Shown here: positions 1 through 13,883 of the stretch, one piece after another
How positions within the stretch are numbered: position 1 is the first letter of the stretch
Layout of the letters: each line of letters opens with the position of its first letter
Origin: a virus
Strand: one strand, 5' to 3'
DNA: 13,883 nucleotides
UHGV virus genome: UHGV-0131300
The notes under the pieces: model-generated
Told to the model about the DNA's origin: nothing
What the model saw: only the letters and a program-made list of their open reading frames with translations
Databases searched by the model: none
Position numbers and translations under genes: made by a program

Positions 1-1
1 G

Positions 2-121
2 TTCAACCGCGAGTCGAACACTCTTGCGTCGAAATCTATCAATGCCGAAGTGACAAACTCCGCGATTGAGCTGAAAGTGTTGATTGAGCAGATGCGCGAG
101 CAGATTCAGAATATCGAATAA
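2..121 (+). CDS. 3' end of a chromosomal gene (C-terminus ...LKVLIEQMREQIQNIE*); possibly yicC, by inference from the dinD-like right flank
   Basis: Open frame 2 from the window edge to TAA at 119..121, followed by an intrinsic terminator. The yicC identity is inferred from my recollection of E. coli K-12 gene order, not recognised from the sequence. Confidence 0.5.
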   Translation, partial: FNRESNTLASKSINAEVTNSAIELKVLIEQMREQIQNIE

Positions 122-158
122 GCTATCAGTAAAAATCACCAAGCAGCAAAAAACCACA

Positions 159-185
159 AAGCCCGCGAAATGTCGGGCTTTTTTG
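159..185 (+). terminator. Rho-independent terminator of the upstream chromosomal gene
   Basis: Stem aagcccg (159..165) / cgggctt (174..180), 8-nt loop, then a T-run to 184. Confidence 0.7.
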
Positions 186-228
186 TTATCATGAGCTATC
201 ATAACGACGCAATAAAGCGCACAATATG

Positions 229-281
229 CGTGTACATAGAGGTGTACATAATGACTTTCATGTACATTGCTTTATGTACAC
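229..281. promoter_or_regulatory. Cluster of four TGTACA palindromic repeats (integrase arm-type or autoregulatory sites) overlapping the int promoter
   Basis: TGTACA at 231..236, 243..248, 261..266 and 275..280, directly upstream of the int start at 310. A CATAAT -10-like hexamer sits at 247..252. Confidence 0.5.
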
Positions 282-309
282 ACCCATATTCGATATTCAG
301 GTATTCGCA

Positions 310-1569
310 ATGCCAAAACTCACAGATATGCAGATCCGCGCATGGATAAAGGCGGGAGACAGATTTGATGGCAAGGCAGACGGCAACGGCCTTTATATTT
401 GCTACCCCAAAAACTACACAGCCCCGTTCTGGCGATTCCGCTATAAGCTCGCAGGAAAGCAGCGGGCTATGGTTATAGGCTCTTACTCCGAACTGTCACT
501 ATCAAAAGCCAGAGAAACAGCAAAAGAGCTGTCAGCCAGAGTTGCTCTTGGCTATGACGTAGCAGCAGAGAAACAGGAACGAAAAGCTGAAGCACTGGCA
601 AAAATGGAGGCTGAGAAAAACGCCATGCGTGTTTCAGATCTGGCCTCCGAATACTTCGAGCGCCAGATACTTCCGAGATGGAAACATCCCGATATCCTTC
701 GCCGGAGAATTGATAAGGATATTAACCCCTGCATTGGGCATATGAAGGTAGAGGACGTTAAGCCACGCCACATTGACGACATGTTGAAAGGTATCGTTGA
801 CCGAGGAGCACCAACGATAGCAACAGATGTATTACGCTGGACACGCCGTATCTTTGACTACGGGATAAAACGCCACGCTCTGGAGATAAACCCTTGTTCA
901 GCGTTTGAAGTATCTGATGCTGGTGGTAAAGAGGTTTCCCGCGACCGTTGGCTAACTCGCGATGAGCTTATCAGGCTATTCGAGGCTATGCGCACCGCAA
1001 AAGGATTCAGCCGCCAGAACGAACTGACATTTAAGCTATTGCTGGCACTATGCGTTCGTAAGATGGAGTTATGCGCCGCACGATGGGAAGAGTTTGATTT
1101 AGATGGTGCGGTATGGCATTTGCCGGAAGAACGCAGCAAAAACGGAGACCCTATTGATATACCTCTACCTTCCCCAGCCGTTGAATGGTTGAGAGAGCTA
1201 CACACCTTTTCATGTAATAGCGCATGGGTGCTTCCAGCCAGGAAGATGCAAAACAGAATGATCCCACATATTCAGGAAAGCACTTTGCCCGTAGCACTGG
1301 CTAAGGTTCGCGCCGAAATGCCGGATGTGCCTAATTTCACGATTCACGACTTCCGACGCACCGCACGTACTCATTTAGCAGCGTTGGGTGTTGATCCTGT
1401 CGTGGCGGAACGATGCCTCAATCATCGCATTAAGGGCGTAGAGGGGATTTATAACCGCCATCAGTATTTTGATGAGCGTAAAGCAGCACTGGCACAGTGG
1501 GCTGATCTGCTGGTGGCACTGGAAAGCGGAAAAGACTACAACGTAACGCCTCTCAGAAGGGCGAACTAA
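310..1569 (+). CDS. int: Tyrosine site-specific integrase, P4-like family
   Basis: N-terminal arm-binding-like region (LTDMQIRAW...GLYICYPKNYTAPFWRFRYKLAGKQRAMVIGSY). C-terminal catalytic motifs HDFRRTARTHL (HxxR) and LNHRIKGVEGIYNRHQY (catalytic Tyr). Start moved to ATG 310 in the 226..1569 frame, because the first 28 codons overlap the repeat/promoter region. Confidence 0.9.
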   Translation: MPKLTDMQIRAWIKAGDRFDGKADGNGLYICYPKNYTAPFWRFRYKLAGKQRAMVIGSYSELSLSKARETAKELSARVALGYDVAAEKQERKAEALAKMEAEKNAMRVSDLASEYFERQILPRWKHPDILRRRIDKDINPCIGHMKVEDVKPRHIDDMLKGIVDRGAPTIATDVLRWTRRIFDYGIKRHALEINPCSAFEVSDAGGKEVSRDRWLTRDELIRLFEAMRTAKGFSRQNELTFKLLLALCVRKMELCAARWEEFDLDGAVWHLPEERSKNGDPIDIPLPSPAVEWLRELHTFSCNSAWVLPARKMQNRMIPHIQESTLPVALAKVRAEMPDVPNFTIHDFRRTARTHLAALGVDPVVAERCLNHRIKGVEGIYNRHQYFDERKAALAQWADLLVALESGKDYNVTPLRRAN

Positions 1570-1664
1570 CTGAATAGATTGAGCCTAGCTCGACGGGGCG
1601 AAAAGCGGGAAGCCTTACCGCCTGGCTCAATCACAAAATAAGGCGCAGCGTAAAAGGTGACGCA

Positions 1665-2630
1665 ATGAACGACTCTCATGAAACAACAGTGGTGCATAGA
1701 AATTTATGGCAGGAATCAGGTATTCCACCTTTGGACTACTGCACGATAGAGCGAGCATCAAAATTATTAAATTGTGAAATTGATGATATATGGCATTGGA
1801 AAGATAGACTACATATAGACTTTTATGTCTATGCTGACTTTCTTGATTTCATTGAATCTGATGCCACCATCCACTTCAAAAAAGATGCTAATTTTATAAC
1901 TGATTTATTACTTATGTACCCAGAAGAAGTAAGGTTTACATTTCCTTTTCTTATTACCAGCGCAAGCAACGAAGTTTATATCCCAGCATCTGAAAGCGGT
2001 GCTTATGAGCTATTTTATGCACATAAACCACTGACAGTTGAAGACAGCGACAATAAAAATGTTTTTGAACAAATTGGCAAAAACTCTTTTATTGTAAGAA
2101 AATCAATTGCATGTGGATTGTTGCGTGTACGCGGTAGAACAACACGACATTATCATTCACAAGAATGTGGAGAACCATATGTGCGACTTGAAGCAACATT
2201 TGATTGTGATCTATATAAATTCAAAATGCAAAGTTCCCAAATTCACCTGAGTAGCCTGTCAGATAAAAACATTTATATAACAAAGGCTGATTTAGAATAC
2301 CTTCATGACGCAAAGGTTAATGGAAGTTTTGACGCAGCTAAGAGCAAAAAACGATACGAAATGGCGGTAGAACAGGAACTAATACCTGAAATAAAAAATA
2401 GCAACCATAATGCCGAGAGACATGCTGAAAACAGGGAAAAACTTTTCAAATCTGCAATATATCTTTTGTCAAAGTATCCTGATGAATGCCGTGGCAAAAA
2501 GAAAGAAATAAGCCCTGAGAAGTGGCGGGATTGCATAGTGGCTCATAAAGACGAAATTCCACCGTTAGCAATCACAAATGAAGATGTGATTTTGAGACAC
2601 TTACGTGCTGCCGCCAACGGTAAGGGGTAG
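1665..2630 (+). CDS. Hypothetical protein, AT-rich orphan cargo gene between int and alpA
   Basis: 321-aa ORF with an SD-like aaggtg upstream and its own intrinsic terminator. Visibly AT-rich and rich in Lys/Asn/Ile/Tyr codons compared with its neighbours. No motif I can assign with confidence. Confidence 0.7.
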   Translation: MNDSHETTVVHRNLWQESGIPPLDYCTIERASKLLNCEIDDIWHWKDRLHIDFYVYADFLDFIESDATIHFKKDANFITDLLLMYPEEVRFTFPFLITSASNEVYIPASESGAYELFYAHKPLTVEDSDNKNVFEQIGKNSFIVRKSIACGLLRVRGRTTRHYHSQECGEPYVRLEATFDCDLYKFKMQSSQIHLSSLSDKNIYITKADLEYLHDAKVNGSFDAAKSKKRYEMAVEQELIPEIKNSNHNAERHAENREKLFKSAIYLLSKYPDECRGKKKEISPEKWRDCIVAHKDEIPPLAITNEDVILRHLRAAANGKG

Positions 2631-2645
2631 AGTAGCTAACTATTC

Positions 2646-2675
2646 AGGCACAGTATCATTACTGTGCCTTTTTAT
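2646..2675 (+). terminator. Rho-independent terminator after the AT-rich ORF
   Basis: aggcacagt (2646..2654) / actgtgcct (2661..2669) stem, followed by ttttta. Confidence 0.7.
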
Positions 2676-2695
2676 TGTTCATATATGTACAGATA

Positions 2696-2743
2696 CTTCC
2701 TCCCGTAACGAAGCAACAACTATCGCTAAGAGGTTACGGGAAG
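2696..2743 (+). promoter_or_regulatory. Imperfect inverted repeat upstream of alpA, overlapping the region between its SD and start codon
   Basis: cttccTcccgtaac (2696..2709) pairs with gttacgggaag (2733..2743). A TGTACA motif lies at 2686..2691. Confidence 0.4.
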
Positions 2744-2744
2744 C

Positions 2745-2948
2745 ATGAACACCGACACTATTCCTACAAAAGGCTATATCAGACGCTTCCGCCTGGCTGA
2801 ATTGCTGGGCGTTAGTGTATCCACCATCGACCGTAAAGTAAGAAACGGTTCACTACCACGTCCGGTAAAGCTGGGAGAAAAAATAACTGCGTTTGATGCG
2901 GTTGAGATTCACAACTGGCTGGCAGAACGCCGCGGGAAGGTGGCCTGA
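2745..2948 (+). CDS. alpA: AlpA-family DNA-binding regulator / excisionase-like protein
   Basis: 67 aa with the pattern FRLAELLGVSVSTIDRKVRNGSLPRPVKLGEKITAFDAVEIHNWL, typical of AlpA/Xis HTH proteins; sits immediately after the int module. Confidence 0.8.
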   Translation: MNTDTIPTKGYIRRFRLAELLGVSVSTIDRKVRNGSLPRPVKLGEKITAFDAVEIHNWLAERRGKVA

Positions 2949-3379
2949 TGGAAAAGAAAAACCGCCCATTACAGGCGGCTAATTCAGATATTCGCGTATC
3001 TGATGTTACGCCCCTGACAAAATCCCTTCAAGCACCAAAGCGCACACCGAAAAAGCATCGTGCCAGAGTCTATATGCTGCGTACTGGTATAGAGGGATGG
3101 ACAGAAAATGACATTCTTCGCTACTGCCGTCTGTCTTCTGGTCGTAACTATGCAACAGAGTTAGAACGCCAGCTTGGAATCACTCTGGAGCGTATCGACG
3201 AAAAGAATCCTGATGGTATCGGAACACACCTTCGCTACCGTTTCTCCTGCCGTGGTGATGTTCTGAAAGTGATCACTCATGTTAACCATCTTGCGAACAT
3301 AAATGATCACAACGGACTTTCTCAGCAGGAAATTGCCGACATTCTGAAACTCTACCCGAACGCGTTTAACGCCGCCTAA
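2948..3379 (+). CDS. Hypothetical protein (143 aa), basic N-terminus
   Basis: ATG overlaps the alpA stop (TGATG), indicating translational coupling. No recognisable motif. Confidence 0.6.
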   Translation: MEKKNRPLQAANSDIRVSDVTPLTKSLQAPKRTPKKHRARVYMLRTGIEGWTENDILRYCRLSSGRNYATELERQLGITLERIDEKNPDGIGTHLRYRFSCRGDVLKVITHVNHLANINDHNGLSQQEIADILKLYPNAFNAA

Positions 3380-3391
3380 CGGAGACTGAAA

Positions 3392-4225
3392 ATGAACATC
3401 GAAAAAAGCAGATTAATTTCTGAGGCCGCCCCTCATCTGAACGCCTCTCTGGGCACAATTAACGGTAATGAATTTGCCGCAATTGTCCCGGTTATTCCTG
3501 GTCATATCGGTGGGCGTGAAACCAATATTGTTAGCGCAAAAGCGTTACACAAAGCGTTGGGCGTGGGAAAAGACTTCTCTACATGGATCACTGATCGCAT
3601 CTCTGAATATGACTTCACCATTGGGCACGATTACTCAGTCCATAAAACAATTTCCCCAAATTTGGGGAAAAGCCCGAATGGCGCGGCTTACAGCAAGATA
3701 AAGCACTCTGGCAGACCCGGCAAAGACTATCTGTTAAGTGTCGGAATGGCGAAAGAACTGGCAATGATCGAACGCAATGATCAGGGTCGCGCTATCCGCC
3801 GTTATTTCATCCAGTGCGAGGAAGAATTACAGCGTACCGTGCCTGAAATCGCCGCCCGCTATCGTCGCCAGCTAAAAGCCCGTATCAGTGCCGCAAACAA
3901 CTTTAAGCCAATGTGCGATGCGCTGAATATGGCCCGTGCCGAGCTGGGTAAAACGACGCAGCAGCGCCACTACAGCAACGAGAGCAACATGATCGCCCGT
4001 ATCGTGCTGGGTGGCATGACGGCAAAGCAGTGGGCGCAGGCAAATGGCATTACTGGCGAACCACGGGACAGCATGAACGCAGCACAGCTTGAACACCTCT
4101 CCTATCTGGAAAGCACCAATATCACGCTAATTGAGCTGGGGCAGGACTACGACCAGCGCAAAGCTGAATTAATACGACTGTCTCAGCGCTGGCTGGCGAA
4201 GCGTATGAGGGTAAGCCATGCGTAA
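3392..4225 (+). CDS. Phage antirepressor-like protein (AntA/Rha-type N-terminal domain)
   Basis: GGAG SD 7 nt upstream. N-terminal segment SAKALHKALGVGKDFSTWITDRISEYDF...DYLLSVGMAKELAMIERNDQGRAIRRYFIQCEE resembles antirepressor N-domains. Confidence 0.6.
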   Translation: MNIEKSRLISEAAPHLNASLGTINGNEFAAIVPVIPGHIGGRETNIVSAKALHKALGVGKDFSTWITDRISEYDFTIGHDYSVHKTISPNLGKSPNGAAYSKIKHSGRPGKDYLLSVGMAKELAMIERNDQGRAIRRYFIQCEEELQRTVPEIAARYRRQLKARISAANNFKPMCDALNMARAELGKTTQQRHYSNESNMIARIVLGGMTAKQWAQANGITGEPRDSMNAAQLEHLSYLESTNITLIELGQDYDQRKAELIRLSQRWLAKRMRVSHA

Positions 4226-4400
4226 CCAAAACCCCCAGCCGGGAAGCCGTTACAAGGATTCTCACGGGGCTGTAGTGACCGTTGAGCGCGTCGAGCATAA
4301 CCGAGTGACCTTTTACCGCGAGGGCTATCAGTCGCCATGTGTTCAGCCTTTGGAGAGATTCGTTAATGAGTTCGTGGAGGTGCGCCGTGATACTGAATGA
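4218..4400 (+). CDS. Small hypothetical protein (60 aa)
   Basis: ATG 4218 overlaps the end of the preceding gene (stop 4223..4225). Confidence 0.5.
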   Translation: MRNQNPQPGSRYKDSHGAVVTVERVEHNRVTFYREGYQSPCVQPLERFVNEFVEVRRDTE

Positions 4401-4840
4401 ACCTGCCGCCCAGAAAGAAGCCTTTAATCTGGCTGGCCTGTTAGCAAATGTTAACCCTTACAACCTGTCAAAACCTGACATTCATCGCCGCGCCGTTGCG
4501 ACAAATGACGACATTTTAGAGGCGTTTTCTGGGCTGAGAATTGGGCTGCGAATCCTAATAAATCCTAAGTTTTTTTCGCATTTCGTGACCAGTACGCGCG
4601 AGAAAGTTTTTTCTGACAACACTACGCCAGTGGAAAATTATTCCGCTGTCTTGAGTTTTCGGAGCATTACGCGCCCGTCTGGGGAGTTTTCGGACTATGT
4701 AAAAAAGGGCAGTACCTACAGGTCAGACCACCAGCAGGAAAATCAGTGTTATAGTCCCAGTGTTGCTGCAAAATCAGCAACCGGGCGTGGAAACCCGAAC
4801 ACACTCAGGGCGACACAGACGCCGAAAGCGTCTTTTTTTG
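4401..4840 (+). ncRNA. Candidate non-coding regulatory RNA or leader region ending in an intrinsic terminator
   Basis: No credible coding signal despite an open frame. Direct repeat gagttttcgga at 4653..4663 and 4684..4694; hairpin gttgctg/cagcaac at 4762..4781; terminator gacgc-cgaaa-gcgtc plus T7 at 4818..4839. Confidence 0.35.
4818..4839 (+). terminator. Rho-independent terminator inside the non-coding region
   Basis: gacgc (4818..4822), loop cgaaa, gcgtc (4828..4832), then ttttttt (4833..4839). Confidence 0.75.
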
Positions 4841-5028
4841 TGTCCGTTCACTACGCACATCAAATCAGCGGCCTCGTCCGTACTGTATCTATGGTGGCGT
4901 TAGTGGGGCTACGTTCGCGTAGGCCGGTTTCCTTTGTGTCCGGTATTTCCACCCCTGCTAACGTCACCGCCATTTCAGAGCGTGGAAACTCAGGCGGTGA
5001 CTCCTTAAACACAAAGGAGGCTGCCATC

Positions 5029-5217
5029 ATGGCTACTACCCCTACCCAAAATCCACAATTTATCTGGTTAATCGCAGCCGTTCGCCGCGACATGCCGACA
5101 ATTACCGCCAAAATCCATCATGTTGCTGCCGAAAGCGAGCGCGAAGCACGTCAAACTCTGGCACGAGATCACGTCTGTTTCTTTGCAGGCCGCATCCGTC
5201 TGGAGGTGGCAGCATGA
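5029..5217 (+). CDS. Small protein (62 aa), first gene of the replication operon; possibly Icd-like
   Basis: Strong SD aaggagg (5014..5020) 8 nt before ATG 5029. The upstream part of the 4339..5217 frame crosses a terminator and is rejected. The Icd-like family assignment is low confidence. Confidence 0.65.
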   Translation: MATTPTQNPQFIWLIAAVRRDMPTITAKIHHVAAESEREARQTLARDHVCFFAGRIRLEVAA

Positions 5218-5411
5218 GCCGTGAACTCACCTTAGAGCAGGCCGCAGAACGCGCGCACCAGACTGAAATAATTGCCCGTCTGGTTGAAGACTTCCCCCAT
5301 CACCTTGCCGATAGCGAAGTATCCGCAATCGCCACTCCGCTAAAGCGCCTTTCCGGTGACGTTACCGCATGGCTGATTGAAGAATTGGCAGAACGGGAGG
5401 GGAAGCGATGA
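5214..5411 (+). CDS. Small hypothetical protein (65 aa)
   Basis: ATGA start/stop overlap with the preceding ORF; ggagg SD at 5202..5206. Confidence 0.6.
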   Translation: MSRELTLEQAAERAHQTEIIARLVEDFPHHLADSEVSAIATPLKRLSGDVTAWLIEELAEREGKR

Positions 5412-5587
5412 AACAGGGACTAAGCGTTAGTGAAGTAATGTGCAGAATCCAACAGGCGCAGACCGTCCTCACCATGTGGCTTCACACCATGACCACCGAC
5501 GACGGGGAAGCGCCCGATATGGTGGATGCGGTGCTGACAATCTTAGACGGGCTGGCCGATGCGCTGGCAGTGGAGAGTGACAAATGA
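5408..5587 (+). CDS. Small hypothetical protein (59 aa), absent from the supplied ORF track; paralog of the next gene
   Basis: ATGA overlap at both ends (5408 and 5584). Translation MKQGLSVSEVMCRIQQAQTVLTMWLHT... shares the C-I---AQ-VL-MWL motif with the 5584..5805 product. Confidence 0.55.
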   Translation: MKQGLSVSEVMCRIQQAQTVLTMWLHTMTTDDGEAPDMVDAVLTILDGLADALAVESDK

Positions 5588-5805
5588 GCCAGTTACAACT
5601 GATTGATGCTGCCTGCCAGATTGAACCGGCACAGGCTGTTTTATCCATGTGGCTGGAGAGCACCAACAAAGACACTAGCCCCGACCTTCCGCGTCTTATC
5701 GGTTCAATCCTCACTTTGCTGCATGGCGTCCCGGAGGCAATGGAAGAAGCCGAAAGCAAGCTGGCTGACTATGTGATGCGTGAATATCGGGAGGGCAAAG
5801 CATGA
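5584..5805 (+). CDS. Small hypothetical protein (73 aa)
   Basis: ATGA overlaps on both sides; paralogous to the 5408..5587 product. Confidence 0.6.
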   Translation: MSQLQLIDAACQIEPAQAVLSMWLESTNKDTSPDLPRLIGSILTLLHGVPEAMEEAESKLADYVMREYREGKA

Positions 5806-6428
5806 GCAATATACTGACCATTAAACCGGGAAATCCCGACCTGTTCCACGCCGAAGCCACACCGCACGGCGTCAATATCATGACCCGCAATGATGCCGGG
5901 ATGTATGAGCATGTTTGCCTTGTTCCCTATTCAGACGCGGTAACTCATCTCGATAGCGGCAGGTATGACGACATCCCTGATGAAGGATTTACCCTGCATC
6001 TGGCAGTGGCTGACGGCGGGGAGCGTGGCTGGTTCGACTTCACCGCGCAGCATAACGTCACTATGTGGCGCTGGCTGATTGCTGCGACGTTCGTTTCTGA
6101 GATGAAGCGCGAGAACGGCACCACCACGGTTACTGAGGCTGACGGCACATCATCGCAGGTGGCGATTTACTCCAATGGTAATGCGGGCATGGTGGTTTAC
6201 CCGTTTGCTGAACGGCTGGCGATGGCGAACAACATCGAGGGCGCAATGATTGAGCGCTACGGCGTTGAGCAGGGAACAGAGAACGCCATTGTGTTCTACC
6301 GCGCCATGCTGGATACGGAGCGCGGCGAGCTGACCCCGTTCGGACGTGAAACGCTGGCAGAGCTACACGATCACTTCATTGCTGATCTGGATGAAAACGG
6401 CTGGCCTGAAATGCCAGCGGCGCACTGA
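5802..6428 (+). CDS. Hypothetical protein (208 aa)
   Basis: ATGA overlap with the upstream ORF; gggagg SD. No recognisable motif. Confidence 0.65.
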   Translation: MSNILTIKPGNPDLFHAEATPHGVNIMTRNDAGMYEHVCLVPYSDAVTHLDSGRYDDIPDEGFTLHLAVADGGERGWFDFTAQHNVTMWRWLIAATFVSEMKRENGTTTVTEADGTSSQVAIYSNGNAGMVVYPFAERLAMANNIEGAMIERYGVEQGTENAIVFYRAMLDTERGELTPFGRETLAELHDHFIADLDENGWPEMPAAH

Positions 6429-6437
6429 GGGGGCGAC

Positions 6438-6779
6438 ATGATTACCAAAAACTTCCGACTGAATGCGCTGGCGAACCAGTACGCGGCGGCACTTTACAAC
6501 CACATCACGGCTATCAATGGTGGCAATTACTTCATGGTTGACGCGGCAGGCCAGCAAATCCGTGTGGAACTGGTGGGCGGTATCAGTGGCACGCGCCAAC
6601 TTATTGATGGTTACGCGCTCGAAGCACTCAAAGAGACATACCCTCAGTGGGAAAGCATCGGGATCACCATGCTGGAGAAATGCGTCAATGCTGGTGGCCT
6701 GACTGATACCGGGCGCGAGATATGGCAAAGCATGATTAATGATATGGGCGCGACCGTGGCAGGAGGCAACCATGCGTAA
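6438..6779 (+). CDS. Hypothetical protein (113 aa)
   Basis: gaggggg SD; its stop overlaps the primase start (ATGcgTAA). Confidence 0.6.
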   Translation: MITKNFRLNALANQYAAALYNHITAINGGNYFMVDAAGQQIRVELVGGISGTRQLIDGYALEALKETYPQWESIGITMLEKCVNAGGLTDTGREIWQSMINDMGATVAGGNHA

Positions 6780-9213
6780 TATCGACCTTATCCGCGAAGT
6801 GACCAGCGCCGCAGCAGGGCGCTGGCCTTATGTGCTGGCTGGCCTGTCTATCGACGTGCCTGATTCATCACGCCGTCATGCCCCCTGCCCTGCATGTGGC
6901 GGTACGGATCGCTTCCGGTTCGACGACAACGGTCGCGGTAGCTTTATCTGTAACCAATGCGGCGCGGGCGACGGCTTAGACCTGATTAAGAAGGTGAACA
7001 ACTGCGACACCACAGAGGCGGCACAGCTTGCCGCTGATGTGCTGGGTATTGATTACCGGGCAGCGCAAACCGACCCGGCGGCAGCGAGCCAGAGAAGGGA
7101 GCAACTGGAAGCTGACCGCCAGCAGCGTGAGCAGGAGCGCCAGCAACAGGCAGCAGATGACGCAGAGCAGCGAAGGGCTACGTTTGCCCATCTGTATGCC
7201 GGAATGCGCCAGAGTGCCACACAGGGCGAATCTGATTACCTGCAATCAAAAGGGCTGACCGGGTTTAACTATCCGGTTATGCCGGATGGTTCGTTATTGC
7301 TGGAGCTGGTGGACGAATCCGGCGCAGTGGCAGCAGCGCAAACCATTACACCGCAGGGAGAGAAGCGACTCCTGACAGGTTCAGCAAAGCGCGGGGCATA
7401 TCACGCCGTAAACGCGCCAGAATCGCCGCAGAGCGTTTTAATTGCCGAGGGGCTGGCGACGGCCCTTTCAGTTCACCTGATGCGCCCGGACGCGCTGGCA
7501 GTGGCAGCAATTGACGCGGGCAACCTGCTACCCGTTGCCGAAGTGATGCGCCGGATATATCCAGCCACGCAGATTATCATTGCCGCAGATAACGACCACC
7601 AGCAGGACGAACAGGCGAACACGGGCAAAGATGCCGCAGAGAAAGCCGCCTTATCCGTGGCTGGCTGGGTGGCACTGCCGCCGACAGACTACAAAGCCGA
7701 CTGGGACGACTACCGCCAGCAAAACGGGCTGGAAGTCGCTACGGCTGCGTTTAACGATTCGATGTACCAGATTCAAGGGGAAGCCGTGAAACCGCGATTG
7801 CAAGCCATTGAGGGCGGTAAATCCCGCCGTAAAGCCGATGTCGGAGATATTGCACAAATGGCAGCCAGCCAGAAAGCGCGGTTGCTTTCATCTCGATGGG
7901 ATATGTTGGCGGTTAACCCTGATAGTGGCACTGTTTACTGCTACGAATCTGGCGTATGGGTGAAGCTACCAGACAGCGAATTAGAAAGGGTTATGGTGGC
8001 AATTTTCGACGAGCACGAAGCCCACTACACCGAAAAGGGGATTAAATCGGTTGTCGCAACCATGAAGCTGCAAATACCGGTAATTGGTGAGCGGAGCGGG
8101 GATCTGATTGGTTTTGATAACGGCGTTTATGACCTCGCTACGCAGACGTTTTCCGCCCATTCGCCGGGTAACTGGCTGATGAACCACAATGGGATCACCT
8201 ACACCCCGCCAGCGCCGGGGGAAAATATTACCACCAGCGCCCCCAATTTTACCCGTTGGCTGAATCATGCAACGGCTGGCGACCATCATAAGGCCGAGCG
8301 TATCAAAGCAGCCTTGTTTATGGTGCTGGCGAAGCGTCACGACTGGCAGCTATTCATTGAGATAACTGGCGAGGGCGGTAGTGGGAAATCCGTATTCAGC
8401 AGCATAGCAACCACGCTGGCAGGTGAACACAACACCGCCAGCGGTAGCATGATGACGCTGGACACCGCACGGGGACGGGCGCAGTTCGTAGGAAAAAGCC
8501 TGATTATTATGCCTGACCAGACCCGCTATGTTGGAGAGGGTGCGGGGATTAAAGCCATTACGGGCGGCGATCCGGTAGAGATTGATGGGAAATATGAAAA
8601 GCAGTTCACAACCGTGATAAATGCCGTTGTTATGGCAACCAATAACGAGCCGATGACATTCACGGAGCGAAACGGGGGCATTGCCCGCCGCCGCGTGATA
8701 TTCCCGTTTAATAACCCGGTATCAGACGCAGACAAAGACCCGGATTTAACCGCAAAAATCAGGCGAGAAATCCCGGTGATTATCCGCCACCTGCTAACCA
8801 CCTTTGCCGACCAGAACAAAGCAAAGTCACTATTACTTGAGCAGCGCGATTCTCAGGAGGCGCTAGACGTTAAACGCGGCACAGATCCGGTTATCGATAT
8901 GTGTGCGGCACTTTTTTTCATGAACGAACCCAAAGGCATGATGATGGGCGGAGGTACATGGGCAGGCCAGCCAGAGCCTAGGACGTATCTTTATCATCTT
9001 TATCTGGCGTTTATGGAGTATCACGGTTTGGGTAAACCGCTTTCCGTCAATAAGTTTTCACGCGCCATAAAATCAGCAGCAAAAGAGTACCGAGCCAGCT
9101 ACCTGACGAGAAGCATTAACGGCAGAGCGCAAACCAACGTTGGCTATAACGAGAAGGCTGAGGAGTTCATGCCACGCGCTTACGGTGTGGAGAGCGGGCA
9201 GAGTGATGATTGA
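6772..9213 (+). CDS. DNA primase-helicase, P4 alpha-like (zinc finger, TOPRIM-like region, D5-type NTPase)
   Basis: Zinc finger CPACGG...CNQCG near the N-terminus; acidic IIIAADNDHQQDE segment; Walker A ITGEGGSGKSVF; Walker B-like SLIIMPDQ. AGGAGG SD at 6761..6766 favours ATG 6772 over the track start at 6739. Confidence 0.9.
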   Translation: MRNIDLIREVTSAAAGRWPYVLAGLSIDVPDSSRRHAPCPACGGTDRFRFDDNGRGSFICNQCGAGDGLDLIKKVNNCDTTEAAQLAADVLGIDYRAAQTDPAAASQRREQLEADRQQREQERQQQAADDAEQRRATFAHLYAGMRQSATQGESDYLQSKGLTGFNYPVMPDGSLLLELVDESGAVAAAQTITPQGEKRLLTGSAKRGAYHAVNAPESPQSVLIAEGLATALSVHLMRPDALAVAAIDAGNLLPVAEVMRRIYPATQIIIAADNDHQQDEQANTGKDAAEKAALSVAGWVALPPTDYKADWDDYRQQNGLEVATAAFNDSMYQIQGEAVKPRLQAIEGGKSRRKADVGDIAQMAASQKARLLSSRWDMLAVNPDSGTVYCYESGVWVKLPDSELERVMVAIFDEHEAHYTEKGIKSVVATMKLQIPVIGERSGDLIGFDNGVYDLATQTFSAHSPGNWLMNHNGITYTPPAPGENITTSAPNFTRWLNHATAGDHHKAERIKAALFMVLAKRHDWQLFIEITGEGGSGKSVFSSIATTLAGEHNTASGSMMTLDTARGRAQFVGKSLIIMPDQTRYVGEGAGIKAITGGDPVEIDGKYEKQFTTVINAVVMATNNEPMTFTERNGGIARRRVIFPFNNPVSDADKDPDLTAKIRREIPVIIRHLLTTFADQNKAKSLLLEQRDSQEALDVKRGTDPVIDMCAALFFMNEPKGMMMGGGTWAGQPEPRTYLYHLYLAFMEYHGLGKPLSVNKFSRAIKSAAKEYRASYLTRSINGRAQTNVGYNEKAEEFMPRAYGVESGQSDD

Positions 9214-9232
9214 AACTTTTACGGCGGCACTT

Positions 9233-9478
9233 ATCCCTACTGCCCTACTAAAAACGAGACGAGGCCAGACGTAGCAAGGCTTTAAACTAGGTAGGGATAT
9301 ATATTTTTATCCCTACTTATCCCTACATATCCCTACCAAATAAAACAGGCAGTAAAATGCCGTTGAAGTGATTTAGTAGGGATAAGTAGGGTTATGTAGG
9401 GCAACAAAATTGAATGCCTACCAGTCTGAAAGCCTTGCCATTCGTGGCCTGAGCCAGTTAGTAGGGATTGGTAGGGAT
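9233..9478. repeat. Iteron array (putative replication origin): about 10 copies of GTAGGGAT / ATCCCTAC at 10-bp phasing around an AT-rich spacer
   Basis: atccctac at 9233..9240, 9309..9316, 9319..9326, 9329..9336. gtagggat-type copies at 9291..9298, 9376..9383, 9386..9393, 9396..9403, 9461..9468, 9471..9478. Lies immediately downstream of the primase gene. Confidence 0.75.
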
Positions 9479-9530
9479 ATTACACCCCCAAAAAGATTCT
9501 ATGGGGGGTAGCTTAAAACGAAGGTGGGCA

Positions 9531-9833
9531 ATGAATACAGAAACCAGCCAGAAAATGACCTATCAGGAGCGTGAAGCATTGAAGGGGTTTACTGACAAAC
9601 GCGCATTACAGGGCGACACCCAAAGCCTGCAAATGACCTTGAGGATGATCGCCCACTGGATGAGGCAGCCAGCAGAAATTGGATTTACAGAATATGCAAC
9701 ACACTGGACGGCGGCACAGGCCGGACGTGATGACGGGAATCACTCGACCGCAGCAATGGCGGAGCAGTGGCCTTTAAGGGAAGAAATGAAAATTAGCCCC
9801 GGAGGTAGTGACTACATGAGGAAATATCTATGA
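9531..9833 (+). CDS. Hypothetical protein (100 aa)
   Basis: Start chosen at ATG 9531 (aagg SD) rather than the track start at 9468, which lies in the iteron/hairpin region. Stop overlaps the next start. Confidence 0.5.
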   Translation: MNTETSQKMTYQEREALKGFTDKRALQGDTQSLQMTLRMIAHWMRQPAEIGFTEYATHWTAAQAGRDDGNHSTAAMAEQWPLREEMKISPGGSDYMRKYL

Positions 9834-10264
9834 CAGCACAAATTTCAGCATACGGGCGGCTGGTGGCAGATCCCCAGACCCGCACCACAACGAACGGTAA
9901 CAACATGGCTATGGCGCGGCTGGCGGTGTCTCTCCCCTGTAATGCGGCAGAGGCGGGAGAGTCAACCTTCTGGCTGGGCGTTATTGCTTTTGGGAAGCAG
10001 GCCGATGCGCTGGCGAAGCACCAGAAAGGCGACCTTGTGAGCGTGGCAGGCAATATGCAACTCAACCAGTGGACAGGGCAGGACGGCGGTACACAGCAGG
10101 GGTATCAGGTAGTAGCCGACAGTGTGATCAGCGCCAGAACGGTACGCCCCGGCGGGAAGGCAGGACAGCGGGGACAGGCAACGGACGCGCTGAGACGTGC
10201 GCAGCAGCCATCCCGTGATGAATACGACCAACGCCCACCATTCGACGATGAAACGCCATTCTGA
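9830..10264 (+). CDS. Single-stranded DNA-binding protein-like (OB fold with SSB-type acidic C-terminal tip)
   Basis: N-terminal region is alignable with bacterial SSB (GRLVADPQTRTTTNGNNMAMARLAV...FWLGVIAFGKQADALAKHQKGDLVSVAGNMQLNQWTGQDG). A Gly/Gln-rich linker ends in PPFDDETPF, compared with DFDDDIPF in E. coli SSB. Confidence 0.8.
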   Translation: MTAQISAYGRLVADPQTRTTTNGNNMAMARLAVSLPCNAAEAGESTFWLGVIAFGKQADALAKHQKGDLVSVAGNMQLNQWTGQDGGTQQGYQVVADSVISARTVRPGGKAGQRGQATDALRRAQQPSRDEYDQRPPFDDETPF

Positions 10265-10274
10265 GAGGGAAGAT

Positions 10275-10916
10275 ATGAGTACGCAACCCATCATTATTGA
10301 GTTCGGCAGCTATCGCTGGCCCAGACATCTTGCAATACATGAAGCAGGTCATGCGATAGCCGCATGGTTTTTCGGCATACAGGAGGTAGAAATTGCGTTA
10401 TCGGGTAATAACCGAGTGGCAAAAACCTACCTTAGCGGCGATGTTGATGAATGTGGAGCTGTCGCGGTATGGCACGCCAACTATCCACGGAATGTGGCTG
10501 AGGTTAAGTCTTACACCCTCTCGAATGATGACACCAGGTTACGTCTGATAGACCAGGTATGCCGGGCTATGGTTATCTCTCTGGCTGGTATCGTCGCGCA
10601 ATCACGCTATACGGAGGATGATATTGACGCACTGATGGAAACGTCCGGGAAAGCAGATATGAAAAATGTTCGTGATTTATCCGAGGTATACCGGGTAGCT
10701 GGTGGGGAGGACGCCGATATACAGCGAATATCCCTTTCCCGCGCTCAGGCGCTGATTACCCTGAAATGGTGGGATGTTATCGCGCTGGCGAAAATACTGG
10801 AGAACCGTAACCATATGCCCGCCAGAAACTTCCAGCGCATTATGGGCGATATCGACAAGCCTGTACCAAAGCCTCTGACGCTGGCTGAACTGGATGAATT
10901 GGTGGGTGAAGAATGA
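10275..10916 (+). CDS. HExxH zinc metallopeptidase-like protein (FtsH/M41-like HEAGHA motif), no AAA+ domain
   Basis: Motif HLAIHEAGHAIAAW near the N-terminus matches the FtsH protease-domain signature HEAGHA. gaggg SD before ATG 10275 (track start 10197 rejected). The protein is only 213 aa. Confidence 0.65.
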   Translation: MSTQPIIIEFGSYRWPRHLAIHEAGHAIAAWFFGIQEVEIALSGNNRVAKTYLSGDVDECGAVAVWHANYPRNVAEVKSYTLSNDDTRLRLIDQVCRAMVISLAGIVAQSRYTEDDIDALMETSGKADMKNVRDLSEVYRVAGGEDADIQRISLSRAQALITLKWWDVIALAKILENRNHMPARNFQRIMGDIDKPVPKPLTLAELDELVGEE

Positions 10917-11263
10917 AGCAATACATTCTGGCAGCCTGCCTGATCTCCTCTGCACCGGCACTATCTGCTATCCATTGTGGGGGCTTTACAATACAGCCAG
11001 ATCGTTATCGGACAACGATTAACGGCGATGTGGTTCATATTATTGATGCGCAATTTTACGGCGCGCCGCGAGACTTTAGCCAGGCCGCCATAAAGTTATT
11101 GCCTGATGCCATCACCACTACCGACAGGCAATACCGCCTGGAGACGCAGGGAGGCAATGCTTCGCTGGAGTTGATGACCAGAGAGCAACCGCCACGCGTG
11201 CTTAATCGTGAGCGCTGCGATTCCGGGCTAACAGGCTTTTACTGGTACTCGTCTGTGCCGTGA
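10913..11263 (+). CDS. Small secreted protein (Sec signal peptide)
   Basis: N-terminus MKQYILAACLISSAPALSA has the positive, hydrophobic and AxA pattern of a signal peptide. ATGA overlap with the peptidase gene. Confidence 0.6.
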   Translation: MKQYILAACLISSAPALSAIHCGGFTIQPDRYRTTINGDVVHIIDAQFYGAPRDFSQAAIKLLPDAITTTDRQYRLETQGGNASLELMTREQPPRVLNRERCDSGLTGFYWYSSVP

Positions 11264-11389
11264 GGTTCGCACCGAACGCAGGCTAAAATACTAGACTGTT
11301 CTTGACAGATTTTAAACCCTCGTAGCGCTAAACCCGCGCCAGCAGAGGGCTGGAAGCCAGAGCGTGATTTAGGCCGTCCAGAATATTCA

Positions 11390-11505
11390 GGTTCGCGCCA
11401 CTGGTTCGCAGTGCGCAAAATAGTGCGCAATTTACAGTAAAATACGCATATTATTTCGTATTCAATTTGCGCACCGTTCGCAGTTAATGCGCAGTAATTC
11501 GCAGG
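11390..11505. promoter_or_regulatory. Operator-like region: multiple TGCGCA palindromes and TTCGCAG repeats around an AT-rich inverted repeat
   Basis: TGCGCA at 11411..11416, 11424..11429, 11468..11473, 11488..11493. TTCGCAG at 11405..11411, 11477..11483, 11498..11504. Inverted repeat aatacg (11441..11446) / cgtatt (11456..11461) flanks catattattt. A TTGACA sits at 11302..11307. Confidence 0.5.
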
Positions 11506-11515
11506 AGGCCAGCCA

Positions 11516-11992
11516 GTGAGAGACAGAACGCGCAGCTATACCACCGACCTGCCCCGCATAGGGTTGCCATTCCTTTCGCACATGCGTAGCAGGCTGGCGG
11601 ATGCTGAACCGGGTACGCAGCTTTATACCCAGACCGAAAGCGGAACGTTGTATACCTTCCGGCAAGCCGACAGCTACGCCATGACAATCAACGGCGTGAC
11701 GCGGGCGATTCGCACCACAACCACACAGGCCGGGTATGGCGTGCGGGAATGGTACGTTTGTCCCCACTGTATGAAACGGGTGGCGAAGCTGTATATTGGC
11801 AAAAAAGATCATCCGTATGACTTCCCGAAGCCAAAGGGGATGCGCTGGGCTACGTTTGACAGGAAGCGGGCAGAATTATCAGTTATGGAGATGGCTTACT
11901 GGCAGGCATTCAGCCCGGTAGTGGGCAGAATCACGGGCGTTATTGAGCGTAAAGCAGGAAAAGCAGCCAGAGGCATTGGCCTGACTCTATAA
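11516..11992 (+). CDS. Hypothetical protein (158 aa) with one CPHC motif
   Basis: GTG start with AGGAGG SD at 11503..11508. Contains REWYVCPHCMKRVAKLY. No family assigned. Confidence 0.6.
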   Translation: MRDRTRSYTTDLPRIGLPFLSHMRSRLADAEPGTQLYTQTESGTLYTFRQADSYAMTINGVTRAIRTTTTQAGYGVREWYVCPHCMKRVAKLYIGKKDHPYDFPKPKGMRWATFDRKRAELSVMEMAYWQAFSPVVGRITGVIERKAGKAARGIGLTL

Positions 11993-11999
11993 AAGCAAA

Positions 12000-12016
12000 A
12001 CGCCCGCACGGGGCGT
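12000..12016. terminator. GC hairpin; T-rich tail is on the minus strand (possible bidirectional or minus-strand terminator)
   Basis: acgccc (12000..12005) / gggcgt (12011..12016). The plus strand has an A-tract upstream and no T-tract downstream; the minus strand has tttgctttta after the stem. Confidence 0.4.
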
Positions 12017-12223
12017 CAGAGAACGGGATAGACTTCTGCGACAATTTGCATTCGCCGCCAATATAGCAAGTCGTCCACATCAAGCAATAAACTATCACCG
12101 GGAGGGGGAGGCCAAATCTCTGCAATCCTGAGCCTTAAGGACTGCCCGCCCCATCGTTTTTTTATACCCGCGAAAAATGAAATTTAATCCGGGCGTGTTT
12201 CATCCTTCCAGAGGGTATGACGT

Positions 12224-12409
12224 ATGACACCACGCGAAATAGCCTTATTGACCATCGCCAAACTTGAGCACGGAGGCCACCAGCTTACACAGGCAGATCA
12301 ACGGGAGATAGAACGCTCAGTTAATGCCGATATAGCCCGGCGCGACAGGTTCCGCGAAATGATGCGAGCACCTGCCTACCAGTGGAAGAAGCCAGCGCCG
12401 CGCAGGTAG
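12224..12409 (+). CDS. Small hypothetical protein (61 aa), charged and helical-looking
   Basis: gaggg SD 8 nt before ATG 12224. Confidence 0.5.
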   Translation: MTPREIALLTIAKLEHGGHQLTQADQREIERSVNADIARRDRFREMMRAPAYQWKKPAPRR

Positions 12410-12529
12410 ATACGGGATTATTCCGCATGTAACTTATGCGTATTAAGCAAATTTCCTTTATTCACCTTTACAGAATTGTGAGTGCGTCAGTATCGTTATC
12501 CTTCCGATTCGCATTTATTCAGGATTTGC

Positions 12530-13072
12530 ATGTACCAGCTAAAGATAACCATCCGAGACAGCAAACCACCTATATGGCGGCGTGTGCTGGTTCCAGAGCA
12601 AATCCCCTTTAGTAAACTTCATGCCGTGATCCAGTTGGCTTTTGGCTGGAATGACGAACACCTGTATATGTTCGAGAAAGGGCGTAAAGGTGATCCCGGT
12701 AGCGAGTATCGCGTATGGGGTGAGGATGAAAGCATGGGTAATGCGGCAATCACACCACTATGGGCAGCGCTCCAGAATGATGGTGACAAGCTGGTTTACA
12801 CGTATGACTTTGGCGACTGGTGGGATTGCGTCATTGTGCTGGAGAAGCAAACACACGATACGAGCAATCAGCCCATTAGCTGCCTGCGTGGGAAAGGCAC
12901 CACCCCGGTGGAAAACTCAGGCGGCTTGCATGGTTACAATGAATTGCTATTACAGGCCAGAGAGTCTGATAATCCTGAGCAGGCCGAGATCCACAATTTC
13001 CTGATGCTGGATATTGAGCGCCGGGTTTACGACCTGAGCAGCATCAACGACAGATTGCAGGCTCTTAACTGA
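12530..13072 (+). CDS. pRiA4b ORF-3-like domain protein (180 aa)
   Basis: N-terminus MYQLKITIRDSKPPIWRRVLVPEQIPFSKLHAVIQLAFGWNDEHLYMF matches the characteristic start of the plasmid pRiA4b ORF-3-like family. Start moved from track GTG 12482 to ATG 12530, which has an agga SD. Confidence 0.65.
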   Translation: MYQLKITIRDSKPPIWRRVLVPEQIPFSKLHAVIQLAFGWNDEHLYMFEKGRKGDPGSEYRVWGEDESMGNAAITPLWAALQNDGDKLVYTYDFGDWWDCVIVLEKQTHDTSNQPISCLRGKGTTPVENSGGLHGYNELLLQARESDNPEQAEIHNFLMLDIERRVYDLSSINDRLQALN

Positions 13073-13424
13073 CCCGCATATATTCGCCTGATATTGCGTT
13101 ATCAGCGCCGCCAGTATCGCGCATAACAGCGCACTGACCGGGCAAACCGTAGCGCACGACCGTTGCGTTAGTCTCACCGCCGCGCCGTATCTGGCGCGAT
13201 TCATACACTGTCACCCGCTCAAGCAGTCCACCAGCAACCATGCTTTCCAGTGTGCGCCGGGTTGATTCGATCTGGTGGCGCTTATCGAACGACACCATGC
13301 CATGAAGCAGGTAGGCCACACCCGACACATCGAACGGCGGCGCACCAATCTCACCAGTCACCCATTCGAGGTTATCCGGTTCAAAGTAGCTAAGTATCTC
13401 TTTTTTGCGGCTGGTCATTCTCAT
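13065..13424 (-). CDS. Hypothetical protein (119 aa), convergent with and overlapping the 3' end of the preceding gene
   Basis: Minus-strand ORF MRMTSRKKEILSYFEPDNLEW...; its 3' end overlaps 12530..13072 by 8 bp. Last gene inside the element before the right-end repeats. Confidence 0.55.
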   Translation of the reverse strand: MRMTSRKKEILSYFEPDNLEWVTGEIGAPPFDVSGVAYLLHGMVSFDKRHQIESTRRTLESMVAGGLLERVTVYESRQIRRGGETNATVVRYGLPGQCAVMRDTGGADNAISGEYMRVS

Positions 13425-13544
13425 GGCTGGCAGGTTCCTTATTGTGGGATAGCGGTATCATACAATAAGGCGCAAAAGATAAGAGGCCAGAACAGCAAGC
13501 ATGAGAGCATAAAATGAGCAGCCAAAGACAGCACCTCAAAATAC

Positions 13545-13564
13545 CGTGTACACAAGGGTGTACC
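13545..13564. promoter_or_regulatory. Right-end copy of the TGTACA arm-type repeat pair
   Basis: cgtgtacacaagggtgtac (13545..13563) matches cgtgtacatagaggtgtac (229..247) at 16 of 19 positions, in the same orientation. Confidence 0.5.
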
Positions 13565-13673
13565 TACTGAGAAAACGCATTACAAGAAATACAGCAACCA
13601 CGGGAGTTTAAAGCCACTACTCAATAAACAGATTCAACTCGTAACGCCAATTCTTACTTTTCAGCCTTCACAA

Positions 13674-13705
13674 ATGCCGCCCACTCAAACAGAGCGGCAT
13701 TTTTC
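13674..13705 (+). terminator. Rho-independent terminator-like hairpin between the element's right end and the SOS-regulated gene
   Basis: atgccgc (13674..13680) / gcggcat (13694..13700) with a 13-nt loop, then ttttt (13701..13705). Confidence 0.5.
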
Positions 13706-13794
13706 TTCCCCGCAACTTCAATTCTGTTTTGCGTGCCTGCTCCAGATTTTGCGATGTTTTTTTGCCCAGCACACTGAGAACGTGAGATACTCAC

Positions 13795-13814
13795 AACTGT
13801 ATATAAATACAGTT
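13795..13814. promoter_or_regulatory. LexA (SOS) box aaCTGTatataaatACAGtt
   Basis: Perfect CTGT-N8-ACAG palindrome with a TA-rich centre at 13797..13812, about 45 bp upstream of an ORF start. Confidence 0.75.
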
Positions 13815-13857
13815 ACAGATTTACTTTCTTTGCAATCGATATCACATGGAGTGGGCA

Positions 13858-13883
13858 ATGAACGAACATCATCAACCTTTTGA
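13858..13883 (+). CDS. dinD: 5' end of an SOS-regulated gene (MNEHHQPF...), likely dinD; truncated by the window edge
   Basis: ggag SD at 13848..13851 and ATG 13858 downstream of the LexA box. The box and N-terminal peptide match my recollection of E. coli dinD; this is not verifiable here. An in-frame ATG at 13846 is an alternative start. Confidence 0.45.

Follow-up and report, generated by a model that had tools for sequence, protein, structure and literature searches.

A probable EcCIMP1-like phage satellite in the 3′ end of yicC, and nested deletions in its right attachment site

P4 combines an arm-binding tyrosine integrase, an AlpA/Vis-type HTH protein, a primase-helicase gene with iterons behind it, and a C4/CI-type immunity RNA that precedes the replication genes; it integrates in tRNA-Leu (leuX) and uses P2 as helper. 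Phage 21 and e14 integrate into the 3′ end of icd, where replacement codons keep the gene intact. EcCIMP1 is a PICI found in E. coli MP1, its helper phage being vB_EcoP_Kapi1 (Pick, Stadel & Raivio 2025; PMC11773190). It excised, circularised and was transduced only with Kapi1, required int and alpA, and is located in tRNA-Thr with a 10-bp repeat (PMC11773190). Two PICIs have been predicted at yicC: EcCIRM13514 in E. coli O145:H28 (yicC-dinD) and CfCIP10159 in Citrobacter freundii (yicC-yicG) (PMC6092414, Table S1). The dinD/yicC locus is also defence-island hotspot #2, at which integrase-only islands were described, their mode of mobilisation being unclear there (Hochhauser, Millman & Sorek 2023; PMC10121019). 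Thus, yicC-dinD is already catalogued as both a PICI site (PMC6092414) and a defence hotspot (PMC10121019).

The window analysed here is a 13 883 nt stretch of DNA (UHGV virus genome UHGV-0131300). It is read, with a probability of roughly 0.85, as carrying an EcCIMP1-like PICI (phage satellite) of ~13.5 kb, inserted by its own tyrosine integrase into the 3′ end of yicC (Table 1).

Table 1. Features of the window, in window coordinates
Feature	Position	Strand	Details
Chromosomal yicC 3′ end	1–121	+	Last 39 codons; stop codon at 119–121
attL core, 21 bp	101–121	+	CAGATTCAGAATATCGAATAA; intact, same as attP core of L003
P′ arm of island	122–309	+	Missing from empty site, present in both attP
Tyrosine integrase, 419 aa	310–1569	+	P4-type; arm-binding, central and catalytic domains
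int-alpA RNA motif	1578–1644	+	Rfam RF02996; 60.6 bits vs gathering score 35.8
Variable cargo gene, 321 aa	1665–2630	+	In int-alpA gap; no family match
Regulatory module	2745–4400	+	AlpA-family HTH (2745–2948), orf143, AntA/AntB antirepressor (3392–4225), DUF4222 protein; Pfam
C4-type antisense-RNA immunity module	4749–5217	+	Rfam; Pfam Phage_ASH
a1/b1 target sites and isrK	4749–4838	+	Rfam
C4 RNA	4887–4974	+	Rfam
Short icd-like ORF	5029–5217	+	With Shine-Dalgarno; 82 % identical to icd part of EcCIMP1
Small ORFs, orf208, orf113, P4-family primase-helicase	5214–9213	+	Primase-helicase 6772–9213, 813 aa
Probable replication origin	9233–9478		Nine GTAGGGWT iterons in two opposed clusters
Accessory region	9531–13424	+	orf100, SSB, orf213, orf116, orf158, orf61, PRiA4_ORF3 protein, orf119
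SSB	9830–10264	+	Accessory region
PRiA4_ORF3 protein	12530–13072	+	Accessory region
orf119	13065–13424	-	Accessory region
P arm of island	13425–13628	+	Paired arm-type sites GTGTACacaaggGTGTAC at 13546–13563; colinear with two attP
attR core remnant	13629–13637	+	CAGATTCAA; 12 of 21 core bases (GAAyATCGAATA) missing
Chromosomal B′ side	13638–13883	+	Same as empty site; yicC terminator, dinD LexA box, dinD start

Insertion site and attachment core

Against the empty site of E. coli K-12, the inserted DNA corresponds to window positions 122–13637: the match to K-12 ends with the stop codon of yicC (window 121) and restarts at 13638, which places the junctions at 121|122 and 13637|13638. An earlier note on this DNA had proposed an integrase-borne element at a non-tRNA site directly upstream of an SOS-regulated gene. 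This is borne out: downstream of the integrase-bearing insert the right flank leads into the promoter of dinD (LexA box CTGTATATAAATACAG at 13797–13812, the sole CTGT-N8-ACAG in the window; dinD ATG at 13858), and no tRNA or tmRNA is present anywhere in the window. Alignment to element-free chromosomes agrees: the flanks are contiguous in K-12, and the same holds for 3933 of 5426 complete E. coli genomes. The yicC-dinD site is interrupted in ~1500 of the 5426; part of these were classified, and within that subset every island opened at the site is of the same PICI type.

The attachment core corresponds, by alignment, to the last 21 bp of yicC. It reads CAGATTCAGAAyATCGArTAA, as derived from two independent excised-form junctions (attP), one in a separate 19-kb record (NZ_LT599831, L003) with an integrase 98.8 % identical to that of the window, the other in an IMG/VR contig (L083). 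The attP reconstructed from the window is colinear with both. The ends had been described as sharing imperfect repeats rather than a clean core; a clean 21-bp core is nevertheless present in attB, attL and the two attP, with attL intact in the 5 islands examined, and only 9 of its 21 bp are kept in the window attR. Because CAGrTyCA is the only block common to every attL/attR or attP/attB pair, and attL alleles at core positions 12–18 track the island while attR alleles track the host, the crossover would lie to the left of core position 9.

The final yicC codons are supplied by the island, yet encode QIQNIE and a stop as in K-12, and the P′ arm holds a rho-independent terminator for yicC (158–181 plus a T run). 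YicC is thus unchanged, since the island carries both a synonymous codon copy and its own terminator. This hairpin, previously taken for the terminator of a protein gene preceding the left junction, lies inside the insert and not in the flanking chromosome; it is kept in attP, and islands from many genera have a terminator at this position. The hairpin at 13674–13705, in turn, had been suggested as a possible insulator of the downstream gene; it is the native yicC terminator, present in the empty K-12 site and shifted, together with dinD, 13.5 kb downstream by the island. It may still block read-out, though not as a feature of the element.

The integrase matches PF13356 (71 bits), PF22022 (61 bits) and PF00589 (62 bits), all above cut-offs, and the catalytic R…HxxR…H…Y residues are present (VRKMEL, HDFRRT, LNH and GIYNRHQY, assigned by eye on the translation). 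It is carried by ~335 of the 5426 E. coli genomes. A non-tRNA site had been considered unusual for this integrase family; judged by locus context, however, yicC is the rule for this clade, which adjoins yicC across Gamma- and Betaproteobacteria. A yicC homologue lies upstream of the integrase in 52 of 79 species-representative loci (full-length in 51), at a distance of ~190 nt in the many loci with both positions tabulated. No yicC homologue occurs at any locus with integrase identity below 41 %; above this value six loci lack yicC, and two more are on contigs too short to show it.

Deletions in the right attachment site

The window attR retains just the crossover segment CAGATTCA(A); the adjacent 12 bp are gone, and excision is therefore probably impaired. 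Any excision that did occur would leave a damaged yicC. Approximately 90 % of E. coli attR copies have nested 2–12-bp deletions, all of which begin right after CAGATTCA. Among 38 attR sequences, 4 are intact, 12 lack 2 bp and 22 lack 4 to 12 bp; all 38 retain CAGATTCA and the downstream CTCGTAAC, although the searches of metagenome and viral sequences were anchored on AAACAGATTCA and CTCGTAAC, such that deletions beyond either were undetectable there. Only the 16 attR from complete genomes are free of this constraint, and these were chosen for differing alignment lengths. By alignment spans in 60 genomes ~12 % of attR are intact, and attL spans are invariant. Outside E. coli, a −2 deletion is found in Zobellella and a −4 deletion in Erwinia. 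The −2 scar is also present in the yicC of two genomes that lack the island, so the 2-bp loss could also arise in attB, or −2 sites could remain fully functional.

One tentative explanation is that the deletions are integrase footprints. The point after CAGATTCA, the fixed left edge, would mark the right-hand limit of strand exchange, and the 2–12-bp series would record repeated one-sided damage linked to integrase action, abortive cleavage/ligation trimming the host-side core by 1–2 nt each time. Satellites would become ever more firmly fixed in the chromosome, and in the rare case of excision yicC would be left with a truncating scar. It is likewise possible, if doubtful, that the integrase has no role: a 13-bp piece of yicC without function may simply decay neutrally, or deletions may be enriched only because non-excising islands persist longer. 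The attR fragment is non-coding, so that deletions within it are free of cost, and both the GA(A) microhomology flanking the −7 classes and the location of the Zobellella −2 in an A run fit simple slippage. However, in the 38 sequences the ~45–110 nt of P arm displayed for each, like the B′ flank beside the core, show substitutions only, all length changes being confined to these 13 nt. The left deletion edge is identical in E. coli, Zobellella and Erwinia, and one and the same −2 loss is shared by at least four host alleles and by five or more types of P arm. The island of strain 0H26 differs from the window by 1 SNP in 13.9 kb and by 2 nt exactly at the attR deletion point, their sole length difference. 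Additionally, CAGATTCA is untouched in all copies, and selection for immobility alone would not protect it.

The nested pattern is seemingly unreported and may be new. If the deletions are indeed footprints of the integrase, cleavage points of the recombinase could be mapped, and island residence dated, by comparative genomics alone; the series would then represent a way in which a recombinase drives the domestication of mobile elements, of which no description was found in the literature.

Gene content and the kind of element

Of the 21 island genes, 20 are on the plus strand. Related islands (L003, L005, L006 and L007) have other genes at the cargo position; the cargo gene of the window has only a weak PADLOC match (PDC-S31, E=0.002), and PADLOC detected no known defence system in the island. 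Over the C4 module region RefSeq annotates a single 276-aa ‘Ash/Icd’ CDS (4387–5217), whereas the interval is here interpreted as RNAs plus a short ORF. The probable origin has nine iterons where 0.41 would be expected.

Several of the features listed for Gram-negative PICIs (Fillol-Salom 2018) are present: int, alpA, a primase plus origin, one main direction of transcription, a size of 13.5 kb (within 10–15 kb) and a lack of structural or lysis gene matches. The packaging-hijack module of that list was not recognised; Pfam, PHROGs and PADLOC revealed no terminase-like, Rpp-like or TerS gene, capsid-size factor, cos or pac site. EcCIMP1 is itself without an annotated terminase or Rpp gene, though transduced. 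Of the P4-like core used by SatelliteFinder (int, psu, delta, sid, alpA, epsilon, alpha), the island has int, alpA and an alpha-type primase only.

Alternatives to a phage satellite are unlikely, be it a P4-like element in decay, the remains of a prophage or an integrative mobilisable element that spreads by conjugation. The AlpA and Ash/Icd homologues would suit such an origin, as would the primase of the P4 family, the C4/CI-like RNA and the lack of recognised packaging genes, and Hochhauser et al. class islands at this hotspot as ‘integrase-only’ at most. Yet none of the 20 proteins searched with Pfam and PHROGs matches a structural, lysis, terminase, relaxase or type IV secretion family, or psu, delta or sid of P4. 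Gene order and nine genes, at 63–100 % protein identity, match EcCIMP1, for which helper transduction is experimental. The close relative in the 19-kb record above is a separate, circularly permuted molecule and has P22-type ejection-protein genes.

By its gene complement the island is thus a mosaic relative of EcCIMP1 and a member of a known E. coli satellite family. On homology with the EcCIMP1 and P4/P1 modules, the C4-type antisense RNA would keep the island silent until a P22-like helper phage induces it via AlpA; the island would then excise, replicate from the iteron origin with its own primase-helicase, and be packaged in helper particles as predicted from EcCIMP1. Helper dependence is suggested by analogy with EcCIMP1, whose integrase, AlpA and primase C-terminus differ. 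Of the two molecules of close relatives that bear attP, one comes from a viral contig collection.

Arm-type sites and comparison with described elements

Both attP sequences are continuous across 13440–13636, the core and 122–330. GTGTAC occurs at 230, 242 and 276 in the P′ arm, with more TGTAC repeats to 285; the window contains 8 GTGTAC copies, 6 of them within 230–281 and 13546–13563, and those 6 are conserved in the two attP. The pairs mark putative integrase arm-binding sites, distinct from the core, ~110–160 bp inside the left end and ~70–90 bp inside the right end. Of two repeat pairs proposed earlier as end repeats, 229–247/13545–13563 is real but belongs to these arm sites and not to the core: it is 16/19 identical, is the sole such 19-mer pair between the arms (0.01 expected from shuffles) and was also returned by a general repeat search. 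The other, 190–204/13500–13514, is at chance level (9/15 identical; 374 such pairs between the arms vs 216 in shuffles) and is not conserved in the two attP. An element spanning 186–13566 with these repeats as its ends, and the DNA from 13566 to the terminator as a remnant of an older insertion, is very improbable: the window attR does look degenerate if the window alone is read, but the empty-site and attP alignments refute this model, giving an insert of 122–13637 with the attL core starting at 101 and identifying 13440–13636, in colinear alignment with the P arms of both independent attP, as the island's own arm.

With EcCIMP1 the island shares a backbone of int, alpA, orf143, antA, DUF4222, Ash/Icd, small ORFs and primase, then orf61, PRiA4 and orf119, and in neither are structural or lysis genes present. 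Identities are 98 % for orf143, 90 % for AntA, 100 % for orf61, 98 % for PRiA4 and 97.5 % for orf119. The N-terminal 348 aa of the primase are 72 % identical, whereas its C-terminal half is different. The integrase, in contrast, is just 29 % identical, with tRNA-Thr instead of yicC as site, and AlpA has no tblastn match at E≤1e-5. In place of the P22-like ejection-protein genes and perC of EcCIMP1, the island carries SSB, orf213, orf116 and orf158.

EcCIRM13514 shares the yicC-dinD attachment site and an integrase that is 89 % identical, and its attR is the −2 form. It differs in most other genes, with a Rha-type regulator, a shorter primase and ProQ/FinO and PerC proteins; AlpA is 68 % and SSB 61 % identical. 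The att strings published for EcCIRM13514 and CfCIP10159 (GAGCAGATTCAA and ATCGAGTAAG) each cover part of the 21-bp core. The hotspot #2 study concerns the same locus; it names neither an att core nor an integrase clade, and does not assign the islands to satellites (PMC10121019).

Like P4, the island has an arm-binding integrase, an AlpA-type HTH protein, a P4-family primase-helicase followed by iterons and a C4-type RNA upstream of the replication genes; unlike P4, it has no match to sid, delta or psu. As in phage 21 and e14, the insertion falls within the 3′ end of a protein-coding gene and the element supplies replacement codons. The gene and integrase are different, however, and the yicC island also brings a terminator and uses a target that is conserved in two proteobacterial classes.

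Source and boundaries of the insert

All 13,883 bases of the window are E. coli chromosome. ECONIH4, 0H15–0H26 and CAVP776 carry the same island and flanks with no or almost no differences, and the RefSeq gene order of strain 0H26 is rph, yicC, a 21-gene island, dinD, yicG. In K-12, yicC and dinD are adjacent, with CTCGTAACGCC directly after the yicC stop codon in the empty site. The match to K-12 stops at that codon (window 119–121) and picks up again at 13638; the insert is therefore 122–13637 (13,516 bp) and not, as an earlier note placed it, 186–13566. Two terminators change hands with these limits. The hairpin and T run at 158–181, previously ascribed to the flanking gene, lie inside the insert, and the ‘second terminator’ at 13674–13705 is already present in the empty K-12 site as the native terminator of yicC. 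The absence of tRNA genes at the ends was borne out: neither tRNA nor tmRNA is found in the window, which discards both as integration targets.

The uninterrupted K-12 arrangement is found in 3933 of 5426 complete E. coli genomes. The same attL (left junction) is carried by ~280 E. coli genomes, the same attR (right junction) arm by ~325 and the integrase gene by ~335. Only ECONIH4 matches the window without a difference across attR; its island copy is interrupted by an ISSpu7-family IS1634-like element, which is absent from the window. In some genomes, agreement with K-12 breaks off at intergenic position 292, past the yicC terminator and before the dinD promoter; this suggests that the yicC–dinD intergenic region has another insertion point, unrelated to the first.

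The DNA from the yicC stop codon to dinD, with its terminator, LexA box and the start of dinD, agrees with the empty site, so regulation of dinD is probably unchanged by the island. A search for a second LexA box inside the island returned none. Four of the island-bearing genomes examined (L004, L010, L016 and L168) have dinD annotated as a pseudogene, through an internal stop or a frameshift.

Features of the island and its junctions, in window coordinates
Feature	Position	Description
attL core	101–121	full core, codons synonymous with K-12 (QIQNIE*)
GTGTAC repeats	230–281; 13546–13563	6 of 8 window copies; kept in both attP sequences
Integrase		arm-binding, core-binding and catalytic domains; catalytic motifs intact
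int-alpA RNA motif (RF02996)	1578–1644	60.6 bits; directly 3′ of integrase stop codon
321-aa gene	1665–2630	variable; without family match
AlpA, orf143, AntA antirepressor, DUF4222 protein		in that order after the 321-aa gene
Annotated CDS	4387–5217	276-aa ‘Ash/Icd-like’
a1/b1 C4 targets, isrK, full C4-type antisense RNA	4749–4974	within CDS 4387–5217; antisense RNA 81 bits (Rfam)
icd-like ORF	from 5029	short; Shine-Dalgarno sequence
Small ORFs, then P4-family primase-helicase		
Iterons	9233–9478	nine GTAGGGWT; 0.41 expected
SSB, several unknown ORFs, PRiA4_ORF3 protein, one reverse-strand ORF		
attR core	13629–13637	CAGATTCAA alone remains

Attachment core and crossover position

Two independent excised-form junctions (attP) were found. 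The first comes from NZ_LT599831 (‘phage_14408_2’), a 19.2-kb record of its own whose start and end lie within one gene, as expected of a circular molecule, and whose integrase is 98.8 % identical to that of the window; its attP reads ...ACAAA-CAGATTCAGAATATCGAATAA-GCTATCA.... The second, in an IMG/VR contig (L083), reads ...AATAAA-CAGATTCAGAACATCGAGTAA-GCTATCA...; a terminal overlap marking L083 as a closed circle was sought and none was found. The 21-bp core consists of the final six codons and the stop codon of yicC. The attP rebuilt from the window (13400–13636 joined to 109–330) is colinear with both of these sequences, so 13566–13637 is the island's own P arm, where the earlier note had seen a possible remnant of an earlier insertion.

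One of the two imperfect repeat pairs reported in that note stands. The pair 229–247/13545–13563 is identical at 16 of 19 positions, is the sole such pair between the arms (0.01 expected by chance) and contains two GTGTAC units spaced at 12 bp. Given the arm-binding domain of the integrase, the GTGTAC repeats are best read as putative arm-type integrase binding sites. The pair 190–204/13500–13514 was rejected as an att site, with 9 of 15 positions identical, which is chance level, and no conservation in attP. Overall, the earlier observation is confirmed in part, and its interpretation is partly supported.

CAGrTyCA (core positions 1–8) is the only block common to every attL/attR or attP/attB pair, attB being the empty chromosomal site. 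Right of this block, attL has island alleles (T12/G18 in S43; AAATGTGGAGTAA in RM13514) and attR has host alleles, with position 18 in perfect linkage with the host allele further downstream (GCC or ACT). Because the alleles part in this way, strand exchange would be placed within or at the edge of CAGATTCA.

Erosion of attR and the fate of this copy

A total of 38 attR sequences were compared. Complete E. coli genomes contributed 17, the window and RM13514 among them; metagenomes gave another 17, viral contigs 3 and one further genome the last. The full core is present in 4. Another 12 lack 2 nt right after the first eight core positions (CAGATTCA-ACATCG...; the −2 form), and 22 lack 4 to 12 nt at the same point, the remainders being ATTGAGTAA, ATGAGTAA, AGAGTAA/AGAATAA, GAGTAA/GAATAA, AGTAA, GTAA, TAA, GA/AA and A. 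In all 38, ...AAACAGATTCA is retained to the left and CTCGTAAC to the right, although both anchors were demanded by the metagenome and viral scans, and only the genome set, chosen for differing alignment lengths, is unbiased for anchor retention. The P arm (~45–110 nt displayed per copy) and the B′ flank (the chromosomal side) adjoining the core show substitutions only; all length changes fall in the 13 nt between. In the 60 best-matching genomes, alignment spans point to ~12 % intact, ~48 % −2 and ~40 % with larger deletions, the erosion figures as a whole covering the 38 sequences and 60 alignment spans out of ~325 attR copies.

The −2 form is recurrent, since it is combined with four or more host alleles and with five or more P-arm types. 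An origin in attP itself, by way of an arm 2 bp shorter, was rejected: the core is complete at 21 bp in both attP sequences, and a scan of viral contigs allowing 0–2 nt at this position returned the full form only. Outside E. coli, deletions at this point are found in Zobellella (−2) and Erwinia endophytica (−4); a further five are intact, and the attR of a Steroidobacteraceae locus (L137) is probably altered. Among E. coli strains, attR is intact in CAVP773 and LWY24, −2 in S43, NT1F10 and RM13514, −10 in 0H26 and −12 in ECONIH4. The −12 form of the window is also found in E2348/69 and an O157:H7 strain. A comparison of the window with strain 0H26 over 13.9 kb gives a single SNP and a 2-nt length difference, the latter exactly at the attR deletion point (A versus TAA). 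No length variation of this kind was seen in attL.

Neutral decay or survivor bias alone would leave both the fixed left edge of the deletions and the local hypermutability unexplained. The left edge shared by the deletions lies where the inferred crossover segment has its right end, and for this reason integrase-linked damage, which would strip host-side bases from attR stepwise, is favoured. The erosion pattern may be the one new feature of this island, and offers a way to test how satellites come to be fixed in genomes.

A −2 scar is present in the yicC of two island-free cattle strains, 13E0780 (L169, 1500–1540) and 13E0725. The scarred gene ends ...CAG ATT CAA CAT TGA and encodes 285 aa versus the usual 287. 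Either a −2 island has been excised, or the loss can arise in attB too. Scarred empty sites were not found for the −12, −11, −10, −7, −4 and −2(T) forms; the best 60 of 95 matching genomes were all occupied, in a search in which a full-length match would rank first. Of the forms searched, only −2 (ACATTG) occurs as an empty site, in these two strains.

The integrase, AlpA, primase and origin of the window island look intact, and its attR is without the whole host-side core site. Judged from these sequences, excision is probably impaired, and it is unlikely that the island is still able to excise. Were it to do so, the yicC reading frame would extend beyond its normal stop and into intergenic DNA. 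The erosion of attR bears on the mobility of copies such as this one or that of EPEC E2348/69.

The yicC integrase clade and known satellites

A scan of one genome per species gave 79 loci with related integrases. A yicC homologue is located upstream of the integrase in 52 of these (full-length in 51, partial in Rouxiella badensis), with ~190 nt from the yicC end to the integrase gene in the many loci for which both positions were tabulated. Absence of a tRNA, which the first reading of the window held to be unusual for this integrase family, is therefore the norm for the clade. Among the hosts are many Enterobacterales, Aeromonas, Tolumonas, Zobellella, Vogesella, Azonexus, Propionivibrio and Steroidobacteraceae. 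yicC is absent from every locus whose integrase is below 41 % identity; above 41 %, six loci are without it, and two more are contigs not long enough to reveal it. Even in hosts with a YicC just 41–45 % identical overall, the nucleotide sequence of its last codons is conserved, and a hairpin terminator lies right after the rebuilt stop codon in most islands of the clade. A single integrase clade has thus followed the conserved 3′ end of yicC through Enterobacterales, Aeromonadales, Rhodocyclales and Steroidobacteraceae, using a protein-gene terminus as other integrases use tRNA genes. A contig, L092 (CACSKA010000004.1, ‘Chryseobacterium sp. 18061’), carries an Enterobacter-like yicC (92 % identical) and this integrase (90 % identical), and is probably a contaminant or mislabelled assembly.

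No structural, lysis, terminase, conjugation or known defence genes were found among the island genes. The gap between int and alpA is a position where satellites often hold anti-phage genes, and a different gene occupies it in each island compared (window 1665–2630; L005 2186–3031; L006 2084–3034; NZ_LT599831 7149–7799; L168 2529–3179). Known defence cargo was set aside, as PADLOC gave one weak match only (PDC-S31, E=0.002, for the 321-aa protein, orf321). The 276-aa CDS, and perhaps also its Pfam Phage_ASH match, may be a translation of an RNA immunity locus like c4–icd of P1/P4.

The site itself has been catalogued. The PICI EcCIRM13514, whose integrase is 89 % identical to that of the window, is listed at yicC–dinD with att GAGCAGATTCAA, and CfCIP10159 of Citrobacter at yicC–yicG with att ATCGAGTAAG (Fillol-Salom et al. 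2018; PMC6092414). Both strings are pieces of the 21-bp core, and the exact core corrects these short, inconsistent published versions. Literature searches gave no relevant paper for the core sequence and a single descriptive paper for yicC, dinD and integrase together. dinD/yicC is also hotspot #2, with ‘integrase-only’ islands whose mobilization is unclear (Hochhauser et al. 2023; PMC10121019); an island that rebuilds the yicC 3′ end and terminator, with an exact core, explains such islands at this defence hotspot.

Nine genes of the window island are 63–100 % identical to genes of EcCIMP1, which is excised, circularized and transduced only with the P22-like helper Kapi1 and requires int and alpA (PMC11773190). 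EcCIMP1-like elements are described by the same authors as keeping the antirepressor, Ash and primase genes, with int, alpA and perC variable (PMC11773190). Going by gene content, the window island fits this description: its integrase is only 29 % identical to that of EcCIMP1, and AlpA and the primase C-terminus differ. NZ_LT599831 (16445–19226 and 1–1878) and EcCIMP1 (5781–10949) encode proteins homologous to the DNA-ejection proteins of P22-type phages, namely a DUF2824 protein, an ejection protein and an injection/transglycosylase protein. This is an unusual cargo in a satellite, and the window island is without it. In its main finding the object is ordinary: a phage satellite of a catalogued type at a catalogued E. 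coli hotspot.

Follow-up and report, generated by a model that had tools for sequence, protein, structure and literature searches.

Repeated GTGTAC-type sites at the ends of a yicC-borne island in Escherichia coli as predicted arm-type sites of its P4-like integrase

The integrase of phage lambda is heterobivalent: it acts on an attP of ~240-250 bp that carries repeated non-core sites on both arms, and adjacent pairs of these sites, spaced about one helical turn apart, bridge arm and core. The integrative island analyzed here resembles lambda in its heterobivalent integrase, in the presence of sites on both arms (P1, P2 and P'1-P'3 in lambda) and in their arrangement as adjacent pairs. It differs from lambda in the family of the integrase N-domain, in a left arm where an inverted pair stands beside a direct pair, and in an int gene transcribed away from attL from its own (putative) promoter, not from pI/pL.

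Closer parallels are found among integrases that act next to their own genes. In KplE1, IntS is subject to negative autoregulation and attL overlaps the int promoter (PMC2951348). As in the KplE1/HK620 IntS-TorI system, int here adjoins attL and points inward, with P' sites located between the core and the int start, and the intergenic length of 188 nt is of the same order as the 208-228 nt average given for predicted autoregulated cases (PMC2951348); in contrast to that system, the candidate RDF here is of the AlpA type and the int promoter is a putative one. The same source credits Piazzolla et al. 2006 with the observation that P4 Int binds near its own transcription start and represses int. 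P4 and the island share the integrase family and its domain order, the location of int beside the attachment site, followed by an AlpA/Vis-type gene, the presence of P4-type immunity RNAs and a P4-family primase. They differ in their target, which here is the 3' end of a protein gene, yicC, and not a tRNA gene, and in their sites, which here are GTGTAC-based, comprise two direct and two inverted copies on the left arm and are predicted from sequence. The arm-binding domains of the HPI and HAI7 integrases (3JTZ and 3JU0, with 3RMP as the DNA complex) have the same three-stranded sheet and helix as that of this integrase, but their identity to it is just 28-31%. Lastly, reference PICIs integrated into yicC and showing drifting identity blocks are mentioned in a preprint (bioRxiv 10.1101/2022.07.18.500453) that does not discuss arm sites (the word 'arm' occurs 0 times); the int-alpA-primase gene order of the present island and its iterons after the primase are in keeping with such elements.

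An island inserted at the yicC stop codon

The window, that is, the whole stretch of 13,883 nucleotides of UHGV virus genome UHGV-0131300 that was analyzed, is E. coli chromosome, with 100% identity to eight complete genomes. Comparison with the K-12 empty site delimits within it a 13.5-kb island (122-13637; 13,516 bp) located between yicC and dinD and inserted at the yicC stop codon, with its left junction directly after that codon (119-121) and host DNA again from position 13638. The attL common core, AATATCGAATAA (110..121, + strand), comprises the last yicC codons and the stop, and AACATCGAATAA is found at both junctions in relatives. At the right end, a remnant of the attR core region, CAGATTCAA (13629..13637, + strand), is followed by host sequence resuming at 13638 as CTCGTAACG. 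Within the window, identity between attL and attR at the junction is limited to the dinucleotide AA (2 nt). Three related E. coli islands present attR as aaaCAGATTCA-ACATCGAATAA-ctcgtaacg and attL as CAGAAYATCGARTAA-gctatcag, and their junctions establish the last yicC codons, AAYATCGARTAA, as a common core of 12 nt.

Alignment of the right ends revealed that the attR of the window does not contain the 10 nt CATCGAATAA, which are present as common core in the closest relatives (13625-13640 in the window versus 15393-15411 in L082 and 12462-12480 in L084), and that these missing 10 nt fall between two AAC repeats. UMNK88, another E. coli island, has a longer core and carries CAGATTCAAGAATAA at attR. 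In more distant elements (Aeromonas L054, Zobellella L032, Erwinia L045 and Pantoea L058), the right junction repeats as much as 24 nt from the 3' end of yicC. A drifting identity block in yicC PICIs had been noted earlier (bioRxiv 10.1101/2022.07.18.500453). From its sequence, an island with a shortened attR core may be unable to excise precisely.

A tRNA gene as integration target was ruled out, as there is none in the window; the target is yicC. Two related loci document how this target can be occupied. At positions 20714-21245 of L045, one island's right end runs into a second island, of which the left arm and a decayed int pseudogene are present, and at positions 9690-9800 of L041 an attP-like junction, consisting of right arm, core and left arm, lies upstream of int. 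These arrangements indicate that several islands can stack at the yicC site. On the opposite flank of the window island, the palindrome CTGTATATAAATACAG (13798-13813) upstream of dinD is the LexA-box-like element expected of an SOS gene; it lies in host DNA and is unrelated to the island.

Annotation and Pfam searches identified in the island, besides the tyrosine integrase gene (310-1569), a 321-aa ORF next to int (1665-2630) in which Pfam recognized no domain and which varies between islands, an AlpA-family gene (2745-2948), AntA-like and Icd-like genes and a P4-family primase-helicase gene. Rfam matches to c4-a1b1, isrK and C4 antisense RNA (P4-type immunity) at 4749-4974, inside or beside the Icd-like gene, point to a P4-like immunity module, even though no sid/delta/psu-type capsid genes were recognized in the island. 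The location of int beside att, the alpA-type regulator, the primase-helicase with iterons, the 13,516-bp length and the lack of a full set of virion genes fit a putative phage satellite of the P4-like/PICI type. The region immediately 3' of the int stop codon (1578-1644) matches the Rfam int-alpA RNA motif (RF02996, 60.6 bits), which is thus located upstream of the 321-aa ORF rather than immediately ahead of alpA. The primase-helicase gene is immediately followed by iteron-like repeats of TATCCCTAC and GTAGGGATA in inverted blocks (9262-9480), with 80-nt arms that are 73% complementary; this array is probably the replication origin of the island. A TGCGCA-N6-TGCGCA palindrome (11411-11428), with more TGCGCA/TTCGCA copies nearby (11467-11504), precedes an ORF at 11516; palindromes of the same form occur at comparable positions in L011, L012, L019, L032 and L054, and the region looks like the operator of a putative regulator.

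Repeated oriented sites on both arms

The int gene (310..1569, + strand) encodes a 419-aa tyrosine integrase with Arm-DNA-bind_3, Phage_int_M and Phage_integrase domains, as supported by Pfam, PDB sequence matches and RefSeq annotation, so that its core-binding and catalytic domains are accompanied by an arm-binding domain at the N terminus. The match to Pfam Arm-DNA-bind_3 covers residues 4-90 (E=6.9e-20), and residues 3-91 align to the arm-type binding domains 3JTZ and 3JU0 with E values of 1e-6 to 2e-6 and 28-31% identity. A single-sequence structural model of the integrase (mean pLDDT 72.6) yielded 3JTZ, 3JU0 and 3RMP as its best fold matches, with probability 1.00 and TM scores of 0.58-0.70 normalized to the target.

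Six exact copies of TGTACA are present in the window (231-236, 243-248, 261-266, 275-280, 2686-2691 and 13547-13552). The four copies that the preliminary description reported as packed upstream of int (231, 243, 261 and 275) were recovered, and their clustering is beyond chance: with four copies observed, none of 3000 first-order Markov simulations placed three or more TGTACA within 50 bp. Enrichment across the whole window is a different matter, since the bare hexamer is only modestly in excess (6 seen versus 2.58 expected; 6 of 200 shuffles gave at least as many). The matching pair proposed for the right end held for one member, an exact TGTACA at 13547, but not for the other, which at 13559 reads TGTACC, a one-base variant; the segment 13545-13570 is a direct repeat of 229-254 with 81% identity (repeat family D9). 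As TGTACA is palindromic, the orientation of each site must be read from its flanks, and the real unit proved to be an oriented site of ~13 nt, GTGTAC followed by NNA. The oriented extension GTGTACNNA occurs exactly five times (230+, 242+, 273-, 13546+ and 13558+), always in the two island ends, versus 0.82 expected, and 0 of 200 shuffles reach five. These counts identify the palindromic hexamer as a sub-motif of a longer asymmetric site.

On the left arm, the sites P'1-P'4 lie 109-160 nt after the core. P'1 (GTGTACATAGAGG, 230..242, + strand) and P'2 (GTGTACATAATGA, 242..254, + strand) form a direct pair with a 12-nt offset, and are followed by two inverted sites, P'3 (ATGTACATGAAAG in minus-strand reading, 255..267, - strand) and, 14 nt from it, P'4 (GTGTACATAAAGC in minus-strand reading, 269..281, - strand). 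P'3 is the least conserved of these sites, being degenerate or lost in many relatives. The right arm carries a direct pair, P1 (GTGTACACAAGGG, 13546..13558, + strand) and, 12 nt after it, P2 (GTGTACCTACTGA, 13558..13570, + strand), which start, respectively, 83 and 71 nt before CAGATTCA, with which the yicC-like sequence next to the core begins at the right end. Both arms of attP thus hold repeated sites, tens of bp from the crossover, and GTGTACNNA is unlike the core AAYATCGARTAA.

An integrase scan restricted to one genome per species returned 79 loci, about 45 of which have int beside the yicC stop codon in the same layout, with integrase identities of 61-92%. Their hosts include Enterobacterales, Aeromonas, Tolumonas, Zobellella, Vogesella, Azonexus and Propionivibrio, among others. 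Across 48 aligned yicC-int spacers, the blocks conserved above 90% outside the yicC end and the terminator are gTGTAC (P'1), ggTGTACcca (P'2), ggGTACAc (P'4) and AAAgCgCa, with fixed spacing and orientation for P'1, P'2 and P'4. In nearly all of these loci the direct pair precedes the start of int by 59-80 nt (mostly 73-80). At the other end, the direct pair lies ~82 nt before CAGATYCA in eight of the nine elements with a readable right end, and is shifted by ~4 nt in the ninth, L058. Elements with related integrases thus keep their arm sites in place, and the specificity of the sites tracks the integrase, with the exceptions given below.

We read these repeats as predicted arm-type sites at which the P4-like tyrosine integrase encoded by the island would bind through its N-terminal domain, and assign to this reading a probability of roughly 80%. 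The integrase was one of two binders put forward in the preliminary description, and this part of the proposal gains support from the location of sites on both arms outside the core, from the P4-type arm-binding domain of Int, from site positions kept in ~48 elements and from a variable half-site that co-varies with the Int hairpin, as detailed below. In every in silico respect the sites fit the arm-type definition for a P4-like heterobivalent integrase, a kind of site already known; because the arrangement is in kind that of textbook lambda and P4, a specialist would regard it as expected rather than surprising. What apparently goes beyond the textbook is the repeated co-switching of hairpin and site, together with the chimeric, core-truncated state of this island.

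From what is known of the workings of this integrase family, joining of the right end to the left end in a circular form of the island would generate an attP of ~250 bp, in which the direct pair P1 and P2 would be followed by ~60 nt, by the yicC-like core ending in the stop codon, by ~108 nt containing the terminator and a conserved block, by P'1-P'4 and by int. The N-domain of Int would then occupy the arm sites and its C-terminal domains the core, so that Int would bridge arms and core in an intasome for integration into, or excision from, the yicC 3' end. The analysis defines the ends of these satellite-type islands, a widespread family present in many Gammaproteobacteria and some Betaproteobacteria, along with the layout of their recombination sites, and yields concrete candidate sites for Int binding and int regulation.

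Site classes and the integrase hairpin

The 3' half of the site varies between elements, but it is identical in all copies within one element and in both orientations. The window site follows the form GTGTAC-ATARAG; the other classes end in ACCTRG, CCAAAG or CCAW, and a variant, GTGCACCCCT, is found in Azonexus. Each class is associated with a particular Int hairpin: C[YF]P..Y..PFW with ATARAG, SYRENYQTPVW with ACCTRG, LR[YFH]R..D..P[ST]W with CCAAAG and C[YH]R..F..PKW with CCAW. The hairpin is encoded by int codons 28-43 (LYICYPKNYTAPFWRF; 391..438, + strand), a hypervariable stretch that co-varies with site class and runs from strand beta1 through the loop into the first part of beta2; in the single-sequence model of the arm-binding domain, residues ~30-42 span the loop together with the end of beta1 and the beginning of beta2. 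Within residues 28-43, the window has CYPKNYTAPFW and L084 has RYREADKTPTW, and the respective sites are GTGTACATARAG and GTGTACCCAAAG.

Class switches take place between integrases with near-identical catalytic domains. Over residues 100-415, identity reaches 98% between the window (ATA) and L084 (CCAAA), 100% between L010 (ATA) and L020 (CCAAA), 98% between L082 (ACCT) and L083 (CCAAA) and 96% between L015 and L021, and the nearest neighbor belongs to another site class for 23 of 42 elements. This pattern argues that the association between hairpin and site is not simply a clade effect. In class-switched pairs, DNA divergence peaks at the arm sites and at the hairpin codons, and L032, L045, L054, L058, L083/L084 and UMNK88 all have right-arm sites of their own class. 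The hairpin codons lie ~200 bp from the left-arm sites and, in the comparison of the window with L084, a single divergent tract (~205-900) spans both; given this proximity, linkage within a recombination tract contributes to the association, and the stronger argument for function is that all copies agree with one another, even those at the opposite end of the island. Strict class matching is not universal, as illustrated by the right arms of the window and L082 and by the decayed tandem remnant in L045, which combines an ACCT-type hairpin with CCAAA-type sites. On these comparisons, site specificity appears to reside partly in the site 3' half and in Int residues ~30-42.

A broader proposition, which we advance tentatively and rate as somewhat less than even odds, is that yicC-site islands with near-identical Int catalytic domains may fall into at least 4-5 orthogonal arm-recognition classes, with a cassette of the ~12-residue beta-hairpin and the site 3' half having been swapped repeatedly. 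If true, diversification of arm classes would keep the integrase of one island from excising or repressing another where islands compete or stand in tandem at one attB, and the hairpin/site pairs would amount to a natural recognition code for re-targeting arm binding. The correspondence between hairpin and class provides a ready design for specificity swaps in P4-like integrases, for which a crystal structure of the domain with DNA exists (3RMP).

The window and L082 depart from this correspondence in that their right arms differ in class from their own left arms. In both islands, the right arm is that of the CCAAA-type islands L083 and L084 (GTGTACACAAGGG, GTGTACCTACTGA). UMNK88 (L086 36293-36317) carries instead the native ATA-class right arm, GTGTACATAAGGG and GTGTACATAATCA. 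The segment containing the ATA-class left arm and hairpin (205-460) is present in ~284 complete E. coli genomes, about 5%, the UMNK88-type right arm in ~229-255 and the window-type right arm in 65; these counts, obtained separately for each segment, suggest that the combination seen in the window is a minority chimera. The window island therefore looks like a recombinant that joins an ATA-class Int and left arm to the right arm of another class. Under the cassette-swap proposition, this mismatched right arm, together with an attR core shorter by 10 nt, implies that the island may no longer excise.

The int promoter interval and candidate binders

An intrinsic terminator borne by the island (158..186, + strand) was detected behind yicC by terminator scan, with its stem and T-run kept in all aligned relatives. 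As it shields int from read-through, int needs a promoter of its own within 187-309. The first part of this interval, between the terminator and the first arm site (187..229, + strand), is a conserved block with TTATCAtgagCTATCATAAcgacgcaatAAAGCGCAcaata as its alignment consensus; the block (TTATCAtgggCTATCATAAagacgcaacAAAGCGCA) is strongly conserved across Enterobacterales, and may bind an accessory factor or an RDF and/or act as a weak promoter, with AlpA, IHF and RNA polymerase as candidate binders. A standard scan found no match to a sigma-70 promoter between 187 and 309. A relaxed scan returned two weak candidates. TGTACA(261)-18-CATATT(285-290) scores 8 of 12 and overlaps P'3 and P'4; CTATCA(196)-18-CACAAT(220) scores 7 of 12, recurs in position in relatives and would place the transcription start at about P'1. 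With either candidate, Int bound to 230-281 would sit on the promoter or just downstream of it. Since the left-arm sites take up 230-281 of the sole interval open to an int promoter, in which promoter matches attain just 7-8 of 12, bound Int would most likely lower int transcription. Negative autoregulation of int, also proposed in the preliminary description, is thus plausible from the geometry and by analogy with KplE1 IntS and P4 Int.

The same overlap raises the question of whether the left-arm repeats could be mainly an int operator or promoter, with TGTACA acting as a -35-like hexamer accompanied by half-sites, without any role in recombination and with the right-end pair being unrelated. 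The 8 of 12 score of TGTACA(261)-18-CATATT(285) is in line with this possibility, as are the recurrence of P'3 or P'4 at a -35-like position in relatives and the short distance, 29 nt, that separates the end of P'4 from the int ATG (310). We nonetheless consider it distinctly unlikely, because a purely promoter-local operator does not explain a pair at the far end of the island that has the same 12-nt spacing, the site class of its own element and a fixed distance from the core in most of the nine elements.

AlpA, an excisionase-like helix-turn-helix protein, was the second binder named in the preliminary description, and in this capacity it would act on the repeats as a directionality factor or activator in place of the integrase. 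An AlpA-family gene is indeed present (2745-2948), directionality factors do occupy repeated sites within att arms, and KplE1 has an RDF, TorI, that represses int (PMC2951348). The comparison of the window with L084 and L082 speaks against AlpA as the binder: its identity to the window protein reaches 98.5% in L084 and 95.5% in L082, and yet the left-arm classes of both differ from that of the window. The site sequence does not follow AlpA, the sites are present on both arms, in both orientations, and follow the Int hairpin, and the sole TGTACA beside alpA is not conserved. Binding of the repeats by AlpA is thus very unlikely, and this half of the earlier proposal is not supported.

That the sites are bound by a host factor, or by some other protein of the island such as the product of the 321-aa ORF (1665-2630), is most improbable. 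This ORF is attractive in that it lies beside int, is variable between islands and has no recognized domain. Its homologs, however, do not track site class, being absent from the other ATA-class elements (L010, L015 and L060) and present in partial form in ACCT- and CCAAA-class elements, and on these grounds the ORF was rejected as the binder. A host factor is unlikely given the coexistence of three site classes in E. coli at one locus. Finally, the chance that the repeat cluster is a fortuitous or compositional feature is negligible, for although the window-wide excess of the bare hexamer is merely ~2.3-fold, the clustering arose in no simulation, GTGTACNNA is found 5 times versus 0.82 expected and the sites are conserved across genera.

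The assignment of the repeats to the integrase leaves aside the TGTACA copy of the alpA leader, which had previously been grouped with them. The hexamer is present at 2686..2691, between a terminator (2646-2669) and alpA, but its membership in the family is not supported, since it is not conserved in the closest relatives: the equivalent position reads TATACA in L084 and has no counterpart in L082, L083 and L004, and the copy does not extend to GTGTACNNA. It was hence rejected as a member of the repeat family and, with ~2.6 hexamers expected by chance, it is probably a chance hit.

The alpA leader also contains a hairpin (2701-2741; CCCGTAAC...GTTACGGG) whose 3' arm lies directly after the Shine-Dalgarno sequence, and which is possibly a translational control element. 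In single-sequence folds, this hairpin is the minimum-free-energy structure in all 17 of the 17 related leaders, and its stems differ between leaders yet pair, as in CTCGTAAC/GTTACGAG, CCCCATAAC/GTTATGGGG and CCCCTAA/TTAGGGG.

Follow-up and report, generated by a model that had tools for sequence, protein, structure and literature searches.

A four-zone int-alpA-pri layout is known from Gram-negative PICIs and EcCIMP1-like elements (PMC10111431, PMC11773190, PMC13612085), and the role of AlpA in Gram-negative PICIs has been described (PMC6092414). When these islands were described, it was left open how helper phages switch on alpA (PMC6092414), and no phage sensor of Gram-negative PICIs is known in the literature searched. 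The immune genes of PICIs lie at the 5′ (int-proximal) end (PMC11364771, citing Fillol-Salom 2022). The 5′ accessory region runs from int through cargo to a regulator, and its AT-rich cargo differs between similar islands. The interval between int and alpA described here has the same place and the same kind of content. It differs from the 5′ region in being a fixed platform with an Rfam leader, a fixed start distance and a terminator; it holds one gene of 216–368 codons, and no occupant matches a known defence system. Conserved flanks around fast-swapped, AT-rich cargo are also a feature of the defence hotspots of P4-like satellites and P2 (Rousset et al. 2022; PMC13586616).

A further comparison is with Stl of the SaPIs and Rpr of Gram-positive PICIs. 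These regulators combine a DNA-binding domain with a highly divergent part, which in Stl recognizes phage proteins. They show great allelic diversity between islands and are located between int and the lytic operon. The protein family described here resembles them in having a putative DNA-binding domain, a divergent part and great allelic diversity, and its gene resembles theirs in location. Both the 5′ accessory region of PICIs and an Stl-like logic were already known. Of the protein family and its leader-ORF-terminator platform, no description was found in the literature searched.

The island and the gene between int and alpA

The window (the whole stretch of 13,883 nucleotides that was analyzed) corresponds over its 13.9 kb to E. 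coli chromosome, with 100% identity in strains 0H26, ECONIH4 and others. Between yicC and dinD lies the insertion site of the island, at whose ends no att direct repeats of 14 nt or longer were found. A tyrosine integrase gene (int; 310–1569, + strand; Pfam Arm-DNA-bind_3, Phage_int_M and Phage_integrase, with RefSeq annotation) is followed by the ORF under study, alpA, a gene for a 143-aa protein, an AntA antirepressor, DUF4222 and an Ash/Icd-like ORF. Farther along are several small ORFs, a P4-family primase-helicase, SSB, a pRiA4b-ORF3 protein and others. The alpA gene (2745–2948, + strand; PF05930) encodes an AlpA/HTH_17 regulator and is the first gene of a rightward operon. The int, alpA and primase genes are co-oriented, phage structural and lysis genes are absent, and the window has a layout of four zones (Integration, Bro, Replication and Late). 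Judged by this gene content, the host element is a Gram-negative PICI-type satellite with the int-alpA-primase layout. The preliminary description had called it P4-like. It differs from P4-like satellites in lacking psu, sid and delta, for which no Pfam domain was found in the 20 proteins of the window, and its gene order is that of PICIs. Rfam matches to C4 antisense RNA, isrK and c4-a1b1 lie inside the Ash/Icd ORF, and these indicate P4-type RNA immunity.

The ORF (1665–2630, + strand) starts with ATG, 7 nt downstream of a Shine-Dalgarno sequence (AAGGTG), and encodes 321 aa. Its coordinates and its neighbors, int and alpA, are as first described, and its product has no recognizable enzymatic domain, also in agreement with the preliminary description. 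RefSeq lists the protein as WP_001000004.1, a ‘hypothetical protein’; a literature search by this accession found no paper, and about 75–77 of 5,426 complete E. coli genomes carry it. The higher AT content that had been noted for the gene is borne out, with a GC of 0.369 against approximately 0.50–0.53. In detail, GC and GC3 are 0.369 and 0.29 in the ORF versus 0.498 and 0.49 in int, and GC is 0.48 in alpA-p143 and 0.53 in the remaining island.

Occupants and non-coding frame of the slot

We compared 11 related E. coli islands and located the boundaries of the variable segment by blastn. Each island has one gene of 216–321 codons between int and alpA, and these genes are of differing sequence types. 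At least seven types occupy the slot, all of low GC (0.36–0.43). They are the 321-aa type (WP_001000004.1), a 316-aa type that shares the C-terminal domain of the former, a 281-aa type in which this domain has diverged, a 307-aa type that has just the N-terminus in common with the 321-aa type, a 293-aa type with marginal similarity to it, a 283-aa DUF6387 protein and a 216-aa type. In the literature searched, DUF6387 is mentioned just in annotation tables. The left boundary of the variable segment is at 1668/1669, that is, at the start codon, in 8 of the 11 islands and at 1550–1557 in the others; the right boundary is at approximately 2702 or at 2747–2761. In the 316-aa type there is a breakpoint within the gene, at 2430, where the common C-terminal domain starts. 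Around unrelated coding sequences, the identity of the two flanks reaches 99% in one comparison (L011), in keeping with the earlier proposal that the interval is a variable slot. The flanks are matched by 839 of the 5,426 E. coli genomes (75 with the 321-aa allele), and in the joined places the flank-to-flank distance is always 2.03–2.15 kb. From these boundaries, alleles, including those of unrelated types, are evidently exchanged between satellite backbones by recombination at the leader and start codon on one side and at the alpA leader hairpin on the other.

A scan of genome contigs gave just five loci, and a wider survey of IMG/VR loci found with the integrase was therefore used. This sample comprised 44 loci with alpA and an integrase at least 62% identical. 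The slot holds a member of the family of the 321-aa protein in 28 of them, the 216-aa type in seven, the 293-aa type in four and two further types in the remaining five; none is empty. It is always filled by a single gene of 0.65–1.1 kb (216–368 codons), and a recognizable multi-gene defence system was never seen in it. The hotspots of P4 and P2, the former of which is on the other side of int, contain many known defence systems of varied size, whereas the int-alpA slot contains none. In a generic defence hotspot one would look for known systems of varied size, and it counts against an interference function that the slot always holds one gene of 0.65–1.1 kb. Single-gene occupancy of fixed size fits a specialized role equally well, a regulatory one included. 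Ten other slot proteins had no match among the PADLOC models, and five other slot types gave nothing beyond noise against NCBIfam.

A common origin of the slot types was considered but found no support. The HMM of the C-terminal domain had no significant match to the 293-, 216-, 218-, 233- and 307-aa types, giving just short in-register ‘K..W’ matches, and hhalign of the 321-aa family gave E = 0.013 against the 293-aa type and E = 0.33 against DUF6387. The visual resemblance of the C-termini is therefore unproven.

The prototype EcCICFT073, a functional PICI (PMC6092414), has an int-alpA gap of 365 nt with no gene in between, and EcCIMP1 has just a small gene in the slot position, approximately 10% of the size of UvrB (PMC11773190). 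The preliminary description had named conservation at this position in all related elements, with a housekeeping role, as contrary to its proposal. Such conservation is partial: the family occupies the position in approximately 64% of related elements and occurs in other genera, but it is replaceable and absent from EcCICFT073. The slot gene therefore looks accessory rather than housekeeping. By these comparisons, one lineage of Gram-negative PICI-type satellites has here a dedicated accessory module for a single gene, which is occupied in all cases.

Upstream of the slot gene lies the Rfam int-alpA RNA motif (RF02996; 1578–1644, + strand), a structured leader that scores 60.6 bits versus a gathering score of 35.8. 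In approximately 35 loci this motif ends about 20 nt 5′ of the slot-gene start, whichever protein type follows, and it is missing from loci in which int directly adjoins the slot gene (L004, L010, L014) and from EcCICFT073. Covariation among 29 distinct sequences supports the pairing: pairing is kept in 98.1% of cells, 11 of the 20 pairs have double changes, and no shuffle or slid register comes near. A short hairpin follows (1648–1663, + strand; alignment A5), in which GCGU (1648–1651) pairs with ACGC (1660–1663) and the Shine-Dalgarno AAGGUG is in the loop. A single nucleotide separates this hairpin from the ATG; three of its four pairs are changed on both sides, and 97.4% of cells are paired. 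The Rfam entry describes RF02996 as an sRNA gene; here, in contrast, the motif lies close to the start codon of whichever gene occupies the slot and is missing where there is no slot gene. Its behavior is therefore that of a 5′ leader or intercistronic element, which suggests that the motif belongs to the slot gene and is not a free sRNA. To lead a swappable gene is thus a probable function of this RNA. The conserved leader explains the position of the left recombination boundary at the ATG. No promoter of its own was found for the slot gene in the 95-nt gap after int, and the gene is therefore probably co-transcribed with int in the resting state.

Downstream, an intrinsic terminator (2646–2674, + strand) stands at the end of the slot gene, between it and alpA. 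As had been reported, the terminator belongs to this ORF; it consists of a 10-bp stem (2646–2669) followed by TTTTTATTGTT, and the region 2631–2760 folds far better than shuffles (z = −4.1). The terminator had been taken as a sign of independent acquisition. By inspection, nearly all of approximately 20 slot-alpA intervals have a hairpin 3′ of the stop codon, so that it looks like a part of the slot design and not like a mark of acquisition. It would keep int and slot transcription out of the alpA operon. The alpA leader hairpin (2702–2740, + strand), an inverted repeat of CCCGTAAC...GTTACGGG in which 2702–2709 pairs with 2733–2740, borders the alpA Shine-Dalgarno and marks the right edge of the swapped cassette. 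Compensatory variants of it occur in other loci (CCCCTAAC/GTTAGGGG and CCTGTAAC/GTTACAGG). Between 2670 and 2745 no convincing sigma-70 promoter was called for alpA, and the short palindromes seen there as candidate operators, CATATATG and TGTACA, are indistinguishable from chance in AT-rich DNA. The leader-ORF-terminator unit is a compact natural expression platform, and a library of phage-recognition domains might be drawn from its alleles.

Family, fold and conservation of the slot protein

The 321-aa protein had been presented as the product of an orphan gene. In Enterobacterales, 48 relatives were detected by a word-indexed search, and an HMM scan of 1.84 billion representatives (E ≤0.001) found at least 600 clusters, nearly all of 270–350 aa; with these relatives and its RefSeq entry the gene is no orphan. 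No homologue was found in 50,697 phage genomes. The protein had no match beyond noise in Pfam, NCBIfam and PHROGs, and none in a PDB sequence search with E up to 10. Pfam and PADLOC cover none of 106 sampled family members. The 5,027 PADLOC models (PADLOC-DB 2.0) gave no more than isolated chance-level matches to the 321-aa protein and 105 relatives, and the sole match of the 321-aa protein, PDC-S31 (E = 0.002, 15.6 bits), is shared by none of the 105. The lack of PADLOC homology, which extends to the 10 other slot proteins, counts against an interference function.

In every context sampled, in E. coli and at least six other genera, the family member lies directly 5′ of alpA/HTH_17 or of the primase module, usually right after int. 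The genera sampled include Intestinirhabdus, Pectobacterium, Tatumella, Symbiopectobacterium, Salmonella, Enterobacter, Cedecea and Klebsiella, the last with a 21.8-kb circular record, and metagenomes were sampled as well. One member (P0067) is 5′ of the primase module, and in a Pantoea locus (L008) primase follows the family member and alpA was not detected. These contexts bear on the idea that the protein is an accessory recombination-directionality or architectural factor for int, Xis-like, with its C-terminal domain contacting Int. An Xis/AlpA-like fold adjoining int, and the likely co-transcription with int, would suit such a factor. The C-terminal domain, however, is 60% identical in L008 although the adjoining integrase is just 26% identical, and it is retained (60% identical) in L021 without a nearby int. 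Moreover, alpA already supplies an excisionase-type protein, and the slot protein is replaceable by unrelated proteins, all of which makes a directionality factor very improbable.

Four parts can be distinguished in the protein model and alignments. Residues 18–57 (1716–1835, + strand) form the predicted first part of a MerR/Xis/AlpA-like winged helix-turn-helix (strand, two helices, strand). Residues 58–199 (1836–2261, + strand; alignments A1–A3) form a fast-evolving β-rich domain that is apparently inserted in the wing. Residues 200–246 (2262–2402, + strand) comprise a return strand with a conserved ‘DL-x-IT’ motif, followed by helices and a linker. Residues 247–321 (2403–2627, + strand) make up a strongly conserved helical C-terminal domain (ERHAxNRE...YPDECRG..KEISPEKW...ITNEDVILRHLR). 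The family alignments begin with an N-terminal motif, IPPLxYCxIxRAAxLLxCxxDDLxHWxxxGxIxLC. The middle, approximately 140–170 residues, can be aligned between subfamilies only at a ‘GLW’ motif, and it is followed by the ‘DLxIT’ motif and the linker. In the subfamily of the 321-aa protein, the 75-residue C-terminal domain is 60–80% identical across genera.

In the model, 56–66 residues superpose on the winged helix-turn-helix fold at 2.2–3.4 Å. The N-terminal strand-helix-helix-strand is made of residues 25–57, and a conserved strand-helix (203–219) comes after the variable domain. As residues 25–57 are too short for 56–66 superposed residues and residues 203–219 follow the variable domain, we infer that the wing of the winged helix is split by a variable insert of approximately 145 residues. 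The whole model had a best E value of 0.26 in a Foldseek search against the PDB, and residues 58–199 had no fold match. With hhalign, residues 18–57 are in register with residues 4–43 of the island AlpA, but weakly (E = 0.005, probability 7%). The 321-aa protein has no Pfam match to HTH_17, MerR or Phage_AlpA, and HTH_17 matches one of 106 relatives (E = 0.005). It thus differs from the MerR/Xis/AlpA (HTH_17) proteins in the insertion, apparently in the wing, and in not being scored by HTH_17, and from MerR in being without a metal- or drug-binding C-terminal domain. On this model, the 321-aa protein is a non-enzymatic protein with a DNA-binding-type fold. Two nucleic-acid-binding-like modules, together with the constant alpA adjacency, fit a satellite regulator at least as well as an interference factor.

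A single-gene abortive-infection toxin with a HEPN-like RNase site had been suggested by the sequence RGRTTRH, placed at about residues 157–163. One R-x5-H match is present, at residues 156–162, but its two defining residues vary even in homologues that are 57–72% identical. In the four closest homologues, R156 is replaced by A, S, S and H, and H162 corresponds to H, N, T and H, so that a conserved R-x4-6-H is lacking. In the model, the motif follows a β-strand next to a loop of low pLDDT (162–169) and is not in a helical HEPN core, nor does the protein have an all-α HEPN fold. We rejected the HEPN RNase identity on these grounds, and a toxin of this kind is scarcely credible.

Domain-wise pN/pS was calculated for five orthologues of the 321-aa allele. 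The ratio is mostly 0.15–0.29 in the winged-helix part (0.48 in one pair), 0.30–0.75 in the middle domain and 0.05–0.18 in the C-terminal domain. By these ratios, the winged helix and the C-terminal domain are under strong purifying selection; the β-rich middle evolves 3–5 times faster and, on alignment, differs completely between alleles. Between genera, pS of the C-terminal domain is 0.7–1.0 (saturated) and pN just 0.09–0.36. Because the synonymous sites are saturated, this domain is conserved at the protein level, and a DNA signal or recent transfer was rejected as the cause.

This distribution of variability also bears on whether the gene is a moron that encodes a host- or helper-directed transcription factor, which would alter host physiology or virulence, or helper genes, with no phage sensing, and which could be likened to PerC/ANR in related islands or CapR in PLE. 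The protein has DNA-binding-type folds only, and the PerC regulators of related islands act on host genes (PMC11773190). Rapid allele turnover and a fast-evolving domain that does not bind DNA would be hard to explain by such a role, and the recognition part is the conserved part. We consider a moron of this type unlikely.

Candidate roles in phage recognition

Our first-ranked reading, which is tentative, is that the slot protein is a swappable phage-recognition or phage-interference specificity factor carried as cargo. An anti-phage role is plausible. We rank an interference factor first because the gene is dispensable in other PICIs and is replaced by unrelated proteins, and because PICI immune genes lie at the 5′ end (PMC11364771). 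The related island EcCIMP1 confers immunity to superinfection, and no known defence system was detected in it (PMC11773190). The 321-aa protein would act by binding and not by catalysis or toxicity. Its variable domain would bind a phage-encoded component, and the winged helix and C-terminal domain would deliver the output at the level of DNA or transcription, or via a conserved partner. Diversifying, frequency-dependent selection from phages would drive the turnover of alleles. If so, the family is a candidate for a new class of non-enzymatic anti-phage factor.

The main rival reading, possible but doubtful, is that the protein is instead an Stl-like gate, the satellite's own phage sensor and regulator. 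It would bind DNA just 5′ of alpA and either repress the alpA operon or activate it in the manner of MerR; its variable domain would bind a helper-phage protein, and the allele would set which phages induce the island. The adjacency to alpA is kept without a nearby int or with an integrase just 26% identical (in L008, the adjacency is to primase), and the 30–60 nt between the terminator and the alpA hairpin travel with the cassette; operator repeats, however, are not established. The winged helix falls into one class with those of AlpA, Xis and MerR, and conserved DNA-binding and C-terminal parts around a variable middle are what a sensor would show. Yet one alpA backbone (99% identical) takes alleles with divergent winged helices, and it also takes proteins without detectable similarity (DUF6387 and the 216-aa type). 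That none of the 44 slots is empty and that no known defence gene is found in the slot would both suit a gate, and how the helper phage is coupled to alpA induction was still an open question in 2018 (PMC6092414). A regulator of the Stl kind would be expected in all functional islands of its class, but EcCICFT073 has no gene and EcCIMP1 a small gene only, and both are helper-inducible without such a gene (PMC6092414, PMC11773190). The orientation differs as well. The stl gene is divergent from the operon that it controls, whereas the slot ORF and alpA are both on the + strand, with the terminator between them. The island, in addition, already has P4-type RNA immunity (C4/isrK). Beyond a generic HTH, no sequence or fold homology to SaPI Stl and Rpr was seen for the 321-aa protein, and its regulator role is a prediction here.

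With at least 600 clusters, adjacency to alpA or primase, a DNA-binding-type fold and a variable domain that looks shaped by an arms race, the family is nevertheless a candidate for the phage sensor of Gram-negative PICIs. It might, though we hold this to be doubtful, be the missing phage sensor of a large Gram-negative PICI-type lineage, a MerR/Xis-like switch with a hypervariable insert that is expressed from the int-alpA leader. The swappable sensor allele would then set both the helper and the target range of the satellite, and in function the sensor would correspond to SaPI Stl, with an independent origin. If no phage phenotype accompanies the protein, the family would still be an unannotated, widespread protein family of satellites that is worth a Pfam entry. 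Mobility between backbones is also seen for the 321-aa protein, which occurs in identical form in a second island that is inserted at der-yfgJ and has a different integrase.

Probable leader RNA of the slot gene

The 321-aa ORF between int and alpA (slot gene; window 1665–2630) is preceded by a composite RNA element at window 1578–1663. It consists of the Rfam int-alpA RNA motif (RF02996, 1578–1644) and an adjoining hairpin, supported by covariation, that presents the Shine–Dalgarno sequence (1648–1663). The 3′ end of this element is held at a constant spacing from the start codon of the slot gene, whatever gene occupies the slot. The same arrangement was found in other compared loci (L002, L003, L005–7, L011–13, L015–18 and L021) and in 22 IMG/VR loci. 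In EcCICFT073, the prototype functional island in which the slot gene is missing, the int-alpA RNA motif is likewise missing. The motif is entered in Rfam as a free sRNA, but at the slot loci it does not behave as one; its behaviour suggests a 5′ leader or intercistronic element of the slot gene. The 3′ end of the motif contains an 18-nt stretch, ATCACAAAATAAGGCGCA (window 1630–1647), and a second copy with 89% identity lies close to the island's right end (13457–13474).

The cassette and its counterparts in other elements

An identical 321-aa protein is encoded in a related island of E. coli 873.10 (NZ_CP061754.1, 1383431–1397108). The backbone of that island is 87.6% identical to that of the window, and it is integrated between der and yfgJ. 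Its integrase, encoded upstream of the 321-aa gene, resembles the window integrase at the 3′ end only. The cassette, present here with another integrase at another site, is therefore mobile between satellite backbones. In E. coli ECONIH4 (NZ_CP026399.1, 3301058–3316707), a copy of the island is split by insertion of an IS1634-like ISSpu7 transposase and is otherwise identical.

Klebsiella pneumoniae CP031371.2 carries a distantly related member of the family, 23% identical across 94% of the query; alpA, an antirepressor and DUF4222 come after it. This 21.8-kb circular record, deposited as "plasmid" pKpvST101_4, may represent a satellite in episomal or excised form. On the metagenomic contig L021 (533–741 and 1845–2839), an int-alpA RNA motif, a family member and alpA follow closely after four CRISPR-DR4 repeats and a HicB-like gene, and the two groups are not separated by an integrase.

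DUF6387 is among the alternative occupants of the int-alpA slot, and the gene table of PMC10763509 also places a DUF6387 protein (287 aa) directly upstream of an AlpA gene in an unrelated genomic island, ICEKp258.2 of K. pneumoniae. The position "about 300 aa, upstream of alpA" is common to at least two protein families.

Possible control elements and other features of the island

An inverted repeat or hairpin, CCCGTAAC-N23-GTTACGGG (window 2702–2740), adjoins the alpA Shine–Dalgarno sequence. It is kept in other loci with the compensatory variants CCCCTAAC/GTTAGGGG and CCTGTAAC/GTTACAGG, and may serve either as a hairpin that controls translation or as a palindromic operator.

The Ash/Icd-like ORF contains matches to C4 antisense RNA (81 bits), isrK (72 bits) and the c4-a1b1 target (window 4749–4974). 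These matches indicate P4-type CI RNA immunity, carried by an island without psu, sid and delta.

Immediately downstream of the primase gene, clustered GTAGGG-containing direct repeats (9373–9405 and 9458–9480) are probably the iterons of the replication origin. A 213-aa ORF (10275–10913) carries a metalloprotease-type HEAGH (HExxH) motif; its sole match is a weak, Peptidase_M50B-like one (E = 0.009).

Follow-up and report, generated by a model that had tools for sequence, protein, structure and literature searches.

In satellite phage P4 the immunity region consists of PLE, seqA, cI (seqB), seqC and kil, nested in eta, followed by epsilon and the alpha primase, and the immI operon of P1 and P7 is ordered a1 b1, c4, a2 b2, icd, ant. 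The C4 RNA of such systems is released from a longer transcript by processing, which involves RNase P in P1 and P4. The model of eta and kil in P4 reportedly goes back to work by Forti and colleagues in 1999. As set out in one more account, eta is coupled to the alpA homologue and its translation prevents termination, with kil nested inside it (PMC10111431). A third relative is the isrK-orf45-anrP locus of Gifsy-1 in Salmonella, where the IsrK RNA has a promoter of its own, demonstrated with reporter fusions, and a leaky terminator, where the read-through mRNA represses itself through a pairing of the b1-b' type, and where translation takes place in an ORF that lies across the C4 homologue and varies in amino-acid sequence (PMC4825925).

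We analysed positions 4401-5028 of a 13,883-nucleotide stretch of viral DNA (UHGV-0131300, hereafter the window). Our results make it very probable that a P4-like satellite island controlled by AlpA has its immunity switch here, built like the PLE-seqA-cI-seqC-kil series nested in eta of P4, and that two small RNAs of known families keep the replication genes of this E. coli island off. The switch in this island is a further example of a known system. What carries the assignment is RNA family membership, complementarities and their co-variation, homology to P4, and an open frame conserved without amino-acid constraint. Among 5426 complete E. coli genomes, 925 carried a match to the region. The original prediction had placed here a regulatory RNA upstream of a replication operon, with premature termination, and the Rfam matches given below identify an antisense RNA and termination system of the P4 kind. 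Every repeat, hairpin, terminator and Shine-Dalgarno sequence that it listed was recovered in place (Table 1): the hairpin with a 7-bp stem, the terminator stem with the T run behind it, the UUCG hairpin, which falls within the 4906-4924 proposed for it, and the Shine-Dalgarno sequence, 8 nt ahead of the ATG at 5029. Its statement that the sequences are not P4-like, on the other hand, has to be abandoned, since P4 has isrK and C4 matches in the same order as the window and behind a -10 box, its Kil protein is homologous to that of the window, and window positions 4922-5047 align to the P4 cI region (blastn).

Table 1. Features in and around positions 4401-5028 of the window.
Feature	Position	Strand	Remarks
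Ribosome-binding site and start of eta-like frame	4376-4389	+	GGAGG (4376-4380) and GTG start at 4387; read from sequence
Eta-like reading frame	4387-5217	+	276 codons; spans promoter, both RNA elements and leader; in phase into kil/icd
11-bp direct repeat GAGTTTTCGGA	4653-4694	+	two copies, at 4653 and 4684, 31 nt apart
Candidate constitutive promoter (P4 PLE equivalent)	4747-4755	+	extended -10 box TGTTATAGT; hexamer 4750-4755; predicted start ~4762
IsrK/P4-seqA-like RNA	4762-4838	+	Rfam isrK; terminator included
Hairpin 1 of IsrK-like RNA	4762-4781	+	7-bp stem
Hairpin 2 of IsrK-like RNA	4782-4797	+	loop carries b1, GTGGAAA, 4787-4793
Degenerate a1	4799-4809	+	after hairpin 2
Intrinsic terminator	4817-4838	+	stem 4817-4833, U run (T7) to 4838; terminator scan
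C4/P4-CI-like antisense RNA	4887-4974	+	Rfam C4; basal stem around two hairpins
ATG in eta frame	4891	+	place deduced for the orf45 start in Gifsy-1; at 5' edge of C4
UUCG hairpin in C4	4909-4922	+	fold
Loop a' of second C4 hairpin	4928-4939	+	fold; pairing segment 4930-4939
b' of C4	4946-4952	+	single-stranded; fold
Alternative hairpin	4963-5001	+	inverted repeat; 3' strand of C4 basal stem and leader
b2 target GTGGAAA	4982-4988	+	leader of kil/icd
a2 target ACACAAAGGA	5009-5018	+	overlaps Shine-Dalgarno AAGGAGG, 5014-5020
kil/icd-like gene	5029-5217	+	62 aa; NCBIfam phage_ICD_like; P4 Kil homology
Candidate Rho loading site	5040-5117	+	composition scan only
P4-family primase	6739-9213	+	Zn_Ribbon_Prim, Toprim_3, D5_N, DUF5906, Pox_D5; in replication operon

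The order of the elements is the same in the window and in P4, for which record X02534 gives an isrK match at 2379-2456 and a C4 match at 2564-2651. In both, the whole module is covered by a long frame that shares the phase of kil and carries a Phage_ASH match. The kil/icd product of the window has a phage_ICD_like score of 73.7 bits (NCBIfam NF033153; cut-off 25) and shares 43% identity with P4 Kil (E 2e-10). The module is preceded by an AlpA-family gene and followed by a primase of the P4 family, the latter labelled "phage/plasmid primase, P4 family" by PGAP. The window departs from P4 in that a hypothetical gene, antA/B and DUF4222 stand between alpA and the long frame, in the length of that frame (276 codons against 197), in the spacer from IsrK to C4 (48 nt against 107 nt), in its a' sequence (ACACAAAGG against TTCACAGG) and b specificity (GTGGAAA against GTGAGAA), and in its degenerate a1; no epsilon homologue was recognised downstream in the window, and the small ORFs between icd and the primase gave no Pfam matches.

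With immI of P1 and P7 the window shares a C4 RNA with a' and b', and targets situated upstream and across the ribosome-binding site of a gene in the icd family. In contrast to the window, a P1-like plasmid has a broken frame through the module and its icd is followed by a Rha/Ant-type gene. The antirepressor homologue of the window, AntA/B, is encoded upstream (3392-4225), and the gated operon is one for replication; a coupled antirepressor gene 3' of icd, as in P1 and P7, is absent, with the small ORFs and the primase in its place. Gifsy-1 resembles the window in its IsrK RNA, in the self-repression of its read-through mRNA, which for the window is predicted, and in an open frame across C4 whose amino-acid sequence is not conserved. 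It differs in that orf45 ends at the start of the antirepressor gene and that the output is an antiterminator cascade, whereas the frame of the window continues into kil/icd and also reaches far upstream of the promoter.

To assign RNA families we ran a permissive Rfam search over 4200-5300 and took as criterion a covariance-model score above the curated gathering score. This yielded isrK (RF01394, 4762-4838; 72.1 bits against 50, E 3e-15), c4-a1b1 (RF03163, 4749-4801; 54.9 bits against 46.7, E 7e-13) and C4 (RF01695, which includes the P4 CI RNA; 81.1 bits against 45, E 4e-16), the last matched over the full model (1-87), and no further RNA family in the interval searched. The minimum-energy and centroid folds of the C4 RNA both reproduce the family consensus (-38.9 kcal/mol, z = -4.75). 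Taken alone, the simple terminator scan was not significant (3 sites against 1.6 expected).

The candidate promoter is recognised from its position among relatives. Its -10 hexamer precedes the isrK match by 6 nt in 13 of 13 loci, P4 included, reading TATAGT both in the window and in P4 and TAnnnT in the other loci (for example TATATT or TATGGT), and the P4 record annotates a -10 box at the equivalent place (2367-2372). The promoter scan found no match to a -35 box upstream of this hexamer, and the consensus scan did not call the promoter. The only call of the promoter scan was a weak site at 4613-4641, which is unsupported by relatives and was discarded.

Two repeats that had escaped the original prediction define the pairing sites. 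One is an inverted repeat between a' and a2, complementary at 10 of 10 nt and overlapping the Shine-Dalgarno sequence of kil/icd; the other is direct, GCGTGGAAAC at 4785 and again at 4980, and makes the b1 of the hairpin 2 loop identical to b2; b' is complementary to both over 7 of 7 nt. The predicted duplex of the window with its own leader reaches -24.5 kcal/mol, against -13.5 to -21.9 with the leaders of other loci. When 13 loci were compared in a 13 × 13 matrix the cognate duplex was the most stable in 11 rows, a non-cognate leader scoring lower than the cognate one in the rows of L125 and L128. Covariation analysis of homologous regions had been proposed as a check on the original prediction, and the pairing sites do co-vary across 49 distinct modules. 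These hold 19 types of a' and 9 types of b', and the pairing of b' is perfect with b2 in all 49 and with b1 in 48, while a' and a2 pair over at least 9 nt in 46, non-cognate pairs averaging 3-4.5 nt. The b sites have co-varied even between near relatives (window against L002, L124 and L130). In the window, a1 and a' are complementary over 5 contiguous nt, with 3 more past an internal loop; a pairing of at least 8 nt, 8 being the usual length, is found in 38 of the 49 modules. Since a1 is degenerate in this lineage, the contribution of the upstream site may differ from that in P4.

Folding of the 284-nt read-through RNA (-107.4 kcal/mol, z = -4.16) predicts that a' and the Shine-Dalgarno sequence join in a helix of 14 bp, which buries the latter. 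The same fold contains an alternative hairpin, in which GTCACCGCC (4963-4971), the 3' strand of the C4 basal stem, pairs with GGCGGTGAC (4993-5001) and leaves b2 in the loop. This hairpin and the C4 stem are mutually exclusive. Of 55 modules, 54 have a complementary pair of arms of 6-11 nt, the arms coming in 16 different sequences, and a limited literature search returned no published description of the hairpin.

The region had been described as 630 bp of non-coding DNA with a long open frame that was not credibly coding. The first description was not confirmed, the entire stretch being a single open frame in phase with the downstream gene; of the second, what survives is that the amino-acid sequence is not under selection, while the frame itself is the counterpart of P4 eta and is widely kept open. 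It starts inside the 3' end of the DUF4222 gene (stop 4398-4400), PGAP (NCBI) places its start at the identical position in strain ECONIH4, and in L130, a relative, start and upstream stop codon overlap. The arrangement is common to 11 of 13 loci, and among 64 distinct IMG/VR modules 54 have the frame open. Indels within it are multiples of three, and the seven classes of spacer length are all congruent modulo 3; nine broken IMG/VR cases have, every time, an ATG offset of 106 instead of 107, and the frame is also broken in P1-type modules. Substitutions upstream of 5029 are evenly spread over codon positions, with pN/pS of 0.35-1.07 in four pairwise comparisons, which are not a formal codon model. 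Over 4747-5028 the counts at the three positions are 6/10/9, 8/11/10, 2/6/8 and 42/37/44 (pN/pS 0.35-0.88). In icd, substitutions fall mainly on the third position (for example 4/8/28; pN/pS 0.14-0.20). As the frame is kept open but without codon bias, its translation, and not its protein, appears to be what is selected. In its upstream part (4401-4746) the frame exceeds that of most relatives by about 250 nt, and descent or chance could account for some of this part being open. Column-wise codon variability across the IMG/VR classes was also tried and set aside, since a lack of homology among the upstream parts made it too noisy. A scan of genome contigs with the hairpin-1 pattern returned mostly Pseudomonas loci and chance matches in ABC-transporter genes; its sole use was to show that neither spacing nor frame is conserved in the family at large.

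The two direct repeats that had been cited as evidence for regulation proved, on comparison with relatives, to lack a conserved role. L002 and L131 lack the first copy of the 11-mer and a hairpin at 4628-4648; they carry a 72-nt in-frame deletion, keep the frame despite it and have the same RNA module. The repeat region folds no better than shuffled sequence (z = -0.4 to -0.5), and the repeat, considered as a possible operator or iteron, is lineage-specific, with no role found. We rejected a structured RNA in 4401-4760 (z only -0.4 to -2.1; conserved only in near relatives, with the 72-nt deletion in one of their stretches). The 10-mer TTTGTGTCCG, present at 4837 and 4933, was considered as a functional duplicate of a'. 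Its first copy is the conserved tail behind the terminator, TTTTTTTGTGTC, which is kept, or occurs as a variant in T-run length, in 11 of 13 loci, the other two being more diverged at this point, and which is independent of the type of a' loop; its second copy is the a' loop of this lineage. The repeat is therefore coincidental.

How such a module would work can be proposed by homology with P4, from which transcripts, RNA processing, dependence on Rho and translational override are all extended to the window. In the quiescent island, transcripts would begin at about 4762 from the constitutive promoter within the long frame, and most would end at the terminator to give an IsrK/SeqA-like RNA of about 77 nt. 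Read-through RNA would hold the C4/CI-like RNA, which would be excised and accumulate. Pairing of a' and b' with a2 and b2, within one molecule or between two, would then bury the ribosome-binding site of kil/icd, and the untranslated RNA would be terminated, probably by Rho at a C-rich stretch just 3', so that the replication operon stays off. A candidate for Rho loading, on its base composition, is 5040-5117, the most C-rich and G-poor 78-nt segment between 4760 and 6500 (C 36%, G 14%). On transcripts from the internal promoter the kil/icd-like gene would be the first to be translated, and it would act as the gate to replication genes further along the operon. Upon induction a helper phage would turn on the upstream alpA operon, that is alpA, the hypothetical gene, antA/B and DUF4222, whose genes overlap or lie 12 nt apart. 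Ribosomes would pass from this chain into the eta-like frame at its GTG, and translation would run through the terminator, C4 and the target sites, blocking RNA structures and Rho, so that the replication genes are expressed despite immunity. The eta-like frame thus presumably serves to carry ribosomes across the switch on transcripts from the alpA operon. We give about even chances to a stricter version, in which the Ash/Eta frame is kept free of stops and frameshifts only for the transit of ribosomes and the alternative hairpin chooses between forming C4 and displaying b2.

The long frame could also be explained in two other ways, of which the better one, that it encodes a functional Ash/Eta protein such as a DNA-binding regulator of the Bro network, with the RNA motifs merely embedded, seems to us improbable. 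Besides the wide conservation of the open frame, such a protein would account for the Phage_ASH match (Pfam PF10554; 84.4 bits against a cut-off of 26) and for the match to PHROG 6928 ("transcriptional repressor", E 1e-32), and eta has been treated as a gene of the Bro network (PMC10111431). The Pfam match, however, covers amino acids 138-238 counted from a GTG at 4339, that is nucleotides 4750-5052, which is exactly the span of the RNA module, and it does likewise in P4 eta; the N-terminal 120 amino acids have no family match in Pfam or PHROG, P1-type modules do without the frame, and the even spread of substitutions stands against the third-position bias of icd. That same spread, over 4401-5028, is what could be said for a purely non-coding leader with an accidentally open frame, as originally proposed. 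We regard this as very unlikely, given that one given frame stayed open in only 9 of 20000 simulated sequences of the same composition (a chance of about 5e-4), that independent lineages with non-homologous spacers retain the frame, and that it has a strong ribosome-binding site and a start overlapping the upstream gene.

A more serious rival, possible but in our view doubtful, takes the IsrK-type activation of Gifsy-1 as the main logic of the module. The terminated RNA would here be an intermolecular decoy for a' and b' that opens the self-repressed read-through mRNA for translation from the ATG at 4891 or from kil/icd, so that the upstream element would induce instead of aiding repression. 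This is compatible with the main model and agrees with the strength of the isrK match, terminator included, with the predicted self-repression of the read-through RNA and with an in-frame ATG at the edge of C4, where Gifsy-1 coordinates put the start of orf45; IsrK supplied in trans in Gifsy-1 raised downstream translation more than 100-fold through a pairing like that of b1 and b' (PMC4825925). Yet the duplex with the IsrK-like RNA of the window itself (-22.3 kcal/mol) is barely off the non-cognate values, because a1 is degenerate, the sequence ahead of 4891 offers no ribosome-binding site, and the equivalent upstream site of P4 aids termination, as summarised in PMC4825925. The degenerate a1 would also fit a relic in decay that no longer serves this island, which may be defective, as we recognised neither capsid nor packaging genes in the window. 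We hold this to be slightly less probable than a functional Ash/Eta protein: the frame, the -10 box, the terminator, C4, b1, b2, a2 and the Shine-Dalgarno sequence have all stayed intact, 8 genomes share an identical module and dozens more have one that is over 90% identical, and its b sites have co-varied among near relatives.

We therefore return to the P4-like immunity switch and to how it appears in current annotation. The same stretch is labelled in different records as a 276-aa "Icd-like protein", as an "ash family" pseudogene or as an extension of a Rha protein, and both RNAs are unannotated in all records carrying these labels. A census of P4-like satellites uses PF10554 as its marker for epsilon (PMC8628076). 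In P4 this profile matches eta, which holds the RNA module, while epsilon itself matches PF25738, a difference that matters for satellite censuses. If the frame is indeed kept open only for the transit of ribosomes, PF10554, PHROG 6928 and the long "Icd-like" genes of PGAP would be shadows of conserved RNA elements. Finally, the a and b sites occur in 30 combinations among the 49 modules, and this number suggests a two-part immunity code, which may set which satellites exclude one another.

An E. coli satellite island makes up the window, and all of its genes lie on the + strand. Eight complete genomes match it at 100% identity over 4401-5028; in one of them, ECONIH4, the island sits between yicC and dinD. 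ECONIH4 carries an ISSpu7-family insertion (locus L001, 5535-7145) between the hypothetical gene and alpA; the window has no such insertion there (2631-2744) and therefore comes from another carrier of this island. The gap between the integrase and the next gene holds an int-alpA motif (Rfam RF02996, 1578-1644), which scores 60.6 bits where the threshold is 35.8 and is a second known RNA motif of such islands.

Genes and RNA elements of the window, and stretches compared by codon with four relatives (substitutions at codon positions 1,2,3)
Feature	Position	Strand	Rfam covariance model score (bits)	Substitutions	pN/pS
Integrase	226-1569	+			
Hypothetical protein	1665-2630	+			
AlpA-family regulator	2745-2948	+			
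Hypothetical protein	2948-3379	+			
AntA/B antirepressor	3392-4225	+			
DUF4222 protein	4218-4400	+			
Probable RNA switch region	4401-5028	+			
c4-a1b1	4749-4801		54.9		
isrK	4762-4838		72.1		
C4	4887-4974		81.1		
Icd-like protein, 62 aa	5029-5217	+			
Small ORFs	5214-6779	+			
P4-family primase	6739-9213	+			
SSB	9830-10264	+			
Codons: upstream part	4401-4746			9,7,10; 8,8,7; 31,24,36; 11,12,13	0.58-1.07
Codons: RNA module	4747-5028			6,10,9; 8,11,10; 2,6,8; 42,37,44	0.35-0.88
Codons: icd	5029-5214			2,3,17; 4,8,28; 4,8,29; 3,8,23	0.14-0.20

Rfam covariance models with curated thresholds gave three matches above threshold in this region. The original prediction had listed direct repeats, hairpins and an intrinsic terminator here, and each is present where it had been placed: the 7-bp hairpin corresponds to IsrK hairpin 1, the terminator to that of IsrK, and the UUCG hairpin to the first of the two inner hairpins in C4, which adopts the family consensus fold (z = -4.75). 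A terminator scan alone found 3 sites against 1.6 expected, not above chance. The further claim that these sequences are not P4-like is wrong. P4 (X02534) has the same isrK (2379-2456) and C4 (2564-2651) matches, directly behind its annotated -10 box (2367-2372); blastn aligns window 4922-5047 to this isrK/C4 region, and the 62-aa protein is 43% identical to P4 Kil. At 4750-4755, 6 nt ahead of the IsrK element, the window reads TATAGT with TGT just before it; P4 likewise has TATAGT at the equivalent place, and the remaining loci examined have TAnnnT hexamers at equal distance.

In P4, the leader transcript is processed to the CI RNA, which pairs with seqA and seqC, leading to premature termination (PMC4825925; PMC10111431). 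The eta frame starts upstream of the internal promoter, is coupled to an alpA homologue and contains the nested kil gene, and termination is prevented when eta is translated (PMC10111431). The window's long frame matches this arrangement, and both frames read through without a stop codon and give a Pfam Phage_ASH match. The P4 scheme, in which C4 RNA would pair with the leader to shut the kil/icd ribosome-binding site, is the best reading of the region and is likely.

Site a' of C4 (TCCTTTGTGT, 4930-4939, in the loop of its second hairpin) is fully complementary to ACACAAAGGA at 5009-5018 (a2), which overlaps AAGGAGG, the Shine-Dalgarno sequence for the gene that begins at 5029; in the predicted fold of the 284-nt read-through RNA, a' buries this Shine-Dalgarno in a 14-bp helix (z = -4.16). 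Site b' (TTTCCAC, 4946-4952) is single-stranded, and its complement GTGGAAA occurs twice: as b1 (4787-4793), looped out in IsrK hairpin 2, and as b2 (4982-4988) in the leader. Across 49 distinct modules of IsrK, C4 and leader (19 a' types, 9 b' types, 30 combinations), b' pairs over 7/7 nt with b2 in all 49 and with b1 in 48, while a' pairs over at least 9 nt with a2 in 46 and at least 8 nt with a1, its IsrK target, in 38; non-cognate pairings average 3-4.5 nt. Among the window's close relatives b1, b' and b2 have changed jointly (GTGGAAA, GTGAGAA, TTTGCAC), and a1 is degenerate in the window lineage (ACACACTCAGG versus ACACAAAGGA). In a 13-locus matrix, C4 forms its most stable duplex with its own leader in 11 of 13 rows, a non-cognate leader being lower for L125 (E. 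coli 2015C-3121) and L128, another of the 13 loci; the window's cognate duplex reaches -24.5 kcal/mol, against -13.5 to -21.9 with other leaders. In an alternative pairing at 4963-5001, the basal stem of C4 could give up its 3' strand to the leader just past b2. Complementary arms of 6-11 nt are present in 54/55 modules, with 16 different arm sequences, and this hairpin is possibly a switch that either lets C4 form or puts b2 in a loop.

A single open frame (4339/4387-5217) takes in the whole region and runs in phase with kil/icd; the ribosome-binding site (GGAGG, 4376-4380) and GTG start (4387) of this long frame overlap the end of the upstream gene. One given frame stayed open in 9 of 20000 simulated sequences of equal composition. 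The arrangement is shared by 11 of 13 loci (E. coli genomes and P4), and IsrK-to-C4 distances of 125, 128, 101, 185 and 101 nt are all congruent modulo 3; a P1-like plasmid has 123 nt and stop codons in frame. Of 64 distinct IMG/VR modules, 54 keep the frame open for 357 nt or more ahead of the ATG, the hairpin-to-hairpin distances fall into seven classes (141 to 201 nt), each a multiple of three, and the nine modules with a broken frame each have an ATG offset of 106, not 107. An accidental long frame is highly improbable, and a module surviving as a relic is quite unlikely. The window's upstream open stretch (720 nt) is the longest in the sample (typically 360-456 nt), and no function was found for the extra length.

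The codon statistics say that the long frame is not a protein. Its Pfam Ash match (PF10554) spans nt 4750-5052, exactly the RNA module, and a search with its first 120 aa gave no family match; the amino-acid sequence thus seems to drift within a frame that is maintained open. A functional Ash protein, as the PF10554 match would have it, is unlikely. A study of Gifsy-1 reported a like case in orf45, which conserves nucleotides, varies in amino acids and needs to be translated (PMC4825925); by its coordinates, orf45 appears to overlie the C4 homologue. Activation by a short RNA, as in Gifsy-1, is a tentative second layer, compatible with the P4 scheme. PF10554 coincides with the RNA module in P4 too (L123, 2367-2741); a census of P4-like satellites took this family as the epsilon marker (PMC8628076), and P4 epsilon itself matches PF25738. 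A lambdoid prophage (L129) is a further instance of a frame, or an annotation, crossing the module: its 383-aa "Rha family" gene (1037-2188) runs through isrK (1397-1473) and C4 (1498-1585).

The region has matches in 925 of the 5426 E. coli genomes, and only 4748-5028 is widely conserved; 4401-4747 is common only to near relatives at the identical chromosomal site. Two relatives (L002, L131) have an in-frame deletion of 72 nt in this stretch, which takes out a hairpin at 4628-4648 together with the first of the two 11-bp repeat copies. A block of about 35-40 nt at 4405-4445 (GCCGCCCAGAAAGAAGCCTTTAATCTGGCTGG) is near-identical in L124, a relative otherwise unrelated in flanking upstream sequence, and could mark either a recombination joint or a site not yet recognised. 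L125 has two C4 matches (1643-1730, 2133-2220) and two tandem "Icd-like" genes, and looks like a duplicated immunity module. Among the genome contigs (L003-L122), Pseudomonas very commonly shows the a1b1 hairpin pattern with a C4-like hairpin behind it, often without a U-run terminator and with spacings in all three phases.

The region clearly belongs, on good evidence, to a known regulatory system, noted earlier in satellites of the window's type (PMC10111431), and the switch is recognisable by standard RNA family models. The new points are a frame seemingly selected for translation, not for protein, and the co-varying alternative hairpin.

Follow-up and report, generated by a model that had tools for sequence, protein, structure and literature searches.

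What can two reading frames encoding 59 and 73 amino acids, lying between the immunity region and the primase gene of a mobile element, contribute to that element: are they genes, are they related to each other, and what might their products do? The question is raised by the window, i.e., the whole 13,883-nucleotide stretch of UHGV virus genome UHGV-0131300 that was analysed here. The two reading frames, termed ORF59 and ORF73, and the start signals that precede them are as follows.

5408 to 5587, plus strand: ORF59, the A-type family member, 59 aa, ATG start
5584 to 5805, plus strand: ORF73, the C-type family member, 73 aa, ATG start
5395 to 5402, plus strand: Shine-Dalgarno sequence GGGAGGGG of ORF59, within the last codons of the preceding ORF65 (...EREGKR-stop), with the ATGA overlap at 5408-5411
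5572 to 5577, plus strand: Shine-Dalgarno sequence GGAGAG of ORF73, within the last codons of ORF59, with the ATGA overlap at 5584-5587

The two ORFs belong to a chain of seven plus-strand ORFs, in which 5029-5217, 5214-5411, 5408-5587, 5584-5805, and 5802-6428 are followed, after a 9-nt gap, by 6438-6779 and by the primase gene ending at 9213. ATGA start/stop overlaps are present at all four junctions of the first five ORFs (5214, 5408, 5584, and 5802), and GGAGG-type Shine-Dalgarno sites, read from the sequence, are situated 6-8 nt before the starts (5395-5402, 5572-5577, and 5789-5795). The original prediction, that seven consecutive ORFs from 5029 to 9213 are joined by overlaps or short gaps and that ORF59 is translationally coupled on both sides, is in agreement with this arrangement, since ORF59 has the overlaps at 5408 and 5584 and a Shine-Dalgarno site of its own. 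It had also placed a 59-aa ORF at 5408..5587 below the cut-off of the ORF track. This is correct: the ORF list has a default minimum of 60 aa, so that ORF59 is omitted for want of one residue, and it appears when the minimum is set to 55. The "missing" ORF is a cut-off artefact and not an unannotated gene; RefSeq already holds it as hypothetical protein WP_002436684.1, and ORF73 as hypothetical protein WP_104457531.1. An origin or iteron site and an RNA gene were also considered for the region and rejected, because 5408-5805 contains no repeats and gives no Rfam match.

Homologs of the two proteins fall into 121 clusters for ORF73 and 26 for ORF59, and are found in Enterobacterales only. Compared with its orthologs, ORF59 displays pN values of 0.14-0.25 and pS values of 0.48-0.99, which correspond to a dN/dS of 0.12-0.26 where estimable. 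The dN/dS of ORF73 is 0.04-0.15 against most orthologs of 78-84% nucleotide identity, and that of ORF65 is 0.04-0.2. E. coli ET479 encodes the same ORF59 protein, with one synonymous difference in the 180 nt of the gene, while ORF73 differs at 38 of 222 nt, with 26 of the 38 differences at third codon positions. Both ORFs are thus under purifying selection, and this pattern of substitution identifies them as genuine protein-coding genes.

The relationship between the two products is evident from a direct BLASTP alignment, in which 16 of 43 positions are identical (37%, E = 5e-11). The Smith-Waterman score of the pair is 93, in comparison with 22.5 ± 4.3 (maximum 53) for shuffled sequences; none of the 40,000 shuffles, run as two sets of 20,000, reaches 93, and all other ORFs of the window score at most 39 against ORF59 or ORF73. 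Profile search agrees with the alignment, as both proteins match the same two PHROG families. These are phrog_20558 (ORF73, E = 1.2e-9; ORF59, E = 2.4e-4) and phrog_2196 (ORF73, E = 5.9e-5; ORF59, E = 7.2e-3), whose function is listed as unknown in PHROGs. The proposal that the two small proteins are paralogous is therefore upheld by BLASTP, by the shuffled controls, and by the family alignment. The shared core on which it was based, given as C-I---AQ-VL-MWL, is likewise present; the spacing needs correction, as two residues and not three separate I from A (C-I--AQ-VL-MWL).

How old is the duplication? A-type proteins share 67-81% identity with ORF59 across other genera, and C-type proteins share 52-85% identity with ORF73, in comparison with about 32-37% identity between the paralogs. 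Each subfamily is nearer to its orthologs in other genera than to its paralog, which indicates that the duplication is ancient; by these comparisons, ORF59 and ORF73 are ancient paralogs of one family. A recent local duplication is not what the alignments show for the same reason. The possibility that ORF59 is a truncated pseudogene copy of ORF73 was also rejected, as the A-type proteins constitute an orthologous group that is conserved, keeps its length, and is under purifying selection.

Searched against 1.84 billion proteins, the joint profile of A-type and C-type proteins collects 82 representatives (clustered at 50% identity), with lengths of about 57-80 aa. In the family core, helix 1 carries C-[RQ]-[IV]-x-Q-A-Q-x-V-L-x-x-W-L and helix 2 carries T-[LI]-L-x-G; the core is recognisable in both ORF59 and ORF73. 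We also note that ORF73 has P where the core has its first Q. Trp23 is invariant in alignment A3, and Gln15, Leu20, and Leu46 are conserved at 90% or more in both alignments A1 and A3. Ala16, which is invariant, as well as Gln17, Val19, and Thr44 reach 90% in alignment A1 only. The proteins are acidic throughout, with a net charge of about -5 to -7 across the family and a pI of 4.0-5.1 for the small ORFs (ORF59, net charge -7 and pI 4.05; ORF73, net charge -6 and pI 4.5). The AF2 model of ORF59 is a two-helix hairpin (residues 7-27 and 35-58; mean pLDDT 88). The model of ORF73 is a hairpin with an extended third helix (residues 6-26, 34-46, and 49-71; mean pLDDT 84). The third helix is a feature of the C-type, and the A-type possesses a conserved TTDDG..PDMVD loop and lacks that helix. 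Thus the family is predicted to consist of small acidic helical-hairpin proteins of Enterobacterales, so far uncharacterised.

Searches against families of known function gave little. Neither ORF59 nor ORF73 has a match in Pfam, NCBIfam, or PADLOC, and no consistent family emerged when 40 diverse members were scanned against Pfam. The PADLOC defence models do not match ORF65, ORF208, or ORF113 of the same operon either. A sequence-profile search of the PDB with the family returned nothing below E = 0.14, fold searches with the predicted models returned generic hairpins and nothing else, and a literature search under accession, Fels-1 locus tag, and DUF4222 yielded nothing on the ORF59 and ORF73 proteins.

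The conserved sequence and predicted fold bear on whether the ORFs act through their products at all. They could instead serve to keep ribosomes on the mRNA, for coupling and for Rho protection between kil and the primase gene. ATGA overlaps run throughout the operon, and translation of an upstream ORF controls read-through in P1/P4 immunity regions (PMC10111431), as such a role would have it. Selection at the protein level is nevertheless strong (dN/dS of about 0.04-0.26), the family motif is kept across genera in differing contexts, and the structure predictions are confident. We consider a purely translational role very improbable.

ORF59 and ORF73 are preceded by a third small gene.

5214 to 5411, plus strand: ORF65, the B-type gene, phrog_1478 (E = 1.8e-27)

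When the profile of A-type and C-type proteins is aligned with the B-type profile using hhalign, a score of 25.4 (P = 1.6e-4) is obtained with the N-terminal helix in register. The best of 600 column shuffles scores 21.9, short of 25.4; this result is suggestive only, because column shuffling destroys helical periodicity. A B-type gene stands immediately before a C-type gene in many loci, for example in Fels-1 and Salmonella. Thus ORF65 is probably a third, distant paralog of ORF59 and ORF73, as the profile alignment suggests. The C-terminal "REGK" common to ORF65 and ORF73 was rejected as evidence of homology, for it is encoded by the GGGAGGG Shine-Dalgarno sequence of the next gene.

The genes surrounding the three small ORFs are listed below.

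4387 to 5217, plus strand: eta-like long ORF of the Phage_ASH family (PF10554, E = 8e-24 at aa 122-222)
4749 to 4974, plus strand: P4/P1-type RNA immunity switch, comprising the a1b1/isrK target (4749-4838) and the C4 antisense RNA (4887-4974)
5029 to 5217, plus strand: Icd/Kil-like cell-division inhibitor, the in-frame C-terminal short form of the long ORF (NF033153, E = 9e-21), with ATG at 5029 and an AGGAGG Shine-Dalgarno sequence
5802 to 6428, plus strand: ORF208, phrog_1515 (E = 5e-47), with an ATGA overlap with ORF73
6438 to 6779, plus strand: ORF113, phrog_37628, overlapping the primase start
6772 to 9213, plus strand: P4-alpha-type primase-helicase with Zn-ribbon, Toprim, D5_N, and DUF5906 (Pfam and TIGR01613 matches)

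Over 2.2 kb, the window matches the yicC-dinD island of E. coli ECONIH4 and of other strains at 100% identity. The order of the island is a tyrosine integrase, an int-alpA RNA, a 321-aa ORF, AlpA, a 143-aa ORF, an AntA/AntB protein, DUF4222, and the long ORF at 4387-5217, followed by ORF65, ORF59, ORF73, ORF208, ORF113, the P4-family primase, SSB, and further ORFs; all of these genes, including int, are on one strand. AlpA resembles Vis of P4. The long ORF is 43% identical to the C-terminus of the P4 "cI ORF", and its Phage_ASH match coincides with the Rfam matches to a1b1/isrK (4749-4838) and C4 RNA (4887-4974). Three Rfam models, RF03163, RF01394, and RF01695, score above the gathering score in the window. 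The short form of the long ORF, with 62 codons, encodes a basic protein of pI 9.5. The primase shares 39% identity over 812 aa with P4 alpha (E = 6e-171), and its start in RefSeq is at 6772, with an 8-nt overlap with ORF113, rather than at 6739. The C-terminal part of ORF208 is weakly Cnr-like (phrog_5991, E = 7e-4), phrog_5991 being the family of P4 cnr, and some close homologs of ORF208 carry a precomputed match to PF17345.

Integrase, AlpA, a P4-family primase, and the C4/isrK RNAs are thus found together on one island, and this gene content marks the window as a PICI/P4-type satellite island adjoining yicC. Pfam, PHROGs, and RefSeq annotation reveal no psu, sid, or delta among its other ORFs; on this ground, it is better described by the "classical PICI" gene set (int-alpA-pri) than as P4-like sensu stricto. 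A terminator scan locates the intrinsic terminator of isrK at 4817-4833. A consensus scan of the plus strand from this terminator to the primase gene detects no promoter-like or terminator-like site, and the sole later terminator-like match, at 7267-7291, is inside the primase gene. The view that the small ORFs are co-regulated is supported by such a co-directional operon.

The gene families of this operon were followed to other genomes. Seven neighbouring families were mapped with HMMs in 75 loci that encode a family member; many of these loci are near-duplicates, and the counts overstate the number of independent observations. Satellite-type loci account for 57 of the 75 and have the order Icd...C-(208)-(113)-primase. 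Another 11 loci are lambda-like; here the genes belong to the early-left operon and follow a CI-type repressor, most commonly in the order repressor-Icd-A-B-(x)-C, as in Fels-1 and Yersinia enterocolitica prophages. The ORF208 and ORF113 families are present in lambda-like loci too. C4/isrK RNAs precede the module in some satellites and are absent from the lambda-like loci. The adjacent A-C pair itself is rare: among the 75 loci, the A-type gene adjoins the C-type gene only in the window and in Pantoea sp. 1.19, where the B-A-C-208 order and the 4-nt overlaps are kept. A C-type gene is present without an A-type gene in 63 loci, and the reverse is seen in four, which disfavours an obligate A-C heterodimer.

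The A-type gene, found in 12 loci only, is in all 12 accompanied by an Icd-like gene, which lies upstream. In 10 of the 12, the two are consecutive among the detected families (six lambda-like, two satellite-type, and two unclassified loci). This association raises the possibility that ORF59 and ORF73 are modulators or antidotes of the basic Icd/Kil-like division inhibitor, in which acidic hairpins would bind it and time or limit its toxicity. The genes share one coupled operon, and the products are of opposite charge (pI 4.0-5.1 versus 9.5), although the argument from charge is generic. The association is looser for the C-type, as up to 10 of 71 C-type loci, including Fels-1, have no detected Icd-like gene; in the window ORF65 stands between Icd and ORF59; and E. 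coli S43, described below, has an Icd-like gene and none of the A, B, and C genes. We regard a role as modulator or antidote as improbable.

The same loci bear on a function in replication. ORF73, and perhaps ORF59, might be replication accessory factors, adjusting copy number or the firing of the origin through binding to the primase-helicase or to the Cnr-like ORF208. The small ORFs and the primase gene share a translationally coupled operon, and ORF208 carries the weak Cnr-like signals. Moreover, the C-type gene directly abuts the primase gene in 22 satellite loci and is followed by ORF208 in 32, a distribution that fits this explanation equally well, and 7 of the 11 lambda-like loci encode a Toprim primase akin to the N-terminal part of P4 alpha. 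However, in lambda-like phages the small genes belong to the leftward operon, at a distance from those for replication. The Yersinia prophage L004 encodes A, B, and C proteins that are 100% identical to those of locus L003, yet its replication module is of the DnaB/DnaC type, and the 12 kb of the locus that were analysed contain no P4-type primase. ORF59 and ORF73 also lack similarity to P4 Cnr and ORF151, and S43 retains ORF208, ORF113, and the P4-family primase without A, B, and C. A replication accessory role is, in our estimate, unlikely.

The distribution within E. coli bears on how exchangeable the genes are. Of 5426 complete E. coli genomes, 9 contain the ORF59-ORF73 pair and a further one has only ORF73, while related flanking DNA occurs in 125 E. 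coli genomes. In E. coli S43, the flanks are about 86% identical to the window, and the Icd-like gene and the genes for ORF208, ORF113, and the primase are retained; three unrelated small ORFs (59, 104, and 87 aa) take the place of B-A-C. In ET479, DNA identity falls from 99.4% in ORF59 to 83% in ORF73, which places a recombination breakpoint at the ATGA junction of the two genes. The replacement in S43, the patchy presence, and the breakpoint in ET479 together indicate that the slot between the immunity switch and ORF208 and the primase gene behaves as an exchangeable cassette. Comparison of these islands further shows that ORF59 and ORF73 are dispensable for the primase module.

The original prediction assigned the small proteins to replication or derepression factors, and this part of it is not borne out. 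Neither protein resembles P4 epsilon, ORF151, or Cnr, and the genes occur in self-sufficient lambda-like prophages and are missing from sister islands in which the replication genes are retained. We consider it unlikely that they are core replication proteins or derepressors of the P4 epsilon type. A functional, rather than evolutionary, analogy with epsilon deserves separate mention: ORF59 and ORF73 would bind the repressor of a helper prophage and derepress it. They occupy the same operon slot as epsilon, which directly follows the eta/kil/CI-RNA region and precedes cnr and alpha, and they are small and acidic, as expected of repressor binders. Epsilon itself is placed in phrog_10016/3688 and has no sequence similarity to them; in addition to its occurrence in prophages that need no helper, the cassette is missing from most related islands, and the island already has an antirepressor of the AntA/AntB type. 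Such a function is distinctly unlikely.

The presence of the same genes in lambda-like early-left operons, together with their replacement in sister islands, makes it most likely that ORF59 and ORF73 are accessory early factors of the takeover type that act by binding proteins. We assign this reading a probability of roughly one half; size, charge, fold, and context are what point to binding. ORF59 and ORF73 would be made only once RNA-mediated immunity is lifted, at the same time as the Kil-like and replication proteins, the timing being inferred from the operon, and the ATGA overlaps and individual Shine-Dalgarno sites would couple their translation to that of their neighbours. Each protein, probably as a hairpin dimer if the oligomeric state is as we infer, may then bind and neutralise a protein partner of the host, of a co-resident phage, or of the helper phage.

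A bolder form of the takeover reading, which we hold to be doubtful, takes ORF65, ORF59, and ORF73 as diversifying acidic hairpin inhibitors, each directed against a different host or helper protein; repressors, nucleoid or DNA-binding proteins, and defence components are examples of such targets. In that case, the interval from the Kil/RNA switch to the primase gene would be an unrecognised hot spot of exchangeable counter-host and counter-helper cassettes, common to PICI-type satellites and lambda-like helpers, and parallel to P4 epsilon while evolutionarily unrelated to it.

The importance of these findings is modest. A short ORF under the track cut-off turns out to be a real gene under selection; both genes were already annotated in RefSeq and clustered in PHROGs, and they encode ordinary hypothetical proteins of a kind found in every temperate element. 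What is added are minor points: the paralogs are ancient, a third member is probable, lambda-like prophages and PICI-type satellites have the genes in common, and the slot that they occupy is swappable. An unnamed early-protein family with three branches (A, B, and C types) appears to be common to both kinds of element, its place in satellites of this kind being downstream of a P4-like RNA immunity switch and ahead of the replication genes. Should the proteins prove to inhibit host or helper proteins, the slot would be worth mining for new anti-repressor or anti-defence functions.

Among known systems, the left operon of P4 (eta/kil, CI RNA, epsilon, ORF151, cnr, alpha), whose eta/kil/CI-RNA arrangement was described by Mageeney et al. 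2023 (PMC10111431), is organised alike. The island has an AlpA/Vis-type regulator, an eta-like ORF with isrK/C4 (seqA/CI-like) RNAs, a Kil/Icd short form, small ORFs, and an alpha-type primase, with ORF65, ORF59, and ORF73 in the position of epsilon and ORF151. The differences are that these three ORFs are not homologous to epsilon, ORF151, or Cnr, that no psu, sid, or delta is found among the other ORFs of the island, and that all its genes are on one strand. BLASTP and HMM searches against all P4 ORFs give no match for ORF59 or ORF73, and P4 epsilon, ORF151, and Cnr are in different PHROGs; Cnr (DUF5375) in particular shows no similarity to ORF59 or ORF73 and resembles only their neighbour ORF208, and that weakly.

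Mageeney et al. 2023 (PMC10111431) give the order of zones in Gram-negative PICIs as int-alpA-Bro zone-replication zone, and PMC13612085 lists the "classical PICI" gene set. Neither of these papers describes small ORFs in the interval from the immunity RNAs to the primase gene. The island, recognised as a PICI here by its gene content, has the integrase, the int-alpA RNA, AlpA, a Bro-network gene (AntA), and the C4/isrK RNAs, followed by the primase and SSB, in agreement with that zone order and with that gene set.

The small early-left (pL) accessory proteins of lambda-like phages, such as Kil and CIII of lambda, are encoded beside a cell-division inhibitor; they are dispensable and mosaic, and bind host proteins. 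Their likeness to ORF59 and ORF73 is an analogy of context only. Among 50,697 phage records, tblastn with ORF73 matches Fels-1 alone, and tblastn with ORF59 finds no match. The Fels-1 protein, STM0898.5n (YP_001700546.1), is 40% identical to ORF73, matches it in size, and belongs to phrog_20558 (E = 1.6e-42); a B-type gene lies directly upstream of STM0898.5n too. The window differs from Fels-1 in that two diverged members are adjacent, and in that they are situated in a satellite island before the primase gene, in contrast to the lambda-like early-left operon in Fels-1.

The divergence between the island carried by E. coli ET479 (L078 1501-1898) and window 5408-5805 rises abruptly at the ATGA junction between ORF59 and ORF73, two paralogous small genes: 1 of 180 nucleotides differs in ORF59 and 38 of 222 in ORF73. 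Because the divergence shifts so sharply at this junction, the comparison of the two sequences indicates recombination at the gene boundary. The GGGAGGG Shine-Dalgarno sequence of the next gene (5395-5402 and 5789-5795) encodes the conserved C-terminal "...REGK" of ORF65 and of ORF73, respectively; the tails are under a dual coding and ribosome-binding constraint, which mimics protein conservation.

In the sister island of E. coli S43 (L079 1988-2738), three other small ORFs (59, 104 and 87 aa), unrelated to ORF65, ORF59 and ORF73, stand in their place. RefSeq calls one of them "ubiquinol-cytochrome C reductase" and another "nicotinic acetylcholine receptor subunit beta"; both names are clearly spurious. 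One contig labelled as coming from the isolate Chryseobacterium sp. 18061 (L013) also contains a typical enterobacterial island, with an ORF73 protein of 89% identity; the label probably reflects contamination or a naming error.

The integrase-proximal region contains the following features.

1578-1644: int-alpA RNA (RF02996), just 3' of the integrase gene
1665-2630: ORF of 321 aa, after the int-alpA RNA

No match to the 321-aa ORF was found in Pfam or PHROG, and its sole PADLOC match is marginal (PDC-S31, E=0.002); the ORF could be island cargo. In ECONIH4, an ISSpu7-family element is inserted into the island between this ORF and alpA (L001 5236-6846). The window is free of this insertion (about 2630-2745) and therefore derives from a carrier of the same island other than ECONIH4.

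The segment directly 3' of the primase gene (9262-9480) is a probable replication origin. It contains inverted clusters of 10-bp iterons, GTAGGGATA / TATCCCTAC, and an 80-nt imperfect inverted repeat.

The early-left operons of lambda-like prophages encode a 127-aa Peptidase_S24 / CI-C-terminal-like protein (6788-7171 in the Yersinia prophages L003 and L004; also in loci L038, L054 and L076). Its gene, which comes after the C-type gene (after the B-type gene in L076), gives these prophages a second repressor-like gene, in truncated form. The family of ORF208 (5802-6428), the gene after ORF73, is found in such operons as well. ORF208 resembles Cnr, the copy-number regulator of P4, weakly and in its C-terminal part (phrog_5991, E=7e-4), and a precomputed PF17345 match is present on some of its homologs at 88-89% identity.

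Upstream of the small genes, a protein gene overlaps the immunity RNA genes on the same strand.

4387-5217: ORF of 276 aa, uninterrupted through the isrK/a1b1 and C4 RNA genes (RNAs 4749-4974)

The Pfam Phage_ASH match in this ORF coincides exactly with the RNA-coding stretch, and RefSeq labels the entire ORF "Icd-like". The layout is that of the eta / kil / CI-RNA arrangement of P4, with the short form, kil, starting from the ATG at 5029.

Follow-up and report, generated by a model that had tools for sequence, protein, structure and literature searches.

An array of short repeats (9233-9478) fills the 317-bp gap between the stop codon of a primase-helicase gene (9211-9213) and the start of the next gene (9531) in the DNA analyzed here, a stretch of 13,883 bp referred to as the window. 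The question is whether these repeats form a replication origin and, if so, which protein recognizes them. A preliminary description had proposed an iteron origin of the adjacent primase-helicase, and in this study the proposal was supported by the position of the array, by its layout and by the covariation of its repeats with the protein, i.e., by comparative evidence. We consider region 9212-9508 to be, with high probability, the replication origin of a Gram-negative PICI-type island between yicC and dinD, whose sites would be bound by the C-terminal domain of the primase-helicase (Pri-Rep).

Genetic context of the array

The window is a Gram-negative PICI-type island of the E. coli chromosome, located at yicC-dinD, and is not P4 itself. 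Its gene content includes int, alpA, pri-rep and SSB:

226-1569, + strand: P4-type integrase (integrase domains)
2745-2948, + strand: AlpA (PF05930)
6772..9213, + strand: pri-rep primase-helicase gene (RefSeq start and homologues at 6772, 813 aa; open from ATG 6739, 824 aa)
9531-9833, + strand: hypothetical protein, first gene after the array (RefSeq)
9830-10264, + strand: SSB (Pfam SSB, E = 6e-17; RefSeq)

An AntA-family protein, DUF4222 and an Ash/Icd-like protein are encoded before the primase-helicase, and a PRiA4_ORF3 protein after SSB. All annotated genes from int through PRiA4_ORF3 lie on the + strand, and one small - strand ORF (13065-13424) is located at the right end. Pfam and PHROG scans of the window ORFs detected neither capsid nor terminase-like genes and assigned no ORF to sid, delta or psu; the uncharacterised ORFs gave no defence gene in PADLOC. 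Of 5426 complete E. coli genomes, 77 contain the 551 bp around the array, in every case in the chromosome. Table S1 of PMC6092414 includes a PICI located at yicC-dinD, with GAGCAGATTCAA as att core; positions 98-109 of the window read GAGCAGATTCAG, which differs from this core by one mismatch, a weak similarity that was equalled in 17 of 200 shuffles.

Comparisons were made with 79 further loci, obtained by scanning the primase alignment against one-genome-per-species contigs and viral contigs. In several genomes the homology to the window ends just past the array and different cargo follows, and pri-rep and the origin thus travel as one module; in one locus (L004) the downstream genes are replaced and the array is kept.

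Architecture of the array

The 8-mer repeats in both orientations that had been claimed for this region were confirmed. GTAGGGAT occurs in eight exact copies in the 13,883-bp window, all eight inside 9233-9478. When one mismatch is allowed, the window contains 16 matches vs 7.0 +/- 2.8 in dinucleotide-preserving shuffles, none of which reached 16. Of the core GTAGGG, the array contains 11 copies, and the rest of the window a single one (5040). Together with a degenerate copy, the 11 cores of the array make up a total of 12 sites of 8 bp with the consensus GTAGGGAT(A), oriented --+---+++-++ from left to right:

9233-9240 and 9241-9248, - strand: iteron sites 1 and 2, GTAGGGAT and GTAGGGCA, 8 bp apart; conserved in 10 distinct arrays
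9291-9298, + strand: iteron site 3, GTAGGGAT
9309..9336 (starts 9309, 9319, 9329), - strand: iteron sites 4-6, three GTAGGGAT, 10-bp period
9376..9403 (starts 9376, 9386, 9396), + strand: iteron sites 7-9, GTAGGGAT, GTAGGGTT and GTAGGGCA, 10-bp period
9414-9421, - strand: iteron site 10, degenerate GTAGGCAT, mirror partner of site 3
9461..9478 (starts 9461, 9471), + strand: iteron sites 11 and 12, two GTAGGGAT, 10 bp apart

The centre-to-centre distances of the 12 sites are 8, 50, 18, 10, 10, 47, 10, 10, 18, 47 and 10 bp. The 10-bp phasing that had been described is thus true within the clusters. Likewise, the repeats of the preliminary description are real, but its loose set of about ten copies is replaced by a palindrome of 12 sites. 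This imperfect palindrome of ~290 bp is mirror-symmetric about 9356, and each arm holds six sites, arranged as two sites, one inverted site, a spacing stretch (the A/T tract in the left arm) and three sites. Aligned over 130 bases, the left arm is 81.5% identical to the reverse-complemented right arm, with an alignment score of 50.5 vs 6.2 +/- 2.7 for shuffles. A repeat finder reported arms of 80 nt with 73% complementarity, and the 317-bp gap folded as a single strand gave one long hairpin (-64.5 kcal/mol, z = -8.2). Site 10 is a complete GTAGGG in four relatives (L003, L007, L019 and L027). An Rfam scan of 9100-9700 returned only a chance microRNA match (E = 0.32).

The following elements lie between and around the sites:

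9212..9222, no strand: left flanking element GAAACTTTTAC, overlapping the primase stop codon and mirroring the right flanking element in the arm-to-arm alignment
9262..9282, + strand: left-arm spacer element GGCCAG-N5-GCAAGGCTTT, non-iteron, found across iteron classes
9299..9308, no strand: A/T-only tract ATATATTTTT, 10 bp, 0% GC, between sites 3 and 4, conserved in relatives
9337..9375, no strand: central spacer, 39 bp, 33% GC, dyad centre at ~9356; candidate melting region
9429..9449, - strand: mirror copy of the spacer element (top strand AAAGCCTTGC-N6-TGGCC)
9485..9508, + strand: C5 / 13-nt loop / G6 hairpin (C5 9485-9489, G6 9503-9508)
9490-9508, + strand: right flanking element AAAAAGATT...GGGGGG, the conserved part of the hairpin region

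An AT-rich tract amid the repeats, as noted before, is present but modest, consisting of the 10-bp A/T-only run and the 39-bp spacer. Only one other 40-bp region of the window is less stable than 9280-9319; the array taken as a whole does not have the lowest stability in the window, and the sequence of the central spacer shows no conservation among relatives. The C5/G6 hairpin that had been reported to follow the array exists and pairs in the single-strand fold. However, its C arm is missing in three relatives (L007, L009 and L027), so that the hairpin itself is not conserved as part of the array; it is also not terminator-like. Conserved in all iteron classes are the A-run, T-run and G-run of the right flank and, left of site 1, the sequence AAA(C/G)TTTT.

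Pri-Rep and its predicted origin-binding domain

As claimed initially, the gene next to the array encodes a primase-helicase; the protein is of the P4-alpha type, with Zn ribbon, Toprim, D5_N and SF3 helicase domains. The Pfam domains detected in Pri-Rep are Zn_Ribbon_Prim, Toprim_3, D5_N, DUF5906 and Pox_D5; the protein matches PHROG 2249 (DNA primase, E = 2e-149), and its RefSeq label is 'phage/plasmid primase, P4 family'. A first blastn search of phages yielded almost nothing and P4 was reached at the protein level, where P4 alpha is the best phage match (38.7% identity over 97% of the query). For the helicase core, a match to the structure of SaPI5 PriRep was obtained (PDB 7OLA, E = 4e-11). 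The C-terminal part of the protein contains two features that may be of importance for the recognition of the repeats:

8881..9159 (residues 715-807), + strand: C-terminal winged-helix origin-binding domain (phmmer match to PDB 1KA8, E = 3e-8)
nt 9043-9141 (residues 769-801), + strand: predicted recognition helix and wing (predicted secondary structure, homology to 1KA8)

PDB 1KA8 is the solved origin-binding domain of P4 alpha and has a winged-helix fold (PMC2777425). The structure model of the last 125 residues of Pri-Rep has a pLDDT of 54 (low confidence), which is too low for a fold search; therefore, we relied on the sequence match to 1KA8 and used only the secondary structure of the model. 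There, residues 769-801 form the third helix and the following beta-hairpin, which in winged-helix domains usually act as recognition helix and wing and are predicted to do so here.

Covariation of the iteron word with the binding domain

The layout --+---+++-++ after the pri-rep stop codon was found with at least eight iteron classes. GTAGGGATA is the class of the window (14 loci). The further classes are GGTAGACGTA, alternating with GGTAGAGG; GGTAGATAG; GGGTAGACAGT; GGGTAGGGTT; GGTAGAGG; GGTGTACAGT; and GGTGAACAGT, which corresponds to the 'ori type 1 repeat' TGTTCACC of P4 as annotated in X51522. The earlier statement that the iteron differs from the P4 octamer was borne out by this annotation, as the word of the window is GTAGGGAT. 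That the difference reflects a distinct specificity, as had also been stated, is backed by the covariation of the word with the binding domain.

Judged by the sequences compared, the iteron word tracks the C-terminal winged-helix domain and not the rest of Pri-Rep, and this covariation is the main evidence suggesting that Pri-Rep reads the repeats. TGTTCAC arrays are found at the same position in relatives whose identity to the window protein is 60-67% overall and drops to 33-36% in the binding domain. For example, the Pri-Rep of the window and that of a Tatumella locus (L010) share 64% identity in the primase domain and 81% in the helicase, compared with 35% for the binding domain, and L010 has TGTTCAC where the window has GTAGGG. 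Conversely, L010 and another locus with the P4 octamer (L008) have the same word, with binding domains that are 87% identical vs 59-68% for the primase and helicase domains; these two binding domains are nearer to that of P4 (44-49%) than to that of the window. The helix-3/wing segment SVNKFSRAIKS..EYRA.Y.TR.INGRAQTNV goes together with GTAGGG arrays in 14 of 14 loci, and loci with a SVEKFSRAMK... segment have GTAGAC/GTAGAG arrays. The closest comparison is provided by the near-isogenic loci L027 and L028, in which the helicase domains are 98.7% identical and the iteron words differ. Their Pri-Rep proteins differ at 33 amino acids, none of which lies in the primase domain and six of which lie in the helicase. 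Residues 769-801 contain 12 of these differences, the C-terminal tail another 12, and the initial half of the binding domain three.

Within the GTAGGG class, the sites are also better conserved than the sequences that separate them. In 10 distinct arrays the mean pairwise identity is 85% for iteron columns vs 64% for spacer columns (Mann-Whitney p 1e-10, indicative only, since the sequences are related), and in a 72%-identical relative from E. coli the sites are retained and the central and lateral spacers have diverged. The spacer element and the flanking elements behave differently from the iterons in that they stay constant across binding domains, and therefore something other than the binding domain probably reads them. 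In loci with the P4 word and in EcCICFT073 the spacer element is present as a single copy; in the former, it points the opposite way from the right-arm copy of the window.

Comparison with known origins

The origin architecture described here is already published and was tested in a relative, EcCICFT073 (Fillol-Salom et al., 2018, PMC6092414). A plasmid carrying pri and ori of EcCICFT073 was kept at the restrictive temperature, and versions with delta-ori or delta-pri were not (PMC6092414). As in the window, the EcCICFT073 origin is located immediately 3' of pri-rep (PMC6092414) and is followed, in the gene map of the island, by genes for a hypothetical protein and SSB. The position of the array directly 3' of pri-rep, as in this plasmid-tested origin, thus supports its reading as an origin. 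In the CFT073 genome, GGTAGA is present in 11 copies within the 289-bp gap that follows the primase gene, with the orientations --+---++-++ and comparable spacings, i.e., two mirror iteron sets with the same site layout as the window. Both islands are of one type, with int, alpA and rightward genes, and their binding domains are homologous (47% identity). However, the word is GGTAGA(C/T)A in EcCICFT073 and GTAGGGAT in the window, and the EcCICFT073 Pri-Rep has 584 aa, whereas that of the window is a long form of 813-824 aa with Zn ribbon and Toprim primase. Unlike EcCICFT073, the window island lacks capsid genes, and its left inter-site spacer, which is AT-rich in EcCICFT073, has a conserved, GC-containing element.

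For P4, the annotation of GenBank X51522 was used. P4 alpha has the same domain order as Pri-Rep (DnaG-type primase, SF3 helicase and C-terminal winged helix), and P4 ori and crr likewise consist of 8-bp words with a 10-11-bp period in both orientations. The P4 ori is organized as three direct copies, one inverted copy, a spacer and two direct copies, which is the layout of each arm in the window, and crr lies just past the alpha stop codon, in the same place as the window array. Further, a similar A-run/T-run, without the G-run, follows each 120-bp repeat of crr. On the other hand, the P4 word is TGTTCACC instead of GTAGGGAT, no GTGAAC or GTTCAC occurs in the window array, and the binding domains are only 34% identical. 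P4 has an ori and, ~4.5 kb away, a separate crr made of two direct 120-bp repeats, in contrast to the single array with inverted arms in the window. Unlike the P4 satellite, the window has no matches to sid, delta, psu or a P2-type cos.

A sister lineage that uses the P4 octamer is represented by loci from Tatumella, Rahnella, Erwinia and Serratia (L008, L010-L012 and L029). Here, the primase and helicase domains are 64-81% identical to those of the window protein, and layout and flanking elements are identical. The binding domain, in contrast, is only 33-36% identical to that of the window and nearer to that of P4 (44-49%), and the iteron is GGTGAACA. Other differences are an AT-rich left spacer and a conserved spacer element that is present once and in the opposite orientation.

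The Reps of SaPIs bind iterons via a C-terminal winged helix without ATP and need no loader, and two hexamers have been proposed to load on either side of the AT-rich centre (PMC9371898). SaPI origins are similar to the window array in that 6-12 short iterons lie just downstream of rep, half of them on each side of an AT-rich centre, but they belong to Gram-positive hosts and have iterons of 5-6 nt (Qiao et al., 2022, PMC9371898). The similarity of Pri-Rep to SaPI PriRep (PDB 7OLA) is remote and limited to the helicase core.

Compared with all of these systems, only the 8-base word GTAGGGAT appears to be new. In the literature, no paper was found in which GTAGGGAT is paired with 'iteron', a comparison that covers PMC6092414 apart from Fig. 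2a, which holds iterons of several E. coli PICIs. For TGTTCACC and P4 oriII, the searches, whose scope did not include the original publications on the P4 origin, yielded nothing related.

Alternative roles of the array

In plasmids, iteron arrays also serve copy control. The array might bind Pri-Rep and yet act as an auxiliary element like P4 crr (as an enhancer or in copy control or handcuffing), with initiation taking place elsewhere. This is improbable, although it is the only alternative with real weight, as the type 1 array directly downstream of alpha in P4 is crr and the 'origin of DNA replication' is annotated 4.5 kb off (X51522). However, the window contains no second array, the GTAGGG core occurring only once elsewhere, and each arm has the 3+1+2 layout of P4 ori and not the layout of crr. 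Moreover, deletion of the equivalent region in EcCICFT073 abolished plasmid maintenance (PMC6092414). Because it is the only one in the window, we take the array as the origin, even though the P4 array in this place is crr.

The remaining alternatives assign the sites to a protein other than Pri-Rep. Helically phased inverted repeats are typical of operators, and a gene block follows the 317-bp intergenic gap that contains the array, so that the array could consist of operator sites for AlpA or another island regulator that control the operon of the hypothetical protein and SSB or terminate pri-rep transcription. A scan of 9000-9900, however, found neither a sigma-70-like promoter nor an intrinsic terminator, the array is kept in L004 although the downstream genes are replaced, and twelve sites in a 290-bp palindrome are unlike a promoter operator. 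The word also covaries with the last ~80 residues of Pri-Rep and with no other gene, and an operator is very improbable. The same covariation would be left unexplained by a packaging signal for a terminase small subunit or a PICI redirecting protein. Satellites do need a packaging site, and the sites of small terminases are often phased repeats, but neither lambda cosN nor P2/P4 cos gave a convincing match, and the scans of the window detected neither a terminase-like nor a capsid gene; we regard a packaging function as barely credible. That the sites are DnaA boxes or sites of another host initiator, in a host-dependent origin, has a close to negligible probability. The iteron with its flank, TTATCCCTA, agrees with the DnaA box TTATCCACA at seven of nine positions, but the array contains no DnaA box with at most one mismatch and no IHF consensus, and a fixed host protein could not follow the sister arrays, in which TGTTCAC or GTAGAC occupies the same layout. 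In a classical plasmid iteron origin, tandem direct iterons of ~17-22 bp are accompanied by DnaA boxes; the window differs from this type by its 8-bp words in inverted sets and by having no DnaA box at this threshold. Integrase arm-type sites were also considered and rejected, because int is 7.7 kb and the left attachment site ~9 kb away and the array covaries with Pri-Rep.

Proposed mechanism of initiation

In our reading as an origin, the 12 sites would be the binding places of the C-terminal winged-helix domain of Pri-Rep. Upon induction of the island, Pri-Rep may bind these sites without a separate loader; that neither a DnaA box with at most one mismatch nor an IHF consensus is present in the array fits such a self-contained initiator. 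One SF3 hexamer could be assembled on each six-site arm, six binding domains meeting six sites, so that two hexamers would load themselves. Melting of the duplex would take place between the arms, where the GC content is low. The two helicases would move apart while the N-terminal DnaG-type primase domain lays primers, and host polymerase and the SSB of the island would complete replication. The melting site is a guess, because the A/T tract is no longer than 10 bp and the window contains DNA that is less stable than the array as a whole. Equally, the match of six sites with six subunits is numerology: L026 has one extra 10-bp unit at sites 7-9 and thus 13 sites in total, and L009 has only seven exact GTAGGG core copies.

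Possible exchange of iteron words between islands

The findings allow the 317-bp gap to be annotated as the origin of the island; the island itself can be labelled a satellite of the PICI type whose Pri-Rep is long and P4-alpha-like. The general picture of such origins is unchanged. What is added is a fixed palindromic scaffold of 12 sites that is common to relatives with the P4 word, a cassette-like exchange of binding domain and origin, and a short list of candidate specificity residues. Many iteron 'dialects' may occur on one scaffold because the codons of the binding domain adjoin the array and one crossover would swap both. Tentatively, and with considerable doubt, it may be speculated that at least eight dialects on the fixed 12-site palindromic scaffold are mutually orthogonal and that a dialect is changed by the swap of a ~400-bp cassette (the recognition helix/wing codons plus the origin), by which co-resident islands would avoid cross-talk or incompatibility. 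As part of the same speculation, the undescribed 21-bp element GGCCAG-N5-GCAAGGCTTT might be read by a host factor or by the primase/helicase part and mark the start of priming or loading.

Pairs of initiator and origin that do not cross-react would help to explain which satellites coexist in one cell, and could be used as orthogonal inducible replicons. L027 and L028 represent a natural experiment in this respect, and with differences that fall mainly on 12 predicted helix/wing residues, the winged-helix code can be tested by a few swaps.

Conserved elements within and around the array

Two elements other than the iterons recur in the window and in related primase loci:
9262-9282 and 9429-9449, non-iteron spacer element GGCCAG-N5-GCAAGGCTTT, about 21 bp, mirrored with one copy per arm
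9212-9222 and 9490-9508, flanking elements at both array ends, an A-run/T-run AAA(C/G)TTTT followed by a G-run

The spacer element lies between the iteron sites and is kept across iteron classes, i.e., sets of loci with the same iteron word or words (window; loci L008, L010-L012, L016, L020, L030 and L081). While the window carries it in both arms, only a single copy is present in the loci with the P4 octamer and in EcCICFT073, the E. coli CFT073 island whose origin was experimentally tested. Relative to the right-arm copy of the window, the copy in the P4-word loci is inverted. The flanking elements were detected at both array ends in all iteron classes. In the crr region of the satellite phage P4 (L014, 4291-4590) a similar A-run/T-run follows each 120-bp repeat, however the G-run is lacking. 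Since the G-run is located 6-10 nt upstream of the next ATG in some loci, it may have a second role as a ribosome-binding site.

Variation of the array among relatives

The array of L026, which belongs to the GTAGGG class and likewise lies after the primase stop, contains one additional unit of exactly 10 bp (TAAGTAGGGT), and its + cluster comprises four sites. Thus, the number of sites varies by one helical turn. In the sister class (viral contigs L020-L025 and L028), two related words, GTAGAC(GTA) and GGTAGAGG, alternate instead of one repeated word, and this array extends from approximately 30 to 270 nt past the primase stop. The proteins of the viral contigs L033-L066 are about 50% identical and have P4-like binding domains. 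Within 360 nt past the primase stop, many of these P4-like loci harbor just 3-7 copies of any 6-mer (GGTGTA, GTGCAC, GATGTA); their arrays are weaker, differently placed, or split as in P4.

Mosaic organization of the islands

The right edge of the origin is a recombination joint. Homology between the window and L004, the related locus of E. coli P21_SE1, ends a few bases past the array (window ~9510; L004 from ~3510), and downstream L004 carries genes for a peptidase M41 family protein and PerC in place of the hypothetical and SSB genes. The published PICI EcCIRM13514 (L087, E. coli RM13514) is also located at yicC-dinD, and it encodes a different, shorter primase of 607 aa with a 490-bp gap ahead of SSB. 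Therefore, yicC-dinD islands are mosaics with different replication modules.

The 551-bp query around the array matched 98 places in 78 records of E. coli genomes, thus at most about 20 genomes have two places. The second match in some genomes may represent a co-resident related island. If so, these genomes would be informative about incompatibility among islands that share an iteron class.

Gene assignments

Mechanical gene calling placed the primase start at ATG 6739, overlapping the gene upstream. As the start is at 6772 (MRNIDL...) in RefSeq and in every homologue, the primase probably has 813 rather than 824 aa. One further reading frame was considered:
1665-2630, 321-aa ORF between int and alpA

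It had no match in Pfam, PHROG or PADLOC, is situated in the least stable and most AT-rich DNA of the window, and probably represents accessory cargo. Strain ECONIH4 carries an ISSpu7-family insertion sequence directly past this ORF.

What the first reader, a model, noticed from the sequence alone, without database searches (positions are those of the whole stretch)
9830..11263. SSB-like protein, stand-alone FtsH-type HEAGH peptidase and secreted protein in one coupled operon
A peptidase carrying the FtsH M41 signature (HEAGHA) but lacking any ATPase or membrane anchor is unusual. It is translationally linked to an SSB-like protein whose C-terminal tip (PPFDDETPF) mimics the host SSB interaction tail (DFDDDIPF), and to a signal-peptide protein. 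The SSB tip could compete for host SSB-interacting proteins, and the peptidase could process a repressor or host target. The arrangement sits directly downstream of the origin iterons.
Basis: partly seen in the sequence, partly recalled or inferred. Interest (0 to 1): 0.55.

Follow-up and report, generated by a model that had tools for sequence, protein, structure and literature searches.

The report
Satellite island SSB plus stand-alone FtsH-type peptidase
Next to the replication origin of a P4-type mobile island in the E. coli chromosome sit a normal single-strand DNA-binding protein gene, a rare free-standing copy of the FtsH protease domain with no ATPase or membrane anchor, and a small exported protein; the protease fold is real, but what it cleaves is unknown.

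Summary
Four tightly packed genes, not three, lie just after a cluster of GTAGGGAT iterons: a 100-aa ORF (9531-9833), an SSB (9830-10264), a 213-aa HEAGH protein (10275-10916) and a 116-aa signal-peptide protein (10913-11263). Two junctions are ATGA overlaps and one is a 10-nt gap.

The SSB is a true family member with the canonical acidic tip. That tip is inherited, not mimicry.

The family is small, with 66 representatives among 1.84 billion proteins. Relatives whose context could be read mostly lie in enterobacterial satellite-like islands.

SSB-M41 order is kept across six genera. The downstream gene varies, although the M41-ORF3 pair recurs in Salmonella. Substrate and role are unknown.

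Verdict: a new variant of a known kind, of moderate interest.

The parts
9229..9480 (.). Iteron cluster (GTAGGGAT, about 10 copies in both orientations), the presumed replication origin bound by the P4-type primase-helicase encoded just upstream (6739-9213)
   Evidence: 8 exact and 2 one-mismatch copies lie in this interval, and 0 of 200 shuffles reach the window total of 16 matches. The origin function is inferred by analogy with the P4 ori/crr repeats.
9531..9833 (+). 100-aa hypothetical protein, the first gene of the coupled chain; specific to this lineage
   Evidence: Its stop overlaps the SSB start as ATGA. PGAP calls it a CDS. The only family hits are weak: phrog_4935 at E 2.5e-4 and DUF5551 at 0.012. 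No gene is called in this position in the Klebsiella, Serratia, Dickeya and Pectobacterium loci.
9830..10264 (+). Island-encoded single-stranded DNA-binding protein, 144 aa: OB fold, short linker and acidic tip FDDETPF
   Evidence: Pfam SSB E 5.6e-17, TIGR00621 above its cut-off, phrog_44 E 6.7e-34. It is 31% identical to E. coli SSB over the OB domain. W48, F54 and W81 are invariant and align with EcSSB W54, F60 and W88.
10275..10916 (+). Stand-alone FtsH-type (M41 fold) zinc-metallopeptidase domain, 213 aa and cytoplasmic. Putative ligands are H22, H26 and D128, with E23 as the catalytic base.
10913..11263 (+). Small exported all-beta protein, 116-aa precursor: signal peptide of about residues 1-19 and two conserved Cys
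   Evidence: ATGA overlap with the M41-like stop. Hydropathy is 1.65 at residues 5-23. The family has 16 clusters, from enterobacteria where a source names the organism (one is labelled Pseudomonas graminis), and no Pfam or PDB relative. The AF2 model shows 8 strands with residues 1-19 unstructured. The pairing with an M41-like gene recurs in Salmonella.

Best explanation
The segment is the origin-proximal, conserved part of a P4-type integrated satellite-like island. The island carries an integrase, AlpA, a C4/isrK RNA immunity region, Icd and an alpha-type primase-helicase.

The SSB is a working, element-encoded single-strand binding protein. It coats the island's replication intermediates and, through its inherited acidic tip, recruits the same host partners as host SSB.

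The 213-aa protein is a soluble, free-standing FtsH protease domain. Because it has no unfoldase, it most likely acts as an ATP-independent zinc endopeptidase on a specific unstructured protein or tail, to the benefit of the island. Candidate targets are a regulator, a helper-phage protein or a host protein.

ORF3 is an exported accessory protein, co-translated with the peptidase in some lineages only.

Shown: gene identities, the fold, conservation of the catalytic residues, purifying selection, tight gene packing and synteny.

Inferred: peptidase activity, co-transcription, origin function of the iterons, and any functional link between the genes. The substrate is unknown.
For: Island type:
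- PGAP annotation of the identical copy.
- Pfam domains of the primase.
- Rfam matches to C4, isrK, c4-a1b1 and the int-alpA RNA.

SSB.

M41 fold and homology:
- Foldseek top 29 are all FtsH-family chains.
- The A2 profile hits T. thermophilus FtsH at E 2.5e-10, aligning the HEAGHA helix and the C-terminal helices. It also hits real AAA+/M41 FtsH proteins.
- 10 of 28 relatives match Pfam Peptidase_M41, best E 1e-13.

Catalytic potential:
- H22, E23, H26 and D128 are among only seven invariant columns at 17% mean column identity.
- All 59 representatives that cover the N-terminal region keep HExxH.
- dN/dS is 0.13-0.24.

No anchor or ATPase.

Core position:
- SSB lies upstream of the M41-like gene next to the primase and origin in E. 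coli, Klebsiella, Serratia, Dickeya, Pectobacterium and a genome labelled Pseudomonas graminis. The genes downstream vary.
- No sigma-70-like promoter or intrinsic terminator was found between 9200 and 11600.
Against: - No activity, zinc binding or substrate has been shown.
- The window protein itself does not reach any Pfam threshold. Its own narrow profile finds no FtsH in PDB sequences.
- The alignment of D128 to the FtsH third ligand rests on an HMM segment that is not significant on its own. Model geometry could not be inspected.
- This subfamily has Q109 where most relatives and FtsH have Glu. That Glu corresponds to E. coli FtsH E479, which PMC6629908 lists as functionally important.
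- One orthologue (P0016) reads QEAGH.
- Two of 28 E. coli copies are 5'-truncated and lack the motif.
- SSB is frameshifted in Serratia and truncated in L021, while the peptidase gene is intact in both. The two need not work together.
Confidence: 0.55

Rival explanations
1. Regulator-cleaving or anti-defence peptidase working together with ssDNA or SSB. The pair would work like ImmA/IrrE/CapP, which are metallopeptidases that cut a small DNA-binding repressor. Alternatively it would work like ArdC, an ssDNA-binding domain plus metalloprotease that overcomes restriction. The peptidase would cut a repressor of the island or helper, or a host defence protein, when replication produces ssDNA.
For: - SSB-M41 adjacency is conserved across genera.
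- In other lineages the M41-like gene directly follows a 55-58-aa protein that looks like a ribbon-helix-helix DNA binder (sequence judgement only), plus a conserved 183-aa protein.
- Three distant relatives are fused to a phage tail-assembly protein. This suggests a domain that acts on the host at infection.
- ArdC sets a precedent for ssDNA binding combined with a metalloprotease in a mobile element (PMC7213743).
Against: - There is no homology to M78/ImmA or to ArdC domains.
- PADLOC gives no hit.
- The ribbon-helix-helix-like gene is absent from this window.
- SSB is decayed in two lineages that keep the peptidase.
- The ribbon-helix-helix assignment is by eye, with no family hit.
Confidence: 0.25
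2. Modulator of host FtsH. The free protease domain would join or cap the host FtsH hexamer, or titrate its substrates and adaptors. This would change the turnover of FtsH clients, such as phage lysis-lysogeny regulators, in favour of the satellite.
For: - The fold covers the whole FtsH protease domain, including the C-terminal helices.
- In FtsH that domain forms the hexameric ring (established structural knowledge).
Against: - Identity to FtsH is only 13-20%, so conserved interfaces are unlikely.
- The strict conservation of catalytic residues would not be needed for a purely poisoning role.
Confidence: 0.08
3. Inactive remnant or scaffold. The domain would be a pseudo-protease, like the chloroplast FtsHi proteins, kept for a structural or binding role. 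Alternatively it could be a decaying passenger gene.
For: - Q109 replaces the Glu of FtsH.
- P0016 has QEAGH.
- Truncated copies exist in E. coli.
- Several top structural matches are inactive FtsHi subunits.
Against: - HExxH and D128 are invariant across very divergent relatives.
- dN/dS of 0.13-0.24 shows purifying selection.
- Position 109 is E, Q or N in relatives, which fits a second-shell role.
Confidence: 0.15
4. Two-gene cargo system. The M41-like protein and the exported ORF3 would form a self-contained accessory module, such as superinfection exclusion or abortive infection, unrelated to SSB and replication.
For: - The ATGA-coupled M41-ORF3 pair recurs in a Salmonella island. There the M41-like protein is only 32% identical but ORF3 is 59% identical.
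- The pair also recurs in L021.
Against: - ORF3 is replaced by PerC or a 356-aa protein in most lineages.
- PADLOC gives no hit.
- One protein is cytoplasmic and the other exported.
- The M41-like gene lies in the conserved block next to the origin, not in the variable region.
Confidence: 0.12

Closest known systems
FtsH protease domain (MEROPS family M41, Pfam PF01434), e.g. PDB 2di4, 2dhr, 7tdo
   Same: - HEAGHA active-site helix.
- A downstream invariant Asp in a G-x-x-D context, like the FtsH third zinc ligand.
- An 'LAG-x-x-A-[EQ]' helix.
- C-terminal helices.
   Different: - No AAA+ ATPase, transmembrane helices or periplasmic domain.
- 13-20% identity.
- Below Pfam threshold.
- Q in place of the FtsH Glu after the LAG motif.
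- Encoded on a mobile island.
- Oligomeric state unknown.
Automatically annotated free-standing 'Peptidase M41 domain-containing' proteins (e.g. UniProt A0A6J5RJ76 from an uncultured phage, 214 aa; the Dickeya orthologue P0013)
   Same: Same size, the same single-domain architecture and a structural match (Foldseek E 8.9e-4, TM 0.55).
   Different: These are only database labels. I found no experimental work on any of them in the searchable literature.
Bacterial and mobile-element SSBs (E. coli SSB; plasmid and phage SSBs; PF00436)
   Same: - OB fold.
- Aromatic residues equivalent to W54, F60 and W88.
- An acidic tip ending in PF.
   Different: - Shorter, at 144 aa against 178.
- The loop carrying W40 is shortened.
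- Leu replaces the tetramer-interface His55.
- The linker is short.
ArdC of plasmid R388 (ssDNA-binding domain plus metalloprotease; anti-restriction; PMC7213743)
   Same: A mobile element combines ssDNA binding with an HExxH metallopeptidase. This is a functional analogy only.
   Different: - One polypeptide in ArdC, two genes here.
- Both domains have unrelated folds.
- No ArdC-family hit.
ImmA/IrrE/CapP-type (M78) anti-repressor peptidases
   Same: A small HExxH peptidase in the regulatory or replication region of a mobile element. In related islands it lies next to a small putative DNA-binding protein.
   Different: - A different peptidase family, with no PF06114 hit.
- No adjacent repressor in this window.
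Satellite phage P4 and P4-like islands
   Same: - Tyrosine integrase.
- AlpA.
- C4/CI-type antisense RNA with Icd.
- Alpha-type primase-helicase followed by iterons.
   Different: - No Psu, Delta or Sid annotated.
- The iteron sequence is GTAGGGAT, not P4's TGTTCACC.
- It carries an SSB and the M41-like gene, which to my recollection (not checked here) are not in P4.

Membership tests
SSB family (PF00436 / TIGR00621) | OB-fold domain scoring above the curated profile cut-offs | tested here: met
   Pfam 62.1 bits against a cut-off of 26. TIGR00621 57.1 against 53.95. phrog_44 E 6.7e-34.
SSB family (PF00436 / TIGR00621) | Aromatic ssDNA-stacking residues equivalent to EcSSB W40, W54, F60 and W88 | tested here: inconclusive
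   W48, F54 and W81 align with W54, F60 and W88 and are invariant in island SSBs. The W40 loop is shortened and has no equivalent aromatic residue.
SSB family (PF00436 / TIGR00621) | Acidic C-terminal tip ending in Pro-Phe, which docks partner proteins | tested here: met
   The sequence ends FDDETPF. Related island SSBs end FRDDTPF, FDDGTPF and FSDDAPF.
SSB family (PF00436 / TIGR00621) | ssDNA binding and homotetramer formation | not testable with these tools
   Needs EMSA and SEC-MALS. The residue equivalent to His55 is Leu.
Peptidase M41 (FtsH protease domain) | HEXXH zinc-binding and catalytic motif on a helix | tested here: met
   H22-E23-A-G-H26 lies within predicted helix 17-32. It is invariant in A2 and present in all 59 representatives that cover the N-terminal region.
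Peptidase M41 (FtsH protease domain) | Third zinc ligand: an Asp on a later helix (the FtsH 'G-A-x-N-D' site) | tested here: inconclusive
   D128 in 'SGKADM' is invariant across 28 sequences. It is placed opposite the Asp of 'GAENDF' in T. thermophilus FtsH, but by an HMM segment that is not significant on its own. Model coordinates could not be inspected.
Peptidase M41 (FtsH protease domain) | FtsH protease-domain three-dimensional fold | tested here: met
   [not shown]
Peptidase M41 (FtsH protease domain) | Score above the Pfam PF01434 gathering threshold | tested here: not met
   The window protein gives no PF01434 hit. Its only hit is M50B-like at E 0.0094 on the HExxH stretch. Ten of 28 distant relatives hit PF01434, best E 1e-13, and the family profile hits FtsH at 2.5e-10.
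Peptidase M41 (FtsH protease domain) | Fusion to an AAA+ ATPase with an N-terminal membrane anchor (the FtsH holoenzyme architecture) | tested here: not met
   The 213-aa protein is a single domain with no AAA hit. Maximum hydropathy is 1.49, so there is no transmembrane segment.
Peptidase M41 (FtsH protease domain) | Zinc-dependent proteolytic activity and a hexameric ring | not testable with these tools
   Needs biochemistry.
ImmA/IrrE (M78) anti-repressor peptidases | COG2856 / PF06114 peptidase domain next to its cognate repressor gene | tested here: not met
   No PF06114 hit. No repressor-like gene lies next to it in the window. The ribbon-helix-helix-like gene of related islands is absent.
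ArdC anti-restriction proteins | N-terminal ArdC ssDNA-binding domain fused to a C-terminal metalloprotease domain | tested here: not met
   Neither protein gives an ArdC-family Pfam or NCBIfam hit. Here there are two separate genes.
P4-like satellite | Integrase, AlpA, alpha primase-helicase and CI/C4-type RNA immunity | tested here: met
   PGAP annotation, primase domains and Rfam C4, isrK, c4-a1b1 and int-alpA RNA.
P4-like satellite | Capsid-hijacking genes psu, delta and sid | tested here: not met
   None is annotated in the complete identical island. I did not scan every ORF with profiles.
Known anti-phage defence systems (PADLOC-DB 2.0) | A match to any defence-system protein model | tested here: not met
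   No hit for the 100-aa ORF, SSB, M41-like, ORF3 or the next genes. The only hit in the window is a weak PDC-S31 match to the 321-aa protein at 1665-2630.

The most novel reading that the evidence does not exclude
The free-standing M41 domain would be a previously unrecognised class of ATP-independent effector peptidase used by phage satellites, and in tail-fused form by phages. It would cut a specific host, helper-phage or regulatory protein during take-over. The neighbouring SSB or the RHH-like/183-aa proteins would supply the ssDNA or DNA-bound context that targets or activates it.
Probability: 0.22. Interest if true: 0.7.

Novelty: new variant of a known kind. Interest (0 to 1): 0.4.

Why it matters
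FtsH-type protease domains are normally understood as the proteolytic chamber of an ATP-driven, membrane-anchored machine.

Here the domain is soluble and has no ATPase, yet its catalytic residues are strictly conserved. It sits in the conserved core of enterobacterial phage satellites. This suggests the domain can work alone on a defined target.

Finding that target could reveal a new way in which satellites control their own induction, exploit helper phages or disarm the host. It would also give a function to a family that databases label only as 'M41 domain-containing' or 'hypothetical'.

The SSB and the exported protein are ordinary for mobile elements.

Tried and rejected
Searches that found nothing:
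- The single sequence and the narrow-family profile gave nothing useful for the M41-like protein against PDB sequences (no hit; only chance-level dehydrogenase matches at E about 0.5) or PHROGs, NCBIfam and PADLOC (none significant). Only the wider profile A2 and the fold comparison gave an answer.
- tblastn against 50,697 phage records and 72,556 plasmids found no match.
- Seven literature searches found no paper on free-standing M41 domains in phages or satellites. They used terms on M41 or FtsH-like domains, stand-alone forms, cfPICI, HEAGH and satellite plus SSB.
- The HEAGH search turned up only plant VIR3, a membrane protein with HEAGH and no ATPase (PMC9166295). It shows that the motif alone does not identify a family.

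Tools that failed:
- The genome-contig scan with A2 failed because no stretch was conserved enough.
- The AFDB50 fold library was unavailable.

Ideas considered and rejected:
- Capsid maturation protease. Distant relatives sit just upstream of DUF2280/terS and capsid genes. I rejected this for the window because the island has no capsid genes.
- M50B membrane protease. The weak Pfam hit covers only the HExxH helix and the protein has no transmembrane segment.
- Mimicry of the SSB tail. The tip is ancestral to the SSB family.

Other:
- The contexts of two very distant relatives were uninformative (L026, L027).
- ORF3 has no PDB or Pfam relative.
Full report
**Setting**

The window is 100% identical over 9200-11500 to a chromosomal island of E. 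coli ECONIH4 and seven other complete genomes. The island is inserted between yicC and dinD.

PGAP annotates, in order:
- a tyrosine integrase and a 321-aa protein
- an AlpA-like HTH protein and an AntA/AntB protein
- DUF4222 and an Icd-like protein, then several small ORFs
- a 'phage/plasmid primase, P4 family'
- the genes of this finding
- a variable tail that includes a pRiA4b ORF-3 family protein

The primase (6739-9213) has Zn_Ribbon_Prim, Toprim_3, D5_N, DUF5906 and Pox_D5 domains. Rfam finds a C4 antisense RNA (4887-4974), isrK (4762-4838), c4-a1b1 (4749-4801) and an int-alpA RNA (1578-1644), all above gathering scores. The element is therefore a P4-type integrated satellite-like island. 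It has no annotated psu, delta or sid.

**Check of the observation**

Junctions, read from the sequence:
- An additional 100-aa ORF (9531-9833) overlaps the SSB start as ATGA.
- SSB stops at 10264. The next gene starts at 10275, after GAGGGAAGAT.
- The peptidase stop and the ORF3 start overlap as ATGA (10913-10916).

The chain is four genes long. A consensus scan found no sigma-70-like promoter or intrinsic terminator between 9200 and 11600. That is weak support for a single transcript.

Upstream, 9229-9480 holds 8 exact and 2 near copies of GTAGGGAT, in both orientations. None of 200 shuffles reached the window total of 16 matches. An origin function is inferred from the analogous P4 arrangement.

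**SSB**

The 144-aa protein passes the curated thresholds of Pfam SSB and TIGR00621 and matches phrog_44.

W48, F54 and W81 align with EcSSB W54, F60 and W88 and are invariant among island SSBs. Four of five related island SSBs end in F-x-D-x-x-P-F. The tip is therefore the ancestral SSB partner-docking motif, not a mimic. That makes recruiting host partners at least as likely as competing for them.

**The HEAGH protein**

On its own the sequence matches nothing significant:
- Pfam gives only an M50B-like hit on the motif helix (E 0.0094, below cut-off).
- PHROGs and PADLOC give no hit, and NCBIfam only a chance-level match at E 0.1.
- PDB sequences give no hit.
- Deposited phages and plasmids give no tblastn match.

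A word-indexed search found 24 clusters. Nearly all are enterobacterial, and one carries the UniRef label 'Peptidase M41 domain-containing protein'.

An AlphaFold2 model built on 19 orthologues has pLDDT 79.6 and pTM 0.81.
- Foldseek ranks FtsH, AFG3L2 and FtsHi chains in the top 29, though with marginal E-values (1e-3 to 3e-2).

An exhaustive profile search of 1.84 billion representatives found only 66 proteins at E <= 1e-3. Most are 180-230 aa.

An alignment of 28 of them (A2) has 17% mean column identity and seven invariant columns: H22, E23, H26, G105, A108, D128 and A172. All 59 representatives that cover the N-terminal region keep HExxH. Ten of the 28 match Pfam Peptidase_M41, best E 1e-13.

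The A2 profile hits T. thermophilus FtsH at E 2.5e-10. The alignment covers the HEAGHA helix and the C-terminal helices. A weaker segment places 'LAG..AE....SG..D' opposite 'LAGRAAEE....GAEND'. The profile also hits real AAA+/M41 FtsH proteins.

The protein has no AAA+ domain and no transmembrane segment. Pairwise dN/dS against orthologues is 0.13-0.24.

Caveats:
- This subfamily has Q109 where FtsH has a functionally important Glu.
- One orthologue reads QEAGH.
- Two of 28 E. coli copies are 5'-truncated.

**Distribution and neighbours**

Close copies occur in 28 of 5,426 complete E. coli genomes and always on the chromosome.

SSB lies upstream of the M41-like gene, next to a primase and an origin gap, in Serratia, Dickeya, Klebsiella, Pectobacterium and a genome labelled Pseudomonas graminis. 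Dickeya has a 331-aa gene inserted between the two, and Pectobacterium a ProQ-like gene.

The gene downstream is a 356-aa protein, PerC or ORF3, depending on lineage. The Serratia SSB is frameshifted and the L021 SSB is N-terminally truncated, while the peptidase gene is intact in both.

Relatives at 21-27% identity on IMG/VR contigs follow a P4-type primase, a conserved ~185-aa protein and, in most of these contigs, a 58-aa protein that looks like a ribbon-helix-helix DNA binder. They precede DUF2280/terS, cement and major-capsid genes. These elements are capsid-forming and satellite-like, and have no SSB.

A Salmonella island at the same yicC site carries the 183-aa protein, the 58-aa protein, a 186-aa M41-like protein (32% identical) and an ORF3 homologue (59% identical), again with an ATGA overlap.

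Three distant relatives are C-terminal fusions to a phage tail-assembly protein. BFVD's best match is a free-standing 214-aa 'Peptidase M41 domain-containing protein' of an uncultured phage.

The domain is thus a recurring but rare component of the replication-proximal core of enterobacterial satellites. Its partners change between lineages.

**ORF3**

- The family has sixteen clusters, from enterobacteria where a source names the organism (one is labelled Pseudomonas graminis), and no Pfam or PDB relative.
- The N-terminal hydrophobic segment keeps its pattern but not its sequence. It ends A-x-A, and the mature protein starts I-[HQ]-C-G.
- Two Cys are invariant or nearly so.
- The AF2 model is an eight-stranded beta domain, and the first 19 residues are unstructured.
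- dN/dS is 0.24.

An exported accessory protein is the simplest reading.

**Mechanism**

The best-supported reading has three parts.
- The island supplies its own SSB for replication from the adjacent origin.
- It also supplies a soluble, ATP-independent M41 zinc peptidase. Lacking an unfoldase, this can only cut an accessible, unstructured target.
- ORF3 is lineage-specific cargo.

What is shown is identity, fold, conservation, selection and synteny. Activity, target and any dependence on SSB are inferred.

The rivals are set out with their tests in the Rival explanations section:
- an ImmA/CapP-like or ArdC-like regulator or defence-cleaving role (PMC7213743 gives the ArdC precedent)
- modulation of host FtsH
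- a pseudo-protease
- an M41-ORF3 cargo pair

**Novelty and score**

The fold and both protein families are known, and free-standing M41 domains are already labelled automatically in databases. I found no experimental study of any of them, and no report linking them to P4-type satellites or to SSB.

I rate it a new variant of a known kind, interest 0.4. It is a sound experimental lead, not a surprise that overturns anything.

Noticed in passing
window 4749-4974 (inside ORF 4339-5217): Rfam C4 antisense RNA, isrK and the c4-a1b1 target sites lie inside the long ORF that PGAP annotates as 'Icd-like'. Most of that ORF is probably RNA genes, and only its C-terminal part is likely to be a real Icd coding sequence.
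   Followed up: partly
window 1578-1644: An int-alpA RNA (RF02996, 60.6 bits) lies between the integrase gene and the 321-aa gene.
   Followed up: no
L002-L004 9571-10030 (Serratia proteamaculans): The SSB gene is frameshifted in three assemblies. The tail FNDEAPF is in another frame and the stop codon after it is lost, while the adjacent M41-like gene is intact.
   Followed up: partly
L021 7370-7990: This island (the genome is labelled Pseudomonas graminis) carries a 55-aa ribbon-helix-helix-like gene, then an SSB lacking its N-terminal ~30 residues, then M41-like and ORF3. It is a hybrid of the two upstream-partner arrangements.
   Followed up: partly
L012 5041-5962; L013, L014-L016, L018, L023/L024 6535-7441: A conserved ~185-aa protein (motif DAEFMRLVRAVAPKY) has no Pfam or PHROG hit. 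It precedes the M41-like gene in capsid-forming satellite-like contigs and in a Salmonella island, in most of them together with a 58-aa ribbon-helix-helix-like protein. Both are absent from the window.
   Followed up: partly
proteins P0064, P0069, P0079 (metagenomic): These 400-480-aa proteins have an N-terminal phage tail-assembly-protein region (phrog_32, and the N-terminal part of phrog_31) with a hydrophobic segment, fused to a C-terminal M41-like domain.
   Followed up: partly
[not shown]
   Followed up: no
E. coli genomes H42, H43; protein cluster P0026: Some E. coli copies of the M41-like gene are 5'-truncated (only query bases 281-642 remain) and so lack HEAGH. The matching 115-aa C-terminal fragment cluster is seen on 100 contigs.
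   Followed up: no
L001 5736-7346 (ECONIH4 copy of the island): An ISSpu7-family IS1634-like element is inserted between the 321-aa gene and alpA in ECONIH4. It is absent from the window.
   Followed up: no
L023 6040-6160: The Salmonella island at the same yicC site has P4-type TTCACC/TGTTCACC-like repeats right after its integrase gene. These differ from the GTAGGGAT iterons of the window.
   Followed up: no
window 1665-2630: The 321-aa protein next to the integrase gives the only PADLOC hit in the window, a weak match to candidate system PDC-S31 (E 0.002).
   Followed up: no
window 6739-9213 versus L002, L005, L019, L022: The SSB-M41 block is combined with two different helicase modules: D5_N/DUF5906/Pox_D5 here and DUF927 in most relatives. 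The replication region is therefore mosaic.
   Followed up: no

Follow-up and report, generated by a model that had tools for sequence, protein, structure and literature searches.

A putative cargo slot between conserved right-end backbone genes of a P4-related, satellite-like element of Escherichia coli

Introduction

P4-like satellites are defined in SatelliteFinder by the genes int, alpA, ash/epsilon, alpha, sid, delta and psu. Their accessory hotspot extends from psu/cos to int. Immune systems have been reported at the 5' or 3' ends of PICIs, and for P4-like satellites a hotspot near cos has been described (PMC11364771).

We analysed a 13,883-nt sequence (UHGV-0131300, hereafter the window), which is 100% identical to the locus between yicC and dinD of E. 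coli ECONIH4. Its sequence suggests an E. coli integrative, P4-related element that is probably satellite-like. We found nothing on the yicC-dinD island in the literature. The right end resembles the accessory regions of P4-like satellites and PICIs in several respects: it contains a slot at a fixed position near the att/int junction, this slot is bounded by conserved backbone genes, and its content is variable, with known defence genes (ShosTA) and toxin-antitoxin pairs among the occupants seen in relatives. Several differences can also be observed. While the P4-like hotspot is flanked by psu and int, the slot lies between a gene B (or A) and a gene D, and D always separates the slot from attP. 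Within E. coli, the occupant is almost always one gene, C.

Our preferred reading, to which we assign a probability of about 60%, is that the right end consists of two layers: a backbone of genes A, B and D, with putative autoregulation of D, and a cargo slot between B and D that holds C.

Results

A P4-related element between yicC and dinD

The RefSeq annotation of ECONIH4 assigns to the element int, an AlpA-type HTH protein, a P4-family primase, an SSB and an AntA/B antirepressor. Rfam models match C4, isrK, a1b1 and int-alpA RNAs in the window, with a c4-type antisense RNA and its a1b1 targets among them. An Ash/Icd-like ORF matches Phage_ASH at 9e-24. The combination of int, AlpA-type regulator, Ash and alpha primase that marks P4-like satellites is present. 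With bacteriophage P4 the element shares the C4/CI-type antisense RNA with a1b1 targets, the Ash-family domain, the primase, the AlpA-type HTH and the tyrosine integrase, while nothing in P4 corresponds to its genes A, B and D. It differs from P4, and from P4-like and PICI hotspots, in that the capsid-hijack genes sid, delta and psu, as well as rpp and any known cos, are absent. Psu and Ogr/Delta Pfam models gave no match in the scanned ORFs, which included the zinc-ribbon protein A and left aside three small ORFs (5214-5805). The idea of a P4 cos was rejected, as no P2/P4 cos was found within 3 mismatches in the window.

The int-alpA-primase organisation is shared with Gram-negative PICIs of the EcCICFT073 type, and D is a candidate small winged-helix protein. 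The identity of a PICI with Rpp and a lambda-like cos was rejected because lambda cosN is missing at 0-1 mismatch, with counts equal to chance. Neither A nor D has a PDB match to Rpp, and D of this element is located at attR, not beside a cos. A crystal structure of RppC has been described (PMC9026076) and, if deposited, would be among the PDB chains searched with D.

The integrase arm-like repeats on the attR side (Table 1) have matching copies beside int, at 230/242/275, and the same motif flanks attP in a circular Klebsiella form (locus L034). With dinD following the right-end genes, these repeats place A-D next to attR, as had been proposed. Small circular records of 17-23 kb from Klebsiella and Raoultella, in which D and int are divergent across attP, are excised forms of the same element family. 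The right end is carried by ~7% of complete E. coli genomes (381-384/5,426).

Backbone and cargo among the right-end genes

The four right-end ORFs of the original prediction exist as described (Table 1), and all are annotated as CDS by RefSeq in the ECONIH4 locus. Purifying selection is evident for B (dN/dS 0.31-0.42), C (0.11-0.22) and D (0.09-0.14).

Table 1. Positions of right-end features in the window.
Feature	Position	Strand	Remarks
Conserved regulatory region upstream of A	11390..11515		Four TGCGCA palindromes, inverted repeat, core
Gene A	11516..11992	+	158 aa, internally deleted allele; CPHC at residues 82-85
GC-rich hairpin, then T-run on minus strand	11999..12017	-	Directly past the stop codon of A
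Conserved block upstream of B	12100..12223	+	Travels with B even in elements without A
Gene B	12224..12409	+	61 aa, ~36% charged residues; last backbone gene of the rightward array
Predicted cargo cassette	12435..13064	+	Promoter-like site (12467-12496) and gene C; boundaries by alignment with the E. coli MSB1_1D slot
Gene C	12530 (ATG) or 12482 (GTG) to 13072	+	pRiA4b ORF-3 / MM3350-like; PF07929
Gene D	13065..13424	-	119 aa, last gene before attR; overlaps the 3' end of C by 8 nt
30-bp near-perfect palindrome TTATTGTGGGATAGCGGTATCATACAATAA	13439..13468		Just upstream of the D ribosome-binding site; overlaps a TATGAT -10-like hexamer; putative operator
Integrase arm-like direct repeats GTGTACA / GTGTACC, 12-nt spacing	13546..13564 (copies at 13546/13558)		Mark the attR side

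We compared the right end with ~35 related loci. A, B and D recur at the right end of the element family across Enterobacterales. D is found at this position in primase/AlpA/Icd elements of more than 20 species, B adjoins D in 24 of 32 related loci, and A is present in ~13 loci. Two cis-elements, a core upstream of A and the palindrome upstream of D, are likewise kept across genera. On sequence comparison, A, B and D are conserved backbone and C alone is apparently swappable cargo. The comparison defines A, B and D as uncharacterised backbone genes, and the two sites as conserved cis-elements, of a common, poorly described E. coli satellite-like family. They may serve as entry points to its regulation and helper-phage use.

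Searches of A, B and D against Pfam, NCBIfam, PADLOC and PHROGs returned a single PHROG without assigned function, phrog_7271, which matches B at 2e-6. The profile and structure searches suggested for each protein thereby left B with this PHROG only and A and D without a PDB match, while C was assigned to PF07929 with PDB entry 2I1S.

The original prediction treated the four genes as a possible uncharacterised multi-gene system, here read as one for defence or addiction whose control lies in the dense operator region. The genes are indeed located at the element end, where cargo is expected, and they occur together in at least five other species, the order A-B-C-D being shared by five loci from E. 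coli, three Enterobacter species and Kluyvera intermedia. However, each gene is absent independently in relatives: five loci have B-D without C, three have PerC-B-C-D without A, L034 has A-C-D without B, and L040 has C without D. A is internally deleted in the window and fragmentary in two other loci (L010 and L029), a 230-nt spacer with a terminator-like hairpin separates A from B, and C, preceded by a promoter-like site of its own, differs in history from its flanks. None of the four proteins has a PADLOC match. A, B and D also behave in the way the prediction itself had named as speaking against it: counterparts of the three turn up in related elements of many genera. Its other such point, a lack of co-occurrence of the four genes outside this element, does not apply, given the other species that have all four. 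The gene distribution largely refutes the single-system reading, and we consider it very improbable.

Genes A and B

The dense operator-like region noted upstream of A is real. TGCGCA palindromes start at 11412, 11424, 11468 and 11488, so that four of the seven copies in the window fall within 11412-11493, together with an 11-nt inverted repeat (11423-11433 / 11464-11474). In relatives, the number of TGCGCA copies upstream of A ranges from 0 to 8 per 260 nt and is near zero in distant ones. The core AAATACGCATATTATTTCGTATTCA (11440-11464) is kept with one or two substitutions before the A homologs of ten relatives, including Erwinia and Symbiopectobacterium.

A belongs to a family of conserved zinc-ribbon proteins of 189-203 aa. 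The 158-aa CPHC protein first noticed is therefore present with its motif but is not of native length: it is an allele with an in-frame 135-nt (45-aa) deletion, whose junction lies between 11809 and 11810. The deletion removes the second Cys pair, in the conserved CRxCWxLHYxSQS half of the zinc ribbon, and has probably inactivated A in the window. A PDB profile search with A found nothing, Rpp included. In our proposed scheme, A would be a zinc-ribbon protein expressed from the strongly conserved, TGCGCA-rich control region.

The hairpin at the beginning of the A-B spacer looks like a terminator for leftward transcription, and its sequence is conserved in two relatives (L004 and L005). A small RNA or riboswitch in the spacer was rejected, as Rfam gave no match and no extended fold reached significance. 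Most of the 384 E. coli matches start at query position 837, which corresponds to 12100 in the window, the first position of the conserved block upstream of B. The identity of this block is 90-99% in five relatives (L004, L005, L011, L013 and L037) and 23%, with a 60-nt gap, in L008.

B itself is the small charged protein that had been predicted. It has no tblastn match in 50,697 phage records, and the possibility that it corresponds to the 'HGGxSTG' protein of L034 was rejected for lack of similarity. B is a small helical protein and closes the rightward gene array.

The slot between B and D

In more than 20 loci, which come from many genera, the interval at the convergent B/D junction has D on one side and B (or A) on the other. 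In four loci from other genera (L012, L022, L024 and L028) the slot is empty, and the stop codons of B and D are only 5-29 nt apart. Where it is filled, its content varies: C, C with a Panacea pair, C with an IS, ShosTA, CHAD, DUF2280, or a protein of 146-170 aa. An experimentally known defence system is found at one locus only, L030, where the slot genes match ShosT at 4e-49 and ShosA at 2e-100. The L030 record bears the name Chryseobacterium, which is probably due to mislabelling or contamination. A SocA/Panacea toxin-antitoxin pair (SocA_Panacea 8e-18) occupies the slot together with C in L003 and L010. These observations support the interpretation of the right end as a putative satellite cargo hotspot of known kind. 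The expectation that an element end would be a site for defence or addiction cargo thus holds for the position, given its occupants in relatives, but not for the gene set, as C alone is predicted to be cargo here.

In the window, the slot would hold a self-contained cassette of ~630 bp, consisting of a promoter-like site and gene C, whose CDS extends 8 nt beyond the cassette boundary into the 3' end of D. The cassette is 97-99% identical between elements in which B is 77-82% and D 88-92% identical. Within the same element pairs, dS is 0.05-0.09 for C, against 0.30-0.54 for B and D. In E. coli MSB1_1D, C is gone by a deletion that left a 15-nt remnant, and in strain S43 it is a pseudogene. S43 also has a neighbouring gene of 125 aa with a TerS motif. 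The empty or swapped slots and the contrast in identity between cassette and flanks identify C, as far as sequence can tell, as single-gene cargo, an accessory passenger exchanged among elements and presumably outside the element life cycle.

Three observations speak against C as cargo. C is almost fixed together with B and D in E. coli (~340-380 of 381 genomes), the 8-nt C/D overlap is conserved, and in Klebsiella sp. L017 both C and D are old (dS 1.3 and 1.6). In this clade, C is thus almost backbone-like and could cooperate with D. A C homolog of 62% identity is found in L039, a contig that looks frameshift-ridden and that we did not count as evidence of C antiquity for this reason.

Gene C is a PF07929 protein

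The pRiA4b ORF-3-like protein of the original prediction is a solid member of PF07929. It matches the Pfam PRiA4_ORF3 profile with 144.7 bits (cut-off 26.6; E=3e-42) over profile positions 2-165 of 173. Residues 17-184 align with residues 8-182 of PDB 2I1S (MM3350; phmmer E=4.4e-21). The start at 12530, giving 180 aa, is most likely the correct one, over the GTG at 12482. Like other PF07929 members, C is a stand-alone protein of ~180 aa on mobile DNA. Identities in its Enterobacterales subfamily are 58-98%, with a gap to the remaining members, none of which exceeds 40%. With one exception, the subfamily contexts examined lie within this element family. The large PF07929 family as a whole spans plasmids, IS elements and phages across many phyla, and has a solved structure but no assigned function.

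In the literature, we found no link of PF07929 to a function or to defence. None of A-D matches a family of PADLOC-DB v2 at E<=1, candidate families derived from defence islands included, while the L030 slot genes match ShosT and ShosA strongly in the same library. Its position makes C a candidate for a single-gene effector in conflicts that involve phages or mobile elements. The slot isolates one PF07929 member as a small cassette that appears to be exchanged between elements, at a site where relatives carry ShosTA and toxin-antitoxin genes, which makes PF07929 function directly testable.

Alternatively, C could be a generic passenger of the IS1096 'TnpR' or ISAzba1 pRiA4_Orf3 type that serves the DNA transactions or regulation of its carrier, the whole right end being element housekeeping without defence cargo. 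PF07929 genes are located inside IS elements of Pseudomonas phage Marin (IS66) and mycobacteriophage LouisV14 (TnpA/'TnpR'), and also in ISAzba1-group transposons (PMC3942029). The family is present on 956 plasmids, C adjoins a Mutator-family transposase in the slot of L017, and defence databases gave no match. However, C is dispensable, being deleted or a pseudogene in otherwise intact-looking elements; bona fide defence and toxin-antitoxin genes occupy the same slot in relatives; and PF07929 has no known DNA-binding or catalytic motif. We regard the housekeeping explanation as doubtful and retain C as predicted cargo.

Gene D and its upstream palindrome

D, the convergent 119-aa minus-strand gene expected from the original prediction, is always the last gene before attR in the element family. 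No PDB chain was found for it at E<=10, by single sequence or profile. The AF2 model shows an H-H-H-beta hairpin topology at low confidence (pLDDT 51; shallow alignment) and is too poor for a fold search. A distant member, P0287, gives sub-threshold matches to the winged-helix families PaaX, MarR, TrmB and IclR (E 0.004-0.04) on a conserved segment. As far as such remote matches indicate, D is a probable winged-helix DNA-binding protein that would act as a dimer.

In all 28 sequences compared, the 47 nt before the ATG of D are conserved; beyond this point, the upstream DNA of the elements shows no relationship. This segment contains the 30-bp palindrome, which is conserved in every genus and has its only strong copy in the window at this site. 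The half-sites vary between TTATTGT and TTAATGT, and no compensatory changes accompany this variation, which speaks against an RNA hairpin. The conservation of the palindrome before D in every genus suggests that D is autoregulated, and probably represses its own promoter through this site, which also agrees with the winged-helix assignment. D is read inward from attR and, in the excised circle, diverges from int across attP. It may have a role in regulating the element or in setting the direction of recombination.

The proximity of C and D raises the possibility of a two-gene module, in which D, as a regulator or antitoxin-like protein, controls or neutralises the effector C in an addiction or abortive-infection unit kept in decaying elements. 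The convergent 8-nt overlap is conserved in L004, L034 and L039, almost all 381 E. coli genomes with B/D have C and D together, both are old in L017, and strain E2863 retains both in intact form within a decayed PerC-B-C-D remnant. Against this, D is present without C in at least 12 loci of other genera and in E. coli MSB1_1D, a Serratia homolog of C with 76% identity has no D within 6 kb, and many plasmids, IS elements and phages carry PF07929 genes but no D. The dS values of C and D differ several-fold in the same element pairs, and the genes are convergent and form no operon. A co-directional pair with a recognised domain, as in type II toxin-antitoxin systems, is not seen: C and D converge, a gap of 230 nt lies between A and B, and Pfam and NCBIfam gave no toxin or antitoxin domain in either pair. 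A C-D module is unlikely, and the two-layer arrangement of backbone and slot remains our preferred reading.

An extension of the two-layer arrangement would combine two proposals. C would act alone as an effector against phages or mobile elements, and its cassette would spread into a slot dedicated to cargo in a P4-related satellite family not described before. D would be a winged-helix protein that regulates itself and governs the element end, with the 30-bp palindrome, conserved across Enterobacterales, as its operator. We put this combination forward as speculative.

D homologs form 537 clusters, in which those with a named source are nearly all from Enterobacterales, and have no Pfam domain. 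The protein is rare, with only 90 representatives in 1.84 billion proteins.

Backbone and cargo at the right end

The four ORFs near attR (A–D) were found exactly where they had been predicted. The dense operator-like region preceding them is real: four of the seven TGCGCA palindromes in the window lie within 82 nt (11412–11493), around an 11-nt inverted repeat. The original prediction read A–D as a possible multi-gene defence or addiction system. Homologs of A, B and D instead form the conserved backbone of related elements, an observation that the prediction itself named as telling against it. From sequence comparison, A, B and D appear to belong to the backbone of a P4-related, satellite-like family, and only C appears to be cargo. 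The proposal of cargo at the element end survives in part: the position exists, and in relatives it holds defence and addiction genes, but the four genes are not one system.

Positions of the features in the window
Feature	Position	Strand	Remarks
int-alpA RNA motif	1578–1644		RF02996, 60.6 bits; between integrase gene and next ORF
Icd/Ash-like ORF	4339–5217		Phage_ASH domain, 9e-24
a1b1 target	4749–4801		inside Icd/Ash-like ORF; exceeds Rfam gathering score
isrK-like RNA	4762–4838		inside Icd/Ash-like ORF; exceeds Rfam gathering score
C4 antisense RNA	4887–4974		inside Icd/Ash-like ORF; exceeds Rfam gathering score
239-aa ORF	10197–10916		HEAGH (HExxH) motif
116-aa ORF	10913–11263		follows 239-aa ORF
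A	11516–11992	+	junction of deletion at 11809/11810
Terminator-like hairpin	11999–12017	-	directly after A stop codon
B	12224–12409	+
Cassette	~12435–13064		boundaries from MSB1_1D slot comparison
Promoter-like site	12467–12496		cassette's own
C	12482 or 12530 to 13072	+	start most likely 12530
D	13065–13424	-
Near-palindrome (30 bp)	13439–13468		overlaps TATGAT hexamer

A D profile was run against one genome per species, and all window proteins served as tblastn queries; L numbers denote the related loci compared. In more than 20 Enterobacterales species, primase/AlpA/Icd elements end with D. B usually adjoins it in convergent orientation, A lies upstream in about one third of the loci, and C is confined to a subset. 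No trace of C was found in Shimwellia (L012), Yersinia (L022), L024 or Symbiopectobacterium (L028), where only 5–29 nt separate the stop codons of B and D. A is missing from the PerC-B-C-D elements L002, L003 and L037, and a Klebsiella circle carries A-C-D without B. A Serratia homolog of C (76% identity) has no D nearby; its neighbours are DUF2280 and a Phd/Fic toxin-antitoxin pair. E. coli MSB1_1D, also occupied at the yicC-dinD site, retains a 15-nt internal fragment of C, indicating that the gene was deleted there; in strain S43 it is a pseudogene. The chief caveat is the near-fixation of C alongside B and D in E. coli (about 340–380 of 381 genomes), which lends some support to a functional partnership between C and D, a reading we consider improbable.

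The slot between B and D contains varied genes: ShosT/ShosA in L030 (PADLOC 4e-49, 2e-100), a SocA/Panacea antitoxin plus partner gene adjoining C in L003 and L010, a Mutator transposase adjoining C in L017, a CHAD protein in L029, and DUF2280 with a TerS-motif protein in L020. In L019 (10443–10889), L023, L025 and L027 it holds an unnamed 146–170-aa protein (MSKSLSVTFR...) with an N-terminal phrog_949 match and no Pfam match. Its gene immediately follows D in the same orientation, and the two may share a transcript. The slot is thus a satellite cargo hotspot, a known kind, with an uncharacterised but readily testable occupant, C; two well-defined conserved cis-elements accompany slot and cargo.

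In E. coli 2022CK-00450 (L004 15452–19284), the interval from D to dinD holds seven more genes, among them one for a KilA-N protein and a second B-like ORF. D is thus not the terminal gene in every element, and the region beyond it may contain a second cargo position. L030 (titled Chryseobacterium sp. 18061; proteins 76–94% identical to the window's) and L024 (Pseudomonas lundensis I31) are typical enterobacterial copies in assemblies labelled as non-Enterobacterales, probably through contamination or mislabelling rather than transfer.

Identity of the element

The stretch carrying A–D is 100% identical to the E. coli ECONIH4 chromosome (L001) and seven other genomes. In ECONIH4 the element occupies the yicC-dinD interval, with all four ORFs annotated as CDS. 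An ISSpu7 insertion separates the 321-aa ORF from the AlpA-type gene in ECONIH4 (L001 3672–5282) and is absent at window ~2630–2745; the window therefore derives from a different strain of this lineage.

Upstream of A–D are a tyrosine integrase, the int-alpA RNA motif, an AlpA-type HTH protein, an AntA/B antirepressor, a P4-family primase and SSB, a set matching the early half of a P4-like satellite. Positions 4749–4974 constitute a P1/P7/P4-type RNA immunity module. Neither sid, delta, psu or rpp, nor a lambda or P2/P4 cos site, was found in the element. GTGTACA integrase arm-like repeats are present at both ends. Circular Klebsiella and Raoultella records of 17–23 kb represent this family in its excised state, with D and int divergent across attP.

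The 22.9-kb Klebsiella pneumoniae 'plasmid' L034 (NZ_CP033626.1) is an over-circularised assembly of a related excised form, with ~4.6 kb duplicated; tape-measure and tail-completion genes lie between its PerC and A. The 239-aa ORF shows weak M50B/M41 peptidase matches (E ~0.01–0.2), and the N-terminal segment of the 116-aa ORF is signal-peptide-like. The pair is kept in L005 and L030.

Gene D and its upstream palindrome

A, B and D have no Pfam, NCBIfam or PADLOC match; among them only B matches a PHROG, a function-unknown family. Purifying selection acts on B, C and D (dN/dS 0.31–0.42, 0.11–0.22 and 0.09–0.14). At 50% identity the D family has just 90 representatives among 1.84 billion proteins. 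This small family is nearly absent from phages, the exception being a 37%-identical gene beside an anti-repressor in a temperate phage of Klebsiella. On its most conserved segment, a distant member yields convergent, sub-threshold winged-helix matches, and another member carries a C-terminal T5orf172/GIY-YIG-like domain.

The most telling evidence on D lies in cis: the 47 nt preceding its ATG are conserved in every genus, whereas beyond them the elements share no related upstream DNA. Half-sites of the near-palindrome located here alternate between TTATTGT and TTAATGT. An RNA hairpin is disfavoured, as the changes are uncompensated, which argues for a protein operator. We infer that D is a putative autoregulated, dimeric DNA-binding protein, possibly a master regulator or recombination directionality factor.

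The C cassette

The segment carrying C has a history distinct from its flanks. Between the window and L004 or L008, the B-C spacer and C are 97–99% identical, versus 77–82% for B and 88–92% for D; dS in these pairs is 0.05–0.09 for C versus 0.30–0.54 for B and D. The right edge of the cassette meets the 3' end of D, with a conserved 8-nt overlap between the C and D coding regions.

C belongs to PF07929 (pRiA4b ORF-3-like; 144.7 bits, E=3e-42) and is homologous to PDB 2I1S. Genes of this family travel as passengers of mobile DNA: inside an IS66 unit of Pseudomonas phage Marin, adjoining TnpA as 'TnpR' in mycobacteriophage LouisV14, on 956 plasmids, and in ISAzba1-group transposons (PMC3942029). 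The Enterobacterales subfamily shares 58–98% identity, all other members at most 40%. C matched no defence-database model, and our literature search on PF07929 found no link to defence nor any known function. Published work places the immune systems of satellites at the ends of PICIs and in the hotspot of P4 (PMC11364771), in agreement with the location of C; among the evidence, only this position speaks for a conflict function.

Gene A

A homologs are 189–203 aa long. Protein and DNA alignments reveal a clean in-frame 135-nt deletion in the window copy, removing the nearly invariant CRxCWxLHYxSQS segment and thereby the second Cys pair of the zinc ribbon (CPHC...CRxC). Window A would thus be a crippled allele, which, like the C start, corrects the predicted gene models. 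The deletion is restricted to the window's lineage (the homologous protein P0121 and eight complete genomes, six from one strain series). AF2 models a full-length homolog confidently (pLDDT 84) as a beta-meander, the zinc ribbon and a long helix at the C terminus; neither PDB nor BFVD yielded a structural neighbour.

Within the A-B spacer, at 11999–12017 (minus strand) and 12130–12223, no promoter was confirmed and no Rfam match found. The strong intrinsic-terminator-like hairpin after A faces leftward, suggesting that a short transcript of the minus strand begins in the spacer.

E. coli relatives L004 and L005 (L005 12551–12928) carry a 125-aa gene immediately upstream of the A control region, absent from the window; homologs (125–136 aa) occur in L014 and L020. 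The proteins start MKKNSQQSRSGWGGKRKGAGAPLGNTNAVKHG and contain the motif GAPxGNxNAxKHG, with weak small-terminase PHROG likeness (E=0.003). This TerS-motif gene may be packaging-related and lost from the window's element.

Follow-up and report, generated by a model that had tools for sequence, protein, structure and literature searches.

A T-N-CGCA-R box array around a putative promoter in an EcCIMP1-like satellite of Escherichia coli, a possible mimic of helper-phage packaging sites

The DNA analysed here, referred to as the window, is a stretch of 13,883 nucleotides (UHGV virus genome UHGV-0131300) that is 100% identical to an island which, in E. coli ECONIH4 and seven other genomes, is flanked by yicC and dinD. 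It encodes a tyrosine integrase, an AlpA-type helix-turn-helix protein, AntA, Ash/Icd, a P4-family primase-helicase and SSB, while its right end contains small genes without assigned function and a gene for a PRiA4_ORF3 protein. Gene order and several proteins are shared with EcCIMP1 (locus L049), a phage-inducible chromosomal island (PICI) that has been excised and transduced with phage Kapi1 (Pick et al. 2025, PMC11773190). Thus, judged by its gene content, the window is an EcCIMP1-like phage satellite of E. coli; the PICI gene set and the synteny with EcCIMP1 both place the element among phage satellites.

Several other features of the element can be described. In the ECONIH4 copy (L001 3736-5346), the 321-aa gene and alpA are separated by an insertion sequence of the ISSpu7 family that is absent from the window, and the window thus stems from another carrier of the element. 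The slot between SSB/PerC and the zinc-ribbon gene described below (or a 61-aa gene) is variable among relatives (L005 2200-6960, L013 2224-6936 and L049 4600-10800), with cargo that in L005 includes a 999-aa protein weakly similar to tape-measure proteins and in EcCIMP1 P22-like proteins for DNA ejection. An Rfam scan of the whole window returned only C4, isrK, c4-a1b1 and int-alpA RNA, all outside the repeat cluster that is the subject of this report, and gave no match at the cluster itself. Matches above the gathering score were located at 4749-4974, within the Ash/Icd region, and at 1578-1644, where the int-alpA RNA follows the integrase gene. The c4-a1b1 targets, isrK and C4 antisense RNA of the Ash/Icd region correspond to a P1/P4-type RNA immunity module.

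The repeat cluster is located in the right part of the window, directly upstream of a gene encoding 158 amino acids (Table 1). A first-pass annotation had described four TGCGCA palindromes and three TTCGCAG repeats around a central AT-rich inverted repeat, ending at the AGGAGG Shine-Dalgarno sequence of the 158-aa gene, and had suggested tight, multi-site repression of the right-end module, of the kind common for toxic or defence cargo. Both repeat counts and the end of the cluster at the Shine-Dalgarno sequence were recovered by position. Its remark that no obvious regulator is encoded nearby also holds, as Pfam found no DNA-binding regulator domain in the genes neighbouring the cluster. Toxic or defence cargo found no support: a search of the downstream genes gave no toxin or defence signal, with PRiA4_ORF3 as the only Pfam match and no match from PADLOC.

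Table 1. Features of the repeat cluster and its surroundings (window coordinates).
Feature	Position	Strand	Remarks
Leader segment	11286..11417	+	Duplicated in fuller relatives; in the window, recombination joint of copies A and B
Degenerate box TTCGCG	11392..11397	+	Within conserved GGTTCGCGCCACTGG
TTCGCAG boxes	11405, 11477, 11498		3 of the window's 4 copies
TGCGCA boxes	11412, 11424, 11468, 11488		4 of the window's 7 copies
Left box set	11405..11430	+	TTCGCAG (11405), TGCGCAA (11412), TGCGCAA (11424); spacings 7, 12 bp
Core CATATTATTTCGTATTCA	11447..11464	+	18-mer; -10-like TATTAT at 11449-11454
Right box set	11468..11504	+	TGCGCAC (11468), TTCGCAG (11477), TGCGCAG (11488), TTCGCAG (11498); spacings 9, 11, 10 bp
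Shine-Dalgarno AGGAGG	11503..11508	+	Overlaps last box; 7 nt to GTG at 11516
158-aa gene	11516..11992	+	Truncated member of a 189-203-aa zinc-ribbon family (CPHC...CRxC)

The density of the cluster is beyond that of all 1000 dinucleotide-preserving shuffles, in which the densest 120 bp contained at most four and usually two copies of T[TG]CGCA, compared with seven in 100 bp of the real sequence. Over the whole window, TGCGCA and TTCGCAG are not in excess, and it is the clustering alone that is exceptional. All seven boxes are perfect, and the two kinds (four TGCGCA and three TTCGCA) are interleaved at spacings of 7-12 bp. The right set contains a 10-11-bp tandem array, of which a 21-bp unit, TTCGCAGTTAATGCGCAGTAA, is present in one extra copy in a related satellite (L006). 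In relatives, the middle base of the box differs (TTCGCAG, TGCGCAG, TACGCAG and ATCGCAG), and thus the repeat unit is better written as T-N-CGCA-R, the palindromy of TGCGCA being incidental. Between the two box sets, the GC content drops to 0.30-0.35 (11420-11479), and the aatacg/cgtatt inverted repeat of the first-pass annotation is indeed present there, with arms at 11441-11446 and 11457-11462. However, its left arm is not conserved in other lineages, in which the 18-mer at 11447-11464 is conserved instead. Further upstream in the leader, a hexamer pair, CTAGAC-N4-CTTGAC, is found at 11291-11306, the second member of which includes a perfect TTGACA. In other leader copies the pair shifts in concert (TAGTAC-N4-TAGTAC and CTGGAC-N4-CTGGAC), and no -10 sequence matching the TTGACA of this pair was found. 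The leader has no complementarity of 8 nt or more to the C4-type antisense RNA of the element.

Conservation of the 18-mer was assessed in the regions upstream of homologues of the 158-aa gene at 23 loci of other genera. In nearly all of these, CATATTATTTCGTATTCA or a close variant is located 15-70 bp 5' of the start codon of the homologue. The core is identical in most lineages, including Serratia and Erwinia at 38-44% protein identity, differs by one base in Limnobaculum and K. michiganensis (both with TATAAT) and in Symbiopectobacterium, and by two bases in Providencia, where protein identity is 34%. Exact matches to the 18-mer in IMG/VR numbered 21, of which 14 were upstream of the zinc-ribbon family, the contexts of the other seven being unrelated and looking like chance. 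The core is absent from the phage small-terminase (terS) loci discussed below. A scan for sigma-70 promoters and terminators called no promoter between 11150 and 12250, and a -35 sequence was found in no lineage. The best explanation for 11447-11464 is a putative promoter core, with a -10 but no -35 element, belonging to a satellite-specific zinc-ribbon gene family. Since a -35 element is lacking, a factor bound at about -37 to -32 would matter for its activity.

The zinc-ribbon family is widespread in Enterobacterales. The 158-aa gene has undergone an in-frame internal deletion and lacks 45 amino acids, including the second CxxC. Searches with the zinc-ribbon protein yielded no Pfam family, no phage homologue, no informative structural match and no recognisable DNA-binding fold, and its AlphaFold model has a pLDDT of 83. 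Relative to the core, the boxes occupy preferred offsets that are roughly 10-bp-phased (-35, -23, -16, +21/22, +30/31, +41/42 and +51/52), and a single box just 3' of the core recurs in distant lineages. The boxes thus straddle a promoter-like core, so that any protein bound there would affect transcription. To this extent the operator reading of the first-pass annotation is partly supported; however, the boxes are not private to this promoter, as arrays of them are also present within phage terS genes, a place in which a promoter would not be expected.

The phage arrays came from a three-box pattern scan of IMG/VR, which gave many chance hits in GC-rich contigs and from which only hits beside terS or satellite genes were used. 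In the phage contigs, 6-8 boxes are found in the 5' part of terS, directly before terL and the portal gene. A first sample comprised 79 terS genes of the type MAKPDWG..GISPKDWCEAQGLNYATARRYIKKP. In all 79, T[TG]CGCA boxes accumulate at +120 to +190, where two 30-bp bins together contain 342 of them. A second group is located at +330 to +480, and almost none were found elsewhere in the gene. The arrays contain 4-7 boxes, the number changing in 9-bp steps, and the hexamers and spacing classes of the left box set of the window recur in them. Spacings in terS are 9, 12, 14 and 7 bp, compared with 7, 12, 9, 11 and 10 bp in the window. At terS residues 40-70, 77% of the alanine codons are GCG, compared with 21% in the remaining gene. 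Three reading phases are represented among the boxes, with aTGCGCAcTGCGCAg, for instance, coding for M-R-T-A-Q, and the arrays are kept in contigs of 37%, 46% and 58% GC despite differing linker peptides. The terS arrays are evidently constrained as DNA rather than as protein. Named relatives include Escherichia phage PHB10 and several Klebsiella prophages, and about 940 of 5426 complete E. coli genomes have a terS of this type.

A second sample of 78 further terS loci was retrieved by the N-terminal domain alone, and in these, too, the hexamers form arrays at +120 to +190. Where the recognition helix reads ..ARRYIKK, the top hexamer after the domain is (C)TGCGCA (51 of 51 loci), and where it reads ..AKRYIK(V/I), the top hexamer is TGCGAA/TTCGCA, often as TGCGAATTCGCA (27 of 27), although these loci are phylogenetically non-independent. 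The pairing holds across TerS bodies of 235-343 aa. Other helix-turn-helix variants have other repeats at the same position, namely GGTACGCA in Klebsiella phage ST11-VIM1phi8.3 and GATCATGA in Stx phage P27. In the terS of phage P27 (L167 1620-1700), four GATCATGA repeats, each with a Dam site, are found where others have TGCGCA. The Dam sites in these repeats of an Stx-converting phage recall the Dam-regulated hexamers of the P1 pac site.

The pairing of box and helix is the pattern that would be expected of a DNA-binding domain and its cognate site. The pac sites of headful phages such as P1, P22, SPP1 and the staphylococcal phages are located in or next to terS. Taken with the pairing, this makes the TerS-binding part of a pac site the simplest reading of the phage arrays, which are therefore candidates for that role. 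A literature search on these boxes or on this pac site returned nothing relevant.

Fuller relatives of the satellite provide a further connection to terminase. In E. coli S43 (L003) and STN0717-20 (L002), the leader is present twice, in each case as a shared sequence of about 100 bp with boxes after it. A 125-aa gene follows copy A, and the zinc-ribbon gene follows copy B. Window positions 10901-11417 match copy A (L003 5022-5538, 94%) and positions 11286-11809 match copy B (L003 6001-6524, 90%), and the alignment to S43 resumes from window position 11810 after a gap of about 137 bp. Thus, the window derives from recombination between copies A and B, with loss of the TerS-like gene. By sequence comparison, then, the window copy of the module is degraded, with the terminase-like gene lost and the downstream gene truncated. 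Since no terS-like gene is found in the window, the cluster itself is not located within or next to one.

The 125-aa family (L003 5599-5976; L002 8599-8976), which is not represented in the window, has the conserved sequence GWGGKR.GAGAP.GNTNAVKHGERS. In hhalign (93.8%, E=1.8e-7, 85 columns) and in blastp (43% over 49 aa), the protein resembles the core of the 933W/RothD-type TerS without the N-terminal helix-turn-helix, and it is a candidate packaging-redirection protein of these satellites. Box arrays precede the 125-aa gene in seven of the eight distinct leaders examined, and the satellites with arrays 5' of this TerS-core homologue include L002, L003, L053, L078 and L084. The hexamer before the 125-aa gene depends on lineage, being TACGCA, TGCGCA or TTCGCA in Escherichia and Klebsiella and GTCGGA in Serratia. 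In one satellite (L078), 94 nt of the leader can be aligned at 84% identity (E=2e-21) to the box region in the terS of Klebsiella phage ST11-VIM1phi8.3. In addition, ACGAAAC(C/G)GATAC, which in terS encodes the conserved ETKPIRG, is kept in many satellite leaders. No TerS-type helix-turn-helix was found to be encoded in the satellites. A BLAST search of the window leader against 50,697 phages gave chance-level matches only, and what this leader has in common with phage terS is boxes and spacing classes, with no extended alignment.

The reading that we put forward, and to which we give an even chance, is that the boxes are recognition boxes for a helper terminase and form a pac-site mimic around a promoter. 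The seven T(T/G)CGCA(G/A) boxes would be recognised by the N-terminal helix-turn-helix of the TerS of a widespread group of temperate enterobacterial phages, and the mimic would allow the helper terminase to assemble on satellite DNA. Since both the -35 region and the leader of the downstream gene are overlapped by boxes, bound terminase would also affect the expression of that gene, so that TerS on the boxes would alter the output of the zinc-ribbon gene as well as packaging. We infer three steps here, namely that the phage arrays act as a pac site, that TerS binds the satellite boxes and that this binding drives packaging. The satellite boxes match those that accompany a TerS DNA-binding domain, which suggests TerS binding. 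Because the same boxes are present in terS and co-vary with the terminase DNA-binding domain, a terminase subunit of a helper phage is the likeliest binder, ahead of any dedicated repressor. The packaging reading is supported by the identity of the boxes with those of terS arrays, the constraint at the DNA level, the co-variation with the helix, the homology between leader and terS, and the presence of a TerS-core homologue beside the arrays in relatives. Counting against it, the experimentally mobilised relative EcCIMP1 lacks the zinc-ribbon/box module, which is thus not essential for the family, and the preferred offsets from the core and the recurrent 3' box fit a transcriptional role at least equally well. 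Further points against it are that the leader of the window shows no extended alignment with phage terS, that the TerS-like gene is gone from the window, that the co-variation counts are phylogenetically non-independent, and that a concatenated query, reporting one place per record, found no resident terS of this type in the genomes that contain this exact element.

A more elaborate form of this proposal, which we consider unlikely, is that the array is a dual-specificity terminase trap and sensor, in which TGCGCA boxes for the ARRYIKK TerS are interleaved with TTCGCA boxes for the AKRYIK TerS at 10-11-bp spacing. Because the two kinds are interleaved, two classes of helper could package the same satellite, and because the boxes wrap the zinc-ribbon promoter, helper TerS arriving late in infection would switch the gene. 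If so, a protein with a structural role in packaging would also serve as a signal for transcription, and the TerS helix-turn-helix with its adjacent array would be a portable specificity cassette, moving between terminase bodies and into satellites.

The main alternative is that the boxes are operators of a regulator that controls the zinc-ribbon promoter, their likeness to terS arrays being convergent or due to a shared specificity. The regulator would possibly be the zinc-ribbon protein itself, by autoregulation, another satellite protein or a host protein. We regard this as doubtful. In its favour, the -10 core (TATTAT/TATAAT) is conserved and its distance from the start codon varies little, the lack of a -35 element would give weight to a factor at about -37 to -32, and the boxes keep the preferred offsets listed above. 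The T[TG]CGCA boxes accompany the zinc-ribbon family in Serratia, Limnobaculum and Erwinia too, and in Serratia the TerS-like gene has a different kind of box while T[TG]CGCA goes with the zinc-ribbon gene. A terminator-like hairpin 5' of the leader in one Serratia locus (L018) suggests an independent transcription unit, and the layout is like that of the in-phase repeats around the promoter core in plasmid R1 parC and in the omega-repressor heptads. A purely transcriptional role, possibly autoregulation, thus remains a serious rival in view of the phased offsets and the Serratia box distribution. On the other hand, no DNA-binding regulator is encoded next to the array to serve as its cognate regulator, AlpA is encoded 8.5 kb away and the zinc-ribbon protein is without a recognisable DNA-binding fold. 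AlpA was rejected as binder, as the intergenic region just upstream of alpA contains no boxes. The distance from box to -10 varies among distant lineages (19, 22, 16 and 29 bp), and the core is retained with almost no boxes in L005, L008, L013 and L019. Moreover, a private operator leaves unexplained why the same boxes are present within the coding sequence of terS in phages, in co-variation with the helix-turn-helix of TerS. That the boxes belong to a recognition code of terminases in a common group of phages is, on comparison of these loci, both more specific and better supported than the operator reading.

Two other explanations bear on the fate and the possible replicative role of the cluster. 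The boxes may be relics of a captured terS fragment that are functionless in a degraded copy of the element, as the loss of the TerS-like gene from the window, the 45 amino acids missing from the downstream gene and the remnants of terS coding sequence in the leaders would allow. This is quite improbable, however, given that the seven boxes have all stayed perfect and persist in non-coding DNA, where decay would be fast, that the 21-bp unit is expanded in relatives and that box positions are conserved across genera. Least probable is that the boxes are iterons around an AT-rich unwinding region bound by the primase-helicase, or parC-like partition sites. Such a role would fit a 38-bp AT-rich centre with a set of direct repeats on either side, but a separate, classical iteron array is located immediately after the primase gene, at about 9230-9480. 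About 12 GTAGGGAT/ATCCCTAC iterons, in both orientations, surround an AT-rich core there, and this region is the probable replication origin. In relatives, the iterons follow the type of primase (GTAGGGAT, GAGACAAC or GAACCAAC), GAGACAAC and GAACCAAC going with two TOPRIM-DUF927 primase variants, whereas the T-N-CGCA leader is the same in all three. The origin reading of the cluster was rejected because the separate iterons next to the primase co-vary with primase type and the cluster does not. A centromere is contradicted by the result of the Pfam search, which found no partition ATPase and no ParR- or ParB-like gene.

EcCIMP1-like satellites are common in E. coli and its relatives, and the identity of the boxes would have consequences beyond this element. 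If they are terminase sites, the arrays would provide, in silico, a probable pac site for a prophage group present in roughly one-sixth of complete E. coli genomes. The helix-turn-helix-to-hexamer code would then predict which helper moves which satellite, and the truncated TerS homologue would be a new kind of packaging-redirection protein. If the boxes are ordinary operators, the cluster would be a routine regulatory region of a degraded accessory module.

Repeat-flanked promoters are found in other systems. The promoters of plasmid R1 parC/ParR and of the pSM19035 omega-repressor heptads are autoregulated and flanked by repeats. Like these, the cluster has a promoter core flanked to its left and right by helically phased direct repeats, and includes adjacent 7-bp units in either orientation. 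In contrast to these systems, neither a partition gene nor a ribbon-helix-helix protein of the ParR or omega type was found here. Among satellites, EcCIMP1 has the same backbone and gene order as the window, including PRiA4_ORF3, the 119-aa gene at the terminus and a 61-aa protein (WP_000188903.1) that is identical in both. EcCIMP1 differs in having neither the zinc-ribbon gene nor the box cluster, and its P22-like helper Kapi1 has an Sf6-type TerS. A stretch of the Kapi1 terS, TTCGCGACAAGTACGCGA (L251 18875-18892), has two short matches of 14-18 nt in EcCIMP1 (L049 2358-2375 and 4112-4125), each of which alone is at chance level (E=2.7); one is located just after the PerC gene.

In phage P1, the pac site spans about 160 bp of pacA, where a central region for IHF and cleavage has four TGATCA/G hexamers to one side and three to the other. 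The cluster resembles it in having two sets of short hexamers (three and four) around an AT-rich centre, and the phage arrays described here are likewise in the 5' part of the small-terminase gene. It differs in its hexamer, which has no Dam site, and in its centre, in the window a putative promoter core whose conservation does not depend on the boxes.

Satellite mimicry of helper packaging sites is already known, with precedents in PLE/ICP1 and in the cos sites and Rpp of EcCICFT073. In PLE, a Vibrio satellite of phage ICP1, a single 14-bp pac mimic was shown to be necessary for transduction (Boyd and Seed, 10.1101/2024.04.22.590561). The proposed likeness consists in a satellite without a complete terminase that copies the packaging site of its helper, together with satellite proteins that modify packaging; the difference is that the putative mimic here is a seven-hexamer array overlapping a promoter. 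EcCICFT073 is a Gram-negative PICI with two packaging sites, cos1 and cos2, and with Rpp, which pairs with helper TerS (Fillol-Salom et al. 2019, PMC6739421). Its sites are of the lambda cos type, and a search for lambda cosN found none in or near the cluster, with only chance-level matches of 2-3 mismatches elsewhere. Rpp mimics the DNA-binding domain of TerS, while the 125-aa protein resembles the TerS core, and the window itself lacks the 125-aa gene. In its two copies of the packaging site, however, EcCICFT073 parallels the fuller relatives of the window, which have two leader copies and a TerS-core homologue.
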